From contig OZ220471.1 in NCBI GenBank assembly GCA_965115835.1, positions 1,486,157-1,550,156 of the forward strand: DNA of 64,000 bases, written 5' to 3'. Numbering within the stretch: the stretch's first letter is position 1; every line of letters starts with the position of its first letter. Shown in pieces: positions 1-64,000 of the stretch. The position numbers and the translations under genes are program-made. Source of the DNA: Gammaproteobacteria bacterium. Lineage in GTDB: Bacteria > Pseudomonadota > Gammaproteobacteria > Steroidobacterales > Foliamicaceae. The notes beneath the pieces are model-generated. The model worked only from the letters and a program-made list of their open reading frames with translations, did no database searches and was not told the DNA's origin.

Positions 1-614
1 CCCAACTGGATATCAACCCGCTCAATGGCGGACAGCGGCACGTTCAGGAGGTTCACGAAGTCCGCTTCCTGCCCTCCGGTGCCCGCGATCCGCCGCCCGT
101 CCAGCAGCACCAGCGTATTGGGCGAACCCAGGCCGCGCAGGTTGACCGTGGAAACGCCTATCTGCTGGCTCCCCCTGATCAGCGAGTCAAGGTCCAGGCC
201 GCCGGAAGCAGTAACACGTCTGGCCTCACTGTCGCTCCCGCCGAACGACTGCGTGCTGATGGAAGGGAAGGCCCAGGGCATCCTGCGAAAGAATTCCTCC
301 AGACTGGACACGCCCCGCCGGGCAATATCCTCGGCGGTGAAGCTGTACACTTGGGCGCTGGGGTCGCCACCGATCAGCCGCGAGCCGGTCACCACCTGCG
401 TGGCCAGTTCGACCGGCGCCTCTTCCTCCCCGACTTCATCGGCGGCCCCGGTCTCAACAACCGCCTCAGGCTTGTCTACCCCCCCCCCCCCTTCGTCGAC
501 CGTATCGGCGTCCTGCTCCTGCGCCGCAGCGACCGCCACGCCCAGCGACAGCAACGCCGCCGCCAACCCGGACAAGACATATTGCCCGACTGCTTCCGCA
601 ATGTTCTTCTTCAT
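1..614 (-). CDS. TonB-dependent receptor, N-terminal part (gene continues beyond the left edge)
   Basis: Absent from the ORF track because it has no stop in the window. My reverse translation from the ATG (complement of 612-614) gives MKKNIAEAVGQYVLSGLAAALLSLGVAVAAAQ (signal peptide), then VVTGSRLIGG...STVNLRGLGSPNTLVLLDGRRIAG, a TonB-dependent receptor plug-domain pattern. Confidence 0.75.
   Translation of the reverse strand, partial: MKKNIAEAVGQYVLSGLAAALLSLGVAVAAAQEQDADTVDEGGGGVDKPEAVVETGAADEVGEEEAPVELATQVVTGSRLIGGDPSAQVYSFTAEDIARRGVSSLEEFFRRMPWAFPSISTQSFGGSDSEARRVTASGGLDLDSLIRGSQQIGVSTVNLRGLGSPNTLVLLDGRRIAGTGGQEADFVNLLNVPLSAIERVDIQL
479..491. repeat. Homopolymeric tract of 13 C (13 G on the coding strand) inside the receptor gene
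   Basis: Counted directly: cc at 479-480, ten c at 481-490, c at 491. In frame it encodes EGGGGV between the signal peptide and the plug. Confidence 0.9.
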
Positions 615-1007
615 GGTTTCCCCCTACTGGTTCAAGCGCAACGGTCAACTCCCGGCGCCGCGCTCAGGAGCTCTGCTGTTCCTGATCGGACAATGCTTCG
701 ACTCTACCACGTCTTGTCTGGTCTCATGTTTTCTTGTGATGTCTGCAACAAAATCCGGGCATCGCGCTTGCCCTTTCCGGTGTGCGCGAACGCTTCGGCC
801 TCGGTGGGTTGGGCGGCTTGGCGGGCGGCAGCTCCGGATGTATTCCGGCTGAATTTCAGGCCGCAGACATTCGACTATCTTCGGCCCGCCTTGGCTTCCG
901 CATTGCGCGCACGGGAGTATGATTCGGCCCAACGGCATTCGCGCCGGCACTCCGGCGCCGGAGGGAGAAACAGCAGGGCTGCGGCCCGGTCCGGTGAAAC
1001 AGACGGG

Positions 1008-2525
1008 TCAGGGATTCATCACTTCCCGCAGGACGGCGAGCAGGTCGCTGGCGATCATGCCGCGCTGCCCGCCCCGGGCGGCAAGGTCTCCGGCGCGCGC
1101 ATGCACGAAGGCCGCCAGGCCCGCAATGTCCTCGGGCGGCGCGGCAGGGAGTTGCGCCCACAGCCCCGCCACAAGCCCGGTCAACACGTCACCCATGCCG
1201 GCAGTGGCCATCCCCGGGTTGCCGGCGTCGATAACCCATGGCGCCTTCTCCCCGCCGGACACCAGCGTATGCGCCCCCTTGAGCAGCGCCACGCCGCCCG
1301 CGCGCCGACGGAGGCCGGCCAGGGCGTCAAGCCGGTTCGCCTGCACCTGCGCACTGGAACAACCCAACAACCGGCCCGCCTCGCCCGGATGGGGCGTAAT
1401 GATCAGCGGCGGCGCATTTCCGCCGCCGGCAAATCGCCCCGGCGCTTCTGCAAGCAGATTCAGGCCATCGGCATCGGTCACGCGAGGCAGGCCGCTGTCG
1501 CCTGCCATGGCAAACAGCTCCCGCGCCCACGGATCGCGCCCCAGCCCGCAGCCCACGGCGACCACGGTGGCGCGTTCGAGGAGCGGCGCCAGATCCCCGG
1601 CGCGGCGAACCCCTCGCACCATGAGCTCCGGCCTCCCTGCCAGCAGTTCGGCTGCGTGCTCCGGGTGGGTGGCCACCGAAACCAGACCGGCCCCCGCTCG
1701 CAAGGCGCCTTCCCCGGCCAGCCGTGCGGCTCCTCCCATGCCCGCACCGCCGCCAACCACCAACACATGGCCGAAACAGCCCTTGTGGTCCGCTCGGCGG
1801 CGGGCGGAAAGCATGGCGCGCCCGATCCGCTCGCCGAAAATCCGCAACCCGGGCTGCTCGGTCGCGGCAGCCTCCGCCTCCCGAAGCGACTCCGGCGAAA
1901 CACGGCCGAGAGGCTCCAGCACGCGCTCTCCGACATGGTTGGGGGCGTCGCCCAGAAACAAACCGCACTTCTCGGCGATGAAAGTGACGGTCAGCGTGGC
2001 GCGCACAGCCACTCCCGGGGCAGCGCCGCTATCGGCGTGGATGCCGGTGGGGATATCCACCGCCAGCACCGGCGCGCCCGAATCGTTCACGGCGCGAATC
2101 GCTTCCCGATAGCGGCCCCTGGGCGGGCGATCCAGGCCGATCCCGAGCATGGCGTCCACAATCAGATCGCATGGAGGAAGCGCGCGCCCCTCGAACGGCG
2201 CCACGGACACCTCCGCGCCAGCCAGCGCCTCGAACTGGGTGGCTGTATCCCCCCGGGGCCGGCTGGAGGGCGACAACAACAGCACCTGCGCCTCGAAGCC
2301 CTGGCTCTTCGCCAGACGGGCAACGACAAAACCGTCGCCGGCGTTGTTGCCCGCGCCGGCCAGGACCAGCCAGCGCCGCGCCTCCGGAAAGCGCCGCCGG
2401 GCATGCTCGAAGGCCGCCGCTCCCGCACGCTGCATGAGCGCGTTGCTGTCGATGCCCTCGGCAACCATCACTGCGCCTTCCAGCGCGCGCACCACGGAAG
2501 CCGGATAAGCAGCCCGATAACTCAT
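1008..2525 (-). CDS. nnr: Bifunctional NAD(P)H-hydrate repair enzyme (NAD(P)HX epimerase / ADP-dependent dehydratase)
   Basis: YjeF_N-like LVLAGAGNNAGDGFVVAR plus a C-terminal carbohydrate-kinase part (GHVLVVGGGAGMGGAARLAG, ITPHPGEAGRLLG, MATAGMGDVLTG). Start set at ATG 2525 (MSYRAAY) rather than the longest ORF start 2564. Confidence 0.85.
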   Translation of the reverse strand: MSYRAAYPASVVRALEGAVMVAEGIDSNALMQRAGAAAFEHARRRFPEARRWLVLAGAGNNAGDGFVVARLAKSQGFEAQVLLLSPSSRPRGDTATQFEALAGAEVSVAPFEGRALPPCDLIVDAMLGIGLDRPPRGRYREAIRAVNDSGAPVLAVDIPTGIHADSGAAPGVAVRATLTVTFIAEKCGLFLGDAPNHVGERVLEPLGRVSPESLREAEAAATEQPGLRIFGERIGRAMLSARRRADHKGCFGHVLVVGGGAGMGGAARLAGEGALRAGAGLVSVATHPEHAAELLAGRPELMVRGVRRAGDLAPLLERATVVAVGCGLGRDPWARELFAMAGDSGLPRVTDADGLNLLAEAPGRFAGGGNAPPLIITPHPGEAGRLLGCSSAQVQANRLDALAGLRRRAGGVALLKGAHTLVSGGEKAPWVIDAGNPGMATAGMGDVLTGLVAGLWAQLPAAPPEDIAGLAAFVHARAGDLAARGGQRGMIASDLLAVLREVMNP

Positions 2526-2601
2526 CAGCCTACAGGTTTCATGCAAACTACCGAGCGTCGCCACCCCAACACACCCTGGACATCACTCCCTGCAAATATA
2601 C

Positions 2602-3240
2602 TCACTCCCCTCTCGCCAACCCTTCCAGACGCGCTACCCACACATCAAACCGAGGGCATTCCGCCCGAATCTTCGGCAGACCCGTCTCTTTCGCAATCAG
2701 CGGGCCGTGAAGACGCTTGCGATATCGGGACACCGCGCCTGCAATTCTCTTGCTGGGCGCCCCGCCCGGATCGTCATTGATCTCTTCGGGCGTTGAAAAT
2801 TGCTGGCGAATGGCCGCAAGCCGCTCAATGTCCGGGTTCGCCGTTTCACCGATAACCCGGAATGCCCCTGTTTCCGAAAAAAGAAGGCCCTCGAACTCGT
2901 ACTTCTGCACATAGGGAAACACCCGCCTGCCGTTCGTGATTTTCGGTTCGATTTCTTGCATCAAGCGCTCTTCCAGCGCTTCCACCGTGGGTTCTTCGCG
3001 ACCGCGAAAACCGTAGAAGTCCACCAGCGATGTCACAGCATCGAAAGAATGCTGCAACAGCACCATTTCGGCCGCGAGGCGTCCGACACTCACATTACCA
3101 CCACCCTGGCCGCCGCCTCGCGCTCTCCCGAGAAGGATGGGACAAGGCTCCACATCGCTCTCTCGCAGAAGGTCGGCCAGGATCCCCTTGACGAAGGCCT
3201 CCTCGGTCTGTCCCTCTACCGAAATGCCAAGCCGGATCAC
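2602..3240 (-). CDS. DUF4276-family protein (partner of the upstream ATPase)
   Basis: Internal GTG at 3240-3238 overlaps the ATPase stop TGA (3239-3237), a GTGA coupling. The product VIRLGISVEGQTEEAFVKGIL...VFPYVQKYEFEGLLF...PSKRI matches my memory of DUF4276. The upstream part of the 342-aa ORF is Arg/Gly-rich junk overlapping the ATPase gene. Confidence 0.65.
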   Translation of the reverse strand: MIRLGISVEGQTEEAFVKGILADLLRESDVEPCPILLGRARGGGQGGGNVSVGRLAAEMVLLQHSFDAVTSLVDFYGFRGREEPTVEALEERLMQEIEPKITNGRRVFPYVQKYEFEGLLFSETGAFRVIGETANPDIERLAAIRQQFSTPEEINDDPGGAPSKRIAGAVSRYRKRLHGPLIAKETGLPKIRAECPRFDVWVARLEGLARGE

Positions 3241-4361
3241 GGACGACCTCCAAGAAGGTTCTTCTGCCAAAGCTCCCCCGTCGTATATTCGTTCAACCAA
3301 TCCTGATAACGCTCCCGATCGAACCGCCGAACACTGCTCTTGCCGTCTTGCGCCTCCAGAACCAGGATCTCCTTGATATCGAATGCGTCCACAAGCAAGG
3401 GAGACTGCGTCGCAACGATTACTTGCCGGTCCGCCGCACATACCTTGATCATTTCGCCGACCAGAGCGATAGCCGCAGGGTGCAACCCCAACTCCGGTTC
3501 GTCCAGCAGGACCACATCCGGAAGCATCCCGGACGGAAGGTTCAGCAAGGTGACCAGAGCGAAAAAACGAAGCGAGCCATCGGAGGTCAGATGCGCGCCG
3601 ATCGTCTTGTCCATTCCAGCAGCCTTCCATCGCAGCATGACCTTTCCATGGCTTTCCTCCAACTCGAATCGGTCGAAGATTGGCAATGCACCACGAATGT
3701 GGTCGCCAATCCGCTCGAACCGCTGCCTGTCTTCACGTTCCAGACGCAGCAGGATTGCCGCCAGATTTCCTCCATGAGACTTCAAATAGGCATTGTCCCT
3801 CGCATCCCAGTGCTTCTTCATTTGTGAATCATGAGAGGTATCGTGAAACTGGTACACAGCGCATCGACGCAACAAATGGACCAGTACCCGAGCCGTGGTT
3901 GAGTTCACTTCGGGTATCCCCGCACGATCCGGGACTTCTCGAATTTCCGCCTCGGAATGACCGCTTCCCAGATGTTGCCACGGCGCCTCTGTACTCCAGC
4001 CAGCCCTGCTGAAGCGAAACGCTTCCTCGGTGAATATGAAACGATCCGGATGAGCGTAACTAAACAGGAAGCGATAGTCGTTTCGGCCTTGGTCCGTTCG
4101 AATGGCCAACTCGGCTTCCATTACAGGAGTAACCTTGCTGCCGCCAAAAAGCTGGTCGTCAGCGCCCCCGTTTCTCTGGACAAACTCCGCCAGCCTTCCC
4201 GCCCCGATCATCCAGGTCACCATCTCGAAAAAACGAATGAAATTCGATTTGCCGCAGCCATTGGCGCCGATCAAAACGGCTGTCCCCGGCAGCGCATCGA
4301 TCTCGATATCCGCCAGAGACCGGAAACCCCTTATCCGTAGGTATTCAATTCGATTCGGCAT
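3237..4361 (-). CDS. ABC/SMC-like AAA ATPase (AAA_15/AAA_21 type)
   Basis: Walker A LIGANGCGKSNF, signature-like LTSDGSLRFFAL, Walker B/D-loop VVLLDEPELGLHP. Start at ATG 4361 (MPNRIEYLRIRGFRSL). Confidence 0.8.
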   Translation of the reverse strand: MPNRIEYLRIRGFRSLADIEIDALPGTAVLIGANGCGKSNFIRFFEMVTWMIGAGRLAEFVQRNGGADDQLFGGSKVTPVMEAELAIRTDQGRNDYRFLFSYAHPDRFIFTEEAFRFSRAGWSTEAPWQHLGSGHSEAEIREVPDRAGIPEVNSTTARVLVHLLRRCAVYQFHDTSHDSQMKKHWDARDNAYLKSHGGNLAAILLRLEREDRQRFERIGDHIRGALPIFDRFELEESHGKVMLRWKAAGMDKTIGAHLTSDGSLRFFALVTLLNLPSGMLPDVVLLDEPELGLHPAAIALVGEMIKVCAADRQVIVATQSPLLVDAFDIKEILVLEAQDGKSSVRRFDRERYQDWLNEYTTGELWQKNLLGGRP

Positions 4362-4548
4362 CCCGTTTTTCCCTGCCTCATGCTGGCCTGCTCCCAAGTC
4401 CGGTTCAGTTTACATGCGCTGCGTTCCCCGCCGGCTGCGTCGCCCATCCAGTAGCCGCGACACTTTCCCGGTTTGACGGTCCCGCGCCGCTGCTCACCTC
4501 GCACGAGGCGCTACGAGCCGGCAGGACGGCAATTGCGGCAATATATGG

Positions 4549-5754
4549 ATGCCCATGCCCGCCGCCGCCAACCTGTCACGGCTTGCTGCCGAGCTGCCTG
4601 CCCTGGCGCAGGCGTTCGGCTTTCAGCAGGCGGGCGTTGCCGGAATCGATCTCGGGGAGGCCGAGAAGCGGCTCGAGCGCTGGCTGGAGCTGGGCCGGCA
4701 CGGAACCATGAGCTGGATGGCTCGCCATGGCCGCAAGCGCACGCGCCCGGACATGTTGCTGCCGGGAACGCTGCGGGTGTTGTGTTTCCGCATGCACTAC
4801 CAGCCCCGCGATGCGGCGCCCGCCCTGTCGGTGCTGGCCAATCCGCAAAAGGCCTACATTTCCCGCTACGCCCTGGGGCGCGACTACCACCGGCTGATGC
4901 GAAAGCGCCTCAAGGGGCTGGCCGAGCGCATCGCCGGGCTGGCCGGACCCATGGGCTACCGTGTGTTCGTGGACAGCGCGCCAGTCATGGAGAAACCGCT
5001 GGCCGCACAGGCCGGGTTGGGCTGGATGGGCAAGCACACCAACCTGATCAACCGGCGCGAAGGCTCATGGTTCTTCCTGGGCGAGATCTACACGGACCTG
5101 CCGCTGCCGCTCGGCCGCGCCGCCGACAATCATTGCGGCAGTTGCCGCGCGTGCCTCGACATCTGTCCCACCCGTGCAATCGTCGCGCCCTACCAACTGG
5201 ACGCCCGCCGCTGCGTGTCCTACCTCACGATCGAACATCGCGGCGCCATTCCCTGCGAACTTCGCCCGATGATGGGCAACCGCATCTTCGGCTGCGACGA
5301 CTGCCAGCTGGTCTGCCCCTGGAACCGCCATGCCCGTCCCAGCGAAGAAGCGGCGTTTGCCCCCCGCAGCGGCCTGGACGACGCCGCACTCACCACCCTG
5401 TTCGCCTGGAGCGAAGAGCAGTGGCGCGAACGCACGAGAGGCAGCGCCCTGCGCCGCGCAGGCTACACCGGATGGCTCCGGAACCTTGCCGTGGCCCTGG
5501 GCAACGCCACCCGCTCGGCAGCCGTCCTCAAGGCGCTGCGCCGCCGCTCCTCGCACCCGAGCGAAATGGTTCGGGAGCATGTGCGCTGGGCGCTGGAGCG
5601 TCTGGACGACAACCGGGCAAGCTACTCGAACGAGCATCCGGCGTTATCGACAAGGCGCGTCCGGCCCAGCCAGGCGGCGGCCAGCACCACCCATCCCCCA
5701 CAATCGGACGCCGCCGGCAAGCCGAGGTCGCCGGCCCGGCGCACCGCCACGTAA
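4549..5754 (+). CDS. queG: Epoxyqueuosine reductase
   Basis: FGFQQAGVAGIDL, MSWMARHG, LLPGTLRVL, two ferredoxin Cys clusters (CGSCRACLDICP, CDDCQLVCPWN), HVRWAL near the end. About 45 extra C-terminal residues run into panC on the opposite strand. Confidence 0.85.
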   Translation: MPMPAAANLSRLAAELPALAQAFGFQQAGVAGIDLGEAEKRLERWLELGRHGTMSWMARHGRKRTRPDMLLPGTLRVLCFRMHYQPRDAAPALSVLANPQKAYISRYALGRDYHRLMRKRLKGLAERIAGLAGPMGYRVFVDSAPVMEKPLAAQAGLGWMGKHTNLINRREGSWFFLGEIYTDLPLPLGRAADNHCGSCRACLDICPTRAIVAPYQLDARRCVSYLTIEHRGAIPCELRPMMGNRIFGCDDCQLVCPWNRHARPSEEAAFAPRSGLDDAALTTLFAWSEEQWRERTRGSALRRAGYTGWLRNLAVALGNATRSAAVLKALRRRSSHPSEMVREHVRWALERLDDNRASYSNEHPALSTRRVRPSQAAASTTHPPQSDAAGKPRSPARRTAT

Positions 5755-6473
5755 TCCGGCGCGAAGCCTTGTTCCTCAAGACGCGCCACCGCCTCCCGCT
5801 CCAGGCGGGCGAAGTCGCGTTCGCCGTTTCGCAGGCGCTGCGCACACGCCTCCAGCACCGCGTGCAGCGCCGGGGCGGTGCGTCTTTCTTCCGCGCTGAG
5901 GTAGCGATTGCGTGAACTCATGGCCAGACCGTCGTCTTCGCGCGTGATCGGCCCCTCGATCACCTCGACGGGAAGGTGCAAATCCTCCACCATCCTGCGC
6001 AGGATCACCAATTGCTGGTAATCCTTGCGCCCGAATATCACCGCATCGGGCAAGACAATCAGGAGCAGGCGAGCCACGACCGACGTCACCCCGACAAAGT
6101 GCGCGGGCCGATGCGCACCGCAGAGATCCGCAGACAAGCCGGGCACTTCCACCCGAGTGAGATCGTCCAGCCCTCTCGGATAGATCTCTTCCGCCGCCGG
6201 AGCGAACAGCAGGTCCGCGTCCGCCTCGCGCAGCAGCGCGGCGTCCGCTTCGAGATCGCGCGGATAGCGTTCGAAGTCCTCTCCGGGAGCGAATTGCGTG
6301 GGATTGACGAAAATACTCACGACTGCGCGCCCCGAGCGTCGCGCAAGGCGCACCAGATCGAGGTGCGCCTGATGCAGGGCGCCCATCGTCGGCGCCAGCG
6401 TTACCCTCTCGCCCGCTTCCCGCCACCGCCGAACCTGTGCGCGAACCTGCGCCCTGGTCTCGACTATGCGCAT
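5622..6473 (-). CDS. panC: Pantoate--beta-alanine ligase
   Basis: MRIVETRAQVRAQV...LAPTMGALHQAHLDL...SIFVNPTQF...GRKDYQQL...MSSRNRYL. Start at ATG 6473. Confidence 0.9.
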   Translation of the reverse strand: MRIVETRAQVRAQVRRWREAGERVTLAPTMGALHQAHLDLVRLARRSGRAVVSIFVNPTQFAPGEDFERYPRDLEADAALLREADADLLFAPAAEEIYPRGLDDLTRVEVPGLSADLCGAHRPAHFVGVTSVVARLLLIVLPDAVIFGRKDYQQLVILRRMVEDLHLPVEVIEGPITREDDGLAMSSRNRYLSAEERRTAPALHAVLEACAQRLRNGERDFARLEREAVARLEEQGFAPDYVAVRRAGDLGLPAASDCGGWVVLAAAWLGRTRLVDNAGCSFE

Positions 6474-6647
6474 GAGACCGGGAGGGTCGATCGAACAACG
6501 ATGGGCCGGCGCGGCCCCTCCTGCCGGAAGACGCAAGGACCTGTTGGCGGCGCTCGTTTCCGGCGCCCATGGCTCCAACATTCCCGGCGCGCAGGCGCCG
6601 CGCCGGGAACGCGCACGCCAGAAAACCTGCCGTCGCCGGTCACTGCG

Positions 6648-7451
6648 TCAGGAAAAGCAGTGTTCGGGCGCCGGGTACCCGTGCGACTTGACGGCTGCCA
6701 CATAGGCCTCGCAGGCGGCCAGCGGGTCGTCTGCTTCGGCGATGAAATTGCGCACGAATCGAGGCAACGGTCCCTGGGTAATGCCCAGCATGTCGTACAG
6801 CACCAGGATCTGGCCATCCACATGCGGCCCCGCACCAATCCCCAGCACAGGAACCCGGCATTGCTCGGCCACCGCCTGGCCCAGTTCATTGGGGACGCAT
6901 TCCAGCAGAACCACATCGGCGCCCGCCTCCTCCAGCCGGCGCGCGCTCTCGACCATTGCTCCGGCCTGTTCCGGCTGCCGCCCGTGGACCTTGAAACCGC
7001 CGATCTTGTGCACGGACTGCGGGCGCAGGCCAAGATGCGCACATACCGGGATGTCGTGGCGCGCCAGATGCTCGACAACCTTCCGCTGGCCCATGCCGCC
7101 CTCCAGCTTGACCATCATCGCAGCCCCCTCCTGCATCAAGCGAACCGCGTTGTCGAGCGCCTGCTCCGGCTGGCTGTAACTCATGAAGGGCATGTCCGCC
7201 ACCAGAAAGGCATGGGTCAGCGCCCGGGCCACAATCCTGCTGTGGTAGACGATGTCGTCCACGGTAACCGGCACCGTGGTGTCGTGCCCCTGAATCACCA
7301 TGCCCAGTGAGTCTCCCACCAGCACCAGATCCACTCCCGATCGATCCACCAGACGCGCGAAGCTGGCGTCGTAGGCCGTAAGGCAGGCGATAGGCTCGTT
7401 CTCCCTTTTCATGCGCGCCAGGGTACTGACGTTGACCGGCGGCCTGTGCAT
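6648..7451 (-). CDS. panB: 3-methyl-2-oxobutanoate hydroxymethyltransferase
   Basis: ACLTAYDASFARL...LVGDSLGMVIQGHDTT...VADMPF...VKLEGG...CAHLGLRPQSV. Start at ATG 7451. Confidence 0.9.
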   Translation of the reverse strand: MHRPPVNVSTLARMKRENEPIACLTAYDASFARLVDRSGVDLVLVGDSLGMVIQGHDTTVPVTVDDIVYHSRIVARALTHAFLVADMPFMSYSQPEQALDNAVRLMQEGAAMMVKLEGGMGQRKVVEHLARHDIPVCAHLGLRPQSVHKIGGFKVHGRQPEQAGAMVESARRLEEAGADVVLLECVPNELGQAVAEQCRVPVLGIGAGPHVDGQILVLYDMLGITQGPLPRFVRNFIAEADDPLAACEAYVAAVKSHGYPAPEHCFS

Positions 7452-7530
7452 GTCGCGCTGCTTCAGTTGAACGTACACCGGATGTCTCTCAATCCTGGCC
7501 AATGCAAGCGCGGAGCATGGGGGGGCCGTG

Positions 7531-8187
7531 TCAAGCCACCAGGCCGCCGGGATCAAAATAGGTGCGCCCGCCCCTGGCGCGCTCCATCTCGGCGAGCAGC
7601 AGTTCCAGATGCTCGTCATTATTGGCCAGGTCGATGGACTCGGTGTTCACGATAAGAACCGGCGCGGCATCGTAGTCCAGTATAAATCGCGCCATCGCTT
7701 CATGGAGCCGCTCGAGATAGTCGGCGGTGATGCGCCGCTCCATGGCAATGCCCCGGTTGGCGATGCGCTCGAGCAGCGTTCGCACCGGAGTCTGGAGAAA
7801 GACGACCAGATCCGGAACCGGCGGTTCGCACGCCACCGCCTGACACACCATGTCGTACACCTGCAACTCGTCGGCCGCGAGCGTACATTCGGCGTAAACC
7901 CGGTCGCGCTCCAGAAGGAAATCACTGATCCGCGTGGTCGGAAACAGGTCTTCCTTCTTGATGCGTTCCGCCAGCTGCGTACGATGCAGCAGGAAATACA
8001 ATTGCGCCGGCAGCACCGCCTGGGACACGCCGCCATAGAAGCGTTCCAGGAAGGGGTTGCCGTGCGGCGCCTCCACGATCAATTCGCCGTTCATGCGTTC
8101 GGCCAGCAAGTGGGCAAGCGTCGACTTTCCGGCGCCGATACAGCCCTCCACGGCGATATAGCGGCGGGAACGGGACGGGGCGGTCAT
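7531..8187 (-). CDS. Deoxynucleoside kinase family protein
   Basis: P-loop IAVEGCIGAGKSTLA, ERF/ERD motifs (NPFLERFY, FLLERDRVYA), 218 aa. The ATG at 8187 overlaps the pcnB stop (ATGA). The long N-terminal extension in the ORF track is rejected. Confidence 0.75.
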   Translation of the reverse strand: MTAPSRSRRYIAVEGCIGAGKSTLAHLLAERMNGELIVEAPHGNPFLERFYGGVSQAVLPAQLYFLLHRTQLAERIKKEDLFPTTRISDFLLERDRVYAECTLAADELQVYDMVCQAVACEPPVPDLVVFLQTPVRTLLERIANRGIAMERRITADYLERLHEAMARFILDYDAAPVLIVNTESIDLANNDEHLELLLAEMERARGGRTYFDPGGLVA

Positions 8188-9548
8188 TTCCCGCCGGGCC
8201 GCTGCGGCGCGGCTACGGCCTTGTCGCCACCCGCCCGGCGGCGCTTGGGCCAGGAACGCGACGGCGCCTTCTCCACCCGCTCCCGCCAATAGCGGACCCT
8301 TTCCCCATCCACTTCGCCCAAGCGTTGACGCAAGCGCAGCAGGCGATACGCAGGACGCAACAGGGGATTCCCCAGAACCTGCCGCAGACGCCGCGGGTGG
8401 GGCGCCTGCAGCGTGGCCTGCCGGGCCAGCACCTCTTCCATGTCCGCCTGCATCTTGCGCGGCGGCTTCAGCCCGAACTTGCTGTCGCGGACGAGCTCGC
8501 GGAATGCCTCGACCAGCCGACCATGCGTCGGAGGCCGGCCGCTGCCCGAAGCGGCGCCGGCCTTCATCGATACGGGGCCCCAGAAGAACACGCACAACAG
8601 GAACATCAGGCTGGCGTGGCTGCCTTCGTTCAGGCGAAGGTCGGTAGCCTCCAGTGCGTCGCGCAAAAACGGCGCCGCCCGAGGCTGCGCATCCATCCAT
8701 GCTTCGAGGAAGGGAAACAGTTCGTAGAGCAGGCCGAACCGCCGCAGTTGGGCAAAACTGGCCCCGGCGTGGCCACTCAGGAACAGCTTGCGAACCTCCT
8801 CGAGCAAGCGGGCGCTTGGCTCGGAGCGGAGCAACCGCGCCATTTCCGGGATCGGCTCGGCGCAGCGGGCATCCGGAGCGCAATCAAGCTTGGCGGCGAA
8901 GCGCGCCGCGCGCAGCATGCGCACCGGATCTTCCTGGTAGCGCAACCGGGGGTCGCCGATCAAACGCAGGCGACGGTCCCGGATGTCCCCGAGCCCGCCC
9001 GTGTGGTCGATGATGCGTCCATCGGCATAGTCCCAATACAGGGCATTGATGGTGAAATCGCGCCGCAGGACATCCTCTTCCAGGCGACCGAAACGATTGT
9101 CTCGAAGGATGCGCCCCCGGGACCCTCGCACTTCCGCGCCTTCGGCATCCTCCGCCTCATTGCCCGATCCGCGAAAGGTAGCCACCTCGATGTATTCGCG
9201 GCCGAACATCACGTGCGCCAGGCGGAAGCGCCGCCCAATCAGCAACACTCGGCGAAATACCTTCTTTACCTGTTCCGGGCGCGCATCCGTAACCACATCG
9301 AAGTCCTTCGGCCGGAGATGCAAAAGAAGGTCGCGCACACCGCCCCCCACCACGCAGGCGCGGTATCCAGCCCGGTGCAATCCTCGAAGCACCCTGATGA
9401 CATTGGACGGAAATTGCCGCGAACGGATGCGCGGCTCGTCCGAATGGATTTTCAGCGCCGTTGTTTCGATCGCGGGCTGGACTCTGGCCTGGGATGTCGC
9501 GGCGCACCTTCGAGGCGCGCCCGATTCTGGCTGCCTATAATATCCCAT
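8184..9548 (-). CDS. pcnB: Poly(A) polymerase I
   Basis: VIRVLRGLHRAGYRACVVGGGVRDLLL...KDFDVVTDA...IGRRFRLAHV...EVATFRG...RRDFTINALY. Start uncertain: ATG 9548, or the TTG at 9575 used by the ORF track. Confidence 0.85.
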   Translation of the reverse strand: MGYYRQPESGAPRRCAATSQARVQPAIETTALKIHSDEPRIRSRQFPSNVIRVLRGLHRAGYRACVVGGGVRDLLLHLRPKDFDVVTDARPEQVKKVFRRVLLIGRRFRLAHVMFGREYIEVATFRGSGNEAEDAEGAEVRGSRGRILRDNRFGRLEEDVLRRDFTINALYWDYADGRIIDHTGGLGDIRDRRLRLIGDPRLRYQEDPVRMLRAARFAAKLDCAPDARCAEPIPEMARLLRSEPSARLLEEVRKLFLSGHAGASFAQLRRFGLLYELFPFLEAWMDAQPRAAPFLRDALEATDLRLNEGSHASLMFLLCVFFWGPVSMKAGAASGSGRPPTHGRLVEAFRELVRDSKFGLKPPRKMQADMEEVLARQATLQAPHPRRLRQVLGNPLLRPAYRLLRLRQRLGEVDGERVRYWRERVEKAPSRSWPKRRRAGGDKAVAAPQRPGGK

Positions 9549-9581
9549 GGCAAGCGCAGTTGCGCCCGGCGCCAAGTGCGC

Positions 9582-9656
9582 GCTCCCTTCGTCTAGGGGT
9601 CAGGACGCCAGGCTCTCAATCTGGAAACAGGGGTTCGATTCCCCTAGGGAGCGCCA
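9582..9656 (+). tRNA. tRNA-Glu (anticodon CUC)
   Basis: Hand-folded cloverleaf, 75 nt: acceptor GCTCCCT/AGGGAGC, D arm GTCT-AGGGGTCA-GGAC, anticodon arm CCAGG-CTCTCAA-TCTGG (anticodon CTC), variable AAAC, T arm AGGGG-TTCGATT-CCCCT, discriminator G, encoded CCA. Confidence 0.85.
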
Positions 9657-10768
9657 ATTTCCGTTTCCCTGCCGGCGGGAGAAACGGCCTGTCTCCAGCG
9701 CAGCCGGTCAGCGCGCAGCAACAACAGCAAGGCGGCCACCCCCAGGGCCGCTGTCGGCGTCCAGCCCGCCAGCCACGGGGCCACACCGTAAAGCTGCCCG
9801 GCTTCCACCACTCCCCGATTGGCCAGAAACCAGGCCAGCGCAACGCCCAACCCCAGGGCGGCGCGGGCGCTGCCGCCCAGCTTTCTCCGGTTGGTAAAGA
9901 CCAACGGCAGGGCCAGCACACACATCAGGGCAACCGCCGCCATGGTGGCAAGGCGCGCATGCATTTCCAGACGGAAGCGCCGTCCGTCGAGTTGGTTCGC
10001 TTCGAGATAGCGGGCGTAGCGGAGCAGGTTCGCGATCTTCATCAGTTCCGGACGCAACTCCACCAGCTCCACGACCTCCGGGCTCAGGCGCGTCTCCATG
10101 ACCCACTCGTCGCGAACCTGTACGCGCGTCTTGCGCTCCCCAACGGCGGTTTCCTCATAGCCCCGCAATTCCAGCTGGCCATCCTCATTGATCCTGGCAG
10201 TTCGCGCCCGCCCCCACGCGCTCAGGCCCTCCTCGCCAAGGCGGAACAAGAAGGCGCGGGCATGACCCTCCTGCTGGCCGCCCGGGCGCAGGTTCAGGAT
10301 CAGGTCTCCGTCGCGCATCCACACGCTTTCTCCCTGGGTCAGGGCAGGCGCCGTGCTCAGGGCCGCGACGCGCAAGCGCTTGGCCAGCGCATGCATCGGC
10401 GGCGCCAGCGACTCGCCCAGGAAAAAGGCAAGCGACGCCAGCAGCACCCCGGCCGCCCAGACCGGCACGGAGAGCCGCCCCACCGATACCCCGGAAGCCC
10501 TGGCCACGGTCAGTTCGTGATGGACCGAGAAATTCCCCAGCGCCAGGAAGGAGCCGATGACGGCAGCGGCGGGCAAGGCCTCGAAGGCGAACTGGGGAAT
10601 GCGCAGCGCCGCGTAGGCGAGACCGTCCAGCAGCGTGTATCGCCCCTGCCCCGCATACCGGGACTGCTGGGCGAACTCCACGAACAGCGAAAGCGAGAGC
10701 AGCGCCAGCAGGCACACCAGCACCACCGGCAGGACGCCGCGCAAGATGTATCGGTCGAGAAGCGTCAT
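9644..10768 (-). CDS. lptG: LPS export ABC transporter permease LptG
   Basis: MTLLDRYILRGVL..., YjgP/YjgQ-type membrane protein. The ATG at 10768 overlaps the lptF stop (ATGA). The last 13 nt overlap the tRNA-Glu 3' end on the other strand. Confidence 0.85.
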   Translation of the reverse strand: MTLLDRYILRGVLPVVLVCLLALLSLSLFVEFAQQSRYAGQGRYTLLDGLAYAALRIPQFAFEALPAAAVIGSFLALGNFSVHHELTVARASGVSVGRLSVPVWAAGVLLASLAFFLGESLAPPMHALAKRLRVAALSTAPALTQGESVWMRDGDLILNLRPGGQQEGHARAFLFRLGEEGLSAWGRARTARINEDGQLELRGYEETAVGERKTRVQVRDEWVMETRLSPEVVELVELRPELMKIANLLRYARYLEANQLDGRRFRLEMHARLATMAAVALMCVLALPLVFTNRRKLGGSARAALGLGVALAWFLANRGVVEAGQLYGVAPWLAGWTPTAALGVAALLLLLRADRLRWRQAVSPAGRETEIGAP

Positions 10769-11868
10769 GCGGCGCCGACTGCGGCAAGGCGGCGTTTCCA
10801 TCTCCTCAGTCGATGCGCTCCGTCCACGCCGAAAAGCACAGCCGCAGCGCCGGCCAGCAGGACATGCACCCACCACATGCCCAGCCAGGGGGGCGTAAAC
10901 CCCTGCCGGGCCCAGGAGATGGCTGCGGTCGCCAGATTGGTGTAGACCACATACACCAGCAGCGCCCAGGGAAGCGATGCGAAACGGCTCTGCCGGGGGA
11001 GCCGGCGACTCAAGGGCAGGGCCATGATGGCGAGGATCAGCAGGATCAGCGGCGCGGACAGGCGCAGCTGGAATTCCAGCTGCGACTCCAGGTCGCCTGC
11101 CGACAGCAATTCCACCGTGCTTCTGGCGTCCATGCCCGGCATGCCGGCGCCGACTTCCGGCATGCTCGCCGGAATGCCGTGTTCGGCAAAACGCACCACC
11201 CGCATCTCGCTGTCGCCCGGCCATCCATCGTAGAGCACGCCGTCGTGGAAAGTCACCATGCGCACCATCGGATCGCCGGTCTCCCTGAATGCCATCCTGT
11301 CGGTGACGATCACCTGCATGCGCCCGTCCACCCGACGGTGGGCGAATACCTGCTCCAGATGACCATCGTCGCCGGCCTGGGCGGCGTAGACCACCCCCTG
11401 CCCTCCCAGTGACACGAAGCGGCCCGGCTCCAGACGGCGCAGGTCGCCCAGCGAGGCGGCCTCCCGCTCGAGCTCATCGACTGTGCGGCGGGCGTCCGGC
11501 GCCAGCTCCAGCGTCATCCAGCAAGCCAGCGCGGCCACCGGAACGGCCAGCGACAACACCGGAAGAAGCAGTGCGCTCCCACCGTAGCCGCAGGCCATGG
11601 ATGCGGGAAGCTCGCTGTCACGGTACATCCGTCCCAACGCCAGCAAGAGGCCGAAGAAAAGGGCTGCGGGCATGATCACGGGCAGGTACTGCAGGCAGGT
11701 GTAACCGATCATGGGCAGCACCGAATCGCGGGGCAGCCGCTGCGCCGCGGCCGCCGAAAGAATGCGCACACACTGGTTGGTTGCCAGCAGCGCCAGCAGC
11801 ACCGAAAGCGCGCCCGCGAAGTGCGCCAGCGCTTCCCGGAAAAGATAGCGATCGAGAATGCGCGTCAT
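10765..11868 (-). CDS. lptF: LPS export ABC transporter permease LptF
   Basis: MTRILDRYLFREAL... YjgP/YjgQ family, divergent from pepA as in many gammaproteobacteria. Confidence 0.85.
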   Translation of the reverse strand: MTRILDRYLFREALAHFAGALSVLLALLATNQCVRILSAAAAQRLPRDSVLPMIGYTCLQYLPVIMPAALFFGLLLALGRMYRDSELPASMACGYGGSALLLPVLSLAVPVAALACWMTLELAPDARRTVDELEREAASLGDLRRLEPGRFVSLGGQGVVYAAQAGDDGHLEQVFAHRRVDGRMQVIVTDRMAFRETGDPMVRMVTFHDGVLYDGWPGDSEMRVVRFAEHGIPASMPEVGAGMPGMDARSTVELLSAGDLESQLEFQLRLSAPLILLILAIMALPLSRRLPRQSRFASLPWALLVYVVYTNLATAAISWARQGFTPPWLGMWWVHVLLAGAAAVLFGVDGAHRLRRWKRRLAAVGAA

Positions 11869-11999
11869 GCGAGCCGCGCGGATGCCCGCAGCAGTGCGCC
11901 GGCCGGAGCAAAGGCAATAGAATGAGCCACCATTCCCGCCGCTACCATGTCAGTATCGGTGGGACAGCGCAGTTGATTGATCGTTCACGAGGCGAATGC

Positions 12000-13484
12000 A
12001 TGGAATTTCAAATTACTACCAAGAAGCTCGACAGTTTACAGGCCGACCTGGGCATCTTGCCGGTGTACCAGGACGGCAAGCCATCCGCGCCGGTGGCCGC
12101 AATGAGCCGCAGCCTGCGGTCCCGGATCGACCGGGCCATGGCCTGCGGCGATATACGGGGCAAGCCGGGCGAAACCCTGCTGCTGACCGATACCGGCAGG
12201 CTGGGCGTCAGGCAGTTGCTGCTGGCCGGGCTTGGCTCCAGGGACAAGCTGAACGCCCATGTCTGGCGCAAGGCCGTCGGGGCAGCGGTCAAGCGGAGCG
12301 AGCGTTTGGCAAGCGGAGAGGTCGTTGCCCTGCTGGGGCTGGAGGAGGTTCCGGGCCTCGATGAAATCCGCAAGGCGCGCGCACTTGCCGAGCAGTGGCA
12401 GTACGCCGCCTACCGCTACAAGGCCACTCGCAAGGCCTCCGGGGACATCCGGCCGAAGAACCGCCAACTGACTGTCGTTGTGGGAAGCGATGCAGACCAG
12501 GCGGACGCAGCGCTGGGCCTCGAGCAGGGACAGGCCATCGGGCGGGCGCGCAATCTGGCCCGCGAACTGGGCAACCTGCCCGCCAACATCTGCACCCCGG
12601 CGTACCTGGCCACGGAAGCTCGCAAGCTGGCCCGGCGCAGTTCCCGGGTCACGGCCAAGATCCTGCTCGAAAAGGAAATGAAGGAACTGGGCATGAACTC
12701 GCTGCTGTCCGTGTGCGAGGGAAGCGCGCTCACGCCGCGCCTGATCGTGCTCCACTACAAGGGCGCATCGGCCGGCGCCCCTCCCGTCGCGCTGGTGGGC
12801 AAGGGCGTCACCTTCGATACCGGAGGGATATCGCTCAAACCTGGCCGCGCCATGGACGAAATGAAGTTCGACATGAGCGGCGCCGGAGCGGTGCTCGGGG
12901 CGATGCATGCCGCCATCGAGCTGAAGTTGCCCATCAACCTGGTGGTCGTGGCGGCGGCGGTCGAGAACATGCCCAGCAGCCGCGCCACCAAACCCGGGGA
13001 TGTCGTCAAGGCGATGTCCGGCGACACCATCGAGATCCTCAACACCGATGCGGAGGGCCGGCTGATACTGGCCGACGCGCTGTGCTACGCGCTGCGTTTC
13101 GAGCCTGCCAAGATCATTGATGTGGCCACGCTCACCGGCGCCTGCCTGATGGCTCTCGGCAGGCATTACAGCGGCCTGTTCTCGCAAAACGACCAGTTGG
13201 CGGAAGAGTTGCGCAAGGCGGGGGAGGATTCCGGCGATCCGGTCTGGCGACTTCCCGTGGGTCCCGAGTACATGTCGGAACTGAACAGCAACTTCGCCGA
13301 TCTGGCCAACATCGGCTCGCGCTACGCGGGGGCCACCACGGCGGCCTGTTTTTTGTCGCGTTTCGTCGGGGACGCCAACTGGGCGCACCTCGACATCGCC
13401 GGCACCGCCTGGAAGGTCGGCTCCGACAAGGGCAGCACCGGGCGCCCGGTACCCTTGCTGGCCGAGTTCCTGCTGGCGCAATAA
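12000..13484 (+). CDS. pepA: Leucyl aminopeptidase
   Basis: VGKGVTFDTGGISLKP, NTDAEGRLILADAL, start at ATG 12000 (MEFQITTKKLDSL). Confidence 0.9.
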   Translation: MEFQITTKKLDSLQADLGILPVYQDGKPSAPVAAMSRSLRSRIDRAMACGDIRGKPGETLLLTDTGRLGVRQLLLAGLGSRDKLNAHVWRKAVGAAVKRSERLASGEVVALLGLEEVPGLDEIRKARALAEQWQYAAYRYKATRKASGDIRPKNRQLTVVVGSDADQADAALGLEQGQAIGRARNLARELGNLPANICTPAYLATEARKLARRSSRVTAKILLEKEMKELGMNSLLSVCEGSALTPRLIVLHYKGASAGAPPVALVGKGVTFDTGGISLKPGRAMDEMKFDMSGAGAVLGAMHAAIELKLPINLVVVAAAVENMPSSRATKPGDVVKAMSGDTIEILNTDAEGRLILADALCYALRFEPAKIIDVATLTGACLMALGRHYSGLFSQNDQLAEELRKAGEDSGDPVWRLPVGPEYMSELNSNFADLANIGSRYAGATTAACFLSRFVGDANWAHLDIAGTAWKVGSDKGSTGRPVPLLAEFLLAQ

Positions 13485-13534
13485 ATCCCTGCGACCGAGC
13501 GGTTCATGCGGTCTGACTGCCAACCAGCCGGGCC

Positions 13535-16390
<2,856 letters not shown>

Positions 16391-16491
16391 CACGCCCGGA
16401 CAACGCCTTTCCCGAAGCGGGGCAAAGCGCCACCGGGTAGTACACTGGAAGCGGTTTTCGAGCGCCACCGGGCGCCGCGCGGGAGCAGACA

Positions 16492-18618
16492 GTGGCCGAA
16501 CGATCATTCGCAACGGAAGTGGAATTGCTGCGCCTCGGAGCAGGCGAGGAATTCCGCGGCGAAGGCATTCTGGCGGTTACCAAGGCGCTGTTGCAATCCG
16601 GCGTGGCGTATGTGGCCGGCTACCAGGGCGCGCCTGTTTCCCATCTGATGGATGTGCTCGCCGATGCCGGGGAAATACTCGAAGAACTGGGCGTGCATTT
16701 CGAGTCCAGCGCCAGCGAGGCCACCGCCGCAGCCACTCTGGCGGCCTCGATCAACTATCCCCTGCGCGGGGCGGCAACCTGGAAGTCCACCGTGGGCACC
16801 AACGTGGCCAGCGACGCCCTGGGCAACCTCGCCTCGGCAGGCGTGCGGGGCGGCGCCCTGATCATCCTCGGGGAGGACTATGGCGAGGGCTCCAGCATCA
16901 TGCAGGAACGCACCCATGCCTTCGCAATGAAATCACAGCTCTGGCTTTTGGATCCCCGCCCGCGACTGGACCGCATCGTTACGGCGGTCCAACAGGGCTT
17001 CGAGCTTTCGGAGGCCAGCAACACGCCCGTCATGCTGATGCTGCGGATCCGCGCCTGTCATCTGTACGGGCGCTTCATTGCCAGCAACAATCGCCGCCCG
17101 CCGTTCACGGCGCAAGACGCACTGAATGCCCCGGTGCGCGAAGCTTCGCGCATCATCCTGCCTCCGTACACCTATGCCCAGGAACAGCAAAAGACAACCC
17201 GGCGGTGGCCGGCCGCGCTGGACTTCATCCGGGCGCGCAAGCTGAACGAATTCATCGACGGCCCGGCCAACGAACTGGGTATCGTGCTGCAGGGAGGGCT
17301 CTACAACAGCGTGCTCCGGTCCCTGCAACGACTGGGCCTGGCCGACAGCTTCGGCGCTTCCCGCCTGCCCTTGTACGTGCTGAACGTGACCTACCCCCTG
17401 GTGGAAGAAGAGTTCGCGCGCTTTGCCGCCGGCAAGCGCGCGGTGCTGATCGTGGAGGAAGGCCAGCCGGAGCACATCGAACAGGCGGCCAACCAGTTTC
17501 TGCGCCGCGCGGGTCTGAAGACCCGCATCCTGGGCAAGGGTCCGCTGCCCATGGCCGGCGAGTACACCGGCGCGGTTCTTCAGGAAGGGATACGAACCTT
17601 TGTGAGCGAACACTCCCCGCGCCTGCTCGCCCCCATCCGCGAACAGCCGCTGCTGCCAGCCTCGCAACTGGCCTCGACAGTGCCAAAGCGGCCCTCGGGA
17701 CTATGCACGGGCTGCCCGGAGCGACCGCTTTTCTCCTCGCTGAAACTGCTGCAGAAGGAAATCGGAGCGGTGCATGTGAGCGCGGATATCGGTTGCCACT
17801 CCTTCGCCAGCCTGGCGCCCTTTCATCTCGGCGCCAGCATCCTGGGTTACGGCCTGGGAAGCGCCGCGGCCTCTGCGCTGCATGCGAAAGGAGGCAAACG
17901 CCCGATATCGATCATGGGAGACGGCGGTTTCTGGCACAACGGCCTGACCAGCGGCATCGGCAACGCCGTGTTCAACGAGCACGACGGGGTGACCATCATC
18001 GTGGACAACGGCTATTCCGCCGCAACCGGCGGCCAGTGGATCCCGTCGTCGGAAATGGATTCGCCGCGGCGCACCGGGCGTCTGTCGATTGGCGACGCAG
18101 TGCGAGGCGTGGGGGTGCGCTGGGTGCGCAGCCTGAATACCTACGACATGCAACAAACGCTCAGGATCCTGCGCGAAGCCATGAGCACTGGCGAGAAGGG
18201 TCCCAAGGTGATCGTTGCCCAGGGCGAGTGCCAGCTCAACCGGCAACGTCGCATCCGCCCCCTGCTCAACCGAATGCGCAAGGCCGGGAAGCGGGTGGCC
18301 CGCAAGCACTACGGTGTGGACGCCGACACCTGCACCGGCGACCACTCCTGCATCCGGCTGTCCGGATGCCCTTCGCTGACCGTCAAGCCCAATCCCGATC
18401 TGCTCAGGCGCGCCCCGGTGGCGGCGGTCAACCAGGACTGCACAGGCTGCGGGGTGTGCGGCGAGGTCGCTCACGCTGCGATCCTCTGTCCGTCGTTCTA
18501 CCATGCCGAACTGGTGGACAACCCGGGCCGGGCGGAAAGGCTCATGCAGCGCCTGCGCCGCGGCCTGATCGGCTTTATGCAAAGACGCACCCAACGCAAG
18601 CGGGCGCTCGCGTGGTAG
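16492..18618 (+). CDS. iorA: Indolepyruvate ferredoxin oxidoreductase, alpha subunit (TPP/4Fe-4S)
   Basis: GTG start with GGGAG upstream. GEGILAVTKALLQSGVAYVAGYQGAPVS, GCPERP, ADIGCH, GDGGFWHNG, C-terminal Cys cluster CTGCGVCGE. Confidence 0.8.
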   Translation: MAERSFATEVELLRLGAGEEFRGEGILAVTKALLQSGVAYVAGYQGAPVSHLMDVLADAGEILEELGVHFESSASEATAAATLAASINYPLRGAATWKSTVGTNVASDALGNLASAGVRGGALIILGEDYGEGSSIMQERTHAFAMKSQLWLLDPRPRLDRIVTAVQQGFELSEASNTPVMLMLRIRACHLYGRFIASNNRRPPFTAQDALNAPVREASRIILPPYTYAQEQQKTTRRWPAALDFIRARKLNEFIDGPANELGIVLQGGLYNSVLRSLQRLGLADSFGASRLPLYVLNVTYPLVEEEFARFAAGKRAVLIVEEGQPEHIEQAANQFLRRAGLKTRILGKGPLPMAGEYTGAVLQEGIRTFVSEHSPRLLAPIREQPLLPASQLASTVPKRPSGLCTGCPERPLFSSLKLLQKEIGAVHVSADIGCHSFASLAPFHLGASILGYGLGSAAASALHAKGGKRPISIMGDGGFWHNGLTSGIGNAVFNEHDGVTIIVDNGYSAATGGQWIPSSEMDSPRRTGRLSIGDAVRGVGVRWVRSLNTYDMQQTLRILREAMSTGEKGPKVIVAQGECQLNRQRRIRPLLNRMRKAGKRVARKHYGVDADTCTGDHSCIRLSGCPSLTVKPNPDLLRRAPVAAVNQDCTGCGVCGEVAHAAILCPSFYHAELVDNPGRAERLMQRLRRGLIGFMQRRTQRKRALAW

Positions 18619-20216
18619 CAGGAGAGCCCTCCCCGCAAGTCTTCAAGCTGGCCATCGCCGCGCTCGGCGGCCAGGGCGGCGGGGTACTCACCCAATGGCT
18701 GCTGGCCGCCGCCGAGGCCAGCGGTTTCATCGCGCAGGCCACTTCCGTGCCGGGAGTCGCCCAGCGTACTGGCGCCACGCTGTACTACCTGGAGTTTTTT
18801 CCGCGTGCAGCGGCCGAGGCGGCCCGGGCCGAGCCGGTGCTGGCGTTGATGCCCCATCCCGGCGATGTGGATCTGGTGGTTGCCTCCGAACTGATGGAGG
18901 CAGGCCGCGCCATGCAGCGGGGTCTGGTCAGCCGCGACCGCACCACGCTCGTGACGTCAACGCACCGCGTCTACACGATCGGCGAAAAGTCCGCCCTGGG
19001 CGATGGCCTGGCCGACAGCGAGACCGTCATGGAGGTGGCCAGGGCCACCGCCAGACGACTGGTGGCGCTGGACATGGAGGAGTTGGCGCGGGCCAACAAC
19101 AGCGTTATCAGCTCGGTCCTTTTCGGCGCTTTGGCGGGCTCCGGCGCACTGCCCTTTTCCTCCGCAGCCTGCGAACAGGCCATCCGGGCGAGCGGCAGGG
19201 CGCTGGAAAGCAATGTTGCGGCGTTCAGGGACGGCAAGGCGCGCGTCGAGGCGGCGGCCCCGAGTCCTCACGCGAAGGACCGGCAGGCAACGCTGCCCGG
19301 AGCCGCCTCGCCCGATGCGTTCGAGCCGGTTCCGGCGCCCCGCAACCCGCGCGCCAGGGCGCTGATGAACCGCATATCGAGCCAGTTCCCGAATACTTGC
19401 GCAAACCTTCTGGGCATCGGCGCACGCCGACTGGTGGAGTACCAGAACCACGCCTACGCCGGGCTGTACCTGGACCGGCTGCAACCTATCCTCAGTCTGG
19501 ACAGCGCTGCGCGCCAGTACGCGCTGCTTGCCGAATCCGCCCGCGGCCTTGCGCTCTGGATGAGTTACGAGGACACTGCCCGGGTGGCCGATCTGAAAAG
19601 CCGCGGTTCGCGGTTCGCGCGGGTCGGCGCCGAAGTGCAGGCAAGGCGGGATCAGGTGGTGAAAATCGTTGATTATCTGGCCCCGCGCGTGGAGGAGATA
19701 TGCGGCAGCCTGCCGGCATGGCTGGGCGGACCCTTGTCGAAGTGGAAATTCACCCGCAGACTGCTGAGCGCCATGAGCGGAGGAAAAACCATTGCCACCA
19801 ACCGCATCCGGGGCTATCTGTTCATGCGGGCCGTGGCCCGCACCCGGATATGGCGGCTGAGCACGCTGCGCCACCGCGAGGAGGACGCACGGATTCGGGA
19901 ATGGCTGGCCACGCTGGTCGAGGTGGCGCCCCGGGATTACGAACTGGCCGTGGAATTTGCCGCTTGCCAGCAGCTGGTAAAGGGTTACGGCGAGACCTTC
20001 GAGCGGGGACTGAGCCGTTACCAGGCCATCAGGAGCGCGCTGGGCGCCCTGCAAGGGAGGAACAACCCCGCCGCGGCCGTGCGCCAGCTTCGCGCAGCGG
20101 CGCTTGCGGATGAGCAGGGCAAGGCATTTTCCGCAGCGCTCGAGCGCCTGTGCGCAAACCCGGGAATCCGCCTTGCCGGGAATGGCCCCCAACCTGTAAT
20201 GGAGACAACCCCGTGA
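18612..20216 (+). CDS. iorB: Indolepyruvate oxidoreductase, beta subunit
   Basis: GTG 18612 overlaps the iorA stop by 7 nt. KLAIAALGGQGGGVLTQWL...SVPGVAQRTGATLYYLE. The first ~470 aa of the 1003-aa track ORF are an out-of-frame artefact over iorA. Confidence 0.8.
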   Translation: MVAGEPSPQVFKLAIAALGGQGGGVLTQWLLAAAEASGFIAQATSVPGVAQRTGATLYYLEFFPRAAAEAARAEPVLALMPHPGDVDLVVASELMEAGRAMQRGLVSRDRTTLVTSTHRVYTIGEKSALGDGLADSETVMEVARATARRLVALDMEELARANNSVISSVLFGALAGSGALPFSSAACEQAIRASGRALESNVAAFRDGKARVEAAAPSPHAKDRQATLPGAASPDAFEPVPAPRNPRARALMNRISSQFPNTCANLLGIGARRLVEYQNHAYAGLYLDRLQPILSLDSAARQYALLAESARGLALWMSYEDTARVADLKSRGSRFARVGAEVQARRDQVVKIVDYLAPRVEEICGSLPAWLGGPLSKWKFTRRLLSAMSGGKTIATNRIRGYLFMRAVARTRIWRLSTLRHREEDARIREWLATLVEVAPRDYELAVEFAACQQLVKGYGETFERGLSRYQAIRSALGALQGRNNPAAAVRQLRAAALADEQGKAFSAALERLCANPGIRLAGNGPQPVMETTP

Positions 20217-20728
20217 AAACGCTCTTGCATCGCATCGGCAATGCCGAAACCCGCAACCTCAACCTCATCGGGGCGGCCGTGTGCGCGTTGCTGTCCGGCT
20301 ACGCCCTGTTCGCCGAGCATGTCCAGGGTCTGGCGCCCTGCCCGCTTTGCCTGTTGCAGCGGTTTGCGGTAATCGGGCTGGGTCTGGTCTTCCTGCTGGC
20401 TGCGATCCATCGGCCCGGGGGCAGGTTCCGGCACACCTACTCGGCGCTGTGCGCCGCCATCGGCCTTGCCGGCGCCGGCGTGGCCGCGCGCCACCTGTGG
20501 ATACAGAGCCAGCCCGAAGGCAGCGTGCCGCCCTGCGGGGCCAGCTTCGATTTCATCCTGGAGAACTTCGGCGTGATCACGGCCGTTCGCGAGGCGCTCA
20601 CGGCCTCGGGCGAATGCGCCGAAATCGACTGGTCCTTCCTCGGGCTCTCCATGCCCGGCTGGGTGCTGCTGGCCCTGTTGGGCCTTGCCGCCTGGGCCGT
20701 GTGGGCCAACTCCTTCGTCAGACGATAG
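20213..20728 (+). CDS. dsbB: Disulfide bond formation protein B
   Basis: GTG 20213 overlaps the iorB stop (GTGA). Membrane protein with CPLCLLQR and a second periplasmic Cys pair (PPCG...GECAEIDW). Confidence 0.8.
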   Translation: MKTLLHRIGNAETRNLNLIGAAVCALLSGYALFAEHVQGLAPCPLCLLQRFAVIGLGLVFLLAAIHRPGGRFRHTYSALCAAIGLAGAGVAARHLWIQSQPEGSVPPCGASFDFILENFGVITAVREALTASGECAEIDWSFLGLSMPGWVLLALLGLAAWAVWANSFVRR

Positions 20729-20851
20729 CGGAAGACCAGCGACACCCGGGCGCCGTGGAGAAATCAGGGAAAAGCCGGGCTTGAGGCAAGACGCTGCAAG
20801 GCGGCGGCAAGGTCAGGCAAGACCGGCGGGGCAGGAACCGCCCGCGGCGCG

Positions 20852-21595
20852 ATGAACAAGGGCGGCAGTACAATGGAAGCATTGAACGCCGCGCTGTACT
20901 GGAACATCCTGCCACAAGCGCAAAGGACGCTTTGGCTGCGGCTCGGGAGCCTGCCGGAGTACTTCGTGCTGTACGGCGGCACCGCCCTGGCGCTGCAACT
21001 GGGTCACCGCAACAGCGTGGACTTCGACTTTTTCAGTTCGCAGCCCGTTGCTCCGCGAGCGTTGTACAAAAGGCTGGATTTTCTGATGGAAGGCCGAATT
21101 ACCCAGGAAGACCGCAACACCCTGACGGTGCAGGCCAACACGGACGACGGGCCGGTGTCGATCAGCTTCTTCGGCGGACTGGCGCTGAATTGCGTGGATC
21201 CTCCCGCACGGGTCCTGCCGGGGGTGAGTTTGGCCAGTCCCCGCGACATCTTCGGCTGCAAATGCGCAACCATTCAGCAGCGCAAAAGCCTCAAGGATAT
21301 TCAGGACATCTGTGCGTTGCTGCGTCACGGGCTGGCGCTGGCCGAAGGGCTCGATTGCGCGCGCGCCATTTACGGAGAGCAATTCAACCCGCACATCACG
21401 CTGGTGGCCTTGAGCGATCCAACCACGCTGGAGGAATTGCCGGAGGAAGACCGCCGGCTTCTCGCTCAGGCGGTGGCAGAGACTCCGGGCGCGTCCGCTG
21501 AAGAGATCGAGCCACTTGGCCGCATTGGCGAGGTGGCGGCGCTTGTTTCGGGGCTGGACAACATGCCCGGCAACGCGGCTCCGGAGCCGGAGTAA
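20852..21595 (+). CDS. Nucleotidyltransferase AbiEii/AbiGii-toxin-like (DUF1814) protein
   Basis: FVLYGGTALALQLGHRNSVDFDFFS matches the GGTAL...R.S.D.D.F NTase core as I remember it. The start could instead be ATG 20873. Confidence 0.55.
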   Translation: MNKGGSTMEALNAALYWNILPQAQRTLWLRLGSLPEYFVLYGGTALALQLGHRNSVDFDFFSSQPVAPRALYKRLDFLMEGRITQEDRNTLTVQANTDDGPVSISFFGGLALNCVDPPARVLPGVSLASPRDIFGCKCATIQQRKSLKDIQDICALLRHGLALAEGLDCARAIYGEQFNPHITLVALSDPTTLEELPEEDRRLLAQAVAETPGASAEEIEPLGRIGEVAALVSGLDNMPGNAAPEPE

Positions 21596-21597
21596 CC

Positions 21598-21984
21598 ATG
21601 TCCGGGACCGACCGAGCTTCCCGTCTGCTTCGACTGGCGCGCCACGTCAACTGGCATGAACCGCCGGATACGGTGGCCGCCAACACCCGCAAGCTCCTCA
21701 ACGAAACCATGGCGCGCGGTTCGGACATCGATATTGGCGAAGCCCGCGAGTTGTTTTCCCAACAACAGTTCATCGACGCCTACCGCCACGCGCCGCCGGG
21801 ATTGTTCTCGCGCCGGCACTGGGCCTACTGGGGACTGGCGCTGCTGGGAAATCCCGAGGCGCTGCCGTATCCGCTGCGGTACCCGGATGTCGAATGGGAG
21901 TGGCCCGAATCCTTCCAGGCCAGAAGCCTGCCCGAGCCGACGACGGCCGATGACATCAACTGGATCGCGCCAGACCGAGCCTGA
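21598..21984 (+). CDS. Hypothetical protein, 128 aa, 2 nt downstream of the AbiEii-like gene
   Basis: ORF with non-junk composition (Trp/Tyr-rich: HWAYWGLALLGNPEALPYPLRYPDVEWEWPE). I recognise no family. Confidence 0.45.
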   Translation: MSGTDRASRLLRLARHVNWHEPPDTVAANTRKLLNETMARGSDIDIGEARELFSQQQFIDAYRHAPPGLFSRRHWAYWGLALLGNPEALPYPLRYPDVEWEWPESFQARSLPEPTTADDINWIAPDRA

Positions 21985-22091
21985 CCGGCGGCTGGCGGCG
22001 GCACAGAAGGACATATACAAGCCCTCCCACGCAAGCGGGGCCAAGCTTGTAACGTCACAAGCCTTTCGTGCGGCCAGCCTCGGTAGGCTGC

Positions 22092-22212
22092 CAGCAATTC
22101 CCGCCAAGCGTGACAATGCTCGAAAATCAACTCCGGTCCAACGCCTGAATGGTCACAAGCCTGGGTATTCGGCCCTGAACAAACGACTCTGCATCGTTAG
22201 CGGGAATTGCTG
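22092..22212 (-). mobile_element. MITE copy A (121 bp, inverted relative to copies B and C)
   Basis: Ends CAGCAATTCCCGCCAAGCG...CGTTAGCGGGAATTGCTG. Near-identical over its length to 40577-40697 and 58819-58939. Flanks gtaggctgc / gtagtctac match 7 of 9, a degenerate target duplication. Confidence 0.8.
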
Positions 22213-22281
22213 GTAGTCTACCCCGCTGCCCAGTCGAACGCTCCGGTCCGTCATTCAACCGGAGTCGATCTCAAGATGTTG

Positions 22282-24840
22282 TCAGAAGGCGTACGCCGCA
22301 CGCAAACCGATGGTCCGCTTCTCGGCAGGAGTCACCGCCACGCCCTGGCTGTTCAGGAACGAAAACAGGCTCGTCCCGGAAAAATCGGACCAGCGGGCCG
22401 CAGCAAGATAGTTGTCGTCGTCGAACAGGTTCCTCACGTAGGCCTCAAGACGAAGCTGGTCCCTTTCGAACCCTCCGCGCAGGTTCCAGCGCCAGAAATC
22501 GCCCATCGTGGAGAAGTTGGCCTCTTCGTTGTAGGCCTCGCCGAAGTACTCGCCATCCACACGCACGTAGTAATCCCAATTTCCGCCCTGCAGAGTGTCG
22601 GTCCACACACCCGACACGGCGCCCTGCCATTCCGGATAGCGCGCCGGCCGGCTCCCCGAACAGTCGCGACTGCCGAACCGGTCGCCAGGTGTAATGGGCT
22701 TCTTGAAAGGCGAGAAGCCGCACACGAGGGCGCCGTACTCCCCGTCGGACCAGTTCAGCATGAAGGTACCGGACCAGTTCTCGCCGAGCGAGAAGCCGCC
22801 TTCGATCTCGATGCCGCTGAGCTCCGCATCCCCCGCGTTGAATTGCAGGTTCTGCACGCGCTGCACGCCGGTGTCCGGATCGACCGTGGTGACCGACTGA
22901 CGGGTCTTGAGGTTGCTCCAGTCCAGCATGTAAAAGACAGCCGAGAAGTAGAGCCTGTTGAACTCCTGCTTGAATCCCACCTCGAAGTTGTCCAGCTCTT
23001 CCTCCTCGTTGAAGACTTGCAGGGAAGGGAGAGCGGCCTTGATCTGCTCGATTTCCGCCTCCGAGGAAGCCGCCAGATCGGTGTTGAAGAAGCCCGGCAG
23101 GCTGCCCCTGGAGTACGTCACCCAGGCGGTCCCGCGATCCATGACGTCGTAGGACAGCGTTACGCGCGGAAGGAAACTGCTGAAGCTGTCGGAGAAATGA
23201 GTCGCCGGTTCCTCGCCCTTGCCCACATCGGCATTACCCGGCGCAGACAGCGAGATGTCGTCTTGCTGATAACGCCACTCCACATCGAGCGTCAGGTCGT
23301 CGTTGAAATCCCAGGCGAAAGACCCGAACAGGCCCGTCGTGTCGTTACTCTCCGTGGGCGGAATGGACTGCATGAAGTAGTGCGGACCGGGCCGGGTTTC
23401 GGGCGCGGCAAGGGGTGTGCCGTCGGGTTGCGCAACCACCCGCTGGCCCACTCCGCCGTCGGAGCCCCAAACGGTCTGGCCGCCGTTCCCCGCCGTGGTG
23501 TAGTCCGTGGTGAAGAAGTTGAGCCCGACGGAATAGCGCCAGCGCCGGTCCTGGGGCGACGTGAGATTGGCTTCGAGCGTCAGGTCGTCCGACAAGATGG
23601 GATCCTGGGACAGGAAATTCTGTGCGGCGGTAAGGTCGAAGTCGCGCACCCAACCGGCCCGCAAGGCGCTCCAGCCAACCACGGCGGCCAGGCCATGACC
23701 GTCCAGGGCGCCGCCGTCGAAGTCGTAATTCATCAACAGGGCCGCTCGCTGCTGGTAGCGGGTCAGCCCCGACTCGGCCCGCAGCGGCGCACCGGGCAAC
23801 TTCGGCCGGCAAATGCCGTCGCGGGGGTCGCAAATCACCGCGCTGCGGAAGGCGGCCCGATCCGCCGGACTGATTGCCGTGTTCGGCGCAATGAAGGAGT
23901 CCACATCCACGATGGGGAGAGCGCCGCAGAAGTAATCCGAAGGCGTGTCGGGATCCGACGCACTGGTGACGCCGTCGCTGTAGCAGTTGGGACCCGCGTT
24001 GGCCGAAACGCCCACAGCATTTCCGCGCGCCGAAAACGCCGTGCCCAACAGCATGCCGGCGGCAGGACCATCGTCGTCGTGGGACCAGAGGTAGCGGAAC
24101 CTGGCCGAGAAGTTCCCACCGGGAACCCACTGGAGCACAGCCTGCACCGTTTCCGTGCTTTCCGCTCCCAATGCGCCGCCATCGGCATTGGAAACGTACT
24201 GGCCGTCGGTTCCGTAGAGCCGGGCCGACACGCGATAGGCCAGCTGGTCGCCAACCAGCGGGCCCTCGTGTGAAATGGTGACATCACGTCCGCCGTACTG
24301 GGCAATATCGGCGGTTACGCGGCCCGCGTATTCAAAGCCGGGCGTCTTGCTTACGTAGTTGACTGCCCCGCCGAATGTGGATCGGCCAAAAGTGGCCGAT
24401 TGAGGTCCCTTGATGATCTCCACACGCTCGATGTTGGAAAAGTCGATTCCGGCAACGCCCTCGGACATGTAGACGCCGTCGAGAAACACGGTGCCTACCT
24501 GTTGGGACGCCGCGCGCTGGTTGGTGTCCATGCCCCGAAAACGCACCGCCGTGTTGAATCGGCCGGGAATCTGGCCGCCTTGCTTGTGAAACTGCATGCC
24601 GGCCGTCTGGAACGATAGATCCTGCAGGCCGGTGAACCCGCCGCGCTCCAGTTGCTCCGCCGAGAACGCCGTAATCGCCATCGGAATTTCCGTCAGGGTC
24701 TCTTCGCGCTTTCGCGCCGTTACGATGATCTCGTCCAACGCCTCGCCTTGCTGCGCATGCAACGCCGGAAGCAGGAAAAATGTCCCGGCCCCGACAGTCA
24801 ACGTCAGGACCAGGGAAAGAGTACGACTTTGAAGTTGCAT
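22282..24840 (-). CDS. TonB-dependent receptor
   Basis: ATG 24840 preceded by GGGAGGA. Signal peptide, plug (EIIVTARKREETLTEIPMAITA...GGFTGLQDL), long beta-barrel, C-terminal ...GLRAAYAF. Confidence 0.9.
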   Translation of the reverse strand: MQLQSRTLSLVLTLTVGAGTFFLLPALHAQQGEALDEIIVTARKREETLTEIPMAITAFSAEQLERGGFTGLQDLSFQTAGMQFHKQGGQIPGRFNTAVRFRGMDTNQRAASQQVGTVFLDGVYMSEGVAGIDFSNIERVEIIKGPQSATFGRSTFGGAVNYVSKTPGFEYAGRVTADIAQYGGRDVTISHEGPLVGDQLAYRVSARLYGTDGQYVSNADGGALGAESTETVQAVLQWVPGGNFSARFRYLWSHDDDGPAAGMLLGTAFSARGNAVGVSANAGPNCYSDGVTSASDPDTPSDYFCGALPIVDVDSFIAPNTAISPADRAAFRSAVICDPRDGICRPKLPGAPLRAESGLTRYQQRAALLMNYDFDGGALDGHGLAAVVGWSALRAGWVRDFDLTAAQNFLSQDPILSDDLTLEANLTSPQDRRWRYSVGLNFFTTDYTTAGNGGQTVWGSDGGVGQRVVAQPDGTPLAAPETRPGPHYFMQSIPPTESNDTTGLFGSFAWDFNDDLTLDVEWRYQQDDISLSAPGNADVGKGEEPATHFSDSFSSFLPRVTLSYDVMDRGTAWVTYSRGSLPGFFNTDLAASSEAEIEQIKAALPSLQVFNEEEELDNFEVGFKQEFNRLYFSAVFYMLDWSNLKTRQSVTTVDPDTGVQRVQNLQFNAGDAELSGIEIEGGFSLGENWSGTFMLNWSDGEYGALVCGFSPFKKPITPGDRFGSRDCSGSRPARYPEWQGAVSGVWTDTLQGGNWDYYVRVDGEYFGEAYNEEANFSTMGDFWRWNLRGGFERDQLRLEAYVRNLFDDDNYLAAARWSDFSGTSLFSFLNSQGVAVTPAEKRTIGLRAAYAF

Positions 24841-25140
24841 CGGTTGTCCTCCCGAAGTGCTTTCTTGCAGGGCGCTGGCCGACCCGGACAAGACCGGCCC
24901 GCACCCAATCCCGAACCGCGCCGTCAGAATAGTGGCGCGCCTGACTGAATACAAGGCTCTTCGCGCAGCGTATCCGTGCAAAAAAGCCGATTTTTCGTTC
25001 TTTCACGCCCGAAATGCCTTATTTGGCGCCGAAAGATCCCCCAAAACCCGGGGATATCGGCAAGATTGCGGAAAGCGCGGAAAGCCGGGCGAGAAATGCC
25101 GCGGCCCGGCCGTACCCGGAACCCGGCAAGAGAGGTGGTC

Positions 25141-25851
25141 TCAATACGGAAGCGGGCGGCCCGGAGATTCGATGAAGGAACCGCTGTCATCCCTATTCAG
25201 GCGCGCAATCAGGGTCCTCATGTCGGCGATGGCGGGCTCCAGCTCCAGCTTGGCGGACTTGCCGCCCATTCGGGTCCTGACCCAGCCCGGGCAAACGCTG
25301 ACCACCGTGATTCCGCGCGAGGCCAGATCGCCGGAGAGCAGCCGCGTGACCATGTTCAGCGCCGCCTTGCTGGTGCGGTAGGCGTACAGGTCGCGCCGCG
25401 CCCGGCTGATGGAGCCTTCGCTGGAGGACAGGGCCACGAATTTGCGCTGACCGCTGCGCGCGACCTGTTCGACAAAGGCTTCCGCGCATTTCAGCGGCGC
25501 CAGCGTGTTGATGGTGAGAACCTGCCGGACGATGCCGTAGTCGATGTGGCCGAACGACTGCCGGAGATCGGACTCCGCGCCCGGTTTCGGACCGAACAGC
25601 CCCGCGTTGCTCAGGAACACATCGATCGCCTCGCTGTCAAGTTCCGCGGCCAGCGCCGAGATGGCGTCGAAGTCCGACACGTCCAGGAGAAAGGCCTCGA
25701 CATTTTCCTGCCTGGCCAGATCCAGCAATTCTCCGGACTCCGCGGGATTTCGGTAGGTGGACAGCACGCGCCAGCCATCGGCGGCGTACTGCCGGACGAA
25801 CTCCAGCCCCAGGCCCCGGTTGGCGCCGGTAATCATTACGGTCGAAGGCAT
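25141..25851 (-). CDS. SDR-family oxidoreductase
   Basis: VMITGANRGLGLE (TGxxxGxG), NAG, catalytic YRTSK. 236 aa from ATG 25851. Confidence 0.85.
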   Translation of the reverse strand: MPSTVMITGANRGLGLEFVRQYAADGWRVLSTYRNPAESGELLDLARQENVEAFLLDVSDFDAISALAAELDSEAIDVFLSNAGLFGPKPGAESDLRQSFGHIDYGIVRQVLTINTLAPLKCAEAFVEQVARSGQRKFVALSSSEGSISRARRDLYAYRTSKAALNMVTRLLSGDLASRGITVVSVCPGWVRTRMGGKSAKLELEPAIADMRTLIARLNRDDSGSFIESPGRPLPY

Positions 25852-26252
25852 GGCATGGCCCCGGCTGCGATCCCGGGGACGAATCGTACAACGGCAGGAC
25901 CGGATCCCCTGCCCCGGGACGCAAGACCCCGCATCCTGTGCACTGCCGACCCGAACATCTCGCCGATGGCGCCTTGCGCGATTGCCGCCGCGCAGACCTC
26001 TGCTGCCATCGCGCGGGATATGGAGCTGAGCCGCCTTCGTTATCGGACGAAACAAAGCACTATGATGTATCGACCACCATGCCGGGTTCTCAAGCCCCGA
26101 AAGTCAGCGGCGCCGGAAGGGAAGCGAACTCATCTCCGGGTCAACATCAGGAATTCCAAGCGGTTGGATGGCGCCAAGCCGGAAGGCGATGTGGAGGTGC
26201 TGCTTGGGCGCTTGAGCCCGGACGGCTGTGTCGCTGCAGCTGACTGGAACAG

Positions 26253-27818
26253 TCAGCGTCCCTTTCTGGCCATTCTTCTGAGCCATTCCGACTCATCAAT
26301 CGCCACGCGACTCAGCGTTGTTCCAAAAGTCTGGGCGATCCTCTGTGCGTACTCGGCCTTGAGTTCACCCCGCCACTTGTATTGATTTTCACAAGTATCC
26401 GTAAACTCGAAGTCGCCATCGGATTCCCGCTTTGCTGCGATTACGGCACCGCTGCCCGTCGATGGTTTGAATTTGCGGAGAACCCAACCATCTGGATCAC
26501 GTTCGATGCCCAATCGCTCGAATTTGTCATCAATTCTGGCGACAATCTGGTCCATTCCCTTCTTGGGTTCAACCAGCGGCAGGAAAAAGAACATTGTCTC
26601 TCCTTTCAATCTCACGCAATCACATCGAGGTCTCATGCAGATCAAATGCTGTTTGCCGCCAGCCTCGGACACCGTAACGACGGTACCCAGCCACAATGTC
26701 GGTGGCGGCGCACCATACACCGTTCGGAAACTCATGATCCAAGCCAACCGCTTGTCAAGGTCGCCGGCATTCTGACCGGAGAAGCCGGCGGAGAGACCTT
26801 CAAAGTTTTTATTTTTCAATGCACTCGCTGCAAAACCTTGGTTCGCCAACTCAATGGTCTTCTCCAGATCGAGATCCTGACCGCCGAACACGAAACTCTC
26901 GGTTCCTTGCCCCTTGCGTCGTATCCAATTCTCGACAGCCTTGGCGCTTGCGGGAGACGCTTCCGCAACAGCGTTGTCCATCAGGCCTCGAAGCTCTTCG
27001 GCCACATGGTTCACGATCTGCCGTTCCGCATCGTGCGGGTCGGATAGACATGCCCTGTGAGCAAGAAACGCCGGATCCAACTCCGCACTAAACCGGTCCA
27101 GTACCTTGTGCGCGCCTTCTCGCACTGCGGCCAACGAGGTGATTGCGATGCCGGGAAGCAGCCCCGCAGTCATTGAGGCGAAATCATCGACTAGCCGGCC
27201 GGGAAGATCCTCCTCCGCGACACTCCGATCCTTCAGTGATGCCGCCAGATTCACACCGGACTTTGCATAAAGGACAACCCGACCATGCCGGTATGAAATT
27301 TCCATTCCAGTCCCATTCCGCTTTGGCTCAAGTCCGCCATCTTTCAGCGCGTCCAAAACTTTTGCGCCGATATCCTCCAGCCGTGCCTCACCAGTGTAAA
27401 TCGCCACGAGACGGAGGGAATTACGATCTGCTTCTCCAGTCAGCAAATCCCAAATCAACTTCAGCGCGTACTGAGGCTTGCCATCCTTCAAAAGCCAGTC
27501 GAGGATCACGATGTCGGCCTGCCTCATCGTTTCCATTGCTGAATCCGTGGGACCGACCACACCGCAGATGACGCCAAGCGCTGAAAACGCATCCATGACG
27601 GAACCTGCGTTCAGGGTGTGTATCAAACTGCGATCAACTGCTCCCTCATTATCCCGGCTTGATGCCCGCATGCGCCGGCCCGGCGCCACCAACCCCGACT
27701 CTGGTCGATCACCCCCGACCAATCGCATGCGCGCCTCGTCGTCTACCACTACCGCCGTATGGAGAAAACGCTGCGCGAAGGCAACGCTGCCATATCTCGA
27801 TTCGCCCGCCAACGCCAT
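26253..27818 (-). CDS. Receiver (CheY-like) domain protein with an uncharacterised ~330-aa C-terminal domain
   Basis: ATG 27818 preceded by AGGGGAAAG. CheY-like landmarks in order: VVVDDE, ADIVILDW (putative phospho-Asp), LVAIYTGE, VVLYAKSG. I recognise no motif in the C-terminal part (CMRPRCDCVRL...FFFLPLVEP...). Confidence 0.6.
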   Translation of the reverse strand: MALAGESRYGSVAFAQRFLHTAVVVDDEARMRLVGGDRPESGLVAPGRRMRASSRDNEGAVDRSLIHTLNAGSVMDAFSALGVICGVVGPTDSAMETMRQADIVILDWLLKDGKPQYALKLIWDLLTGEADRNSLRLVAIYTGEARLEDIGAKVLDALKDGGLEPKRNGTGMEISYRHGRVVLYAKSGVNLAASLKDRSVAEEDLPGRLVDDFASMTAGLLPGIAITSLAAVREGAHKVLDRFSAELDPAFLAHRACLSDPHDAERQIVNHVAEELRGLMDNAVAEASPASAKAVENWIRRKGQGTESFVFGGQDLDLEKTIELANQGFAASALKNKNFEGLSAGFSGQNAGDLDKRLAWIMSFRTVYGAPPPTLWLGTVVTVSEAGGKQHLICMRPRCDCVRLKGETMFFFLPLVEPKKGMDQIVARIDDKFERLGIERDPDGWVLRKFKPSTGSGAVIAAKRESDGDFEFTDTCENQYKWRGELKAEYAQRIAQTFGTTLSRVAIDESEWLRRMARKGR

Positions 27819-27827
27819 CACTTTCCC

Positions 27828-30785
27828 CTATAGTTCTTTCACTGGCGCCACGCCGAATGTCGCGCCACCGTCGCCTTCGAGCAACTGAAGATCGAAGCCG
27901 ACCCGGCGCAGAGTTTCCCGTCCGATGTACAACCCCATCCCTCGGCCACCGGGCTTTCTGCTGAAGCCGAACTCGAAAATCGCCTCCCGGTCGCGGACAT
28001 CGACCCCCGGTCCGCTATCGGCGACGAGCAATGCGCCGCCGCGCTCATCAAGCTCGATAGTTCGTTCCAACTGGGGGTTCTGTTGCGAAAGCCAAAAGAT
28101 CGCGTTGTCCACCAAATTCACAAAGACGGGATAGAAGCTCGAGGGGAAGCCGATGATCCTGGCGTCGTCGAAGGCTCTTGTCGCCTTGAAGGACACGTCA
28201 TGGCGCGCCAAACGCGCGCGGAACAGCTCCTCCAGAAAGTCCCGAATCTCGGAACCACGGATTTCCACCGCCTTCCTGTAGAGTCGCCGCTGCAACGGCG
28301 TAAACAGCGTCAGATATCCGTCGAGGTGATCGAAGCTTGCTCGAATACTGTTGTACAGTTCGCCCAATCCCTCGTTCACATCGGCCCAGGCTTTCAGTTT
28401 TCGCAAGCCAGTGCGAATCGACCGTATCGTGCCGGAGAATTCATGGTTGATGATCTCGATAGCCATTCCCAACTGTGCCAACTGCGCATCAGCCTCGGCT
28501 TCCTCCTCCAGCAAAAGATTGCGTTGCTCGATCGCCATCAATTGTTCGGCTGTCGAGCTCTCACCTGTCACGTCCACCGCCTGAAGCTGCTCCAACACCG
28601 AGCGTAACAATGCTCCCTGTTTTTCGGCGACTTTCAGTACCCTGGCCTCCAACGCGCTTCTGGTTTCGACGAGACACTCGTCGGTCATTCCCGCCAGATC
28701 GTTCCGTTGAAATTCGCTTAGCACCTCCCGCAGTTCCGACTCGGCAATCTTGAGGGACCGTCCCGCTACCTCTCGCGCTTTCGAGGCGACCTTGTCCGCT
28801 TCCGCCCTCACTGCCCGACCTGATTCGCCCGTCGTCTTTCGCGCCTCGCGCACAAGGCCATCCAGTGCCGCTTCTGCCCTGACGCGACGGTCTAGCGACA
28901 ACCTTGCCTTCCGAACCTCCTCACCAATCATGTCTTCCATAAGCTCGCGAGACGGCCGGAACACATTCTCCTGAAGCAAGGCGAACTCCGCGTTGTAGAC
29001 GCTCCAGTCGCGAAGCGTGGCTTTGCTGAGTCCGATTCGTGGACGCGCTATACGGTAACGCGCCACCAGACTCCTGATATCTGCTTGCGCCTGACGTTCA
29101 AGAACAAGAATTTTTTGCGCCGCCAACTGGCTGTCCGCCATGCTGCATACCGCTTGCAGCTCCTTCTCGACACGTCCCGCCAAAGCCAAGGCTTCATTCT
29201 GAGGTTCGTTGTTCTTGAGCTTATCGAAAAAACAGTCCAAACTCTCCTTGAATATTTTCTTCCTCTCCGCGACCCGTTTTTGTCGTTGTTTCCTGGCCTC
29301 ATCCTCTCTCGAAAGCTCGGCCTTTCGCTGATCGAATTTGTCAGCGTGCATCCCTTTGACCCGGAAAAAGTCCGCTGCCATCTGAAAAAAGAAGTTCTGG
29401 AGAATCGAACGGAACTGACGGTACGCCTTGTTCTGTTGGAATCCCTCTCGTCCTGCTTTTTCCAACAGATCCCCATTATTGTCCGCGTCGATCCACACGG
29501 CCCCAAACATTTTCCTGTGTGAGAAATAGTAGTAGGAAGCGCTCTTTGTTCGCCTGAATTCGATGTCCAGCCAATCGTAGTCGGTGTTGCCATAAGGCAG
29601 TACGCGAACCCCGTTCCGGTATATGTAGAGTCCTCCCAACCGCTCGGTCTTGCGTGCCAATGTCGCATACTCTTCGTCAGGAATCGTCGAGTATTTCTCC
29701 TCGCCCTCGAAAGCGGCGAAGTCGATTGAGAACGGACCACAGCGTGTGGGCACGCCACGCCCGCCGCCCCATGGGATAACGTGATCGGCTGTCGTCTCAC
29801 CATAGATTGAAACCTCTCCCTTGAACTGACCGAATTCGTCGAAGTCACCGCGCACCCGGTGATCCGCATCCCCGAACTCTTCCGGGGTGAAGAACTCATC
29901 CTCGGCAATCAGCTCTTTGGTCAACTCGTCCGTCTTGTGATCGCGAAACGCAGTGTGGATCACAGGCTGCGAGTCTGGTGTCATGGTGTTACTGAATCCA
30001 AGCAACGCTTTCATCAGGGGCGGTGCTTTTTTCAACGCAGCCGCCTTGCTCGCTGCGGGGTCTCCGTCGATATCATCCGCCAGTAACGGCGATGCGGGCT
30101 TGATGATGAAGTGTGTTCCGCTGCTGCTCGCACCAGCGAGTGACGGCTTTTCAAGGTAGGAGTCGATGTCTTGCGGATCAATATCGAATTGATCCAGTTC
30201 TGCCAGAAGCTTCTTCAACAATCGCCTCTCGACATCGCGGCCGACAATTTTGGCGCTCGCACGAAATTCTTCCACCATGTCAGCTACATCCTGTGCCGAA
30301 GGCAAAGAGCCCGCTGTAAATGACCGCAGGGGTATTTCGACGTCTTCCAGGTCGATGCCGGGCCATTCGAATACGCCCCAGTTCAGGAACGCTGCGGTGA
30401 GGTCGGAGGCTCCGTCATCAGCCTTCGGGCGAGTGAGAACCAGAAGCTGCGGGCCGATAGTCGCAATCGCAAGCCTTCCGATCCCCTTCTCTCCCAGCAT
30501 CGGCCGCGGTTCCTTATCTGGATATTGCGGTGGCCGTTGATTCGGATCGAACTTGCTTTCCGTGCCGATCGTCAGCCATCGCGTCACGAAGTCGTCCCGG
30601 CTCATCCCGACGCCATCGTCTCTGAGTACAAACAGGCCATCCGAGCGGTAATAGTCGATCTCGACGCGATCAGCATAGGCGTCGTGCGCATTCTTGAACA
30701 GTTCGCTGATCGCGGTCGGAATGCCGGCAATCTGTTGCCGACCGAGCATGTCTAGTGTGCGAGCGCGCGTCTTGAAGGTTGCCAT
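27828..30785 (-). CDS. Double-GHKL protein: N-terminal MORC/Hsp90-like ATPase + coiled coil + C-terminal histidine-kinase core (DHp + CA)
   Basis: N-terminal Bergerat motifs ISELFKNAHDA, RDDGVGM, GEKGIGRLA. A ~350-aa helical Glu/Arg/Ala-rich middle. H-box-like AIEIINHEFSGTIRSIR, then a second ATPase (FVNLVDNAIFW, VADSGPGV, GGRGMGLYI). The ATG at 30785 shares 1 nt with the dcm stop. Confidence 0.75.
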   Translation of the reverse strand: MATFKTRARTLDMLGRQQIAGIPTAISELFKNAHDAYADRVEIDYYRSDGLFVLRDDGVGMSRDDFVTRWLTIGTESKFDPNQRPPQYPDKEPRPMLGEKGIGRLAIATIGPQLLVLTRPKADDGASDLTAAFLNWGVFEWPGIDLEDVEIPLRSFTAGSLPSAQDVADMVEEFRASAKIVGRDVERRLLKKLLAELDQFDIDPQDIDSYLEKPSLAGASSSGTHFIIKPASPLLADDIDGDPAASKAAALKKAPPLMKALLGFSNTMTPDSQPVIHTAFRDHKTDELTKELIAEDEFFTPEEFGDADHRVRGDFDEFGQFKGEVSIYGETTADHVIPWGGGRGVPTRCGPFSIDFAAFEGEEKYSTIPDEEYATLARKTERLGGLYIYRNGVRVLPYGNTDYDWLDIEFRRTKSASYYYFSHRKMFGAVWIDADNNGDLLEKAGREGFQQNKAYRQFRSILQNFFFQMAADFFRVKGMHADKFDQRKAELSREDEARKQRQKRVAERKKIFKESLDCFFDKLKNNEPQNEALALAGRVEKELQAVCSMADSQLAAQKILVLERQAQADIRSLVARYRIARPRIGLSKATLRDWSVYNAEFALLQENVFRPSRELMEDMIGEEVRKARLSLDRRVRAEAALDGLVREARKTTGESGRAVRAEADKVASKAREVAGRSLKIAESELREVLSEFQRNDLAGMTDECLVETRSALEARVLKVAEKQGALLRSVLEQLQAVDVTGESSTAEQLMAIEQRNLLLEEEAEADAQLAQLGMAIEIINHEFSGTIRSIRTGLRKLKAWADVNEGLGELYNSIRASFDHLDGYLTLFTPLQRRLYRKAVEIRGSEIRDFLEELFRARLARHDVSFKATRAFDDARIIGFPSSFYPVFVNLVDNAIFWLSQQNPQLERTIELDERGGALLVADSGPGVDVRDREAIFEFGFSRKPGGRGMGLYIGRETLRRVGFDLQLLEGDGGATFGVAPVKEL

Positions 30786-31867
30786 CAGGATAGTTTTCCC
30801 ACATCCCTCAGATGTTCGATGAATTGATGACCGATGAGTTTTGCCAAACGAACCGGTACCGCATTCCCGATTTGTCTTGCCATCGACGCCATGCTTCCCT
30901 CAAAAACGAAGTCTTCGGGAAATGTTTGCAAGCAAGCCGCCTCCCGGATACTGATGGCCCTATCCTGCTCCGGATGGCCGAAGCGTCCGTTCGAGTAGCT
31001 CGTGCATCGCGTGGTAAGCCCTGATGCGGGCGCGTCCCACGACATCCGGCCATAGACATCGCTATAGCCCGAAAACCCCTTGTGGCAATCGAGCATCAGG
31101 CGTTGCGGCCAATCCCGATTGCCACCACCTTCAGGCGTTGCCTCTATACGCTCCAGATTGCGCGCGGAAAGATGCGCTGCCCTGTGGTTGGGCACTTCCT
31201 GATGCTCTTCCCCCGCCCGAATCGGCGGAAGATGAGCGATCCAGTCCCCGACCGTGGAGTATTCCTCGTTGGCCGTTCCTGGCCCGTGCGTCTCATCAGG
31301 CAAGCGAACCACACCATGAAGGCTCCCTACCAGGACGAGCCGACGGCGGCTTTGAGGTATCCCGTATTTGGCAAGCAATACAGGTCGGTAGTCCACCTTG
31401 TAACCCGCTTCGTCCAGTCGCCGCAGGAAGTCGCCGAAAGGCTGGCTGTCTGCGGACAACTGCTGTAGTCCCGGGACATTCTCCACAAACACAAGATCGG
31501 GCCGACAACCTTCTACCAAACGAGCAAAATGGACAAGCAGAGGGACACGATCATCCTGGCTGGGCTCCGGCCGTGTCGTATTCTGTTTGGTGAAGGGCTG
31601 ACACGGCGCACAGCCGCTGAAAAGCACCGGATTTGATCGCTCGGTGTCTACCCGGGATCGGACCATCTCGACATTCACCTTGCGGATATCCGCAAACTCG
31701 AAATGCGCGTCGGGGAAGTTGGCCTCGAAGCTTGCCCGAGCGCCCATATCGTAGTCCAGCGCGAACATGATCTTCATCCCGGCGGCCCGGAAACCGCAAC
31801 TCGCGCCGCCACATCCGGCAAAGAAGTCGTATACCTCCACAGTCGCCAAGTCGCTACGGTGGGTCAT
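30785..31867 (-). CDS. dcm: DNA (cytosine-5)-methyltransferase
   Basis: Motif I DFFAGCGGAS, motif IV GCAPCQPF, motif VI FVENVPG, QSRRRL, C-terminal GNAVPV. The ATG at 31867 overlaps the vsr stop (ATGA). Confidence 0.9.
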   Translation of the reverse strand: MTHRSDLATVEVYDFFAGCGGASCGFRAAGMKIMFALDYDMGARASFEANFPDAHFEFADIRKVNVEMVRSRVDTERSNPVLFSGCAPCQPFTKQNTTRPEPSQDDRVPLLVHFARLVEGCRPDLVFVENVPGLQQLSADSQPFGDFLRRLDEAGYKVDYRPVLLAKYGIPQSRRRLVLVGSLHGVVRLPDETHGPGTANEEYSTVGDWIAHLPPIRAGEEHQEVPNHRAAHLSARNLERIEATPEGGGNRDWPQRLMLDCHKGFSGYSDVYGRMSWDAPASGLTTRCTSYSNGRFGHPEQDRAISIREAACLQTFPEDFVFEGSMASMARQIGNAVPVRLAKLIGHQFIEHLRDVGKLS

Positions 31868-32442
31868 GTTTGCGCACCGGTATGAGGCATGAAGGCACAT
31901 CCGGTCCGTGACCCCGCGTCCGACCTTTCCGGCACCGACAGGGAACGTCCCTGCGAGTCGGATACCGACATCGAGACTTGGTTTTTGGCGGTTGTGGCCA
32001 ACGGGATGTTCTTCGGCTCATCAGTAGCCCTTCTGCGGGTGACCGATGCGGCCAGCTTGTGCGCCACAAGCGTCTGGTCCTTGGTTTCGCACTGCCAGAT
32101 GACGAGGGTCCGCCAGCCATGTGCCCTCAGGGCCGCTTCCTGGCGGGCGTCCCGGGCGACATTGGCAGCGAACTTCTCCGTCCAGAAGGCGATTCGGGAC
32201 TTGGGGGTGGATGCGTACCGGCAGCCTTCATGCCGATGCCAGAAGCAACCGTGCACGAACACAGCCAGCCGATGTTGCGGGAACACCAGATCCGGTCTAC
32301 CCGGAAGATCGGTGCGATGCAGGCGGAAACGCAGGCCCATCCTGTGGGCTATTCGACGAACCGCCAGTTCAGGTGTGGTATTGCGGCTGCGTATGCCCGC
32401 CATCAGTTCGCTTCGCCGCCTGCTGTCCACGATGTCGGTCAT
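31864..32442 (-). CDS. vsr: Very short patch repair endonuclease
   Basis: RRSELMAGIRSRNTTPEL, LPGRPDLVFPQHRLAVFVHGCFWHRHEGC, FWTEKF, VIWQCE. About 40 extra C-terminal residues. The ATG at 32442 overlaps the hsdS stop (ATGA). Confidence 0.9.
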   Translation of the reverse strand: MTDIVDSRRRSELMAGIRSRNTTPELAVRRIAHRMGLRFRLHRTDLPGRPDLVFPQHRLAVFVHGCFWHRHEGCRYASTPKSRIAFWTEKFAANVARDARQEAALRAHGWRTLVIWQCETKDQTLVAHKLAASVTRRRATDEPKNIPLATTAKNQVSMSVSDSQGRSLSVPERSDAGSRTGCAFMPHTGAQT

Positions 32443-33584
32443 GCCGTGTCCTCCAGGAGGCGGAACATGAGGGAGGCATTCAGCGTTGCAGCAATACGAC
32501 AGGCAAGCTCCATACGCTTGACTGTGGCTTGCGCTGCCTTGGCAAGTGCTGCGAATCGAGCCTGTTCATCAGGTGGAGGATGCGGCACTGGCAATAACAT
32601 CAGCGCTTTCATGTCGGTTCGCGGCATTCGGGAACCGGTCACAGACGCCATGACATGTTCAACAGTTTCCTTTTGCCGAAGCAATTGCGCGACGAAGTCG
32701 CGATTGATTCCCTCTCGGGGGAGAAGTGGAATCAACTCGGTAGAGCATCTGCCAGCGAATTCGGGAGTAGCGACTTTGTTCAGATAGGGCCGAAGCTTCG
32801 CATAGAGAACATGACGCTTGTCGAATCGAAATGTTGCGCTTCTTTGATTGCCTGTGCGTGAATCGTTATCGAGGTTGATCGCACCTGTGTGCGGCTCGAC
32901 ATTTTCGACGCCCACAAACGGAAGTCGCGATAAAGCCGGGTTGTTCGGATCCAGTCCTTGACGATCCACCACGCAAATTTCGCGGAGTGCACAAACTGGC
33001 CACCCCATCGGGTTTGCGGCAGGATCGCCGAACATCTTCACAAACAGCGCGGGCATGAATTCCCGCATCAACTCCCGCGCCTGCGCCCGCAGCCGTTCGA
33101 TCTTCGCCGCTCGGTTCAGGATGCCGGCAATCCGCCGCTGCTCGTCGAGCGAAGGAAGGGGGACCGGCAGCAACATCAGCGCTTTCATGTCGGTTCGCGG
33201 CATTCGAGAACCGGTCACAGACGCCATGACATACTCAACGGTCTGTTTTCGCCGAAGCAGATGGGCAACGAACTCGCGATCCACACCATCCCGAGGAAGA
33301 AGTGGAACCAGTTCGGTCGAGCACTTGCCCGCAAAATCAGGGGTTACGACCTTGTTCAGATACGGTCGGAGCTTTGAATAGAGAATATGGCGCTTGTCAA
33401 ACTGGAAAGTTGTGCTCCTTTGACTCCCGACACGTGAGCCGTTGACGAAATTAAGGGCACCGTTTTGGGACTCGACATTCTCGACGCCCACGTAGCGAAG
33501 CCCCGCCGCGGCAGAGTCGTCCGGATCAAGACCTTGGCGATCCATCTCACAGAGATCACCCAGCTTTACGACCGGGAAGCTCAT
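32439..33584 (-). CDS. hsdS: Type I restriction-modification specificity subunit with two near-duplicate target-recognition domains
   Basis: Two repeats of the pattern VGVENVE...FDKRH.LY.KLRPYLNKV.TP.FAG.CSTEL.PLLPR...MASVTGSRMPRTDMKALMLLPVP, separated by the conserved helical spacer LDEQRRIAGIL. Confidence 0.9.
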   Translation of the reverse strand: MSFPVVKLGDLCEMDRQGLDPDDSAAAGLRYVGVENVESQNGALNFVNGSRVGSQRSTTFQFDKRHILYSKLRPYLNKVVTPDFAGKCSTELVPLLPRDGVDREFVAHLLRRKQTVEYVMASVTGSRMPRTDMKALMLLPVPLPSLDEQRRIAGILNRAAKIERLRAQARELMREFMPALFVKMFGDPAANPMGWPVCALREICVVDRQGLDPNNPALSRLPFVGVENVEPHTGAINLDNDSRTGNQRSATFRFDKRHVLYAKLRPYLNKVATPEFAGRCSTELIPLLPREGINRDFVAQLLRQKETVEHVMASVTGSRMPRTDMKALMLLPVPHPPPDEQARFAALAKAAQATVKRMELACRIAATLNASLMFRLLEDTA

Positions 33585-33771
33585 TCCCCCACCGCCTCCA
33601 TTACGGCCTCGGCGAGGTCGTCGATCTCGGCGAGGATTTGCGTCTCGATGCCTCGCAGGTCCTTGAGGATGTCCAGCGGTTCGCGGCGCTCTACCTTCGC
33701 GCGGCTCAATGGCCGGTGGCGGTTGGCGCTGAGGTTGAAGTCGGCGGCGCGGATGGCGTCGGCCCCGGCGA
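33581..33771 (-). pseudogene. Orphan 3' fragment of hsdM (last ~63 codons), still ATGA-coupled to hsdS
   Basis: Encodes ADAIRAADFNLSANRHRPLSRAKVERREPLDILKDLRGIETQILAEIDDLAEAV..., nearly identical to the C-terminus of the full hsdM at 35752-37416. The DNA repeat 33603-33771 vs 35807-35975 has 5 mismatches in 169 bp by my alignment. Confidence 0.8.
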
Positions 33772-33852
33772 CCTCATCAAGCAGCAGAAATCGTTCATGC
33801 ACGGCCACTCTGTCTTGGCGCCTGTCCCTTCGGGCGCTTATGACAGGCATCC

Positions 33853-34386
33853 TCACGCCGCTGTCGCCGCCGCATGTTCCCAAAGGCCGAGATCGCGCAG
33901 CAGGGCAACCGCTTTTTCGATGCGCTCGTCCGTCGCCTTGAGCGGCTTGCGCGCCTTCGTTTCCTCGACCGGGTCGATCTCTCCCTTGCCGTAGTAATCC
34001 CACTCATCACGCAGGAAAACCATGGTTGCAGCCAACTCCAGAACGATATCCGACGCCCCCTTCAGCTTGTCCAGAAAAGCACTGGCCTGGCAAGCCGAAA
34101 GCGCGCCAAGAGGTGGCGGCGGCTCCTCTTTCGACTTGAAAATTGCATAGGGCACTCCGTGGCGTCCTGGTTTTTCTTCCATGGTGATTCGTTTTTCCGC
34201 CAGCGCATCGGTTAATCCGTCAACCAGATCGAAGCAATACGGCCCATAGTGGTGATAGATGAATCGCAGGCCGAAATTTGCGCCACAGCGGTCCAAGAGA
34301 TAGGCCTGCTTCTGCAGCCGGGTTCGACCGATCAGTTCGCCGCCGTTCAGCGCGACCAAGCCAGTTACGATTTCTTCCACATTCAT
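33853..34386 (-). CDS. Panacea/DUF4065 (SocA-like antitoxin domain)-like protein, 177 aa
   Basis: GRTRLQKQAYLLD...FIYHHYGPYCFDLVDGL resembles the KLQKLLY...YGP core of DUF4065 as I remember it. The ATG at 34386 overlaps the HD gene stop (ATGA). Family assignment is tentative. Confidence 0.45.
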   Translation of the reverse strand: MNVEEIVTGLVALNGGELIGRTRLQKQAYLLDRCGANFGLRFIYHHYGPYCFDLVDGLTDALAEKRITMEEKPGRHGVPYAIFKSKEEPPPPLGALSACQASAFLDKLKGASDIVLELAATMVFLRDEWDYYGKGEIDPVEETKARKPLKATDERIEKAVALLRDLGLWEHAAATAA

Positions 34387-35738
34387 GTTGCCACCTCCTT
34401 CAGGATTTTTTGCAGCTCCTTGGTGCGAGCCGCATCGGGCGCGTAGACGCGCTGGATGCGTTTGCCATGCCGAAGCGTTTGCACGACATCGGATTCACCA
34501 ACGATATCGGTTGGCTCGCCTGCATCGTCTCGCGTCTTCACCAGAACTTTTTTCAGAGCCGATGTGTCGTCGAAGTTATAGGCCTTGTATGACGCAAACG
34601 GCGCGTCGTCGAAAATAACCTCGTCCTTCCATCCCCAAGGCTTCTCATTCAGACACCGCCTGAACCGGAGGAACAGATTGCCATTCCACTCATCACAGAC
34701 TCCGATATCGACGCACTTGTAGAGTACGCGATCCCGCAACCGTCTCGCCAATCCCGAAATCCGCTTGTCCGAAAAATCGGAATAAATCGACAAGGCGGCC
34801 CAGACCGACGCATCGTCGAGAGCAAGATAGGAACCGAGCGTTGGCGTGTCGGATTTCAGATAGCACAGAACCGGTTCTCGGCTCGCCACTTCCCTCCCTA
34901 CTGTATCCGACGCAATGACACCCATGAGGGTCTCCAGCATCTTTTCGGCGGCCCTTGTAGTCTTGTGCATATAAACCATCCGGTAAAGACGCGACCGGGC
35001 TTCCAGATACTCCTCGGCTACCTGAAAGCCCTTTGGACCGAGATAGAAGCATGGCGCCTTGATCGGATCCGTATTTCCGATGGTTACCTTCCCGACCTCA
35101 AGGCAATCAAGCAACCAGTCAAGATCGATATGTCCGAACTGCACACCGGTCATCAGTCGGTCCCGCTGCATGTAGTCGAGCCGGTCGGCGTCAAACTGGC
35201 TCGACACGATAGCGCTGTAAATGTCCTTCTGGCTGTCTTCGGTTAGAAGTGCGCCGATCTGGTTTGGCAAGTCCTCGTCCGCCTCTCGGAGCACTTGGTT
35301 GACTCTGGTGTCGCTCCTTACGATCTCGGTACTCCATTCTTCGTGTCGTCGCTGCTGCCGACCCATAATCGTGGCGGACTCAAACACATGACTGAAGGGT
35401 CCGTGCCCGATATCGTGCAGTAGGGCCGCCAAAAGCGCGACACGCTCGCGTTCCGGATCGTGAGCATGACCCAACCGCCGTGCGATGACGTCAGCCAACC
35501 GCCGCGCCATGTGATACACGCCAACGCTGTGGGCAAACCGGCTATGGGTCGCACCGGGAAAAACGAGATCGGAGAAGCCCAACTGACGGATGCGGCGCAG
35601 TCGCTGAAACTCGGGCGCATTCATCAGGCTCCAGGCGATCCGGTCTGTTTTGTTCCGATGAACGTTGGCACTGCCCCCGAACACAATCAGTCCATGAATC
35701 GGGTCGCGTATCCGCTGCGTTTGTTTGCTGTTCCCCAT
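34383..35738 (-). CDS. SAMHD1-like HD-domain dNTP triphosphohydrolase
   Basis: IRDPIHGLI, EFQRLRRIRQLG, THSRFAHSVGVYH, ALLHDIGHGPFSH, FDADRLDYMQRD, YMHKT. ATG 35738, 13 nt after the hsdM stop. Confidence 0.8.
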   Translation of the reverse strand: MGNSKQTQRIRDPIHGLIVFGGSANVHRNKTDRIAWSLMNAPEFQRLRRIRQLGFSDLVFPGATHSRFAHSVGVYHMARRLADVIARRLGHAHDPERERVALLAALLHDIGHGPFSHVFESATIMGRQQRRHEEWSTEIVRSDTRVNQVLREADEDLPNQIGALLTEDSQKDIYSAIVSSQFDADRLDYMQRDRLMTGVQFGHIDLDWLLDCLEVGKVTIGNTDPIKAPCFYLGPKGFQVAEEYLEARSRLYRMVYMHKTTRAAEKMLETLMGVIASDTVGREVASREPVLCYLKSDTPTLGSYLALDDASVWAALSIYSDFSDKRISGLARRLRDRVLYKCVDIGVCDEWNGNLFLRFRRCLNEKPWGWKDEVIFDDAPFASYKAYNFDDTSALKKVLVKTRDDAGEPTDIVGESDVVQTLRHGKRIQRVYAPDAARTKELQKILKEVAT

Positions 35739-35751
35739 CACCCCAGCCCGT

Positions 35752-37416
35752 TCAGCAGTCCGAAATGCGAGGAGCCAAGGCCGGACTGGATGAAGTCTCT
35801 TCCCGCACGGCCTCGGCGAGGGCGTCGATCTCGCCGAGGATTTGCGTCTCGATGCCTCGCAGGTCCTTGAGGATGTCCAGCGGTTCGCGGTGCTCTACCT
35901 TCGCGCGGCTCAATGGCCGGTGGCGGTTGGCGCTCAGGTTGAAGTCGGCGGCGCGGATGGCGTCGGCCTCGGCGAACCACCAGTTCGCGGTCCAGTTCTC
36001 GTTTGGATCGCGGCCTTGCCATTCCGCCCACCGTGCGTCGCGGTCACGGAACGCCTCGATCAGGCCAGGCAGGTCGTCTTCGTCAATGGGCGTGTCGTGG
36101 TTGGCGTCAAGCTTGTAGCCGTCGTTCTCGGCATGCAGGAACATCACCCGCTCCGTCGCCCCGCCCTTGCGGAACGCCAGCACCGAGGTCTTGACACCGG
36201 AATAGGGATTGAACACGCCGCCCGGCAGCGACAGCACCGCCTCCACCCGGTTGTTCTCGATCAAACGGCGGCGCAGTTCCTTGTGCGCCCCGGTGGAGCC
36301 GAACAACACGCCTTCCGGCGCCACCACGCCGCAGCGCCCGTCTTCCCGAAGGTGGTTCAGCATGTATTGCAGGAACAAAAGTTCGGTTTGCGCCGTGCGC
36401 CCAACCTTCACTTCCTCTACGATGCGGTCGCGGTCCAACCGCCCGGAGAACGGCGGATTGGCAAGAATCACGTCGAACCCGTCCGGCGGCAGGTCGAGCT
36501 CCGCCTTCGCCGCGCGGTCGAGCGAGCGGGTGAGCGCGTCGCGGCGCAGGATGCGCACCTTGTCCAGCCCGCGCAGCGTCAGGTTCATGGTGGCGAGGCG
36601 AACCATCTGCGGATCCACATCGGCGCCGTGAAAAGTCCCCTCCTGCAACTGCCGAACCGCATCACGCCCCAGCGTGTCGCCGAGGCCGCGCCGCACGGCC
36701 TTGCCGTCGGCCTCCACTTCCTCGATCCCGGCGGACGAGGAGTTCGCCAGACGGATATGGTCCCATGCGCCCACCAGGAAGCCCGCCGTGCCGGCCGCCG
36801 GGTCGTAAATCGTCTCGCCGATCCGCGGATCGACCAACCGCACCAAGGCGCGGATCACGTGGCGCGGCGTACGAAACTGGCCGAGTTCGCCCGCCTGACG
36901 AATCTGCCGCAGCACATGCTCGAACAGGTCGCCCTTGGTGTCGGCGTCTACCCGATCGAGACGCAGGTCGTTCAACTGACTGACGACCTGGGTGAGCACC
37001 GTCGGCTCGTCGATCACCAGCCGGGCGCCGTCCATGAAGTCGGTGACGCCGTTCGTCGCAAGCTCGGCATGGAACGCAAAGACCTCTTCGCGCACCCAAG
37101 CGACCAGACGCTCGCCGTTCAGCGCCTGCGCCCAGGACGACCAGCGCAAGAGTTCGCGCGGCACACTCTTCGCATCGGACGCATGGGCGTTGCGCGGGTC
37201 GCGCAGCGCCCATTGGCCCTCGTAGGCGCTGGCGTACGGAACGGCGCCAGGCTTTTGCGCCGCCCGTGCCCGGGCCGCGTCCGCCGCTTCGTGCATGTAG
37301 AAGTAGATCAGGAAACTCAACTGCTCGGCGTTCTGGGCCGGGTTCGGGTAGCCGCCTCCAAACAGATAATCGCGGATGCGGTCGATGCCGCGACGGAGCT
37401 CCGGGGTCATGGGCAT
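35752..37416 (-). CDS. hsdM: Type I restriction-modification DNA methyltransferase subunit (N6-adenine)
   Basis: GQFRTPRHV, motif I IYDPAAGTAGF, motif IV ILANPPF, LFLQYML. ATG 37416 with GGAAGGA upstream, 4 nt after the hsdR stop. Confidence 0.9.
   Translation of the reverse strand: MPMTPELRRGIDRIRDYLFGGGYPNPAQNAEQLSFLIYFYMHEAADAARARAAQKPGAVPYASAYEGQWALRDPRNAHASDAKSVPRELLRWSSWAQALNGERLVAWVREEVFAFHAELATNGVTDFMDGARLVIDEPTVLTQVVSQLNDLRLDRVDADTKGDLFEHVLRQIRQAGELGQFRTPRHVIRALVRLVDPRIGETIYDPAAGTAGFLVGAWDHIRLANSSSAGIEEVEADGKAVRRGLGDTLGRDAVRQLQEGTFHGADVDPQMVRLATMNLTLRGLDKVRILRRDALTRSLDRAAKAELDLPPDGFDVILANPPFSGRLDRDRIVEEVKVGRTAQTELLFLQYMLNHLREDGRCGVVAPEGVLFGSTGAHKELRRRLIENNRVEAVLSLPGGVFNPYSGVKTSVLAFRKGGATERVMFLHAENDGYKLDANHDTPIDEDDLPGLIEAFRDRDARWAEWQGRDPNENWTANWWFAEADAIRAADFNLSANRHRPLSRAKVEHREPLDILKDLRGIETQILGEIDALAEAVREETSSSPALAPRISDC
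35807..35975. repeat. 169-bp direct repeat (copy 2) of the hsdM 3' end; copy 1 is 33603-33771
   Basis: Aligned by eye base by base: 164 of 169 identical. The two copies bracket the HD/Panacea-like cassette. Confidence 0.85.
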
Positions 37417-37420
37417 GCGC

Positions 37421-39568
37421 TCATCCTTCCCCGGCGCGAGTGCCTTCGTCCGCGCCACTGCCAGCCCGCCGGGAGCCGAACACCGCAGCGTTGATTCCAG
37501 CAATCAGCTTGCCCAGCGATTCCTCGCCGCCGAACACGCGCCGCGCCTGATCGTAGCCCCCGAGCGTGGAGAACGGGTGTTCATCAAGGGTCCATGCGCC
37601 GATGCCGTCCATGCTCGGCGCGTCAGCCCGCACCCGGTTACCGATCAGCCCGGCCCAGCGCGCCTGTTCCGCGTTGAAATCGCCGTGCTCTTCCCGCCAC
37701 GACTCGAAACGCACACCGACCTCTGCCGCACGCGCCTCGTGCTCTGGCGTACGAACGATGCGGCCATTCTCGTCGAGCGTCAGCCACTCGCGGCTCGCCG
37801 GGTCGATATGGTCGTCCACATCCAGCGTCAGAAGCCCGCGGGGCTTGGCCGAGCCGGGGCGACGGTCGGTGTCGTGGACCGGACGGCCAGCAATATCCTC
37901 CTCTTCGTCTCCGTGAAAGTCCGTCACGCCCACAAAATCGAAGATCGTGAACCCGGTCTTGCCGATATGGTCCGCCTTGCGCGTACCGCGCCCGCGCATC
38001 TGCCGGTAGAGGATCGCGCTTTGCGTGAACCGCGCCATGACGAGGCTCACGACCTCCGGGCAGTCGAACCCGGTGTCCAGCATGTTCACGCTAACGAGAA
38101 TCTTCGGGTAGTCCTCTTCCTTGAAGCGCTTGATGATGGCGCTCGCATCGGGCGCCGGACCGCCGCCGACATCGCTCACCACGAAGTCTGCATAGCGCGT
38201 CGTTGGATGCGGCTTCCGATCCGCGTAGTGCGCGTCGAACATCTCCGCCAGAGTCTCGGCATGGCGCCGGGTCACCGCAAATACGAGGGTCTTGCCTGAC
38301 TTCGGCCAGCGGCGGACGCCGTCTCGGCCCATGAAACCCTTCTCGTGCGCATCGCGGAACTCACGCACCAGGGCGCGGTTGCGCTCCGGGATGGTGAACT
38401 TGCGCTCCAGCCCCTGCGGGTCCACCGTAATCGGGTCCGAATCGGCGAACAGCGCCTCGAACCCTTCACGCGTCTCCCGATCCATCGCGCTCCAGTCGAG
38501 TTCGTCGCGGCGAACCTCGAACCCGTCTTCGGCGGCGGTCTTCACCGTCATCGCCTTGTAGATGCGGTAGGGCACGAGATAGCCTTCCTCGATGGCCCGG
38601 GGCAGCGTGTAGCGGAAGGTGGGTTCGTCGAGCCCGAAGAAGCGCAGCGTATCGCGCACAAACCGCCCCTCTTCCGTTTTGGGAGATGTGCCAGCCTCTG
38701 CCGTGCAAGGCGTTGCCGTAAGGCCGAGCTGGATGGAATCGAAGTGCCGCAACACGCCGCTGTACTGGCCGTAGATCGAGCGGTGGCACTCGTCCGTAAT
38801 GACCAGATCGAAATAACCCGGCGAGAGGGTGCGGAACTCGGCGATCATGGTCTGGAGGGTCGCAATCGTGATGCGCTTGGCCCGGTCGAACTGCCGGCCG
38901 GGCCGCAGCACATGGCAGGGATAGTCCCGCAGATGGTCGGTGAAGGCGTCCTCGGCCTGCCGCGCCAGGGCGATCCGGTCGACCAGAAACAGCACGCGGG
39001 TGACAATCCCCGCCTCGAACAGCCGCTTGATGAAGGCTGCCGCCGTGCGGGTCTTGCCGGTTCCCGTCGCCATCTCGACCAGGAGCTTGCGCCGCCCGAG
39101 CGAGATCTCGGCGGACAGCGCCTCGACGCATTCGATCTGATAGTCGCGGTCGACGATCCTGGAGTCGATGGTGACCGCCGACAGATCGCGGCAACTCCGG
39201 CGCGCGGCGATGCGCCGCTCCAGGTCGTCCTGAGCGTAGAAGCCCGCGATCTTCCGCGCGTGGGAGTCGGTCTTGCGGTCGAGGAACCGCACTTCCTCGC
39301 CGTTCGAAAGAAACATGAACGGCACACCGAGTTGTTCGGCGTAGTGCTTGCCCTGATCCTGCGCCGCGATGGGATCGGCGCCCGCGCGCTTGGCTTCCAG
39401 CGCCGCCATGGGCCGGCCCTGCCGGTTGCAGAGCACATAGTCGGCCTGCGTCCCGTCGGGCAGCGCGTACTCGAACAGGACGCTCGAACCGTCGGTGAGG
39501 TCCCAGCCTGCATCCTTGAGCAGCGCATCAATCTTCACTCGCGCGAAGGCTTCCGTCGTGCCACTCAT
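37421..39568 (-). CDS. hsdR: Type I restriction enzyme R subunit (EcoEI-like, short form)
   Basis: N-terminal nuclease core (ADYVL...ALEAKR), helicase motifs MATGTGKT, DECH (ITDECHRS), LGLTATP, QMRGRGTR. The C-terminal region is EcoEI_R_C-like. Confidence 0.9.
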   Translation of the reverse strand: MSGTTEAFARVKIDALLKDAGWDLTDGSSVLFEYALPDGTQADYVLCNRQGRPMAALEAKRAGADPIAAQDQGKHYAEQLGVPFMFLSNGEEVRFLDRKTDSHARKIAGFYAQDDLERRIAARRSCRDLSAVTIDSRIVDRDYQIECVEALSAEISLGRRKLLVEMATGTGKTRTAAAFIKRLFEAGIVTRVLFLVDRIALARQAEDAFTDHLRDYPCHVLRPGRQFDRAKRITIATLQTMIAEFRTLSPGYFDLVITDECHRSIYGQYSGVLRHFDSIQLGLTATPCTAEAGTSPKTEEGRFVRDTLRFFGLDEPTFRYTLPRAIEEGYLVPYRIYKAMTVKTAAEDGFEVRRDELDWSAMDRETREGFEALFADSDPITVDPQGLERKFTIPERNRALVREFRDAHEKGFMGRDGVRRWPKSGKTLVFAVTRRHAETLAEMFDAHYADRKPHPTTRYADFVVSDVGGGPAPDASAIIKRFKEEDYPKILVSVNMLDTGFDCPEVVSLVMARFTQSAILYRQMRGRGTRKADHIGKTGFTIFDFVGVTDFHGDEEEDIAGRPVHDTDRRPGSAKPRGLLTLDVDDHIDPASREWLTLDENGRIVRTPEHEARAAEVGVRFESWREEHGDFNAEQARWAGLIGNRVRADAPSMDGIGAWTLDEHPFSTLGGYDQARRVFGGEESLGKLIAGINAAVFGSRRAGSGADEGTRAGEG

Positions 39569-39629
39569 GCCGCCATCCAGTTTCGAGGAACGGCCGGGGC
39601 AAAGCGGCGACGAAAGCAGGCCCTGCCGC

Positions 39630-39973
39630 TCATGTCGCCGTCCAAGGATCGGCGAGCTTCATGCCGATGTCCTCGAAGTCCCGAACATTACGCGCCGCCA
39701 CCTTCATGCCGCAGGACCGGGCGGCAGCCACAATCTGGCTGTCCGCCGGGGCGCGGCGCCGCGATATCCGCGTGTCGCAGCGCTATCGAAGGAAAGGATA
39801 TGATTTCCGAAGGCATCATGCAGGATGATGCGCACTTCTTCCTCCATCAACCGGTGATGCTCGGTGGCGCGCAGGCGCAGACACACCTTCGCGTCATGGT
39901 CGAGATTGCGGATAGTGTGATGCTCGCCATACCCTTGTCGACAGGCCCATTCTATCGGCTCCAGCAGTGCCAT
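39630..39973 (-). pseudogene. Degraded vapB(fitA-like RHH)-vapC(PIN) toxin-antitoxin remnant
   Basis: The RHH antitoxin core TIRNLDHDAKVCLRLRATEHHRLMEEEVRIILHDAFG runs directly into ILSFDSAA. After a frameshift comes ...DSQIVAAARSCGMKVAARNVRDFEDIGMKLADPWTAT*, a PIN VapC C-terminus. The PIN N-terminal half is missing. Confidence 0.55.
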
Positions 39974-40174
39974 CAAGAGACTGGCGCAGAGCACCCCCGA
40001 TACTGCAACGCCGGGCCTTCGCACTCCCGGAGGGCAAACCGAACCCGGCTGTTCCCGTGAGCGCGACCGGTTGGAATCGATCTCTTCGCTTTGAATCCGG
40101 GGAATCGCAATCAATGTCTCGGTGGGAAAGGCTGCGCTTTGCAACTCGTGAAGCTCCGGCTACAGTACGGCGCG

Positions 40175-40567
40175 ATGGTCGAGTTCCTGCAACCGCCCGG
40201 CTGGCCGCGACCCTCTGGTTACGCCAATGGCGTAGCGGCGCGCGGCAAGACGGTCTATGCAGCCGGGCAAGTGGGCTGGGACGCCGCACAGCGCTTCCCT
40301 CCCGGCCTGCCCGAGCAGGTCGAGCAGGCGCTGCGGAACGTGCTGGCGGTAATTTCGGAAGCCGGCGCCGCGCCACAGGATCTGGTTCGCCTCACCTGGT
40401 TCGTCACCGACCGGCAGGCTTACATCGACCAACAGCGCGAAGTGGGCGCGGCTTACCGGCGCGTTGTAGGCCGGCACTTTCCGGCCATGAGTCTGGTCCA
40501 GGTGGCCGGTCTGGCAGAACCGCAAGCGCTGGTGGAGATCGAGGCCACCGCCGTCATTCCGGATTGA
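40175..40567 (+). CDS. RidA/YjgF-family (enamine/imine deaminase-like) protein
   Basis: GYANGVAARGKTVYAAGQVG...NVLAVISEAGAAPQDLVRLTWFV...PAMSLVQVAGLAEPQALVEIEATAV. Confidence 0.8.
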   Translation: MVEFLQPPGWPRPSGYANGVAARGKTVYAAGQVGWDAAQRFPPGLPEQVEQALRNVLAVISEAGAAPQDLVRLTWFVTDRQAYIDQQREVGAAYRRVVGRHFPAMSLVQVAGLAEPQALVEIEATAVIPD

Positions 40568-40576
40568 CCCGCACCA

Positions 40577-40697
40577 CAGCAATTCCCGCCAACGATGCAG
40601 AGTCGTTCGTTCAGGGCCGGATACCCAGGCTTGTGACCATTCAGGCGTTGGATCGGAGCTGATTTTCGAGCATTGTCGCGCTTGGCGGGAATTGCTG
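40577..40697 (+). mobile_element. MITE copy B (121 bp)
   Basis: 16-bp perfect terminal inverted repeat CAGCAATTCCCGCCAA / TTGGCGGGAATTGCTG. Flanked by a perfect 9-bp direct repeat CCCGCACCA (40568-40576 and 40698-40706). Confidence 0.85.
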
Positions 40698-40758
40698 CCC
40701 GCACCAGACACATCACGGCGATGCGGTGGCCGACACGCGCAAACGAGCCGCCGCGCGG

Positions 40759-41448
40759 CTACACGGCAGCCCGGAAATACACGGGCTGGGCGTTCTGTGG
40801 AGGAACCGCGAGCCCGCGCCGCCAAGCCTCGCGGGCCAGGCGCAGCACGGTGCGCGCGCGGGGTCTGGCGGCAGGCGCCAGGGATACGATCCGCGACTGT
40901 TGCGCGGGCCGCGCTGCAACACATCCCGCCCAGGCGCCGCCCGCCGCCACGAACTTTGCAGCGCCCGGAAAATGCAGATCGTTCGCGTTCGCAATCCGGT
41001 CTTCGTCCCGGGGGACCACAAGCCCCGATTCGCCGGCTTGGTACCAACCCGAATAGACTTCGCCCCGACCGGCATCCAGCACGGGAGCGACCAACACATC
41101 GCCGCGGCCGGCTGACCTTGCCAAACCATCCAGCGCATCCTGGGCCAGTGAAGCCAGACTGGAGACGGGGCACAGGCGCAGACCCAACCCGATGCCCAGC
41201 CCTTGCGCCGCAGCGGCGGCCACCCGCAGGCCGGTGAACGATCCGGGCCCCTTGCCGAAAGCAATGCAATCAAGGCGTCGCAGCGACAGCCCCGTGCTCT
41301 CCAGTACCTCATCGACCGCGTCGAACAGGGCGCCTGCCGCCTTGCGGCCCTCGGGAAGACCGATCTCGCATTGCCGATTCCCGTTGCAGGCGGCCACGGT
41401 GGCCGCTGCAACGCCAGCCTCCAGCGCCAGACAGCGGAACCCGCTCAT
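40759..41448 (-). CDS. tsaB: tRNA threonylcarbamoyladenosine biosynthesis protein TsaB
   Basis: LALEAG..., LDCIAFGKGPGSFTGLRV. The ATG at 41448 overlaps the helicase stop (ATGA). Confidence 0.8.
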   Translation of the reverse strand: MSGFRCLALEAGVAAATVAACNGNRQCEIGLPEGRKAAGALFDAVDEVLESTGLSLRRLDCIAFGKGPGSFTGLRVAAAAAQGLGIGLGLRLCPVSSLASLAQDALDGLARSAGRGDVLVAPVLDAGRGEVYSGWYQAGESGLVVPRDEDRIANANDLHFPGAAKFVAAGGAWAGCVAARPAQQSRIVSLAPAARPRARTVLRLAREAWRRGLAVPPQNAQPVYFRAAV

Positions 41449-43460
41449 GCGGCCCCGGTCGATTGCTCGCCCGCAATCCGGGCCAGGAATTCCATGGCCT
41501 CGGCGGCGCTTCGGGTCAGCGGCATGGGAGGAAGACTGGCCAGAAAACGGCGCCCGTACGACTTGCTCAGCAAGCGCGGGTCGCCAATCAGGACCACTCC
41601 GCCGTCGCGCTCGCCGCGCACCAACCGCCCCACGCCCTGCTTGAGCGCCAGTACCGCTTCGGGAAGCGCCATCTGGCCGAAGGGATCCCCGCCCCGCGCT
41701 CGCACCGCCTGCTGGCGCGCCCGGAAAACCGGATTCGCGGGCGATTCGAAGGGCAGGCGGTCGATAACCACCAGCACAAGGCCGGATCCGCGCACATCCA
41801 CCCCCTGCCAGAAGCTTCGCGTTCCCAACAGCAGGGCATCGCCGCGGCGGCGAAAATCCTCCAGCAGAAGGTTGCGCGGCTTGCCCGCTCCCTGGACCAC
41901 GAAGCGATCCTTCCAGACGGGGTCGAGACGCAGGTATTCCCGCGCCTCGTCAAGGGCGCGATAGCTGGTAAACAGCAGAAAGGCCCTCCCTCCGGCGACC
42001 GCCGCCAGGGGCAGCGCCGCGTCGACAACGGCGCGCGTATGACCGTTCTTCGCCACCCCCGGAAGCGGCAGATCCTGCGGCACATACAGCCTGGTGTTGC
42101 GCCGGTAGTCGTAGGGGCTGGCCACGATCAACTCCCGGGGGGTTTCCAGGCCAAGCCGTCTGGCGTAGTGATCCAGGTTTCCGTCCATGCTCAATGTGGC
42201 CGAAGCAAACACCCAGGCCGCTTCCGTCTGCTCGATCAGATGTCCGAACTCGTCGGCGATATCCACCGGCGTCAGGTTGAAGTTGACATTTGCGCGCGTG
42301 ATGCGCATCCAACCGGCGCGCAGGTCGGCGTGAGCCCCCTGCCCTTGCGGCCCCGCCCCGGGACCATCGCGTTTTGCCTCGCCCTTCGCGTTACCGGGCT
42401 GCAATTCTTCCAGGGATCCGCACATCTCCTCAAGCTGGCGCCGCAACTCGGCCAGTCCCGTCGCGGCATGCTGCAAAGGGGACTGCTGCTCCTCCCCCAC
42501 GAGGTCCTGACAACACTCGATCAGTTCGTCCATCGCGAACTCCAGCAGCGATATTTCCCCGCGCAGCATGCCGGGTGTCCAGTCCCGCTCACCGCTCTCC
42601 CGAGGACAGGCCAGCCTCAGGTCGCGCAACGCCTGATTCAGTGCAGCATGCGCCTCCTGGACTTCATCCCAGCAGCCATGAGCCAAGGCCTCCTGCTGAA
42701 TATCGTCGAGTGCGCCGGCGACTTGCCGGATGCTCAGGCTCAACGCAAGGCTTTCCCGGGCAACTTCCGGCAAGGCGTGCGCCTCGTCCACCACCACGCA
42801 GTCGAATTTCGGCAACAACCCGTCCGCGCCGTCGGCCCTCAATCGCAGGTGCGCCATCAGGACGTGATGGTTGACGATCACGATCCCGGCGCGGACAGCG
42901 CGGTCACGAGCGCGAAACACATGACAGGAGTCGAACTCCGGGCACTCCTTCCCGAGGCAGTTGTCCCGGGTCGAGGTAATGCGGCGCCCAAGCAGGGCAT
43001 TCTCCGGCAAGCCGGGACATTCGGCGAGGTCGCCGGATACCGTATGTTCCGCCCACGACCGGACCAGGGCAAGTTCAGCCTGCCCCGCCATCTCCAATTC
43101 GCCCGCGGACTCGGCAGTGCGAGCGAGCCGATAGCGGCACAGGTAGTTGCCCCGCCCCTTGAGCATGCGGACCTTTACCGGCCGGCCCAGCGCCTCGCTG
43201 ATCGCGGGCAGGTCCCGGTGGAACAACTGGTCCTGCAGGTTGCGGGAGTGCGTGGAAATCACCGCTCGGCGGCCCGCCAGCAACAATGGAACCAGATAGG
43301 CGGCCGTCTTTCCGGATCCAGGCCCGGCTTCGGCGACGAGACAGCCTCCTTCGGCAAGCGTCCCGGCTACCGCTTCCGCCATTTTCGACTGTCCTGCGCG
43401 CACCGCATAGTCGGCTATGGCGCGGGACAGCGGCCCGCCGGCAGCGAACGCGCCCCGCAC
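41445..43460 (-). CDS. ATP-dependent DNA helicase, DinG/YoaA (XPD-like Fe-S) family
   Basis: AEAGPGSGKTAAYLVP, Fe-S Cys set (NYLCRY...CLGKECPEFDSC), VVDEAHALPE, C-terminal GVDVRG...VIDRLPF. Start uncertain: I prefer GTG 43460 (VRGAFAAGGPLSRAI) over the ORF-track start 43616, which lies inside dnaB. Confidence 0.8.
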   Translation of the reverse strand: MRGAFAAGGPLSRAIADYAVRAGQSKMAEAVAGTLAEGGCLVAEAGPGSGKTAAYLVPLLLAGRRAVISTHSRNLQDQLFHRDLPAISEALGRPVKVRMLKGRGNYLCRYRLARTAESAGELEMAGQAELALVRSWAEHTVSGDLAECPGLPENALLGRRITSTRDNCLGKECPEFDSCHVFRARDRAVRAGIVIVNHHVLMAHLRLRADGADGLLPKFDCVVVDEAHALPEVARESLALSLSIRQVAGALDDIQQEALAHGCWDEVQEAHAALNQALRDLRLACPRESGERDWTPGMLRGEISLLEFAMDELIECCQDLVGEEQQSPLQHAATGLAELRRQLEEMCGSLEELQPGNAKGEAKRDGPGAGPQGQGAHADLRAGWMRITRANVNFNLTPVDIADEFGHLIEQTEAAWVFASATLSMDGNLDHYARRLGLETPRELIVASPYDYRRNTRLYVPQDLPLPGVAKNGHTRAVVDAALPLAAVAGGRAFLLFTSYRALDEAREYLRLDPVWKDRFVVQGAGKPRNLLLEDFRRRGDALLLGTRSFWQGVDVRGSGLVLVVIDRLPFESPANPVFRARQQAVRARGGDPFGQMALPEAVLALKQGVGRLVRGERDGGVVLIGDPRLLSKSYGRRFLASLPPMPLTRSAAEAMEFLARIAGEQSTGAA

Positions 43461-43516
43461 CTGATCCAGGGTGGTGCTGATATCGCTCTCCTGCGGCGCG
43501 GTCCGACGCCTGCCAG

Positions 43517-44920
43517 TCAGTATTCGACGGAGGGCGGAGGCGGAAGCTCCTCGTCGTCGTCGCCGGGTTGAAGATCGCGGAAGCGCATGCATGCGCTCTC
43601 GAAATACACCTCGCATTCGCCAGTGGGTCCATTGCGCTGCTTGGCGACAAGGATCAGGCGCTTGCTGGCCTGGAACTGCTCCTGCCTTTCCTGTGGGGCA
43701 GCCACCGTCACGAAGGCCACCACATCGGCATCCTGTTCGATGGCGCCGGAATCGCGCAGATCGGAAAGTTGCACCCGGCGGTCGGGCCGGCGCTCCACCT
43801 CGCGATTCAACTGCGACAGCACCACAACAGGCACATCCAGCTCTCTCGCCAGCGCCTTGAGCGACTTGGAAATCGTGCCCAGTTCGGTGGCGCGGTTCAC
43901 GTCGCGACGTTCGGTGGGCGCTGCGTCAATGAGTTGCAGATAATCCACCAGGATCAGACCCAGCCGGCGACCGGCCCTGTCCTCGGCCCGTGCGACCCGA
44001 CGGGCGCGCGAGCGAATCCGGTCGGGCGTGAGCATCTGCGAGTCGTCGATCAGAAGCGGCGCGTCCTTGAGCATGTTCAACGCGCTGTTCACCTTGCTCC
44101 AGTTCCTGCCGATCCTGCCGACCCGAAGTTCGCTGTGGTCGATCTCGCCCAGCGAGGAAAGCAGCCGGAGCGCGATCTGCTTTTTGGGCATCTCCAGGCT
44201 GAACAACAGCACCGAGACCGGCTTCTGGCCCAGCACCGCATATTGCGCAATCGTCAGCGCCAGCGAGGTCTTTCCCAGCGAAGGCCGGCCAGCGAGAATG
44301 ATCAGGTCGCTGCTCTGGAGTCCTGCGGTCAGGTTGTCGAAATCCGTCAGGCCGGTGGGCACTCCCGTTACCGCATCGCCGCTCCGTTCGCGCTCGCGCA
44401 ACCAATCGACCAGTTCGGCGCGAAATTCCTCGCTCATGCCCAGCTCGTCGAGATCGCCGCGATAGCTTTGCTCGTTGATCCGGAAAATCTCCTGCTCGGC
44501 CTCCTCGAGCAGCTCCCGGGCTTCACGGCCGCCGGTCTTCAGGACCTTTCCGGCAATCCGCCTTCCCGCGCGCGCCAGTTGGCGCAGAATCGACATGTCG
44601 CGCACGATCCGCGCATAAGTCTGCACGTTGGCCGCGCTTGGCGTGCCGAGCAGCAGGGTGCCCACGTAACCGGCGCCGCCGGCGTCATCCAACTGCTCGC
44701 GGGAGCGCAGATGCTCGCAAACCGTGAGGTTGTCACAAGGCTTGCCGTCGCTGATGAGATCGCGAATCGCGCTGTAGATCAACTGGTGGTCGCCCCGGGA
44801 GAAATCACCCCCGCCGAGCAGGTCGGCCACCTCGTCCCAGGCCTCGTTGTCCAGCATCAAGCCGCCCAGCAAGGCCTGCTCGGCCTCCACCGAGGACGGG
44901 AGAAGCTCGCCTTCAGCCAT
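43517..44920 (-). CDS. dnaB: Replicative DNA helicase
   Basis: PSSVEAEQALLGGLML, GRPSLGKTSLAL, LILVDYLQLI, LSQLNREVE, IEQDADVV, KQRNGPTG. Start at ATG 44920. Confidence 0.95.
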   Translation of the reverse strand: MAEGELLPSSVEAEQALLGGLMLDNEAWDEVADLLGGGDFSRGDHQLIYSAIRDLISDGKPCDNLTVCEHLRSREQLDDAGGAGYVGTLLLGTPSAANVQTYARIVRDMSILRQLARAGRRIAGKVLKTGGREARELLEEAEQEIFRINEQSYRGDLDELGMSEEFRAELVDWLRERERSGDAVTGVPTGLTDFDNLTAGLQSSDLIILAGRPSLGKTSLALTIAQYAVLGQKPVSVLLFSLEMPKKQIALRLLSSLGEIDHSELRVGRIGRNWSKVNSALNMLKDAPLLIDDSQMLTPDRIRSRARRVARAEDRAGRRLGLILVDYLQLIDAAPTERRDVNRATELGTISKSLKALARELDVPVVVLSQLNREVERRPDRRVQLSDLRDSGAIEQDADVVAFVTVAAPQERQEQFQASKRLILVAKQRNGPTGECEVYFESACMRFRDLQPGDDDEELPPPPSVEY

Positions 44921-45620
44921 CTCCGGAGCGATTCGCGGCCCCCTCCGGCGGCGTGGTGGGTCCGGCGGGTTCCGTGTCGCCTTCCGTCCGCTGCGCTTCC
45001 TGCGCCGCCTCTGCTTCCTGCGCCGTCGCATCTGCCTCCTGCGCTACCGCCTCGGCTTCCTGCGCTGTCGCCTCGGCCTCCTGCGTGAATCCCGTCCGAT
45101 CCCCGTCCTCCGCCTCTTCCTCGTCGTCCGAAGGCAGGGGTTCGGCGCCAGGCAAGGTCTCGATATCGCTCTCCTGCCCCACCACATGAACGGCGATTTC
45201 CTCGGTCACGTCCGCATGCAACTTGAGCACAACCCGGTGCTCTCCCAATTCCTTGATCGGGCCTTCCGGCATCTGGACCTCGGCGCGGGCAACTTCCACG
45301 CCCGCCTCCGAAAATCCGGCCGATATCTCGGCAGGACCCACCGAACCATAAAGCTTGCCTGCTGGTCCGGCGTTGGCCACGATGACCAGCGGCGCCGCTG
45401 CCCTGACCTGCCCGGCGCGCGCTGTCGTGGCCGCCATGCGCTCTTTCTCCAACGCCAGCAACTCCGCACGGCGCAGCTCGAACGCGGCGACCTGCTCATC
45501 GGTCGCCGGCGCCGCCTTGCCCTGCGGCAGCAGATAGTTGCGCCCATAGCCGGGGCGCACCTCCACGATGTCTCCGATGCCGCCGAGGCTCTCGACACGC
45601 TCCAGAAGAATAATCCGCAT
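44913..45620 (-). CDS. rplI: 50S ribosomal protein L9 with ~85-aa acidic C-terminal extension
   Basis: MRIILLERVESLGGIGDIVEVRPGYGRNYLLPQGKA. 235 aa, against about 150 usually. The tail is rich in (A/T)AQEAEA repeats. Confidence 0.9.
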   Translation of the reverse strand: MRIILLERVESLGGIGDIVEVRPGYGRNYLLPQGKAAPATDEQVAAFELRRAELLALEKERMAATTARAGQVRAAAPLVIVANAGPAGKLYGSVGPAEISAGFSEAGVEVARAEVQMPEGPIKELGEHRVVLKLHADVTEEIAVHVVGQESDIETLPGAEPLPSDDEEEAEDGDRTGFTQEAEATAQEAEAVAQEADATAQEAEAAQEAQRTEGDTEPAGPTTPPEGAANRSGDG

Positions 45621-45629
45621 GCCGGTAAC

Positions 45630-45857
45630 CTATGCCTGCCGGTCCGTGTACGGCAGCAGGGCCAGAAAGCGGGCTCGCTTGACGGCCCGCGCCAACTGGC
45701 GCTGATAGCGTGCCGAAGTGCCGGTGGTGCGCGCCGGGATGATCTTGCCCGTCTCGCTGACGAACTGCCTCAGCAGGCCCACATCCTTGTAATCGATCTC
45801 CTCGATCCCTTCCGCAGTGAACCTGCAATAACGACGGCGGCGGTTGTAGCGATTCAT
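45630..45857 (-). CDS. rpsR: 30S ribosomal protein S18
   Basis: [65 protein letters not shown]. Confidence 0.95.
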
Positions 45858-46768
45858 TTCTCTTTCTCCCCGGCATCCTCGTGGTTGGCATCGTCTGCGG
45901 GCGGCGCATCGGAGGACTCGCCGGCGGCTTCCGCCTCGTCTTCGCCTGCGGCCGGGACTTTCTCCGCATCCGACCGCGCCGAACCGGGCGCAGCAGCATC
46001 CTCCGCGTCCGACTGCGCCAAACCGGACGCAGCAGCATCCTCCGCATCCGACTGCGCCGAACCGGACGCAGCAGCGTCCTCCGCATCCGACTGCGCCGAA
46101 CCGGACGCAGCAGCGTCCTCCGCATCCGACTGCGCCGAACCGGACGCAGCAGCGTCCTCCGCATCCGACTGCGCCGAACCGGACGCAGCAGCGTCCTCCG
46201 CATCCGACTGCGCCGAACCGGACGCAGCAGCGTCCTCCGCATCCGACTGCGCCGAACCGGACGCAGCAGCGTCCTCCGCATCCGACTGCGCCGAACCGGG
46301 CGCAGCAGCGTCCTCCGCACCAGTCTGGGCCGAATCACCGGCTGCCGCGGCGTCGCCGGCCGCGCGTCGCTCGCTCGCCGACGACTTCCGGCCATGGGCC
46401 AACTCGCGGTCGTAGGGATACTCCTTGCCCTCGCGCGCGGCCTCCCTTTCCGCAGCCTTTGCCAAAACCGACTGCTCCGTGATCGCATCGTCGCGACGTA
46501 TGACCAGGTGGCGCAGCACCGCGTCGCTGAAATGCAATGCGCCCACCAGCTCGTTCAGGGCCTCCTTGCCGCACTCCACGTTCATGAGCATGTAATGCGC
46601 CTTGTGAAACTTGGCAATGGGATAGGCAAGCATGCGCCGGCCCAGGTCCTCGTTGCGGTGGATCTGGCCGCCGCCGCCTTCGATGATGCCCACGTAACGG
46701 TCCATCATTACCCGGACTCGTTCGCTCTGATCCGGGTGGATCAGAAGCATGATTTCGTAATGTCGCAA
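45854..46768 (-). CDS. rpsF: 30S ribosomal protein S6 with ~175-aa repetitive acidic C-terminal tail
   Basis: TTG start at 46768 six nt after AAGGAG. (M)[17 protein letters not shown]... S6 core, then a 13-aa unit [13 protein letters not shown] repeated about 9 times. The stop overlaps the rpsR ATG (ATGA). Confidence 0.9.
45964..46314. repeat. 39-bp in-frame tandem repeat x 9 inside rpsF
   Basis: Unit ccgcatccgactgcgccgaaccggacgcagcagcgtcct. Unit boundaries checked at 45964 + 39n. The six units 46042-46275 are identical by eye, and the outer ones carry 1-4 substitutions. Confidence 0.9.
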
Positions 46769-47396
46769 GGAAAACTCCTTAGTGGTCTCAAGGCCGCCCG
46801 CCCGAGCGGTGCGGCTAAGGAAGTGTCCGCAAGGCAGCCCCGGCGAACGGACAACCCGCCGCCATCGCGCCGACCGGGCTGCCGCGGAGCCGCAGATTAT
46901 ACGCAAGCGCCGCGCACCGGCACGGCATGTTTCCGCCGGTTGGGCGACAACCGTACCCGTCCGCCGGGAAAAGGGCGCCGAGCCGATGTTCGCGCGGGAT
47001 CAGGCGCCCTGCCCGGCGGTCGCCCGCCCGACGCACCGGGGCAAACGCTTGCGAGCTGGATAACGCCGTTCCCGAATACCACTGTTCGCCGTCGCACCTG
47101 CTCCTGCAATGCGCATAACGCTTCGGTCGGGCCGTGAAACGGTCCGACATAAGGGGGCATCGGTGAACAAAATCGGGGAATCTCCTGCCGTTGCGGCGGT
47201 CGGGAATATCTGTTTCGCTGAACCTCCACGGTTCGCCCGAACGTTTACCGAACAATTCCGTCACGCCCGACCTGCACCCGCTCGCTCCGCCATGCCCGCC
47301 CTGACTGCTCCTGGCGAGCGCACGCCGGTATTTGCAACATCTCATCGCCCGGAATTCCGCAATCCGGAGATATACGGGCCGGCTGGCCGTTGCTGC

Positions 47397-48884
47397 TCAG
47401 AGCAGGTCCAGATCCAGATACCCCCGCTCCTGGTCCACCCGCGCGATGCGAACCGAAACCGCCTGTCCGAGCGCATATCCGTGCAGCCGCATGCCGGATT
47501 TCCCCCCAGCGGCTCGCCGGCGGGCATGGGGCGCCGGCAGCCGCCAGCGCGGCGCCAGACCGCTCAATCCCACTTCGGGAAGCTGTACGAAAAGGCCCTT
47601 GCCGATGCCGTGGGACACCACCCCATCGAAAATGTCGCCCAGGCGGGCCGACAGGTAGCGCAACTTGTAAGCCTGCACCGCGCCGCGCATGGCCGCCTCC
47701 GCCTGACGCTCCAGCTCGGAGCACGAAACGCCCAGGCCGGCCAGTTGCGCGCCGCGCACCGGCGCCGACTCGCCCCGGCCGCCGTCCAGAAGGTGCTTGA
47801 TTGCGCGGTGCGTCAGGAGATCGGGATAACGCCGGATCGGCGAGGTGAAATGCGCATAGGAGGCCAGCGCCAGTCCGTAATGACCGATGCTGGCAGGTTG
47901 ATAGCGCGCCTGCTGCATGCAGCGAAGCATGCCCAGCGCCACCATGCTGTACACAGGCCGGCCCTCAAGCCGCCGCAACGCGGCGTTGATCTCGCCGGGG
48001 CGACGGCTCACGGCGTCCGAAAGTTTGCCGCCCACCCCGGCAAACAGGTTGCGCAGTTCCTCCAGCCCGTCTGCGTCCGGCGGCGGATGGACACGATAAA
48101 GCGCCGGCATCCGGGCCCGGCCCAGGAAACGCGCAGCGGCCACATTCGCCGCAATCATGAGCTCCTCGATCACCCGGTGGGCGTTATGGCGCTCGGTCTG
48201 CTCGATGCCCAGGACGCGACCGTTGGCGCCAAGGCGCACCACTGTTTCCGGCAACTCCAGATCCAATGCTCCACGCCGCCGCCGGGCCGCCGCCAGCAAG
48301 CGCCACGCGCCGTAGAGGTTCTCTACCGGTTGAAGCAATTCGCCCAGCCGGCGGCGCGCCTTCACGTCCCCGGCCTCGATCGCGGAGTGCACCCCGGAAT
48401 AGGTTAGCCGGGCGGCGGAGCGCATGAGCGCCCGAAAGAAGCGCCATGACTCGAGGCTGCCGTCCGCGCCCAAGCGCAGTTCGCAAGCCAGACACAAGCG
48501 GTCTACGCCGGCCTTGAGCGAACACAGGTCGCTGGAGAGCGCTTCCGGCAGCATCGGCAGTACGGAGCCCGGGAAGTACACGGAAACTCCGCGCAACTGC
48601 GCCTCCGCATCCAGCGGATCGCCCGGCCTGACATAGTGGGACACATCGGCGATCGCCACGATCACTCGCCAGCCCTCGCCGTGCGGTTCGGCAAAAACAG
48701 CGTCATCGAAGTCCCTGGCGTTCGCTCCGTCGATCGTTACCAGCGGCGCCGACCGCAGGTCTTCGCGCTCGCCGGGCCGCGCGGGCCTTGCGGCGACCTC
48801 CCCGGCGCGGGCGCGCACCTTTCCCGGCCAGCCCGCGCGAAGACCGGCTGCGGCGATGATCCGCTGCTCAATGGAGGTGGGCAT
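47397..48884 (-). CDS. RNB-domain exoribonuclease (RNase R/II family) lacking the N-terminal cold-shock domains
   Basis: TIDGANARDFDDAV, VAIADVSHYV, SVYFPGSVLPMLPE, HYGLALASYAHFTSPIRRYPDLLTHR, C-terminal S1-like GVVSHGIGKGLFVQL. Only 495 aa. Confidence 0.8.
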   Translation of the reverse strand: MPTSIEQRIIAAAGLRAGWPGKVRARAGEVAARPARPGEREDLRSAPLVTIDGANARDFDDAVFAEPHGEGWRVIVAIADVSHYVRPGDPLDAEAQLRGVSVYFPGSVLPMLPEALSSDLCSLKAGVDRLCLACELRLGADGSLESWRFFRALMRSAARLTYSGVHSAIEAGDVKARRRLGELLQPVENLYGAWRLLAAARRRRGALDLELPETVVRLGANGRVLGIEQTERHNAHRVIEELMIAANVAAARFLGRARMPALYRVHPPPDADGLEELRNLFAGVGGKLSDAVSRRPGEINAALRRLEGRPVYSMVALGMLRCMQQARYQPASIGHYGLALASYAHFTSPIRRYPDLLTHRAIKHLLDGGRGESAPVRGAQLAGLGVSCSELERQAEAAMRGAVQAYKLRYLSARLGDIFDGVVSHGIGKGLFVQLPEVGLSGLAPRWRLPAPHARRRAAGGKSGMRLHGYALGQAVSVRIARVDQERGYLDLDLL

Positions 48885-49397
48885 GCGCAGTGTGGTGGCC
48901 GAAACCGGTTCCAGTCATTGAAGATGAGCCTCTGTGCGGGGCGGGAATGTTGTTGGAGAAAGCCCGCCGGGTGCTGTTGGGCCGTATTATGCTTCCGTAT
49001 CCCCGCCATGTGTACCCGAGCCGGGCCGCATTTCGGCGTATGAAGGGCGCCTGCAATGCCACCCGGATGCCTTGGCAAGGATTGCGGAATTTTGTAAAGG
49101 TAAAGGCGAGAGGCGCCGCGGATACCGGCGCGCGCTCGCGCTCCGCCGGGGACAGGCATGACCGGGCCTTGTGGTGGAGCGAGCCTGTGCGTGCGCAAGC
49201 ATGGCAGAATCGCCCGGGAACCGGAGGGGCAAACCCGATAGAGGCTGACATTGCAGGCGCCAGGAAGACATGAGATCGGGCAGGACGCCGGAATGCTGCC
49301 GCCCCGATCCGGCGAAACAACGAGTTCAATCAGCGGCCCGGATTGCCCGAACAAGCGCCGGGGCGCGTCGGTCCGCCTGGGTTGGAGGCCTCACAAC

Positions 49398-51095
49398 ATG
49401 ACTATTCCGGCGTTCCGGCGCCTTGCGGTTCTTTTTCCTTTCTCGCTGATGCTGATCGGCTGCGGATCCAGCGAAGGCCGGATGCCGAACCCACCGCTAC
49501 CCCCCCAGCCGGCGCTCGAGGCTCGTCTGGCCGAGTGGGCAGCGAACGACCCGAACAACTGTCGCGCCCGAACACCCGGCTTCGAGGCGCTCGGCGGCTG
49601 GCTGAAGGCCGACGGGCGCGAGCCCGGCGAATCACGCATCTGGGTGCTCGATGTGGGCGCTCTCGACCAACCCCGATCGCACGGGGTGGAGGTGTGGGGA
49701 ACGCTCACCGGTTGTGCGGTACGCGAGGTGCCGGAGAACCGTCACTTCACCGATGACCTCGAACTGGAAGCCGCGTACCGCGCCGACGGGCGCGACGCCA
49801 TCCGCTCGGAATCGCTGGTGGTGCTGTTCGAGGACATTTCCTTCCCCGATCCCGAACCGCTGTCCGCGCGTTTTCCCGAAATGGACGGCGCCCGCGAGGG
49901 GCAGCGTATCCTGTATATCACCAGCGCAGGCAACGACAGTGGCCGGCGGACAGGCGAACTGCAACGACCGGCTTTCCAGGGGGCGCTGGCCGCGGCCGAA
50001 ACGGCCCTGTGGCTGACCATCGGGGGCTACACGGGCACGGGGGAGAATCGCGAACCGGCTTCGGGCAGTTCGGTGTGCGGGGCGGCCGATGCGCTGTGCC
50101 TGTTTGCGCCATGGGAAGGAGAGGGGGCTGGCCACGCCGGCACGTCGCACTCGACCCCCCGGGTCTCCGCCGCCCTGGACGCCGTGTGGGCGGTGTGGCC
50201 GGAGATGGATGTTCTCGATCTCCGCAACCTCGCATTCGACTGCGCGGAGAACAGACCTGCGCGTACGGGCGACCGATCCACCGAACGGACCTATTCGTAC
50301 TCCAACGGCCGCGAGTTCACCTCCACCACCAATTCCACCTGGGGCCACGGGATTCTCTCGCTGACCTGCCTGTTCACGCCGAACGGCGGGCTGCAGAACC
50401 CGATTACCGGCGCGGCGATCTCCGGCGGGATCCACGGCCCGCTGACCGGACCGGTGGTGGATGCTTCGGTCACCGGCGTCGATTACACCGGGCGCGATTT
50501 CGGCCACCCGTTTGCCCGTCCGGTCGCTCGCGAGAACCACGCATTGCTGGCCAGCGCGAGTCTGCGCGCCGCCAGCACGGTTTTCGGCACGGATGCGGGC
50601 CACGCGCCCGATGCGTTTCACGGCAGCCTGTGGCGAAGCGGCGCTTTCCGCGTGGACCTGACGACAGCGGGCGACGCGGTCGGCGCGGCGGTCGGCTGGC
50701 GGAATGGCAACCTGACAGTGCGCGGCGGCCTGGCGATCCAGCCCGAAGGCGTGGGCAGCCTGACCGGATCGCGTGCGTTTCGTGCGCCATCGACCGTATC
50801 CGCTGCGATCACCGCCGCGTACGGCCAGACGCTGCGGGCCGGGTTCTCCGCGCACATCGAGGCGAATCACTGGCGCACCGTGGCCACGCAGGGCCGCTCC
50901 CTGTGGGAAGGCGCGGCTGTGCGTGAATCCCGCCTCGTCGCCGCGCTGGTCAAGCGGGCCGGGGCGCACGAGTTCGCGCTGGAGGGCGTGTGGCAATCGG
51001 GCCTGTCCGGATCGCTGGATGTGGATGGGCGCAACTGGCGACTCGCTCCCGAGGCCGCCCGCAGCGTGTGGCTGACATGGCGCCGGACAGGCTGA
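49398..51095 (+). CDS. Lipoprotein with subtilisin-like (S8) peptidase core and a C-terminal beta-rich domain
   Basis: ATG 49398 after GGAGG. Lipobox LMLIGCGSS. S8-like landmarks VLDVG (Asp), SHGVEVWG (His), TSAGNDSG (Asn), GTSHSTPRVSAAL (Ser). The C-terminal ~200 aa has an alternating pattern that could be a barrel. Confidence 0.6.
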   Translation: MTIPAFRRLAVLFPFSLMLIGCGSSEGRMPNPPLPPQPALEARLAEWAANDPNNCRARTPGFEALGGWLKADGREPGESRIWVLDVGALDQPRSHGVEVWGTLTGCAVREVPENRHFTDDLELEAAYRADGRDAIRSESLVVLFEDISFPDPEPLSARFPEMDGAREGQRILYITSAGNDSGRRTGELQRPAFQGALAAAETALWLTIGGYTGTGENREPASGSSVCGAADALCLFAPWEGEGAGHAGTSHSTPRVSAALDAVWAVWPEMDVLDLRNLAFDCAENRPARTGDRSTERTYSYSNGREFTSTTNSTWGHGILSLTCLFTPNGGLQNPITGAAISGGIHGPLTGPVVDASVTGVDYTGRDFGHPFARPVARENHALLASASLRAASTVFGTDAGHAPDAFHGSLWRSGAFRVDLTTAGDAVGAAVGWRNGNLTVRGGLAIQPEGVGSLTGSRAFRAPSTVSAAITAAYGQTLRAGFSAHIEANHWRTVATQGRSLWEGAAVRESRLVAALVKRAGAHEFALEGVWQSGLSGSLDVDGRNWRLAPEAARSVWLTWRRTG

Positions 51096-51153
51096 AAGTT
51101 CTCCTTCAGGCCAGTCGGTTTCGATTGCGTTATTGCGAGCATCCCGGATCACC

Positions 51154-52830
51154 ATGAGCAACCGGGCTGAACGGGCTGCGAGAAGCAACCCGCAGGGCGC
51201 GATGCTGGATGTCATCGTGGTGGGCGCCGGGTTTGCGGGTGTGTACGCGGTCTACAGGTGCCGGCAATCGGGGTTTTCCGTCCAGGCGTTCGAGGCGGGC
51301 GGCGATGTGGGGGGCACGTGGTACTGGAATCGCTATCCGGGGTGCCGTTGCGACATCGAGAGCATTCATTACTCGTACCAGTTCGACGAGGACCTTCAAC
51401 AGGAGTGGGAGTGGACGGAGCGGTATGCGCCCCAGGCGGAGATTCTTTCCTATATCCGCCATGTGGCCAACCGCTTCGACCTGCGCCGGGACATCCGCTT
51501 CAACACCCGTGTAACGGCGGCCCGATTCGAGAAGGCTTCCGCCACAACGCCCTCGCACTGGACGGTGACGACCGCTGGCGGGCAAACACACAAGGCGCGG
51601 TTCTGCGTCATGGCGACCGGTTGCCTTTCGGCACCCAATCTGCCGGACATTCCCGGGCGCGACCACTTCGCCGGGAAGTCGTATCACACAGGCCGCTGGC
51701 CGCACGAGCAGGTGGACTTCACCAACCTGAGGGTAGCCGTCATCGGCACGGGGTCATCCGGCATCCAGTCGATTCCGGTGATCGCGGAACAGGCCGGGCA
51801 TGTCACAGTGTTCCAGCGCACGCCCAACTACACCGTCCCGGCCGGCAACCGGCCCCTCGATCCGCATGAACTCGGTGAGCTCAAGTCCCGCTACGGGGAG
51901 CTGCGCGCCGCCTCCGGGAAGGGCTTCGCCGCACTGCCTTTCAAGCCGGCGGGCCACTCCGCGCTCGCCGTTTCTGATGCCAAGCGACAGGAGGTGTACG
52001 AGCGCTGGTGGAGCCACCGCGGACTTGCGTTCCAGGGCGCGTTTGCCGACTTGCTGTTCGACGAGGAGGCCAACCGGACCGCGGCGGAATTCGTGCGGCG
52101 CAAGATCCGCGAGCTTGTGAACGACGGGAAGGTGGCCGAACTGTTGACGCCGGACTTCCCGCTGGGCTGCCGGCGCCTGTGCGTGGATACGAACTACTAC
52201 CCGACCTACAACCGGGACAACGTGACCCTGGTGGACCTCGGCCGGGAGCCCATCGACCGCATCGTGCCCGGGGGCGTGCGCACGGGAAGCAGGACGCACG
52301 CGGCAGACGCCATCGTGTTCGCCACTGGATACGACGCCATCACGGGGGCGCTGCTCGCCATGGATATTCGCGGGCGGAACGGCCTGTCGCTGCGGGACAA
52401 GTGGGCGCAAGCTCCCCGCGCCTTCCTGGGACTGGCCGCCTGCGGCTTCCCCAACTTGTTCATGATCAACGGCCCGGGCAGCCCGTCGGTGCTGGTCAAT
52501 ATGGTCACGGGCATCGAGCAGCATGTGGAGTGGATTGCCGATTGCCTGATCCACATGAGAAACCGGGGGCTGGACGCGATCGAGGCCATGGCGCAGCAGG
52601 AAGACGCCTGGGCGGCCCACAACAACGAGGTGGCGGAACGCTCCATACGCGGCAACTGCGCATCCTGGTACACCGGCGCCAATATCCCCGGCAAGCCCGG
52701 AGGCTTCATGCCCTATGTGGGCGGCTTCCCGGCCTACGTGGAAAAATGCAGACAGGTGGTCGAGGAGGGATACGCGGGCTTCGCCTTCTCCCCAAGGCAA
52801 CGCCCCGGTCCATTATCGGCCGCGACCTGA
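51154..52830 (+). CDS. Baeyer-Villiger-type flavin monooxygenase
   Basis: VIVVGAGFAGV, GGTWYWNRYPG, BVMO fingerprint FAGKSYHTGRWP, second Rossmann VAVIGTGSSGIQ. Confidence 0.85.
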   Translation: MSNRAERAARSNPQGAMLDVIVVGAGFAGVYAVYRCRQSGFSVQAFEAGGDVGGTWYWNRYPGCRCDIESIHYSYQFDEDLQQEWEWTERYAPQAEILSYIRHVANRFDLRRDIRFNTRVTAARFEKASATTPSHWTVTTAGGQTHKARFCVMATGCLSAPNLPDIPGRDHFAGKSYHTGRWPHEQVDFTNLRVAVIGTGSSGIQSIPVIAEQAGHVTVFQRTPNYTVPAGNRPLDPHELGELKSRYGELRAASGKGFAALPFKPAGHSALAVSDAKRQEVYERWWSHRGLAFQGAFADLLFDEEANRTAAEFVRRKIRELVNDGKVAELLTPDFPLGCRRLCVDTNYYPTYNRDNVTLVDLGREPIDRIVPGGVRTGSRTHAADAIVFATGYDAITGALLAMDIRGRNGLSLRDKWAQAPRAFLGLAACGFPNLFMINGPGSPSVLVNMVTGIEQHVEWIADCLIHMRNRGLDAIEAMAQQEDAWAAHNNEVAERSIRGNCASWYTGANIPGKPGGFMPYVGGFPAYVEKCRQVVEEGYAGFAFSPRQRPGPLSAAT

Positions 52831-52922
52831 TCCCGGGTTCGGCGGCGCCGGCACCCGGCGCACTCCGTATTCGGTTAAAATCCGGGCCTTTGAGCGAAAA
52901 CCCTCCGAAGGCAGAGAAAAAA

Positions 52923-53861
52923 ATGAGCAAAGAAAAGGGAAAAAGCATAAAAGACATAATTGGTGGGTTATTTGGCATACTCATACTTGCCAGCGTAATC
53001 GCATACTGCTCATCCGATACCGATTCCAAAAGCTCTGACGCTACTACTACCTCTGCTGCCTCACCTACTACCGAAGTAGACCCAGAAGCATTGCAAGCAG
53101 TAGTATCAGGACCAGCACTGGTTATTGATGGAGATTCGATCCTAGTAGCAGGAACCGCATTACCAATCAATAACAAAACAGAATGGGCACTCATCAATGC
53201 GGGCGCCAACACTGATCGAATATGGCACATCAAACTGCGCCATATTGACGCACCGGAATTTGAACAACTGTGCACAGAAGACCCTCGGCTGTACCAGAAG
53301 GACCCTCCGTGGTATACCTGTGGAATTTCGTCATGGTATAGCCTCCGAGGAATGATCGAAAGACCGGAACCGGGCGGCCTCATCTCTGGAGAAAACCGAT
53401 ACGGAATAAGTTATGAGAACTGGGCGAAAAAAGTCTTCGAGAACAACGAAACCAACCTTCCAAAAGCACTATGCCATCTAAATTTCGCAGTACACAACGA
53501 CGAAGGAACCGACGAGGTCGTAGGAAGCTGCTCCGCGATGAACAAGAGCGGCAAGAGTGGCGAAAACCTAAGTCATTGGCAGGTCAGACAAGGACAAGCC
53601 TTGCTGATACACAATGAAAGAGGAACTGATGCAAAAGAAAATTTTGGCCGCTTAGTTCAAATGAAAGAAGAAGAAAGCTACGCCATAAAACATAACTTCG
53701 GAATACATGGAAAAATCATGATGCGACCTTCACAATGGCGCAAGGGAGCACGGTTTCCCAGAAACCAAGAATTTGAAAACATCATCAGCGACAAATACAA
53801 AACTATTCAACGCGAGTACAAACAAGCCCGCGAAAATATGGAACCTGTCACCATCTATTGA
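52923..53861 (+). CDS. Membrane-anchored staphylococcal-nuclease (SNase/thermonuclease)-like protein, on an AT-rich segment
   Basis: N-terminal TM IIGGLFGILILASVIAYC, Ser/Thr linker, VIDGDSILVAG...IKLRHIDAPEFEQLC (SNase DGD...IDAPE pattern), ...RPSQWRKG near the end. My spot counts of G+C are 29/60 (line 52981) and 22/60 (line 53641), far below neighbouring lines. Confidence 0.6.
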   Translation: MSKEKGKSIKDIIGGLFGILILASVIAYCSSDTDSKSSDATTTSAASPTTEVDPEALQAVVSGPALVIDGDSILVAGTALPINNKTEWALINAGANTDRIWHIKLRHIDAPEFEQLCTEDPRLYQKDPPWYTCGISSWYSLRGMIERPEPGGLISGENRYGISYENWAKKVFENNETNLPKALCHLNFAVHNDEGTDEVVGSCSAMNKSGKSGENLSHWQVRQGQALLIHNERGTDAKENFGRLVQMKEEESYAIKHNFGIHGKIMMRPSQWRKGARFPRNQEFENIISDKYKTIQREYKQARENMEPVTIY

Positions 53862-54017
53862 ATTCCCGTCGTCTGCTCTCATCATTGCTCCTCTCTAATC
53901 GCTCTACCGCCCTTCAATTATTCCAAGGGTAGCCGGTGTCTCGACAATGTTGGCGGAAAGGGCTACCCGACCGAATCCAGCCAACGGTGCTCGACTGCCT
54001 GAAGCAAGTGCCGGAGT

Positions 54018-54542
54018 ATGACCGCGCGCCGGAAAATTTTGATCATCGCCGGGCCGAACGGGGCCGGAAAAACGACCTTCGCCACGGCGTTCCTGCCAAA
54101 CGAGGCGGATTGCCCAACCTTTGTCAACGCGGACTCGATTGCCGCGGGATTGAATCCGTTCCGACCCGCTGCAATCGCGTTCCGGGCCGGCCGTCTGATG
54201 GTCGATACGATCCGCAGATACGCGGCCCGAGGAGAGAGTTTCGCCTTCGAGACCACCTTGAGCGGGCGTGGCTATGCCCGTTCGATCCCGCGCTGGCGGG
54301 CGCAGGGTTATCGTGTCAAACTGTTTTTCCTGCGGCTGCCAACACCGGAAATGGCGCTCGCGCGCGTCCGGCGACGGGTTTCGGAGGGCGGGCACGATGT
54401 TCCGGAGTCGGTCGTTCGCCGACGGTTCGCGGCAGGATGGAGCAACTTCGAGCAAGTCTATCGGGATCTGGTTGACGAATGGGCCGTCTACGACATCGCG
54501 GGGCCGGTGCCGGTATTGCTGGCGAAGGGAGAGAACGGATGA
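54018..54542 (+). CDS. Zeta-toxin-like P-loop kinase (AAA_33/Zeta_toxin family)
   Basis: ILIIAGPNGAGKTTFA Walker A, FVNADSIA, FAFETTLSG, RVRRRVSEGGHDVPE. 174 aa. Confidence 0.65.
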   Translation: MTARRKILIIAGPNGAGKTTFATAFLPNEADCPTFVNADSIAAGLNPFRPAAIAFRAGRLMVDTIRRYAARGESFAFETTLSGRGYARSIPRWRAQGYRVKLFFLRLPTPEMALARVRRRVSEGGHDVPESVVRRRFAAGWSNFEQVYRDLVDEWAVYDIAGPVPVLLAKGENG

Positions 54543-54787
54543 CGCCGAAGAATACCGGGCAGGAGAACCCTGATGCGCCCGCGCGCGACCGCGACCCGGA
54601 CATGGCCGGCGCCGGGGCAGCCATGCTGAGGGCAGCCATGGCCGCCCGCCGCCGGGCCGTGGAAAGTGGCGCCGACGCCATCCCCGTGTTCGAGGACGGC
54701 GAGATCGTCTGGATGGAGGTGGACAAGGAATCGCTGGCCCTGCGCCGGCCGCGCGGCAATGTGCAGGGCGGGGGCGAACGGGCATGA
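54539..54787 (+). CDS. Small hypothetical protein (82 aa) ATGA-coupled to the zeta-like gene; possible partner or antitoxin
   Basis: ATG 54539 overlaps the stop at 54540-54542. AMLRAAMAARRRAVESGADAIPVFEDGEIVWMEV resembles small partners I have seen next to such kinases. Weak. Confidence 0.4.
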   Translation: MTPKNTGQENPDAPARDRDPDMAGAGAAMLRAAMAARRRAVESGADAIPVFEDGEIVWMEVDKESLALRRPRGNVQGGGERA

Positions 54788-54914
54788 ACCCGGGCAGTGA
54801 GTGCGGCACGCCCTGCCGTGCCGGAGAGCGCCAGAGCGCTTTCACGGACACATCGCCATGTTGGCGGCCGCCCCGGCGGGACCGGTCGCGGGCGCGCCAA
54901 TCGCTGGCTGGCGC

Positions 54915-55766
54915 TCAGTCGGCCAGGGCCATGACGCCGAGGTAAAGGCTTTCCCGGCCCAGCTCGAAAGACACGGCGGCGCGCCCGGACGACTCCGAGT
55001 TCACTTCCAGCCGATACGGGCTGCTGTTCTTCTCCAGCCCGTCGATCCTGAAGTCGCCGAACATGTCGGTGCGGGTTCGCGCCACCTCGCTGTCGTTGCG
55101 AAGGAGAACGACTTCGGCGCCGGCGGCGCATTCCTCCACACCGTCCTCGGTGGTCACCACCGAGCCGGCCACAAAACACCGCGTGATCCGGTGCATGTTC
55201 CTGTAGTACACGCGCGGCTTCGAGCCGATTTCCGGTTTGAGGACTTCCAGACCCTCCTGTTCCCTGATCCGCTGCATTTCGGCGTCCTCGACCTTGAGCG
55301 AGCGAAACACGCCGGTGGGGCAGCTCTGCTCGATGCGGGGCTTCGTCCAGCCTTCGTCGAGCAGGTGCGCATCGAAGAACCAAGCCTGCGGAACCTGCTC
55401 CTCCTCGTTCCAGAAGACCGCATGGTACGGGCAGGCATCCACGATTTCCTTCTGCCCTCTGGCCTTCTTCGGATCGATAAGCACGATGCCGTCCGCGCGC
55501 TTGGTAATCGCGCCGTTCCTGGCGACCTTCATGCAGGGCGCATCGTCGCAGTGGTTGCACATCACCGGCATGAAGTGCGCCTCCACGGCCGGCCAGCGGC
55601 CGCGCTCGTGGCGCTTCACATCCACCCAGCTGTGTCCGCGCTCCGGCTGCGGGGCCGAATAGCCCGGGAACTCGTTGCCGATGTGTTCGTCCTTGGTGGC
55701 CAGAAAGCAGTTGCGGCAGTTGTCGCAGCGCGCGATATCCACGATCAGGTTCCACTTCCTCGCCAT
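54915..55766 (-). CDS. 4Fe-4S subunit of a pyrogallol-transhydroxylase-like molybdoenzyme (BthL-like)
   Basis: MARKWNLIVDIARCDNCRNC, MCNHCDDAPC, CPYHAVFWN, CPTGVF, then a carboxypeptidase-regulatory-like beta-sandwich (GSVVTTEDG...GDFRIDGL). The ATG at 55766 shares 1 nt with the upstream stop. Confidence 0.8.
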   Translation of the reverse strand: MARKWNLIVDIARCDNCRNCFLATKDEHIGNEFPGYSAPQPERGHSWVDVKRHERGRWPAVEAHFMPVMCNHCDDAPCMKVARNGAITKRADGIVLIDPKKARGQKEIVDACPYHAVFWNEEEQVPQAWFFDAHLLDEGWTKPRIEQSCPTGVFRSLKVEDAEMQRIREQEGLEVLKPEIGSKPRVYYRNMHRITRCFVAGSVVTTEDGVEECAAGAEVVLLRNDSEVARTRTDMFGDFRIDGLEKNSSPYRLEVNSESSGRAAVSFELGRESLYLGVMALAD

Positions 55767-58723
55767 CACGCTGTCTCCGCCCGCCGCCAGGTGTCCACGC
55801 CGGTCCATTTCTCGAACTGGATCAGAGAGGTGTTCGGCGCCATGCCGCTGGCTTGCGCGGTAATGGTTTTCTTGGGATTGAGCATGTTCACGCACCCGCC
55901 CAGGTCGGTCGAGTTGCCCGGTTCGCCAACCGGTCGGTATTGGGCGGATCCGGTACAGGCGCTGACCACGCCCCGCCGCAGCCGATCCGTCACCTGGGCG
56001 GCGCAGACCACCGAGCCCCGGTGGTTCCACAAGCGTATGAGATCGTCGTCCTCAACCCCCCGTTCCTCCGCATCCTGGCGGTTGACGCGCGCCACCAGGT
56101 AGGAATGGCCGTTCACCGTGACCCGGTGCTCGCGGATGTCCTGGAGCGTGCAGCCCTCGTCGTCACCCATGATGTGAAACGGGTAGCGCGTGTGAGGCGT
56201 CAGCAGTTGCAGGGGAAAATCCGCCAGATCCGGTTCGGCCTCGGCGTTCTCGTAGTTCTTCTGGTACTCGTTGAGCGGCCGGCGCGCGGGATCGTCGATC
56301 TTGCCCAGGGTGCCGGGCAGGAACTCGAACTTGCCGGACGGCGTTTGCAGTCCGTCGCCGAAATCCGCCACGTAATCCGACGGCAGCGGATAGGGCTCGG
56401 GCGTGTCTTTCTTGCGGCCCTCGTAGAACCAGCGGTTGGCCGTTGGAGCGCGGGCGTTTTCCGGATCCGCGGGCACCACGAAATAGCCTTTCTGCAGAAA
56501 CTTCTTCCAGGAAGTGTGCTTGGCCAGATCCGACGAATCGAACACGCGCTTGCACCAGTCGAGTTCGGTGTTGCCGCCTTCGGAATACAGCGCCCCCAGC
56601 CCCAGGCGCTCGGCAATGGCGAGGAAGATGTCGTAATCGGACTTCGACTCGCCGAGCGGCTCGATGCACTTGTGCTGCAGCGAGATCACCCGGTGATTGA
56701 CCATCGAGAACATGTGATGCACATAGCCCGCGCCAACGTTGTAGTACTCGCCGATGTCCCAGCGTTCGAATACGGTGCAGGCGGGAAGGACGATGTCCGC
56801 GTACGGGGTCTCGCCCTCCCACCAGACCGACTGGTTGACGACGAAAGGCAGGTTCTCCGACTGATACATCTGCACCCAGCGGTTGGAGTCGACCATGGTG
56901 CCGAACGAGGAGCTTCCGTACTTGTACATCATCTGGATTTTGGCGTGACCGGGCGCCGGGTAGCCGAAACGGAGGAACTGGCCCTGAACCGAGGAAACAT
57001 CGGTCAGAAAACCCATCGCCTTCCCCTCCATGATCGCCTCGGGCAAACGGATCTTGGGAATGTTCTGGCGCGACGAGTTCATGGTCACGACATGCGGCAT
57101 GCGCTGGTAGTTGTTGGCCGCATTGGCGCTGTACGTCAGCTCGCCCGACATGCTGCCTTCCGCATAGCCGGGGAAGTAGAAGGAGAAGTCCACCGGAGTG
57201 CCAAACTGAAGGTTGCCGAAGTTCACTCCCGCCCTCCCGAAACCCTGCATCGCGCCCAGGATGGTCATCATCCGCGCCCACTGGATGCCCATGGGCCCGC
57301 GGCCGGCGCCGCCGAGGCCACAGCCCCAGCCGCCGGCGCCGAGATAGGTCTTGCTGCGCCCCCATTCCCTCGCCAGCGCCCGGACCTCGCGCGCAGGCAC
57401 CCCGGTCTCCGCCTCCTGCCACTCGGGAGTCTTGGGCGTACCGTCGGATTCGCCGAGGATATAGGCCTTCCATTCGCCGAAGCCGGTGGTTCGCCGGTCG
57501 ACGAATTCCTTGTCGTAGAGGCCCTCGGTGATCCATACATGGCACAACGCCTGGGCCAGCGCGGAATCGGCGCCGGGTTTCGGCGAGATCCACTTGCCGC
57601 CCAGATGGGCCGCCGTGTGGTTCAGGAACGGATCGATATGGACCATCCTGATGCCCAGTTCCCTGGCCCACTCGCGCCGCACGGTCCCCTCGTAGCCGTA
57701 GCTGGCGTCCGGGTCGCTCGACCAGAACACGATCAGCTCCGCTTCCTTGAGGCAGTCCTCCACGGTGCCGTAGAACTCCGGCGTCCCCAGCCGCATGCTG
57801 TTGCCCCAGTGGTGCATGGCGCCCCAGTACCACCCCTCCCAGCTATCGGGGTTGTTGTGCAGCTTGGAACAGCCGATGAGGTTCCAGAAGCGATTGAAGG
57901 CGCTCAGGTAATGACCGAGATTGCCCCACTGGTGGTGTGAGCCGTGCGCCACCAGCACGGCCCCCGGGCCATGGCTCTTGGAACGCTTGATCTCCCTGAC
58001 CACGATGTCCAGCGCCTCGTCCCAACTGATCCGCTCGAATGCCGACTTGCCGCGGTTTTGGATATTGCGGTCGCCGTCGGGGTCGAAGTCCACCCGCTTC
58101 ATGGGATGGAGAATGCGGTTTTTCGAGTAGACCATGGATTTCTGGCACATGCCATGCGCGGCCAGGGTAGTGCGCCGCGGCGGCGTGAAGGTCTTTCCCC
58201 TGGCCCTTATGGTCCAGGACGGAGCGTCTTCGTCGTCGAAGTCCAGGGGAGTGACCCTGATGATCTTGCCGTCCTTGACGTACACGAAGATCGGCCCACC
58301 GTTGGTACCGTTGGTGTAGCGGACGACGCCGTTGCCCATGTCGGCGCCGCTCTTCCAGCGCACCGTCTGCATCCGGTTGAGCGTGCTCATGAACCACACC
58401 GCCAGATCGTCCGTGCCCTCCACCAGGAGCTTGAAGTTCTTGGCGGCGTCGATCCGCACCAACGGATCGAACGGCGGTGTGAGAAACTCCTCGGCGATGG
58501 CCTTGTTCTTGAATATAATGGAGAAATCGGGCTTTTCATGGATGCCCTTGCGCGACTTCACCTTGCCTTTCTTCAGTTGGACCCAGCGGCCTTGCGAGTT
58601 GTCCTGCAACTTGAATTGCGCCACCAGATCCCTCTCCTTGAGCCGGTTCGCAAACTCGGGGTACAAGCGCGCAGCGAGCCGCAGTGCTTGCACCATGGCG
58701 AAGAGAATGGCCGAAAATCGCAT
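55766..58723 (-). CDS. Molybdopterin oxidoreductase large subunit, pyrogallol-transhydroxylase (AthL)-like, with an N-terminal SCP2-like extension
   Basis: ATG 58723 after GGGAGGA. From GGPIFVYVKDGKIIRVTPLDFDD...TFTPPRRT...NPDSWEGWYWG...FWSSDP...YFPGYAEG...NHRVISLQHKCIEP it tracks the Pelobacter AthL sequence as I recall it. I see no Tat signal and no N-terminal Cys cluster. The first ~115 aa look SCP2-like (AQFKLQDNSQGRWVQLKKGKV...FKLLVEGTDDL). Confidence 0.8.
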   Translation of the reverse strand: MRFSAILFAMVQALRLAARLYPEFANRLKERDLVAQFKLQDNSQGRWVQLKKGKVKSRKGIHEKPDFSIIFKNKAIAEEFLTPPFDPLVRIDAAKNFKLLVEGTDDLAVWFMSTLNRMQTVRWKSGADMGNGVVRYTNGTNGGPIFVYVKDGKIIRVTPLDFDDEDAPSWTIRARGKTFTPPRRTTLAAHGMCQKSMVYSKNRILHPMKRVDFDPDGDRNIQNRGKSAFERISWDEALDIVVREIKRSKSHGPGAVLVAHGSHHQWGNLGHYLSAFNRFWNLIGCSKLHNNPDSWEGWYWGAMHHWGNSMRLGTPEFYGTVEDCLKEAELIVFWSSDPDASYGYEGTVRREWARELGIRMVHIDPFLNHTAAHLGGKWISPKPGADSALAQALCHVWITEGLYDKEFVDRRTTGFGEWKAYILGESDGTPKTPEWQEAETGVPAREVRALAREWGRSKTYLGAGGWGCGLGGAGRGPMGIQWARMMTILGAMQGFGRAGVNFGNLQFGTPVDFSFYFPGYAEGSMSGELTYSANAANNYQRMPHVVTMNSSRQNIPKIRLPEAIMEGKAMGFLTDVSSVQGQFLRFGYPAPGHAKIQMMYKYGSSSFGTMVDSNRWVQMYQSENLPFVVNQSVWWEGETPYADIVLPACTVFERWDIGEYYNVGAGYVHHMFSMVNHRVISLQHKCIEPLGESKSDYDIFLAIAERLGLGALYSEGGNTELDWCKRVFDSSDLAKHTSWKKFLQKGYFVVPADPENARAPTANRWFYEGRKKDTPEPYPLPSDYVADFGDGLQTPSGKFEFLPGTLGKIDDPARRPLNEYQKNYENAEAEPDLADFPLQLLTPHTRYPFHIMGDDEGCTLQDIREHRVTVNGHSYLVARVNRQDAEERGVEDDDLIRLWNHRGSVVCAAQVTDRLRRGVVSACTGSAQYRPVGEPGNSTDLGGCVNMLNPKKTITAQASGMAPNTSLIQFEKWTGVDTWRRAETA

Positions 58724-58818
58724 GTGATTCCTCCCGGCGCGGAACTCCAGGATCAGCGCCACAGGCGCCGGATCATAACAATGTTGGCCGCATTGCGTCA
58801 CCTTCAAGGCCCAGCTTG

Positions 58819-58939
58819 CAGCAATTCCCGCTAACAATGCAGAGTCGTTCGTTCAGGGCCGAATACCCAAGCTTGTGACCATTCTGGTGTTGGACTGGAG
58901 CTGTTTTTCAAGCATTGTCACGCTTGGCGGGAATTGCTG
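58819..58939 (+). mobile_element. MITE copy C (121 bp)
   Basis: Same element as copies A and B. Flanked by a perfect 9-bp direct repeat CCCAGCTTG (58810-58818 and 58940-58948). It sits in the divergent region between the Mo-enzyme gene and folD. Confidence 0.85.
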
Positions 58940-59119
58940 CCCAGCTTGCATCATGGCGATGACTCGTTCGCCCCCTGCCCGGCCGGCCCGGAACAAGGGC
59001 CGCGAGGCGTCCCCGAAGAACCCCCGCCGAGGTCGGGAACCGGTCGGTCGGATAACATTCCCACCTCCGCTCACGGAGCAGACCCGAGCGCCTTTCCCTG
59101 CACGTTTAATGGAAATTTC

Positions 59120-60064
59120 ATGACCGCGCGACTGATTGACGGCAAGGCCATCGCAGCGGAAATCCGCGAGGCCATCCGGCGCGCCATCGGGCAGCGTCTG
59201 GAATCGGGATTGCGGGCGCCGACGCTGGCGACCGTGCTGATCGGAGAGGAACCGGCATCGCGGATCTACGTGCGCAACAAGCGCCGCGCCTGCGCGGCGG
59301 CGGGGATCGAATCGATCGATCACAACCTGCCGGTGGAAACCCGCGAGCAGGAGCTGCTGGCGCTGATCGACGCCTGCAACCGGGACGAGTCCATTGACGG
59401 CATCCTGGTCCAGCTCCCCCTGCCCGCCCACATCAACCCCATGAACGTGATCCGGAAAATCGATCCCGGCAAGGATGTGGACGGCTTCCACCCGCTCACA
59501 TTCGGGTTGCTGGCGTTGCGCACCCCGCGCCTTCGCCCCTGCACCGCGTTCGGCGTCCTGCGCATGCTGGAGCACATCGGCGTGGATCCCAAGGGCAGGC
59601 ATTGCGTGGTGGTGGGCGCCTCCAATCTGGTGGGCCGTCCACTGGCGCTGGAGCTGCTGCTGGCTGGCGCCACCGTAACCGTTTGCCACCGCTTTACCGC
59701 CAACCTCGAAGGACACATCCGTCAGGCGGAAATCCTGGCCAGCGCCGTGGGCAAGCCGGGGCTTGTGAAGGGGTCATGGATTCGCCCTGGAGCGGTAGTG
59801 CTGGATATCGGGATTACGCGGATGAGCAACGGGAGGCTGCGCGGCGACGTAGAATTCGATCAAGCCTTAAAGCGCGCCCGCTGGATCGCACCCGTTCCGG
59901 GCGGCGTGGGGCCAATGACCGTCGCCATGCTGTTGCAGAATACCCTGGACGCCGCGGTATACAACGCCTCGGCAGCGAGCGGCAACGGCAACGCCGCGGG
60001 CGCCAGGGTTGCCGTTGCCGGAGAAGCCGACCAAATCACCAAGCGCCAGGGAGTCTCGAAATGA
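59120..60064 (+). CDS. folD: Bifunctional methylenetetrahydrofolate dehydrogenase/cyclohydrolase
   Basis: MTARLIDGKAIAAEIR, LATVLIGEEPASRIYVRNK, DGILVQLPLP, VVVGASNLVGRPLA, PVPGGVGPMTVAML. Confidence 0.95.
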   Translation: MTARLIDGKAIAAEIREAIRRAIGQRLESGLRAPTLATVLIGEEPASRIYVRNKRRACAAAGIESIDHNLPVETREQELLALIDACNRDESIDGILVQLPLPAHINPMNVIRKIDPGKDVDGFHPLTFGLLALRTPRLRPCTAFGVLRMLEHIGVDPKGRHCVVVGASNLVGRPLALELLLAGATVTVCHRFTANLEGHIRQAEILASAVGKPGLVKGSWIRPGAVVLDIGITRMSNGRLRGDVEFDQALKRARWIAPVPGGVGPMTVAMLLQNTLDAAVYNASAASGNGNAAGARVAVAGEADQITKRQGVSK

Positions 60065-60669
60065 AGCAAGTCCATGCAGCCATCCGAACCGTAGTCCTTT
60101 GCCTGCCGGCAATGGCCGGATTCGGCCTCGACGCCCAGGAGCCGGCCGAAGCCGAAGAGCCCCTGGAGGACTTCCCGCGGATTCGCGTCGAAACCACCGC
60201 CGGGGCCTTCACGCTCGAATTGTTCGCCCTGGAGGCGCCGCTGACCGTGGCGCAGTTCCTGCGCCTGACCGGCAGCCGCTTCTACGAGGGCGCCATCTTT
60301 CATCGCGTGGTCAAGGGCTTCGTCATTCAGGGCGGCGGTTTTTCAAGCGACTTCCAGGAGCGCAAGGTGGAAGAGACATTGCCCAACGAAGCGGGCAACG
60401 GGCGCTCGAATGTGCGCGGCGCCATCGCCATGGCCCGCACCGGCGAGCCCCATTCGGCCCGCAACCAGTTCTATATCAACTTGCAGGACAACGCTGCGCT
60501 GGATCCACAGCCCGGACGCTGGGGATACGCCGTGTTCGGCCAGGTCATCAGCGGCATGGACGTGATCGACGACATCGGCAGTCGCGCCACCGGGCCGGGC
60601 GGCGGCTTCGCGCGGGATGTGCCGGTGGAACCTGTGATTATCGAGAGGGTGCTGCGCGTGACGCAATGA
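60061..60669 (+). CDS. ppiA: Periplasmic cyclophilin-type peptidyl-prolyl isomerase
   Basis: Signal peptide, then FHRVVKGFVIQGGGF, GAIAMARTGEPHSARNQFYINL, YAVFGQVISGMDVIDDI. The ATG overlaps the folD stop (ATGA). Confidence 0.9.
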   Translation: MKQVHAAIRTVVLCLPAMAGFGLDAQEPAEAEEPLEDFPRIRVETTAGAFTLELFALEAPLTVAQFLRLTGSRFYEGAIFHRVVKGFVIQGGGFSSDFQERKVEETLPNEAGNGRSNVRGAIAMARTGEPHSARNQFYINLQDNAALDPQPGRWGYAVFGQVISGMDVIDDIGSRATGPGGGFARDVPVEPVIIERVLRVTQ

Positions 60670-61388
60670 CCACCCTGTTCATCTCCGATCTGCATCTGGA
60701 CCCCGAGCGGCCCGGCGCAACCCGCGCCTTTCACCGCTTTCTCGACGACCGCGCCTCAAGCGCCGAAGCCCTGTATATCCTCGGCGACCTGTTCGAGGCC
60801 TGGGTGGGCGACGACGACGACGCCCCGCTGGCGCAAGAGGTTGTCGGGGCGCTGGCGCGGCTGACCGCCGGCGGCACGGCGGTTTTCTTTGCCCACGGCA
60901 ACCGCGACTTCCTGGTGGGCGAGGAATTCGCCCGGCGCAGCGGCGCCATGCTGCTTGAGGAAACGAGCGTCGTGGCAATTGGCGGCCAGCGGCGGCTGCT
61001 GATGCATGGCGACAGCATGTGCACGGACGACCACGACTATCAAGCGTTCCGGGCGATGGTCCGCGAGCCCGCGTGGCAGGCGCGGTTCCTCGCCCGGCCG
61101 CTTGAGGAGCGGCGCGCGCTGGCCGCGCAGGCGCGCGACGCCAGCCGCGTATCAACCCGCGGCAAGCCCATGGAAATCATGGATGTCAACCCGTCGGCCG
61201 TGGCCGACGCCATGCGCTCCAGCGGGACATGCCACCTGATCCACGGCCACACACACCGTCCCGCGGTGCACGAATTCGTCCTCGACGGCAAGCCAGCCCG
61301 GCGGACTGTGCTGGGCGACTGGTTCCAGCGCGGCTGGGCGCTGGAATGGAGCGAACAAGGGTTCCGCCTGGACGCCTTCGATATTTGA
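60666..61388 (+). CDS. lpxH: UDP-2,3-diacylglucosamine diphosphatase
   Basis: TLFISDLHL, LYILGDLFEAWVGDD, FAHGNRDFL, LMHGD, IHGHTHRP. The ATG overlaps the ppiA stop (ATGA). Confidence 0.9.
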   Translation: MTTLFISDLHLDPERPGATRAFHRFLDDRASSAEALYILGDLFEAWVGDDDDAPLAQEVVGALARLTAGGTAVFFAHGNRDFLVGEEFARRSGAMLLEETSVVAIGGQRRLLMHGDSMCTDDHDYQAFRAMVREPAWQARFLARPLEERRALAAQARDASRVSTRGKPMEIMDVNPSAVADAMRSSGTCHLIHGHTHRPAVHEFVLDGKPARRTVLGDWFQRGWALEWSEQGFRLDAFDI

Positions 61389-61421
61389 GCCGGATATCTC
61401 CGTCGGCGCCAAGCCGGCGAG

Positions 61422-63062
61422 TCATGCGGGCTGGGTTCCCGGCGCGGGGCGGCGGGCGAGGCGCTGGCGCATTGCGTTGCAGGCGTTGACCGGCGCCTCG
61501 CCGTCGTGTTCGGAGCAGATGGCGGCGAGGCTGCTGTCCAGCGCGGCCAGCGAAAGTCCTGCGTGGTGCTCGTCGCGCCACGCGGTCAGCGCGTCGGTCA
61601 GCCAGCCCAGGGAACGCAGGTTGCGGTTGGCCAGCGCATCCGGCTGGCCCCGTATTTCGGCCAGGACCCCTGTGGCAACATTGAGGATCGCCTCCGCGTC
61701 CTGCGGAACCCACAGCATCAGGCGGCGCGCGTAGATCACGCCGTGCTGCAGGCGCGTGGCCGTGCCGCGCGCCTCGCGATAGTAGCGCTCCATCCAGCGC
61801 ACCGCGCCGTCCACGTCGCCGGCCTCGAAGCTCAGCGTGGCAAGCGGATACATGAAGTAGTAGGGTTCCTCGGAGATTCCAAGCTCCTTCTCCAGCAGGA
61901 CCCGCGCCCGCTCGTTCTCGCCCGCGTCGTGCAGCAAGTTGTAGGCATAGTAGATAACGCTCTGGCGTTCCTGCTGGGTCCCCGCAGAGGCGTCGGCCTG
62001 TTGCACCGCGCTCACGATGCGGTCCAGCAAGGCCGGGTCTGGCAGGGCTTCGGGATCGTCTAGACGCTCCAGTTCCAGCAGCAGCCCCAATGAGGAGATC
62101 GTCGCGGTACTGGTGGCGGCGGGGCTGGCGATGACCGATTCGATCGCCGCCGCGAATGCGGCGCGCAGCCCGTCCCGCCGGGGCGGCTGGGGCGCCATGG
62201 CGGCGAAGGCGGAAGCGAGCTTGCCGGAGAACATTATCAGGTTGTCGAGATCCGGATCCTCCGCGTCCAAAACGCGGGACAGGACGGCATGGTCCGCGGC
62301 CCCCAGGCCCGGATCGCCGGCGGCGATTGCCTCCGAGAGCCGCAGGGCGCGAACCCTGCGGGCCAGCGCAGGATCATTGTCCGGAGCCGTTTCTTCCAGA
62401 CGGCGGAACAGCTCCAGGTAGCGCTCGGGCGCCAGGGTCCGGCGGTCCTGGTACCAGGAGTGATAGGCGAGACGGCGGTACTCGGCCTCATTGAGCGGGC
62501 GCTCGCCGTCGAGCGCCCGCTCGACCAGCTTCGCAACCGGCAGGAGATCGGAACGAGTGTCGTCGAGGGCCGCCATGAAGGAATCGGCCGTCAGGGTGCC
62601 CGGCAGCCGGGTCAGCTCCTGTCCGGAGGCGTCGAAAACGATGACCGAGGGATAGCCCACGGCATCGTGTTTCTCGCCCCAGACCTGGGCGCGCTCGGTA
62701 TCGCCGTCCAGATACACGGCCACGAAATCGCGCGTTGCGGCAATGAACTCGGGCTGCCGGAACAGCGTGCTCTTGAGGGCATTGCAGGGCGGACACCACA
62801 CTGCCCCCCAGTAGAGGAACAGGGGTTTGGCGGACTGCCGGGATTCGGCAAAGGCCTCCTCCACGCTTCCCTGATGCCAGGCAATCGCGGTCTGTTCATC
62901 CGTTGCGGCGGCGGCATCGGGCGCAGAAAGCCCGGCGTCGGGCGCGGGCGTTCCGGCGTCGGGCGCGCAGGAGCAAAGCAAAAGACACGCCGCCAGACTG
63001 GAGAAGGCGGTGGCTGATATTCCCGGGAACGTTCCCGGTGACATTGCCGAAAGACGAATCAT
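61422..63062 (-). CDS. Thioredoxin-fold lipoprotein with a large helical C-terminal domain
   Basis: ATG 63062 (MIRLSAMSPG...). Lipobox-like LLLCSCA, thioredoxin motif LYWGAVWCPPCNAL. The upstream 139 codons of the track ORF cross a 115-bp repeat and are rejected. Confidence 0.7.
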   Translation of the reverse strand: MIRLSAMSPGTFPGISATAFSSLAACLLLCSCAPDAGTPAPDAGLSAPDAAAATDEQTAIAWHQGSVEEAFAESRQSAKPLFLYWGAVWCPPCNALKSTLFRQPEFIAATRDFVAVYLDGDTERAQVWGEKHDAVGYPSVIVFDASGQELTRLPGTLTADSFMAALDDTRSDLLPVAKLVERALDGERPLNEAEYRRLAYHSWYQDRRTLAPERYLELFRRLEETAPDNDPALARRVRALRLSEAIAAGDPGLGAADHAVLSRVLDAEDPDLDNLIMFSGKLASAFAAMAPQPPRRDGLRAAFAAAIESVIASPAATSTATISSLGLLLELERLDDPEALPDPALLDRIVSAVQQADASAGTQQERQSVIYYAYNLLHDAGENERARVLLEKELGISEEPYYFMYPLATLSFEAGDVDGAVRWMERYYREARGTATRLQHGVIYARRLMLWVPQDAEAILNVATGVLAEIRGQPDALANRNLRSLGWLTDALTAWRDEHHAGLSLAALDSSLAAICSEHDGEAPVNACNAMRQRLARRPAPGTQPA

Positions 63063-63142
63063 TAAGTAATCCCCTGCCAAGGAAATGACATGGGCCGCGC
63101 CCCGGGGCTGCGGCCGCGTACGGGTGAGTCTAGCATCCCGGG

Positions 63143-63402
63143 CCGGGAAAAAGCGGCGCTGCGCTCGAACGGCCCTGCGTCCCGTCTGGCTGCGTTGCCC
63201 GCCGGTCGCACAGCCCCCAACAGGCTTGCCGGCAGAGCCGGGACGGACGCCTGACCGCCGGGAAAAAGCGGCGCTGCGCTCGAACAGCCCTGCATCCCGT
63301 CCGGCTGCGTTGCCCGCCGGTCGCACAGCCCCCAACAGGCTTGCCGGCAGCGCCGGGACGGACGCCTGACCGCCGGGAAAAAGCGGCGCTGCGCTCGAAC
63401 GG
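63143..63402. repeat. 115-bp noncoding tandem repeat, 2 full units plus about 30 bp of a third
   Basis: Units start at 63143, 63258 and 63373 (ccgggaaaaagcggcgctgcgctcgaac...). Units 1 and 2 differ at 4 positions. A period of 115 is not a multiple of 3. Confidence 0.9.
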
Positions 63403-63549
63403 GCGTCTGACCGCTCCCGGTGCGACGCGCACTTCCGCCCCCAAGGACTGCCGGCATGGCCGGGAGCCGGATGAGGCAATGCCGCGGGCGATTTGCTAAT
63501 ATCCCGCTTCAGGCCCAGCTGACATGTTCACCGGGATCCGATAACCCGC

Positions 63550-64000
63550 ATGGCGCAAATTCTTCTTCCCAGAAACTCCCGCGTACGGCGCGGCCGCCAT
63601 CACCCCGCGCGGCAAGGCGCCGGCGCCAGCGATTCACGGCGGATACGCCGGTTCAGGATCTACCGCTACAACCCGGACTCGGGGGAAAACCCCCGTGTCG
63701 ACAGTTATGAAGTGGACATGAACGACTGCGCCCCCATGGTGCTGGACGCGCTGATCCACATCAAGGACACGGTGGACTCCACGCTTGCCTTCCGCCGTTC
63801 CTGCCGCGAGGGAATCTGCGGTTCCTGCGCCATGAACATCAACGGACTCAACACCCTGGCCTGCACCCAGGCGGTCGGCGACCTGAAGGGCGAAGTGGCC
63901 ATCTATCCGCTGCCGCATCTCCCGGTGGTGAAGGATCTGGTGCCGGACCTCACGCATTTCTATGCGCAATACGCCGCTGTGGAACCCTGGCTCAAGACCA
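63550..64000 (+). CDS. sdhB: Succinate dehydrogenase iron-sulfur subunit (5' part; runs off the right edge)
   Basis: Not in the ORF track (no stop in the window). My translation from ATG 63550: [20 protein letters not shown]...[71 protein letters not shown]. Confidence 0.85.

Follow-up and report, generated by a model that had tools for sequence, protein, structure and literature searches.

Our analysis of a 64,000-nt stretch of a gammaproteobacterial genome (hereafter, the window) revealed a two-gene cassette in which a gene for a putative HD-domain (d)NTP triphosphohydrolase (the HD gene) is followed directly by a gene for a small protein resembling the C-terminal domain (CTD) of the antitoxin DarG (the small gene). 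We see an even chance that the two genes constitute a toxin-antitoxin-like module, autonomous and horizontally mobile, that defends by nucleotide depletion and in which the small protein restrains the HD dNTPase. An antitoxin-like role is the best-supported reading of the small protein.

A two-gene cassette between hsdM and hsdS

The cassette lies between hsdM and hsdS, with all genes on the minus strand (Table 1), and Pfam assignments revealed a complete type I restriction-modification (R-M) set of hsdR, hsdM, and hsdS in one operon. This arrangement agrees with the preliminary description of the locus, which had placed the pair inside an R-M operon: hsdM flanks it on one side, hsdS on the other, and hsdR lies further on. 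The HD gene begins 10 to 13 nt past the hsdM stop codon (an alternative in-frame GTG at 35741 lies one codon upstream of the ATG), and its own stop codon shares an ATGA with the start of the small gene, as had been reported. The small-gene ATG is preceded at 6 nt by the Shine-Dalgarno sequence AAGGAGGT. Judged from the sequence, the overlap indicates translational coupling of the two genes. A scan for promoters and terminators around the cassette returned nothing above chance.

TABLE 1 Features of the cassette and its surroundings (window coordinates)
Feature	Position	Strand	Details
HD gene, HD-domain (d)NTP triphosphohydrolase, putative effector/toxin	34383-35738	minus	451 aa from ATG
Small gene, DarG-CTD-like protein, putative inhibitor/antitoxin/sensor	33853-34386	minus	177 aa
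ATGA stop/start overlap of HD gene and small gene	34383-34386	minus	Read directly in sequence
hsdM, type I R-M methyltransferase subunit	35752-37503	minus	Pfam N6_Mtase 2e-53
hsdR, type I R-M restriction subunit, EcoEI-like	37421-39568	minus	Pfam ResIII, SWI2_SNF2, Helicase_C, HSDR_N, EcoEI_R_C
hsdS, specificity subunit, two target-recognition domains	32439-33584	minus	Pfam Methylase_S 2.5e-13
Direct-repeat copy A, functional hsdM 3' end	35807-35975	minus	Repeat search, 169 nt
Direct-repeat copy B, duplicated hsdM 3' end downstream of cassette	33603-33771	minus	97% identical to copy A
vsr	31864-32442	minus	Pfam Vsr 8e-28
dcm	30785-31900	minus	Pfam DNA_methylase 5e-52
985-aa HATPase_c_3 + HEF_HK + HATPase_c protein and 522-aa Response_reg_2 protein	26253-30785	minus	Pfam

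The cassette is bracketed by the two copies of the direct repeat, whose start-to-start spacing is 2204 nt. Copy B retains the ancestral hsdM stop codon, which overlaps the hsdS ATG, and the translation of an open reading frame at 33581-34003 ends in ...ADAIRAADFNLSANRHRPLSRAKVERREPLDILKDLRGIETQILAEIDDLAEAVMEAVGE, parallel to the hsdM C terminus. A duplicated hsdM remnant is also present at two other loci (L008 and L094), in which the copies are just 79 to 81% identical. In addition, hsdS carries an internal 300-nt repeat (78% identical). GC content is ~57% over 26 to 36 kb, compared with ~66% in the flanks. Beyond the R-M operon, the same co-directional island continues with vsr-dcm as its next module, and the 985-aa and 522-aa genes are the last of the low-GC island; the same genes come after dcm in L094.

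The HD protein groups with SAMHD1 and EF1143

The motifs previously quoted for the HD protein (AHSVGV, HDIGHGPFSH, and DADRLDYMQRD) were recovered in its translation, and Pfam detected the HD (3e-14) and HD_assoc_2 (6e-6) domains. The description of the enzyme as SAMHD1-like was likewise sustained: in a phmmer search against the PDB, its closest solved relatives were EF1143 (2o6i, 5e-44; homology spanning 300 residues), 2q14 (2e-38), and 2hek (1e-33), followed by SAMHD1 (~1e-19), whereas E. coli Dgt (4x9e) reached only E = 1e-3. Among 53 intact homologues, H65, R67, H70, H108, D109, H112, H117, H132, E133, D183, D185, R186, D188, Y189, R192, and D193 are at least 97% conserved, a set that covers the H...HD...D metal ligands, the HE dyad, and the DxDRxDY motif. 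Thus, the HD protein is assigned by these comparisons to the SAMHD1/EF1143 (COG1078, YdhJ) clade and not to the Dgt clade; the structures of EF1143, 2q14, 2hek, and SAMHD1 are those that delimit the SAMHD1-like/COG1078 clade from the Dgt-like one (PMC7854603).

The HD protein fell below the cut-offs of the anti-phage dGTPase models (NCBIfam NF041026/NF003701; for NF041026, 16.7 bits versus a 400-bit cut-off), and the PADLOC dGTPase model matched it over ~95 residues only (E = 1e-6). When both proteins were compared with the PADLOC defence models, none scored above noise except DarG. The HD protein has its clade, fold, and catalytic residues in common with SAMHD1, EF1143, BT 2q14, and Aquifex 2hek. 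Control of SAMHD1 is exerted by nucleotides, phosphorylation, and nucleic acids, and in some bacteria, enzymes of the EF1143 type belong to ordinary dNTP-pool metabolism; unlike for the HD protein described here, we know of no dedicated, translationally coupled protein partner for SAMHD1, EF1143, 2q14, or 2hek.

The small protein resembles the DarG C-terminal domain

The preliminary description had also likened the small protein to the DUF4065/Panacea antitoxin domain, and the motifs on which it drew (RLQKQAYLLD and YHHYGPY) are present. That resemblance survived at the superfamily level, through the fold and via the DarG-CTD, whereas membership in PF13274 did not withstand HMM and hhalign comparisons. 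More specifically, Pfam returned no match for the small protein, and PF13274/DUF4065 failed to match it even at E ≤ 10. Among 54 diverse family members, PF13274 gave one noise-level match (E = 0.057), with phage Emek orf149 scoring 8e-25 as a positive control. This Emek PanA, located through its 62-nt gene overlap in JQ806763, also served as the seed of a Panacea alignment (A3). In hhalign, a family alignment (A2) matched A3 only in a 26-column stretch at the LQKxxY helix (E = 0.008, probability 5%), and A1 against A3 reached E = 0.15; neither match is significant, in a test of limited sensitivity owing to the low diversity of A3. The Panacea sequence profile, in turn, did not match DarG in the PDB. 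With the HMM, the 54 relatives, and hhalign all against it, direct Panacea (PF13274) membership was rejected.

In contrast to PF13274, DarG models matched the small protein: the PADLOC DarG model aligned from model position 177 to 326 of 329 (E = 5e-8), NCBIfam antitoxin_DarG gave E = 5e-5, and a diverse family profile retrieved 7yk3_B from the PDB (E = 2.1e-5). The AF2 model of the small protein (pLDDT 90.8) comprises an N-terminal winged helix, on which the LQKxxY and YGPY motifs lie, and a C-terminal half made of helices. A Foldseek search of the PDB returned 7yk3_B/D (DarG-CTD) as the sole matches at E ≤ 1e-3 (3.6e-4 and 1.0e-3), over the full length, with probability 1.0 and TM of 0.57 to 0.61. 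Both proteins carry the motif [LI]QKxxY...YGPYS. In predicted models, LQKxxY...YGPYS occupies a helix and β-hairpin equivalent to those bearing LQKxxY...HGPV in Panacea. G48-P49 is invariant in the small-protein family and is followed by Y50, yielding a GPY similar but not identical to the Panacea GPV, which has been reported as critical for neutralisation (PMC8832971). By its profile matches and predicted fold, the small protein is a stand-alone homologue of the DarT-binding CTD of DarG. The label "Panacea-like" is valid only at the superfamily level, because the model of a genuine Panacea likewise found the DarG-CTD as its top and only plausible match among PDB folds; DUF4065 has been stated to be homologous to the DarG-CTD (PMC13621843).

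Pfam detected no macro domain in the small protein, and no DarT neighbour was found at the 80 loci surveyed below, at which the neighbour is instead the HD protein (75 loci) or a remnant of it (a 76th). A BFVD fold search yielded weak matches to winged-helix proteins of archaeal viruses only, none of them Panacea-named. With a pI of 5.4, against a median of 5.8 to 5.9 for the family, the small protein is mildly acidic. Its homologues number at least 1312 at 90% clustering (1942 representatives at E ≤ 1e-3; at least 470 clusters at E ≤ 1e-10), and the cluster names of distant relatives were uninformative.

The HD and small genes are paired across several phyla

We assembled a small-gene-centred set of 80 species-representative genomes, in which the HD gene was sought by tblastn. 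In 75 of the 80, it immediately precedes the small gene, and a further genome (L020) retains only the last ~24 HD codons at that position. Conversely, among nine HD-centred loci (two from a metagenome scan with the HD protein, supplemented by seven contigs), eight have the small gene downstream; the exception, L092, encodes a close HD homologue with no small gene within 6 kb. The commonest junction between the two genes is the 4-nt overlap (about 45/80 loci, as well as L091 and L093 to L097), and the pairing holds down to ~33 to 39% identity. Pairwise identities of the HD and small proteins correlate (r = 0.94, 52 loci), which shows that the two genes have diverged together. The adjacency of the two genes is not due to chance. 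Adjacent or overlapping, co-directional, and co-occurring genes, a criterion for type II toxin-antitoxin systems, are what we observed for this pair, in line with the co-occurrence across genomes that had been proposed as a check.

Closely related pairs (55 to 70% identity) occur in Alphaproteobacteria, Gammaproteobacteria, Acidobacteriota, Spirochaetia, Latescibacterota, Rhodothermales, and Chloroflexota, and their genomic positions differ. About a quarter of the loci (19/80) are hosted by intact or remnant type I R-M operons; elsewhere, the cassette has VapC/PIN, HigB, and AbiEii-type ATPases among its neighbours, and three IMG/VR viral or prophage contigs encode the pair. Many pairs sit amid housekeeping genes, one of them adjoining dcd and uvrC. 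A regex search for Panacea genes over 1.36 Mb of fetched loci found none. Partner swapping was considered and rejected: the five loci with no detectable HD gene show HD remnants or housekeeping neighbours and no alternative toxins.

The HD gene is disrupted or deleted at 21 loci that retain the small gene, which is intact in 20 of them (at L074, both genes are degraded). Overall, the enzyme is broken or missing in ~28% of assessable loci, and the small gene is damaged in only about two to three. Corrected for gene length, this asymmetry is only marginally significant (binomial P ~0.02 to 0.03) and carries an ascertainment bias, because the loci were recovered through the small gene. Since the small gene stays after the enzyme has decayed, loss of the enzyme with the small gene intact suggests a protective partner.

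DISCUSSION

In the mechanism that we envisage, the SAMHD1-clade HD (d)NTP triphosphohydrolase would be active and, if unrestrained, would deplete cellular dNTPs. The small protein, made by translational coupling straight after the enzyme, would most likely bind it and keep it inactive in the manner of a type II antitoxin. Upon phage infection, the small protein would be lost, titrated, or conformationally triggered, and the dNTPase thus released would starve phage DNA replication. In the genome studied here, the cassette would be co-transcribed with the type I R-M genes and provide a second line of defence behind restriction. The enzyme is presumably not always lethal on its own, because L092 has no small gene nearby. 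More tentatively, and at less than an even chance, we propose that the pair is the founding member of a large unannotated family in which a stand-alone DarG-CTD protein serves as the dedicated inhibitor and trigger of a SAMHD1-clade dNTPase. The title of Deep et al. 2023 (as cited in PMC13621843) ascribes the neutralisation of DarT by the DarG-CTD to ssDNA mimicry, and SAMHD1-type enzymes bind single-stranded nucleic acid at the allosteric/tetramer interface (PMC7854603); from these two findings, the small protein may block tetramerisation of the HD enzyme by mimicking nucleic acid.

The pair could instead be a housekeeping regulator or sanitiser of the dNTP pool in which the small protein stabilises the enzyme or controls it allosterically and takes no part in conflict, the embedding of the pair in R-M operons amounting to hitch-hiking. 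Regulation or sanitation of the dNTP pool has been proposed for EF1143/YwfO-type enzymes, and EF1143, the nearest relative with a solved structure, is a cellular dNTPase. About 60 of the 80 loci lie outside R-M operons, often amid metabolic genes, and one pair adjoins dcd and uvrC. Moreover, one JGI record calls a member of the small-protein family "uncharacterized protein YwgA," and ywgA presumably adjoins the HD gene ywfO in B. subtilis; a literature search on YwgA/YwfO found no mention of the pairing. We nonetheless regard a housekeeping role as unlikely, given that closely related pairs span several phyla in differing genomic positions, that the enzyme is so often broken or missing, that R-M embedding and toxin-antitoxin neighbours recur, and that the sole significant relative of the small protein is an antitoxin domain. 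There is also a slim chance that the HD enzyme acts on another nucleotide or nucleic acid and that the module works other than by dNTP depletion: the HD superfamily is catalytically versatile, sequence cannot reveal substrate specificity, and the HD protein scores far under the cut-offs of the dGTPase equivalog models. Against a different chemistry, every metal ligand and catalytic residue that characterises the SAMHD1/EF1143 triphosphohydrolase clade is conserved, and the homology to EF1143 is extensive.

As for the small protein, its winged-helix N-terminal half and weak Foldseek matches to PadR-family regulators (E = 0.03 to 0.3) mean that it could be a mere regulator, i.e., a transcription factor that autoregulates the operon and makes no contact with the enzyme; many antitoxins double as repressors. 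We deem this very improbable. The PadR matches have a TM of ~0.3, well below that of the DarG-CTD; the protein is mildly acidic; and there is no dedicated promoter to regulate in this window, because the HD gene starts so close behind hsdM and no promoter-like site was detected. Panacea itself is probably not an autoregulator, according to Ernits et al. 2023 (PMC10440598), who favour a sensory role for Panacea domains. A corresponding possibility is that the small protein is a positive sensor that turns the enzyme on in response to a phage cue, and the partnerless homologue at L092 speaks against constitutive toxicity. An activator would be useless without the enzyme, however, and the small gene outlasts it; with the closest characterised homologue, the DarG-CTD, being an inhibitor, activation is in our estimate an outside chance.

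In DarG (DarTG; PDB 7YK3, Deep et al. 2023), the CTD, which the small protein resembles in sequence profile, fold, and motif, binds and blocks the cognate toxin DarT. Unlike DarG, which also has a macrodomain (ADP-ribosyl glycohydrolase), the small protein consists of the CTD-like part alone; its partner is an HD phosphohydrolase rather than an ADP-ribosyltransferase, and its gene lies downstream of the putative toxin. PanA and the small protein each have an LQKxxY helix and, at equivalent positions, a GP[VY] β-hairpin, and the predicted folds of both best match the DarG-CTD in the PDB. In contrast to PanA, the small-protein family fails the PF13274 HMM and showed no partner swapping. The preliminary description knew of no comparable pairing and considered the enzyme-first order to be the reverse of typical PanAT pairs. 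Such a pairing is, however, already listed in Dataset S1 of Kurata et al. 2022, in which putative PanT cluster T34 comprises "YdhJ" HD-domain proteins beside Panacea in five clostridial genomes. In these putative T34 pairs, the toxin gene comes first and the junction varies between a 17-nt overlap and a 23-nt gap (-4 in one genome), so that both the pairing and the gene order have a precedent; there, too, a COG1078 HD gene is closely followed by the gene of a small partner, the two overlapping slightly or standing a few nucleotides apart. The small-protein family would escape a PF13274-seeded survey.

The dGTPase of Tal et al. 2022 is reportedly an HD dNTPase that defends against phage by nucleotide depletion. 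In Clover, the dGTPase CloA becomes toxic when its partner CloB is absent (PMC12265719), and a partner gene restrains an otherwise toxic dNTPase, as we propose for the HD-small pair; that partner is a nucleotidyltransferase whose product is an inhibitory nucleotide, whereas the small protein appears to be non-enzymatic and DarG-CTD-like. The dNTPase effectors with a shown anti-phage role that we found, i.e., the Tal 2022 dGTPase and CloA, are Dgt-like (COG0232), unlike the SAMHD1-like (COG1078) HD protein. Embedding of a second system has precedents: PrrC resides in the type I R-M system EcoprrI, and Payne et al. 2024 are said to have used "guilt by embedding" for defence genes. TgvAB is embedded in a type I R-M operon of V. 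cholerae VPI-2 (PMC11411939). PrrC and TgvAB are likewise second defence modules between hsd genes, co-transcribed with them, with different proteins and chemistry. Unlike the R-M-controlled PrrC, the HD-small pair appears to be autonomous, three quarters of its loci lying outside R-M operons.

Nucleotide depletion is an antiviral strategy common to humans (SAMHD1) and bacteria. If our reading is true, SAMHD1-clade enzymes would also serve bacterial immunity, in a protein-gated nucleotide-depletion module distinct from the Dgt-type dGTPase and Clover; a dNTPase would be restrained by an inhibitory protein whose fold is related to that of the DarG/Panacea antitoxins, and nucleotide-depletion modules would travel inside R-M operons as layered defence. 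A block of tetramerisation, if true, would be a bacterial counterpart to protein-level control of SAMHD1. The pair brings about a thousand or more unannotated proteins into the DarG-CTD/Panacea superfamily and offers a clean two-gene system for studying how a single fold can neutralise unrelated toxins or serve as a sensor for them.

The cassette lies within a co-directional restriction-modification array

Combined open reading frame (ORF) and Pfam analysis of the window revealed that all relevant genes lie on the minus strand as a single close-packed, co-directional array, in which 10-13 nt separate the hsdM stop from the start of the HD-domain gene and an ATGA is common to the stop of the latter and the start of the small gene. 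A strong AAGGAGGT is located 6 nt 5' of the small-gene start. As a sequence scan detected no promoter-like or terminator-like sites above chance around the cassette, co-transcription with the R-M genes is the simplest reading. GC content is ~57% across ~26-36 kb versus ~66% in the flanks.

Features of the island in the window, listed in order of decreasing position
Feature	Position	Strand	Product
ORF with FitA-like domain	39704-40144	minus	
hsdR	37421-39568	minus	
hsdM	35752-37503	minus	
Direct repeat, hsdM copy	35807-35975		
HD-domain gene	34383-35738	minus	451 aa
Small gene	33853-34386	minus	177 aa
Direct repeat, downstream copy	33603-33771		
hsdS	32439-33584	minus	
vsr	31864-32442	minus	
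dcm	30785-31900	minus	
HATPase_c_3 + HEF_HK + HATPase_c protein	27828-30785	minus	985 aa
Response_reg_2 protein	26253-27821	minus	522 aa

A repeat search of the window also revealed a feature that the preliminary description had not mentioned, namely, a 169-nt direct repeat (97% identical copies; start-to-start spacing, 2204 nt) flanking the cassette. The repeat is a duplication of the hsdM 3' end: the downstream copy retains the ancestral hsdM stop overlapping the hsdS ATG, and the functional hsdM has gained a new tail of 17 residues. The same hsdM remnant is present in this operon in two other genomes (loci L008 and L094), where the copies are just 79-81% identical, suggesting that the arrangement is old. 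The window copies appear to have been either homogenised by recent gene conversion or re-duplicated more recently. If the two copies recombined, the cassette would be cut out precisely, and hsdM and hsdS would regain their ancestral ATGA junction.

The ORF just upstream of hsdR encodes a FitA-like ribbon-helix-helix (RHH) antitoxin domain (4e-11), and the equivalent position in L094 is occupied by a FitA-RHH + PIN (VapBC-type) pair, the stop of which overlaps the hsdR start; thus, a classical toxin-antitoxin pair probably opens the island. Directly after vsr and dcm (region 26253-30785), the 985-aa protein, whose initial ~120 aa match the NCBIfam BbrUII/HgiDII restriction-enzyme model (1.4e-18), combines a MutL-like N-terminal HATPase_c_3 domain with HEF_HK (PF19191) and HATPase_c domains, and is accompanied by the Response_reg_2 (PF19192) protein. 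The same ATPase follows dcm in L094. Together, these two genes resemble a restriction or conflict module of two-component style, linked to the Dcm/Vsr pair.

The HD protein resembles SAMHD1-like enzymes and its partner resembles the DarG C-terminal domain

The HD protein carries Pfam HD and HD_assoc_2 domains, and its best match among solved structures was E. faecalis EF1143 (2o6i; E 5e-44, ~300 aligned residues), followed by B. thetaiotaomicron 2q14, A. aeolicus 2hek, and then SAMHD1 (~1e-19); E. coli Dgt reached only 1e-3 in the same search. The EF1143, 2q14, 2hek, and SAMHD1 structures have been used to define the SAMHD1-like (COG1078/YdhJ) versus the Dgt-like family (PMC7854603). These matches agree with the SAMHD1-like dNTPase identity originally proposed, with dNTPs as the probable substrate by homology, and all motifs quoted for the pair in the preliminary description were found in the window, which confirms that description at the sequence level. 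The protein falls short of known anti-phage dGTPase models (PADLOC, NCBIfam) by a wide margin. In 53 intact homologues with identities of 37-77%, conservation is at least 97% for the metal ligands, for the H132-E133 dyad, and for the D183xD185R186xD188Y189xxR192D193 motif; judging from these values, selection maintains the family as an active enzyme.

Pfam finds no domain in the small protein even at E ≤ 10. The protein aligns with the C-terminal half of DarG, both in the PADLOC model (positions 177-326 of 329; E 5e-8) and in the NCBIfam antitoxin_DarG model (E 5e-5). Its family comprises at least 1312 clusters at 90% identity; in the 50% library, 1942 representatives were recovered at E ≤ 1e-3 and 472 at E ≤ 1e-10. 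A profile built from 54 diverse family members matched the crystal chain of the DarT-binding C-terminal domain of M. tuberculosis DarG (DarG-CTD; 7yk3_B) with an E value of 2.1e-5, aligning LQKivyLL...FeYhhYGPYSeeL against IQKLMYFA...FTPGRYGPYSERV. Consistently, when the AlphaFold2 model of the small protein (pLDDT 90.8, pTM 0.87) was searched using Foldseek, 7yk3_B (3.6e-4) and 7yk3_D (1.0e-3) were the sole matches at E ≤ 1e-3 (probability 1.0, TM 0.57-0.61, whole length), with PadR-type winged helices scoring far lower (TM ~0.3). We therefore read the small protein, from sequence and model alike, as a stand-alone DarG-CTD-like protein.

The partner had previously been labelled Panacea-like (DUF4065, PF13274). 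It does not match the PF13274 HMM, and just one of 54 relatives did so, at noise level. As a genuine comparator we used Salmonella phage Emek orf149, a PanA protein of Kurata et al. (PF13274 E 8e-25), together with 30 of its homologues. When the small-protein family was compared with this set by hhalign, the LQKxxY helix alone aligned (5% probability), and the Panacea profile did not find DarG among PDB sequences. Given the PF13274 and hhalign results, we do not regard the small protein as a Panacea family member. The AlphaFold2 model of the Emek protein (pLDDT 92.8) had 7yk3_B as its top and only plausible PDB fold match (E 0.075, probability 0.82, TM 0.47; second-best match, probability 0.04), and the two models have the same succession of elements (helix, long LQKxxY helix, beta-hairpin with GP[VY], helix). 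Independently, DUF4065 proteins have been stated to be homologous to the DarG C-terminal domain in a 2026 paper (PMC13621843). What stands of the earlier label, on our reading of profiles and models, is a relation at the superfamily level only, via the DarG-CTD fold. In a Polyangiaceae MAG lacking the HD gene (L078), an ORF two genes upstream of the small-protein homologue weakly matches PF13274 (4145-4930; E 0.0018, below cut-off).

The two genes are paired across the family

A small-gene-centred scan (one genome per species) yielded 80 loci, and in 75 of them an HD gene was detectable directly upstream on the same strand; a 76th (L020) retains just the last 24 HD codons. The stop/start overlap originally reported for the window is also the commonest junction in these relatives (4 nt, ~45 of 80 loci). 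Conversely, in eight of nine enzyme-centred loci the HD gene is closely followed by a gene that encodes 167-188 aa and lacks Pfam domains, with a 4-nt overlap in the seven having gene calls or measured junctions and a start 3 nt past the HD match in the other (L088). The ninth, L092, encodes the sole orphan enzyme seen (6001-7407; 468 aa, 64% identity), with no small gene within 6 kb downstream, where few genes are called; this locus is well suited to asking whether the enzyme by itself is toxic. Even family members at 33-39% identity retain the HD/HD_assoc_2 partner. The pairing is thus real and family-wide. Pairwise identities of HD and small proteins correlate at r = 0.94 over 52 loci, and on this comparison the genes are passed on together, no exchange of partners being evident.

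Hosts include Alphaproteobacteria, Gammaproteobacteria, Acidobacteriota, Spirochaetia, Latescibacterota, Rhodothermales, Chloroflexota, and Myxococcota, many being MAGs; cultured hosts include Bradyrhizobium, Inquilinus, Roseospira, Roseospirillum, Acetobacter, and Cognatiyoonia. The pair is also found on three IMG/VR contigs of viral or prophage origin. Two IMG/VR phage contigs encode distant stand-alone relatives of the small protein (L104, 4959-5471, 170 aa; L105, 4977-5480, 167 aa) with neither a Pfam domain nor an HD gene nearby, and L104 neighbours an HNH endonuclease and a DUF4406/DUF7768 gene. By analogy, these could be phage-borne orphan "antitoxin" mimics; orphan DarG-like counter-defence genes have been reported for T4-like phages.

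Intact type I R-M operons house 16 of the 80 loci, mostly between hsdM and hsdS as in the window and in a few cases after hsdS, and hsd fragments persist at a further three. The entire island of the window recurs in L094 (FitA/PIN pair, hsdR, hsdM, HD gene, small gene, remnant, hsdS, vsr, dcm, and a 984-aa ATPase). Elsewhere, the pair is a lone two-gene insert amid unrelated genes, at times adjoining PIN, HigB, or AbiEii-type ATPase genes and at times amid plain housekeeping genes. Across the L003-L061 host operons, HsdR and HsdM are 70-83% identical among MAGs assigned to Alphaproteobacteria, Pseudomonadales, and Bryobacterales, that is, across phyla, but HsdS is only 26-55% identical, which indicates that the whole R-M-plus-cassette unit has spread laterally in recent times with its specificity swapped. 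Extra defence genes inside type I R-M operons are a recognised pattern, as exemplified by TgvAB (PMC11411939) and by "guilt by embedding" (Payne et al. 2024).

Decay is seen more often in the enzyme gene than in its partner

Both genes are intact in 54 of the 80 loci, and four loci are cut by a contig end. The HD gene is disrupted by large deletions, insertions, frameshifts, or premature stops in 16 and is absent or reduced to a stub in five; the small gene is damaged in about three (L047, L058, and L074, the last two also counted in other classes). Among the 21 loci with a broken or missing HD gene, the small gene is apparently intact in 20, both genes being degraded in L074; in L100, too, the HD gene is truncated and its partner intact. 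The excess of enzyme loss corresponds to P ~0.02-0.03 after correction for the 2.5-fold difference in gene length. This pattern is as expected if the enzyme is costly and the partner protective; because the loci were ascertained through the small gene, it is no more than suggestive. In L047 (Gammaproteobacteria MAG; 6774-8381), an in-frame fusion (P0151, 520 aa) joins HD residues ~1-414 to small-protein residues ~52-173, so that the C-terminal end of the enzyme and the winged-helix/GPY part of the partner are missing; the locus has either decayed or encodes a natural single-chain variant.

DISCUSSION

That a dNTPase can be restrained by a partner is established for Clover, in which CloA is toxic by itself and the inhibitory nucleotide is a product of CloB (PMC12265719); in contrast to the present pair, CloA is Dgt-like and CloB is an enzyme. 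A further precedent is provided by the putative pairs of cluster T34 "YdhJ" in Dataset S1 of Kurata et al. 2022 (Ammonifex, Desulfofundulus, and Caldicellulosiruptor; junctions of -4, 0, -17, -17, and +23 nt), in which, as in the window, a COG1078 HD gene comes first and the small partner, there a Panacea-type protein, second. Because these pairs are listed in toxin-then-antitoxin order, the earlier statements that no such pairing had been described and that an enzyme-first order is anomalous are incorrect. What appears to be new is the partner family itself, which PF13274 does not detect and for which the DarG model is the only match in PADLOC v2. The size of this family also appears to be new, as do the strictness with which it keeps to one enzyme clade, its closer DarG-CTD kinship, and its recurrent type I R-M embedding. 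The pair is worth a bench test.

The best-supported model, to which we give roughly even chances, is that the pair constitutes a type II toxin-antitoxin-like nucleotide-depletion module. The alternatives, which together take up the rest of the likelihood, are that the small protein is a housekeeping accessory subunit, that it acts purely as a transcriptional regulator, that it is a positive sensor or activator, and that the enzyme has a non-dNTP substrate. Bearing on the housekeeping explanation, the pair in L096 (8438-8950) has other nucleotide-pool genes nearby, namely uvrC and a gene of the dCTP deaminase/dUTPase family (dcd).

Under the toxin-antitoxin-like model, the SAMHD1-clade enzyme would be the effector, and the DarG-CTD-like protein, produced in step with it via translational coupling, would bind and silence it. 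DarG-CTD reportedly neutralises DarT by ssDNA mimicry (Deep et al. 2023, as cited in PMC13621843). In SAMHD1-type enzymes, the allosteric and tetramer interface is a binding site for single-stranded nucleic acid (PMC7854603). Given these two properties, we speculate that the small protein might block assembly of the active HD tetramer. Infection would lift the block, leading to dNTP depletion and stalling of phage replication; in the window genome, the module would depend on the R-M operon for its expression and would serve as a backup to restriction.
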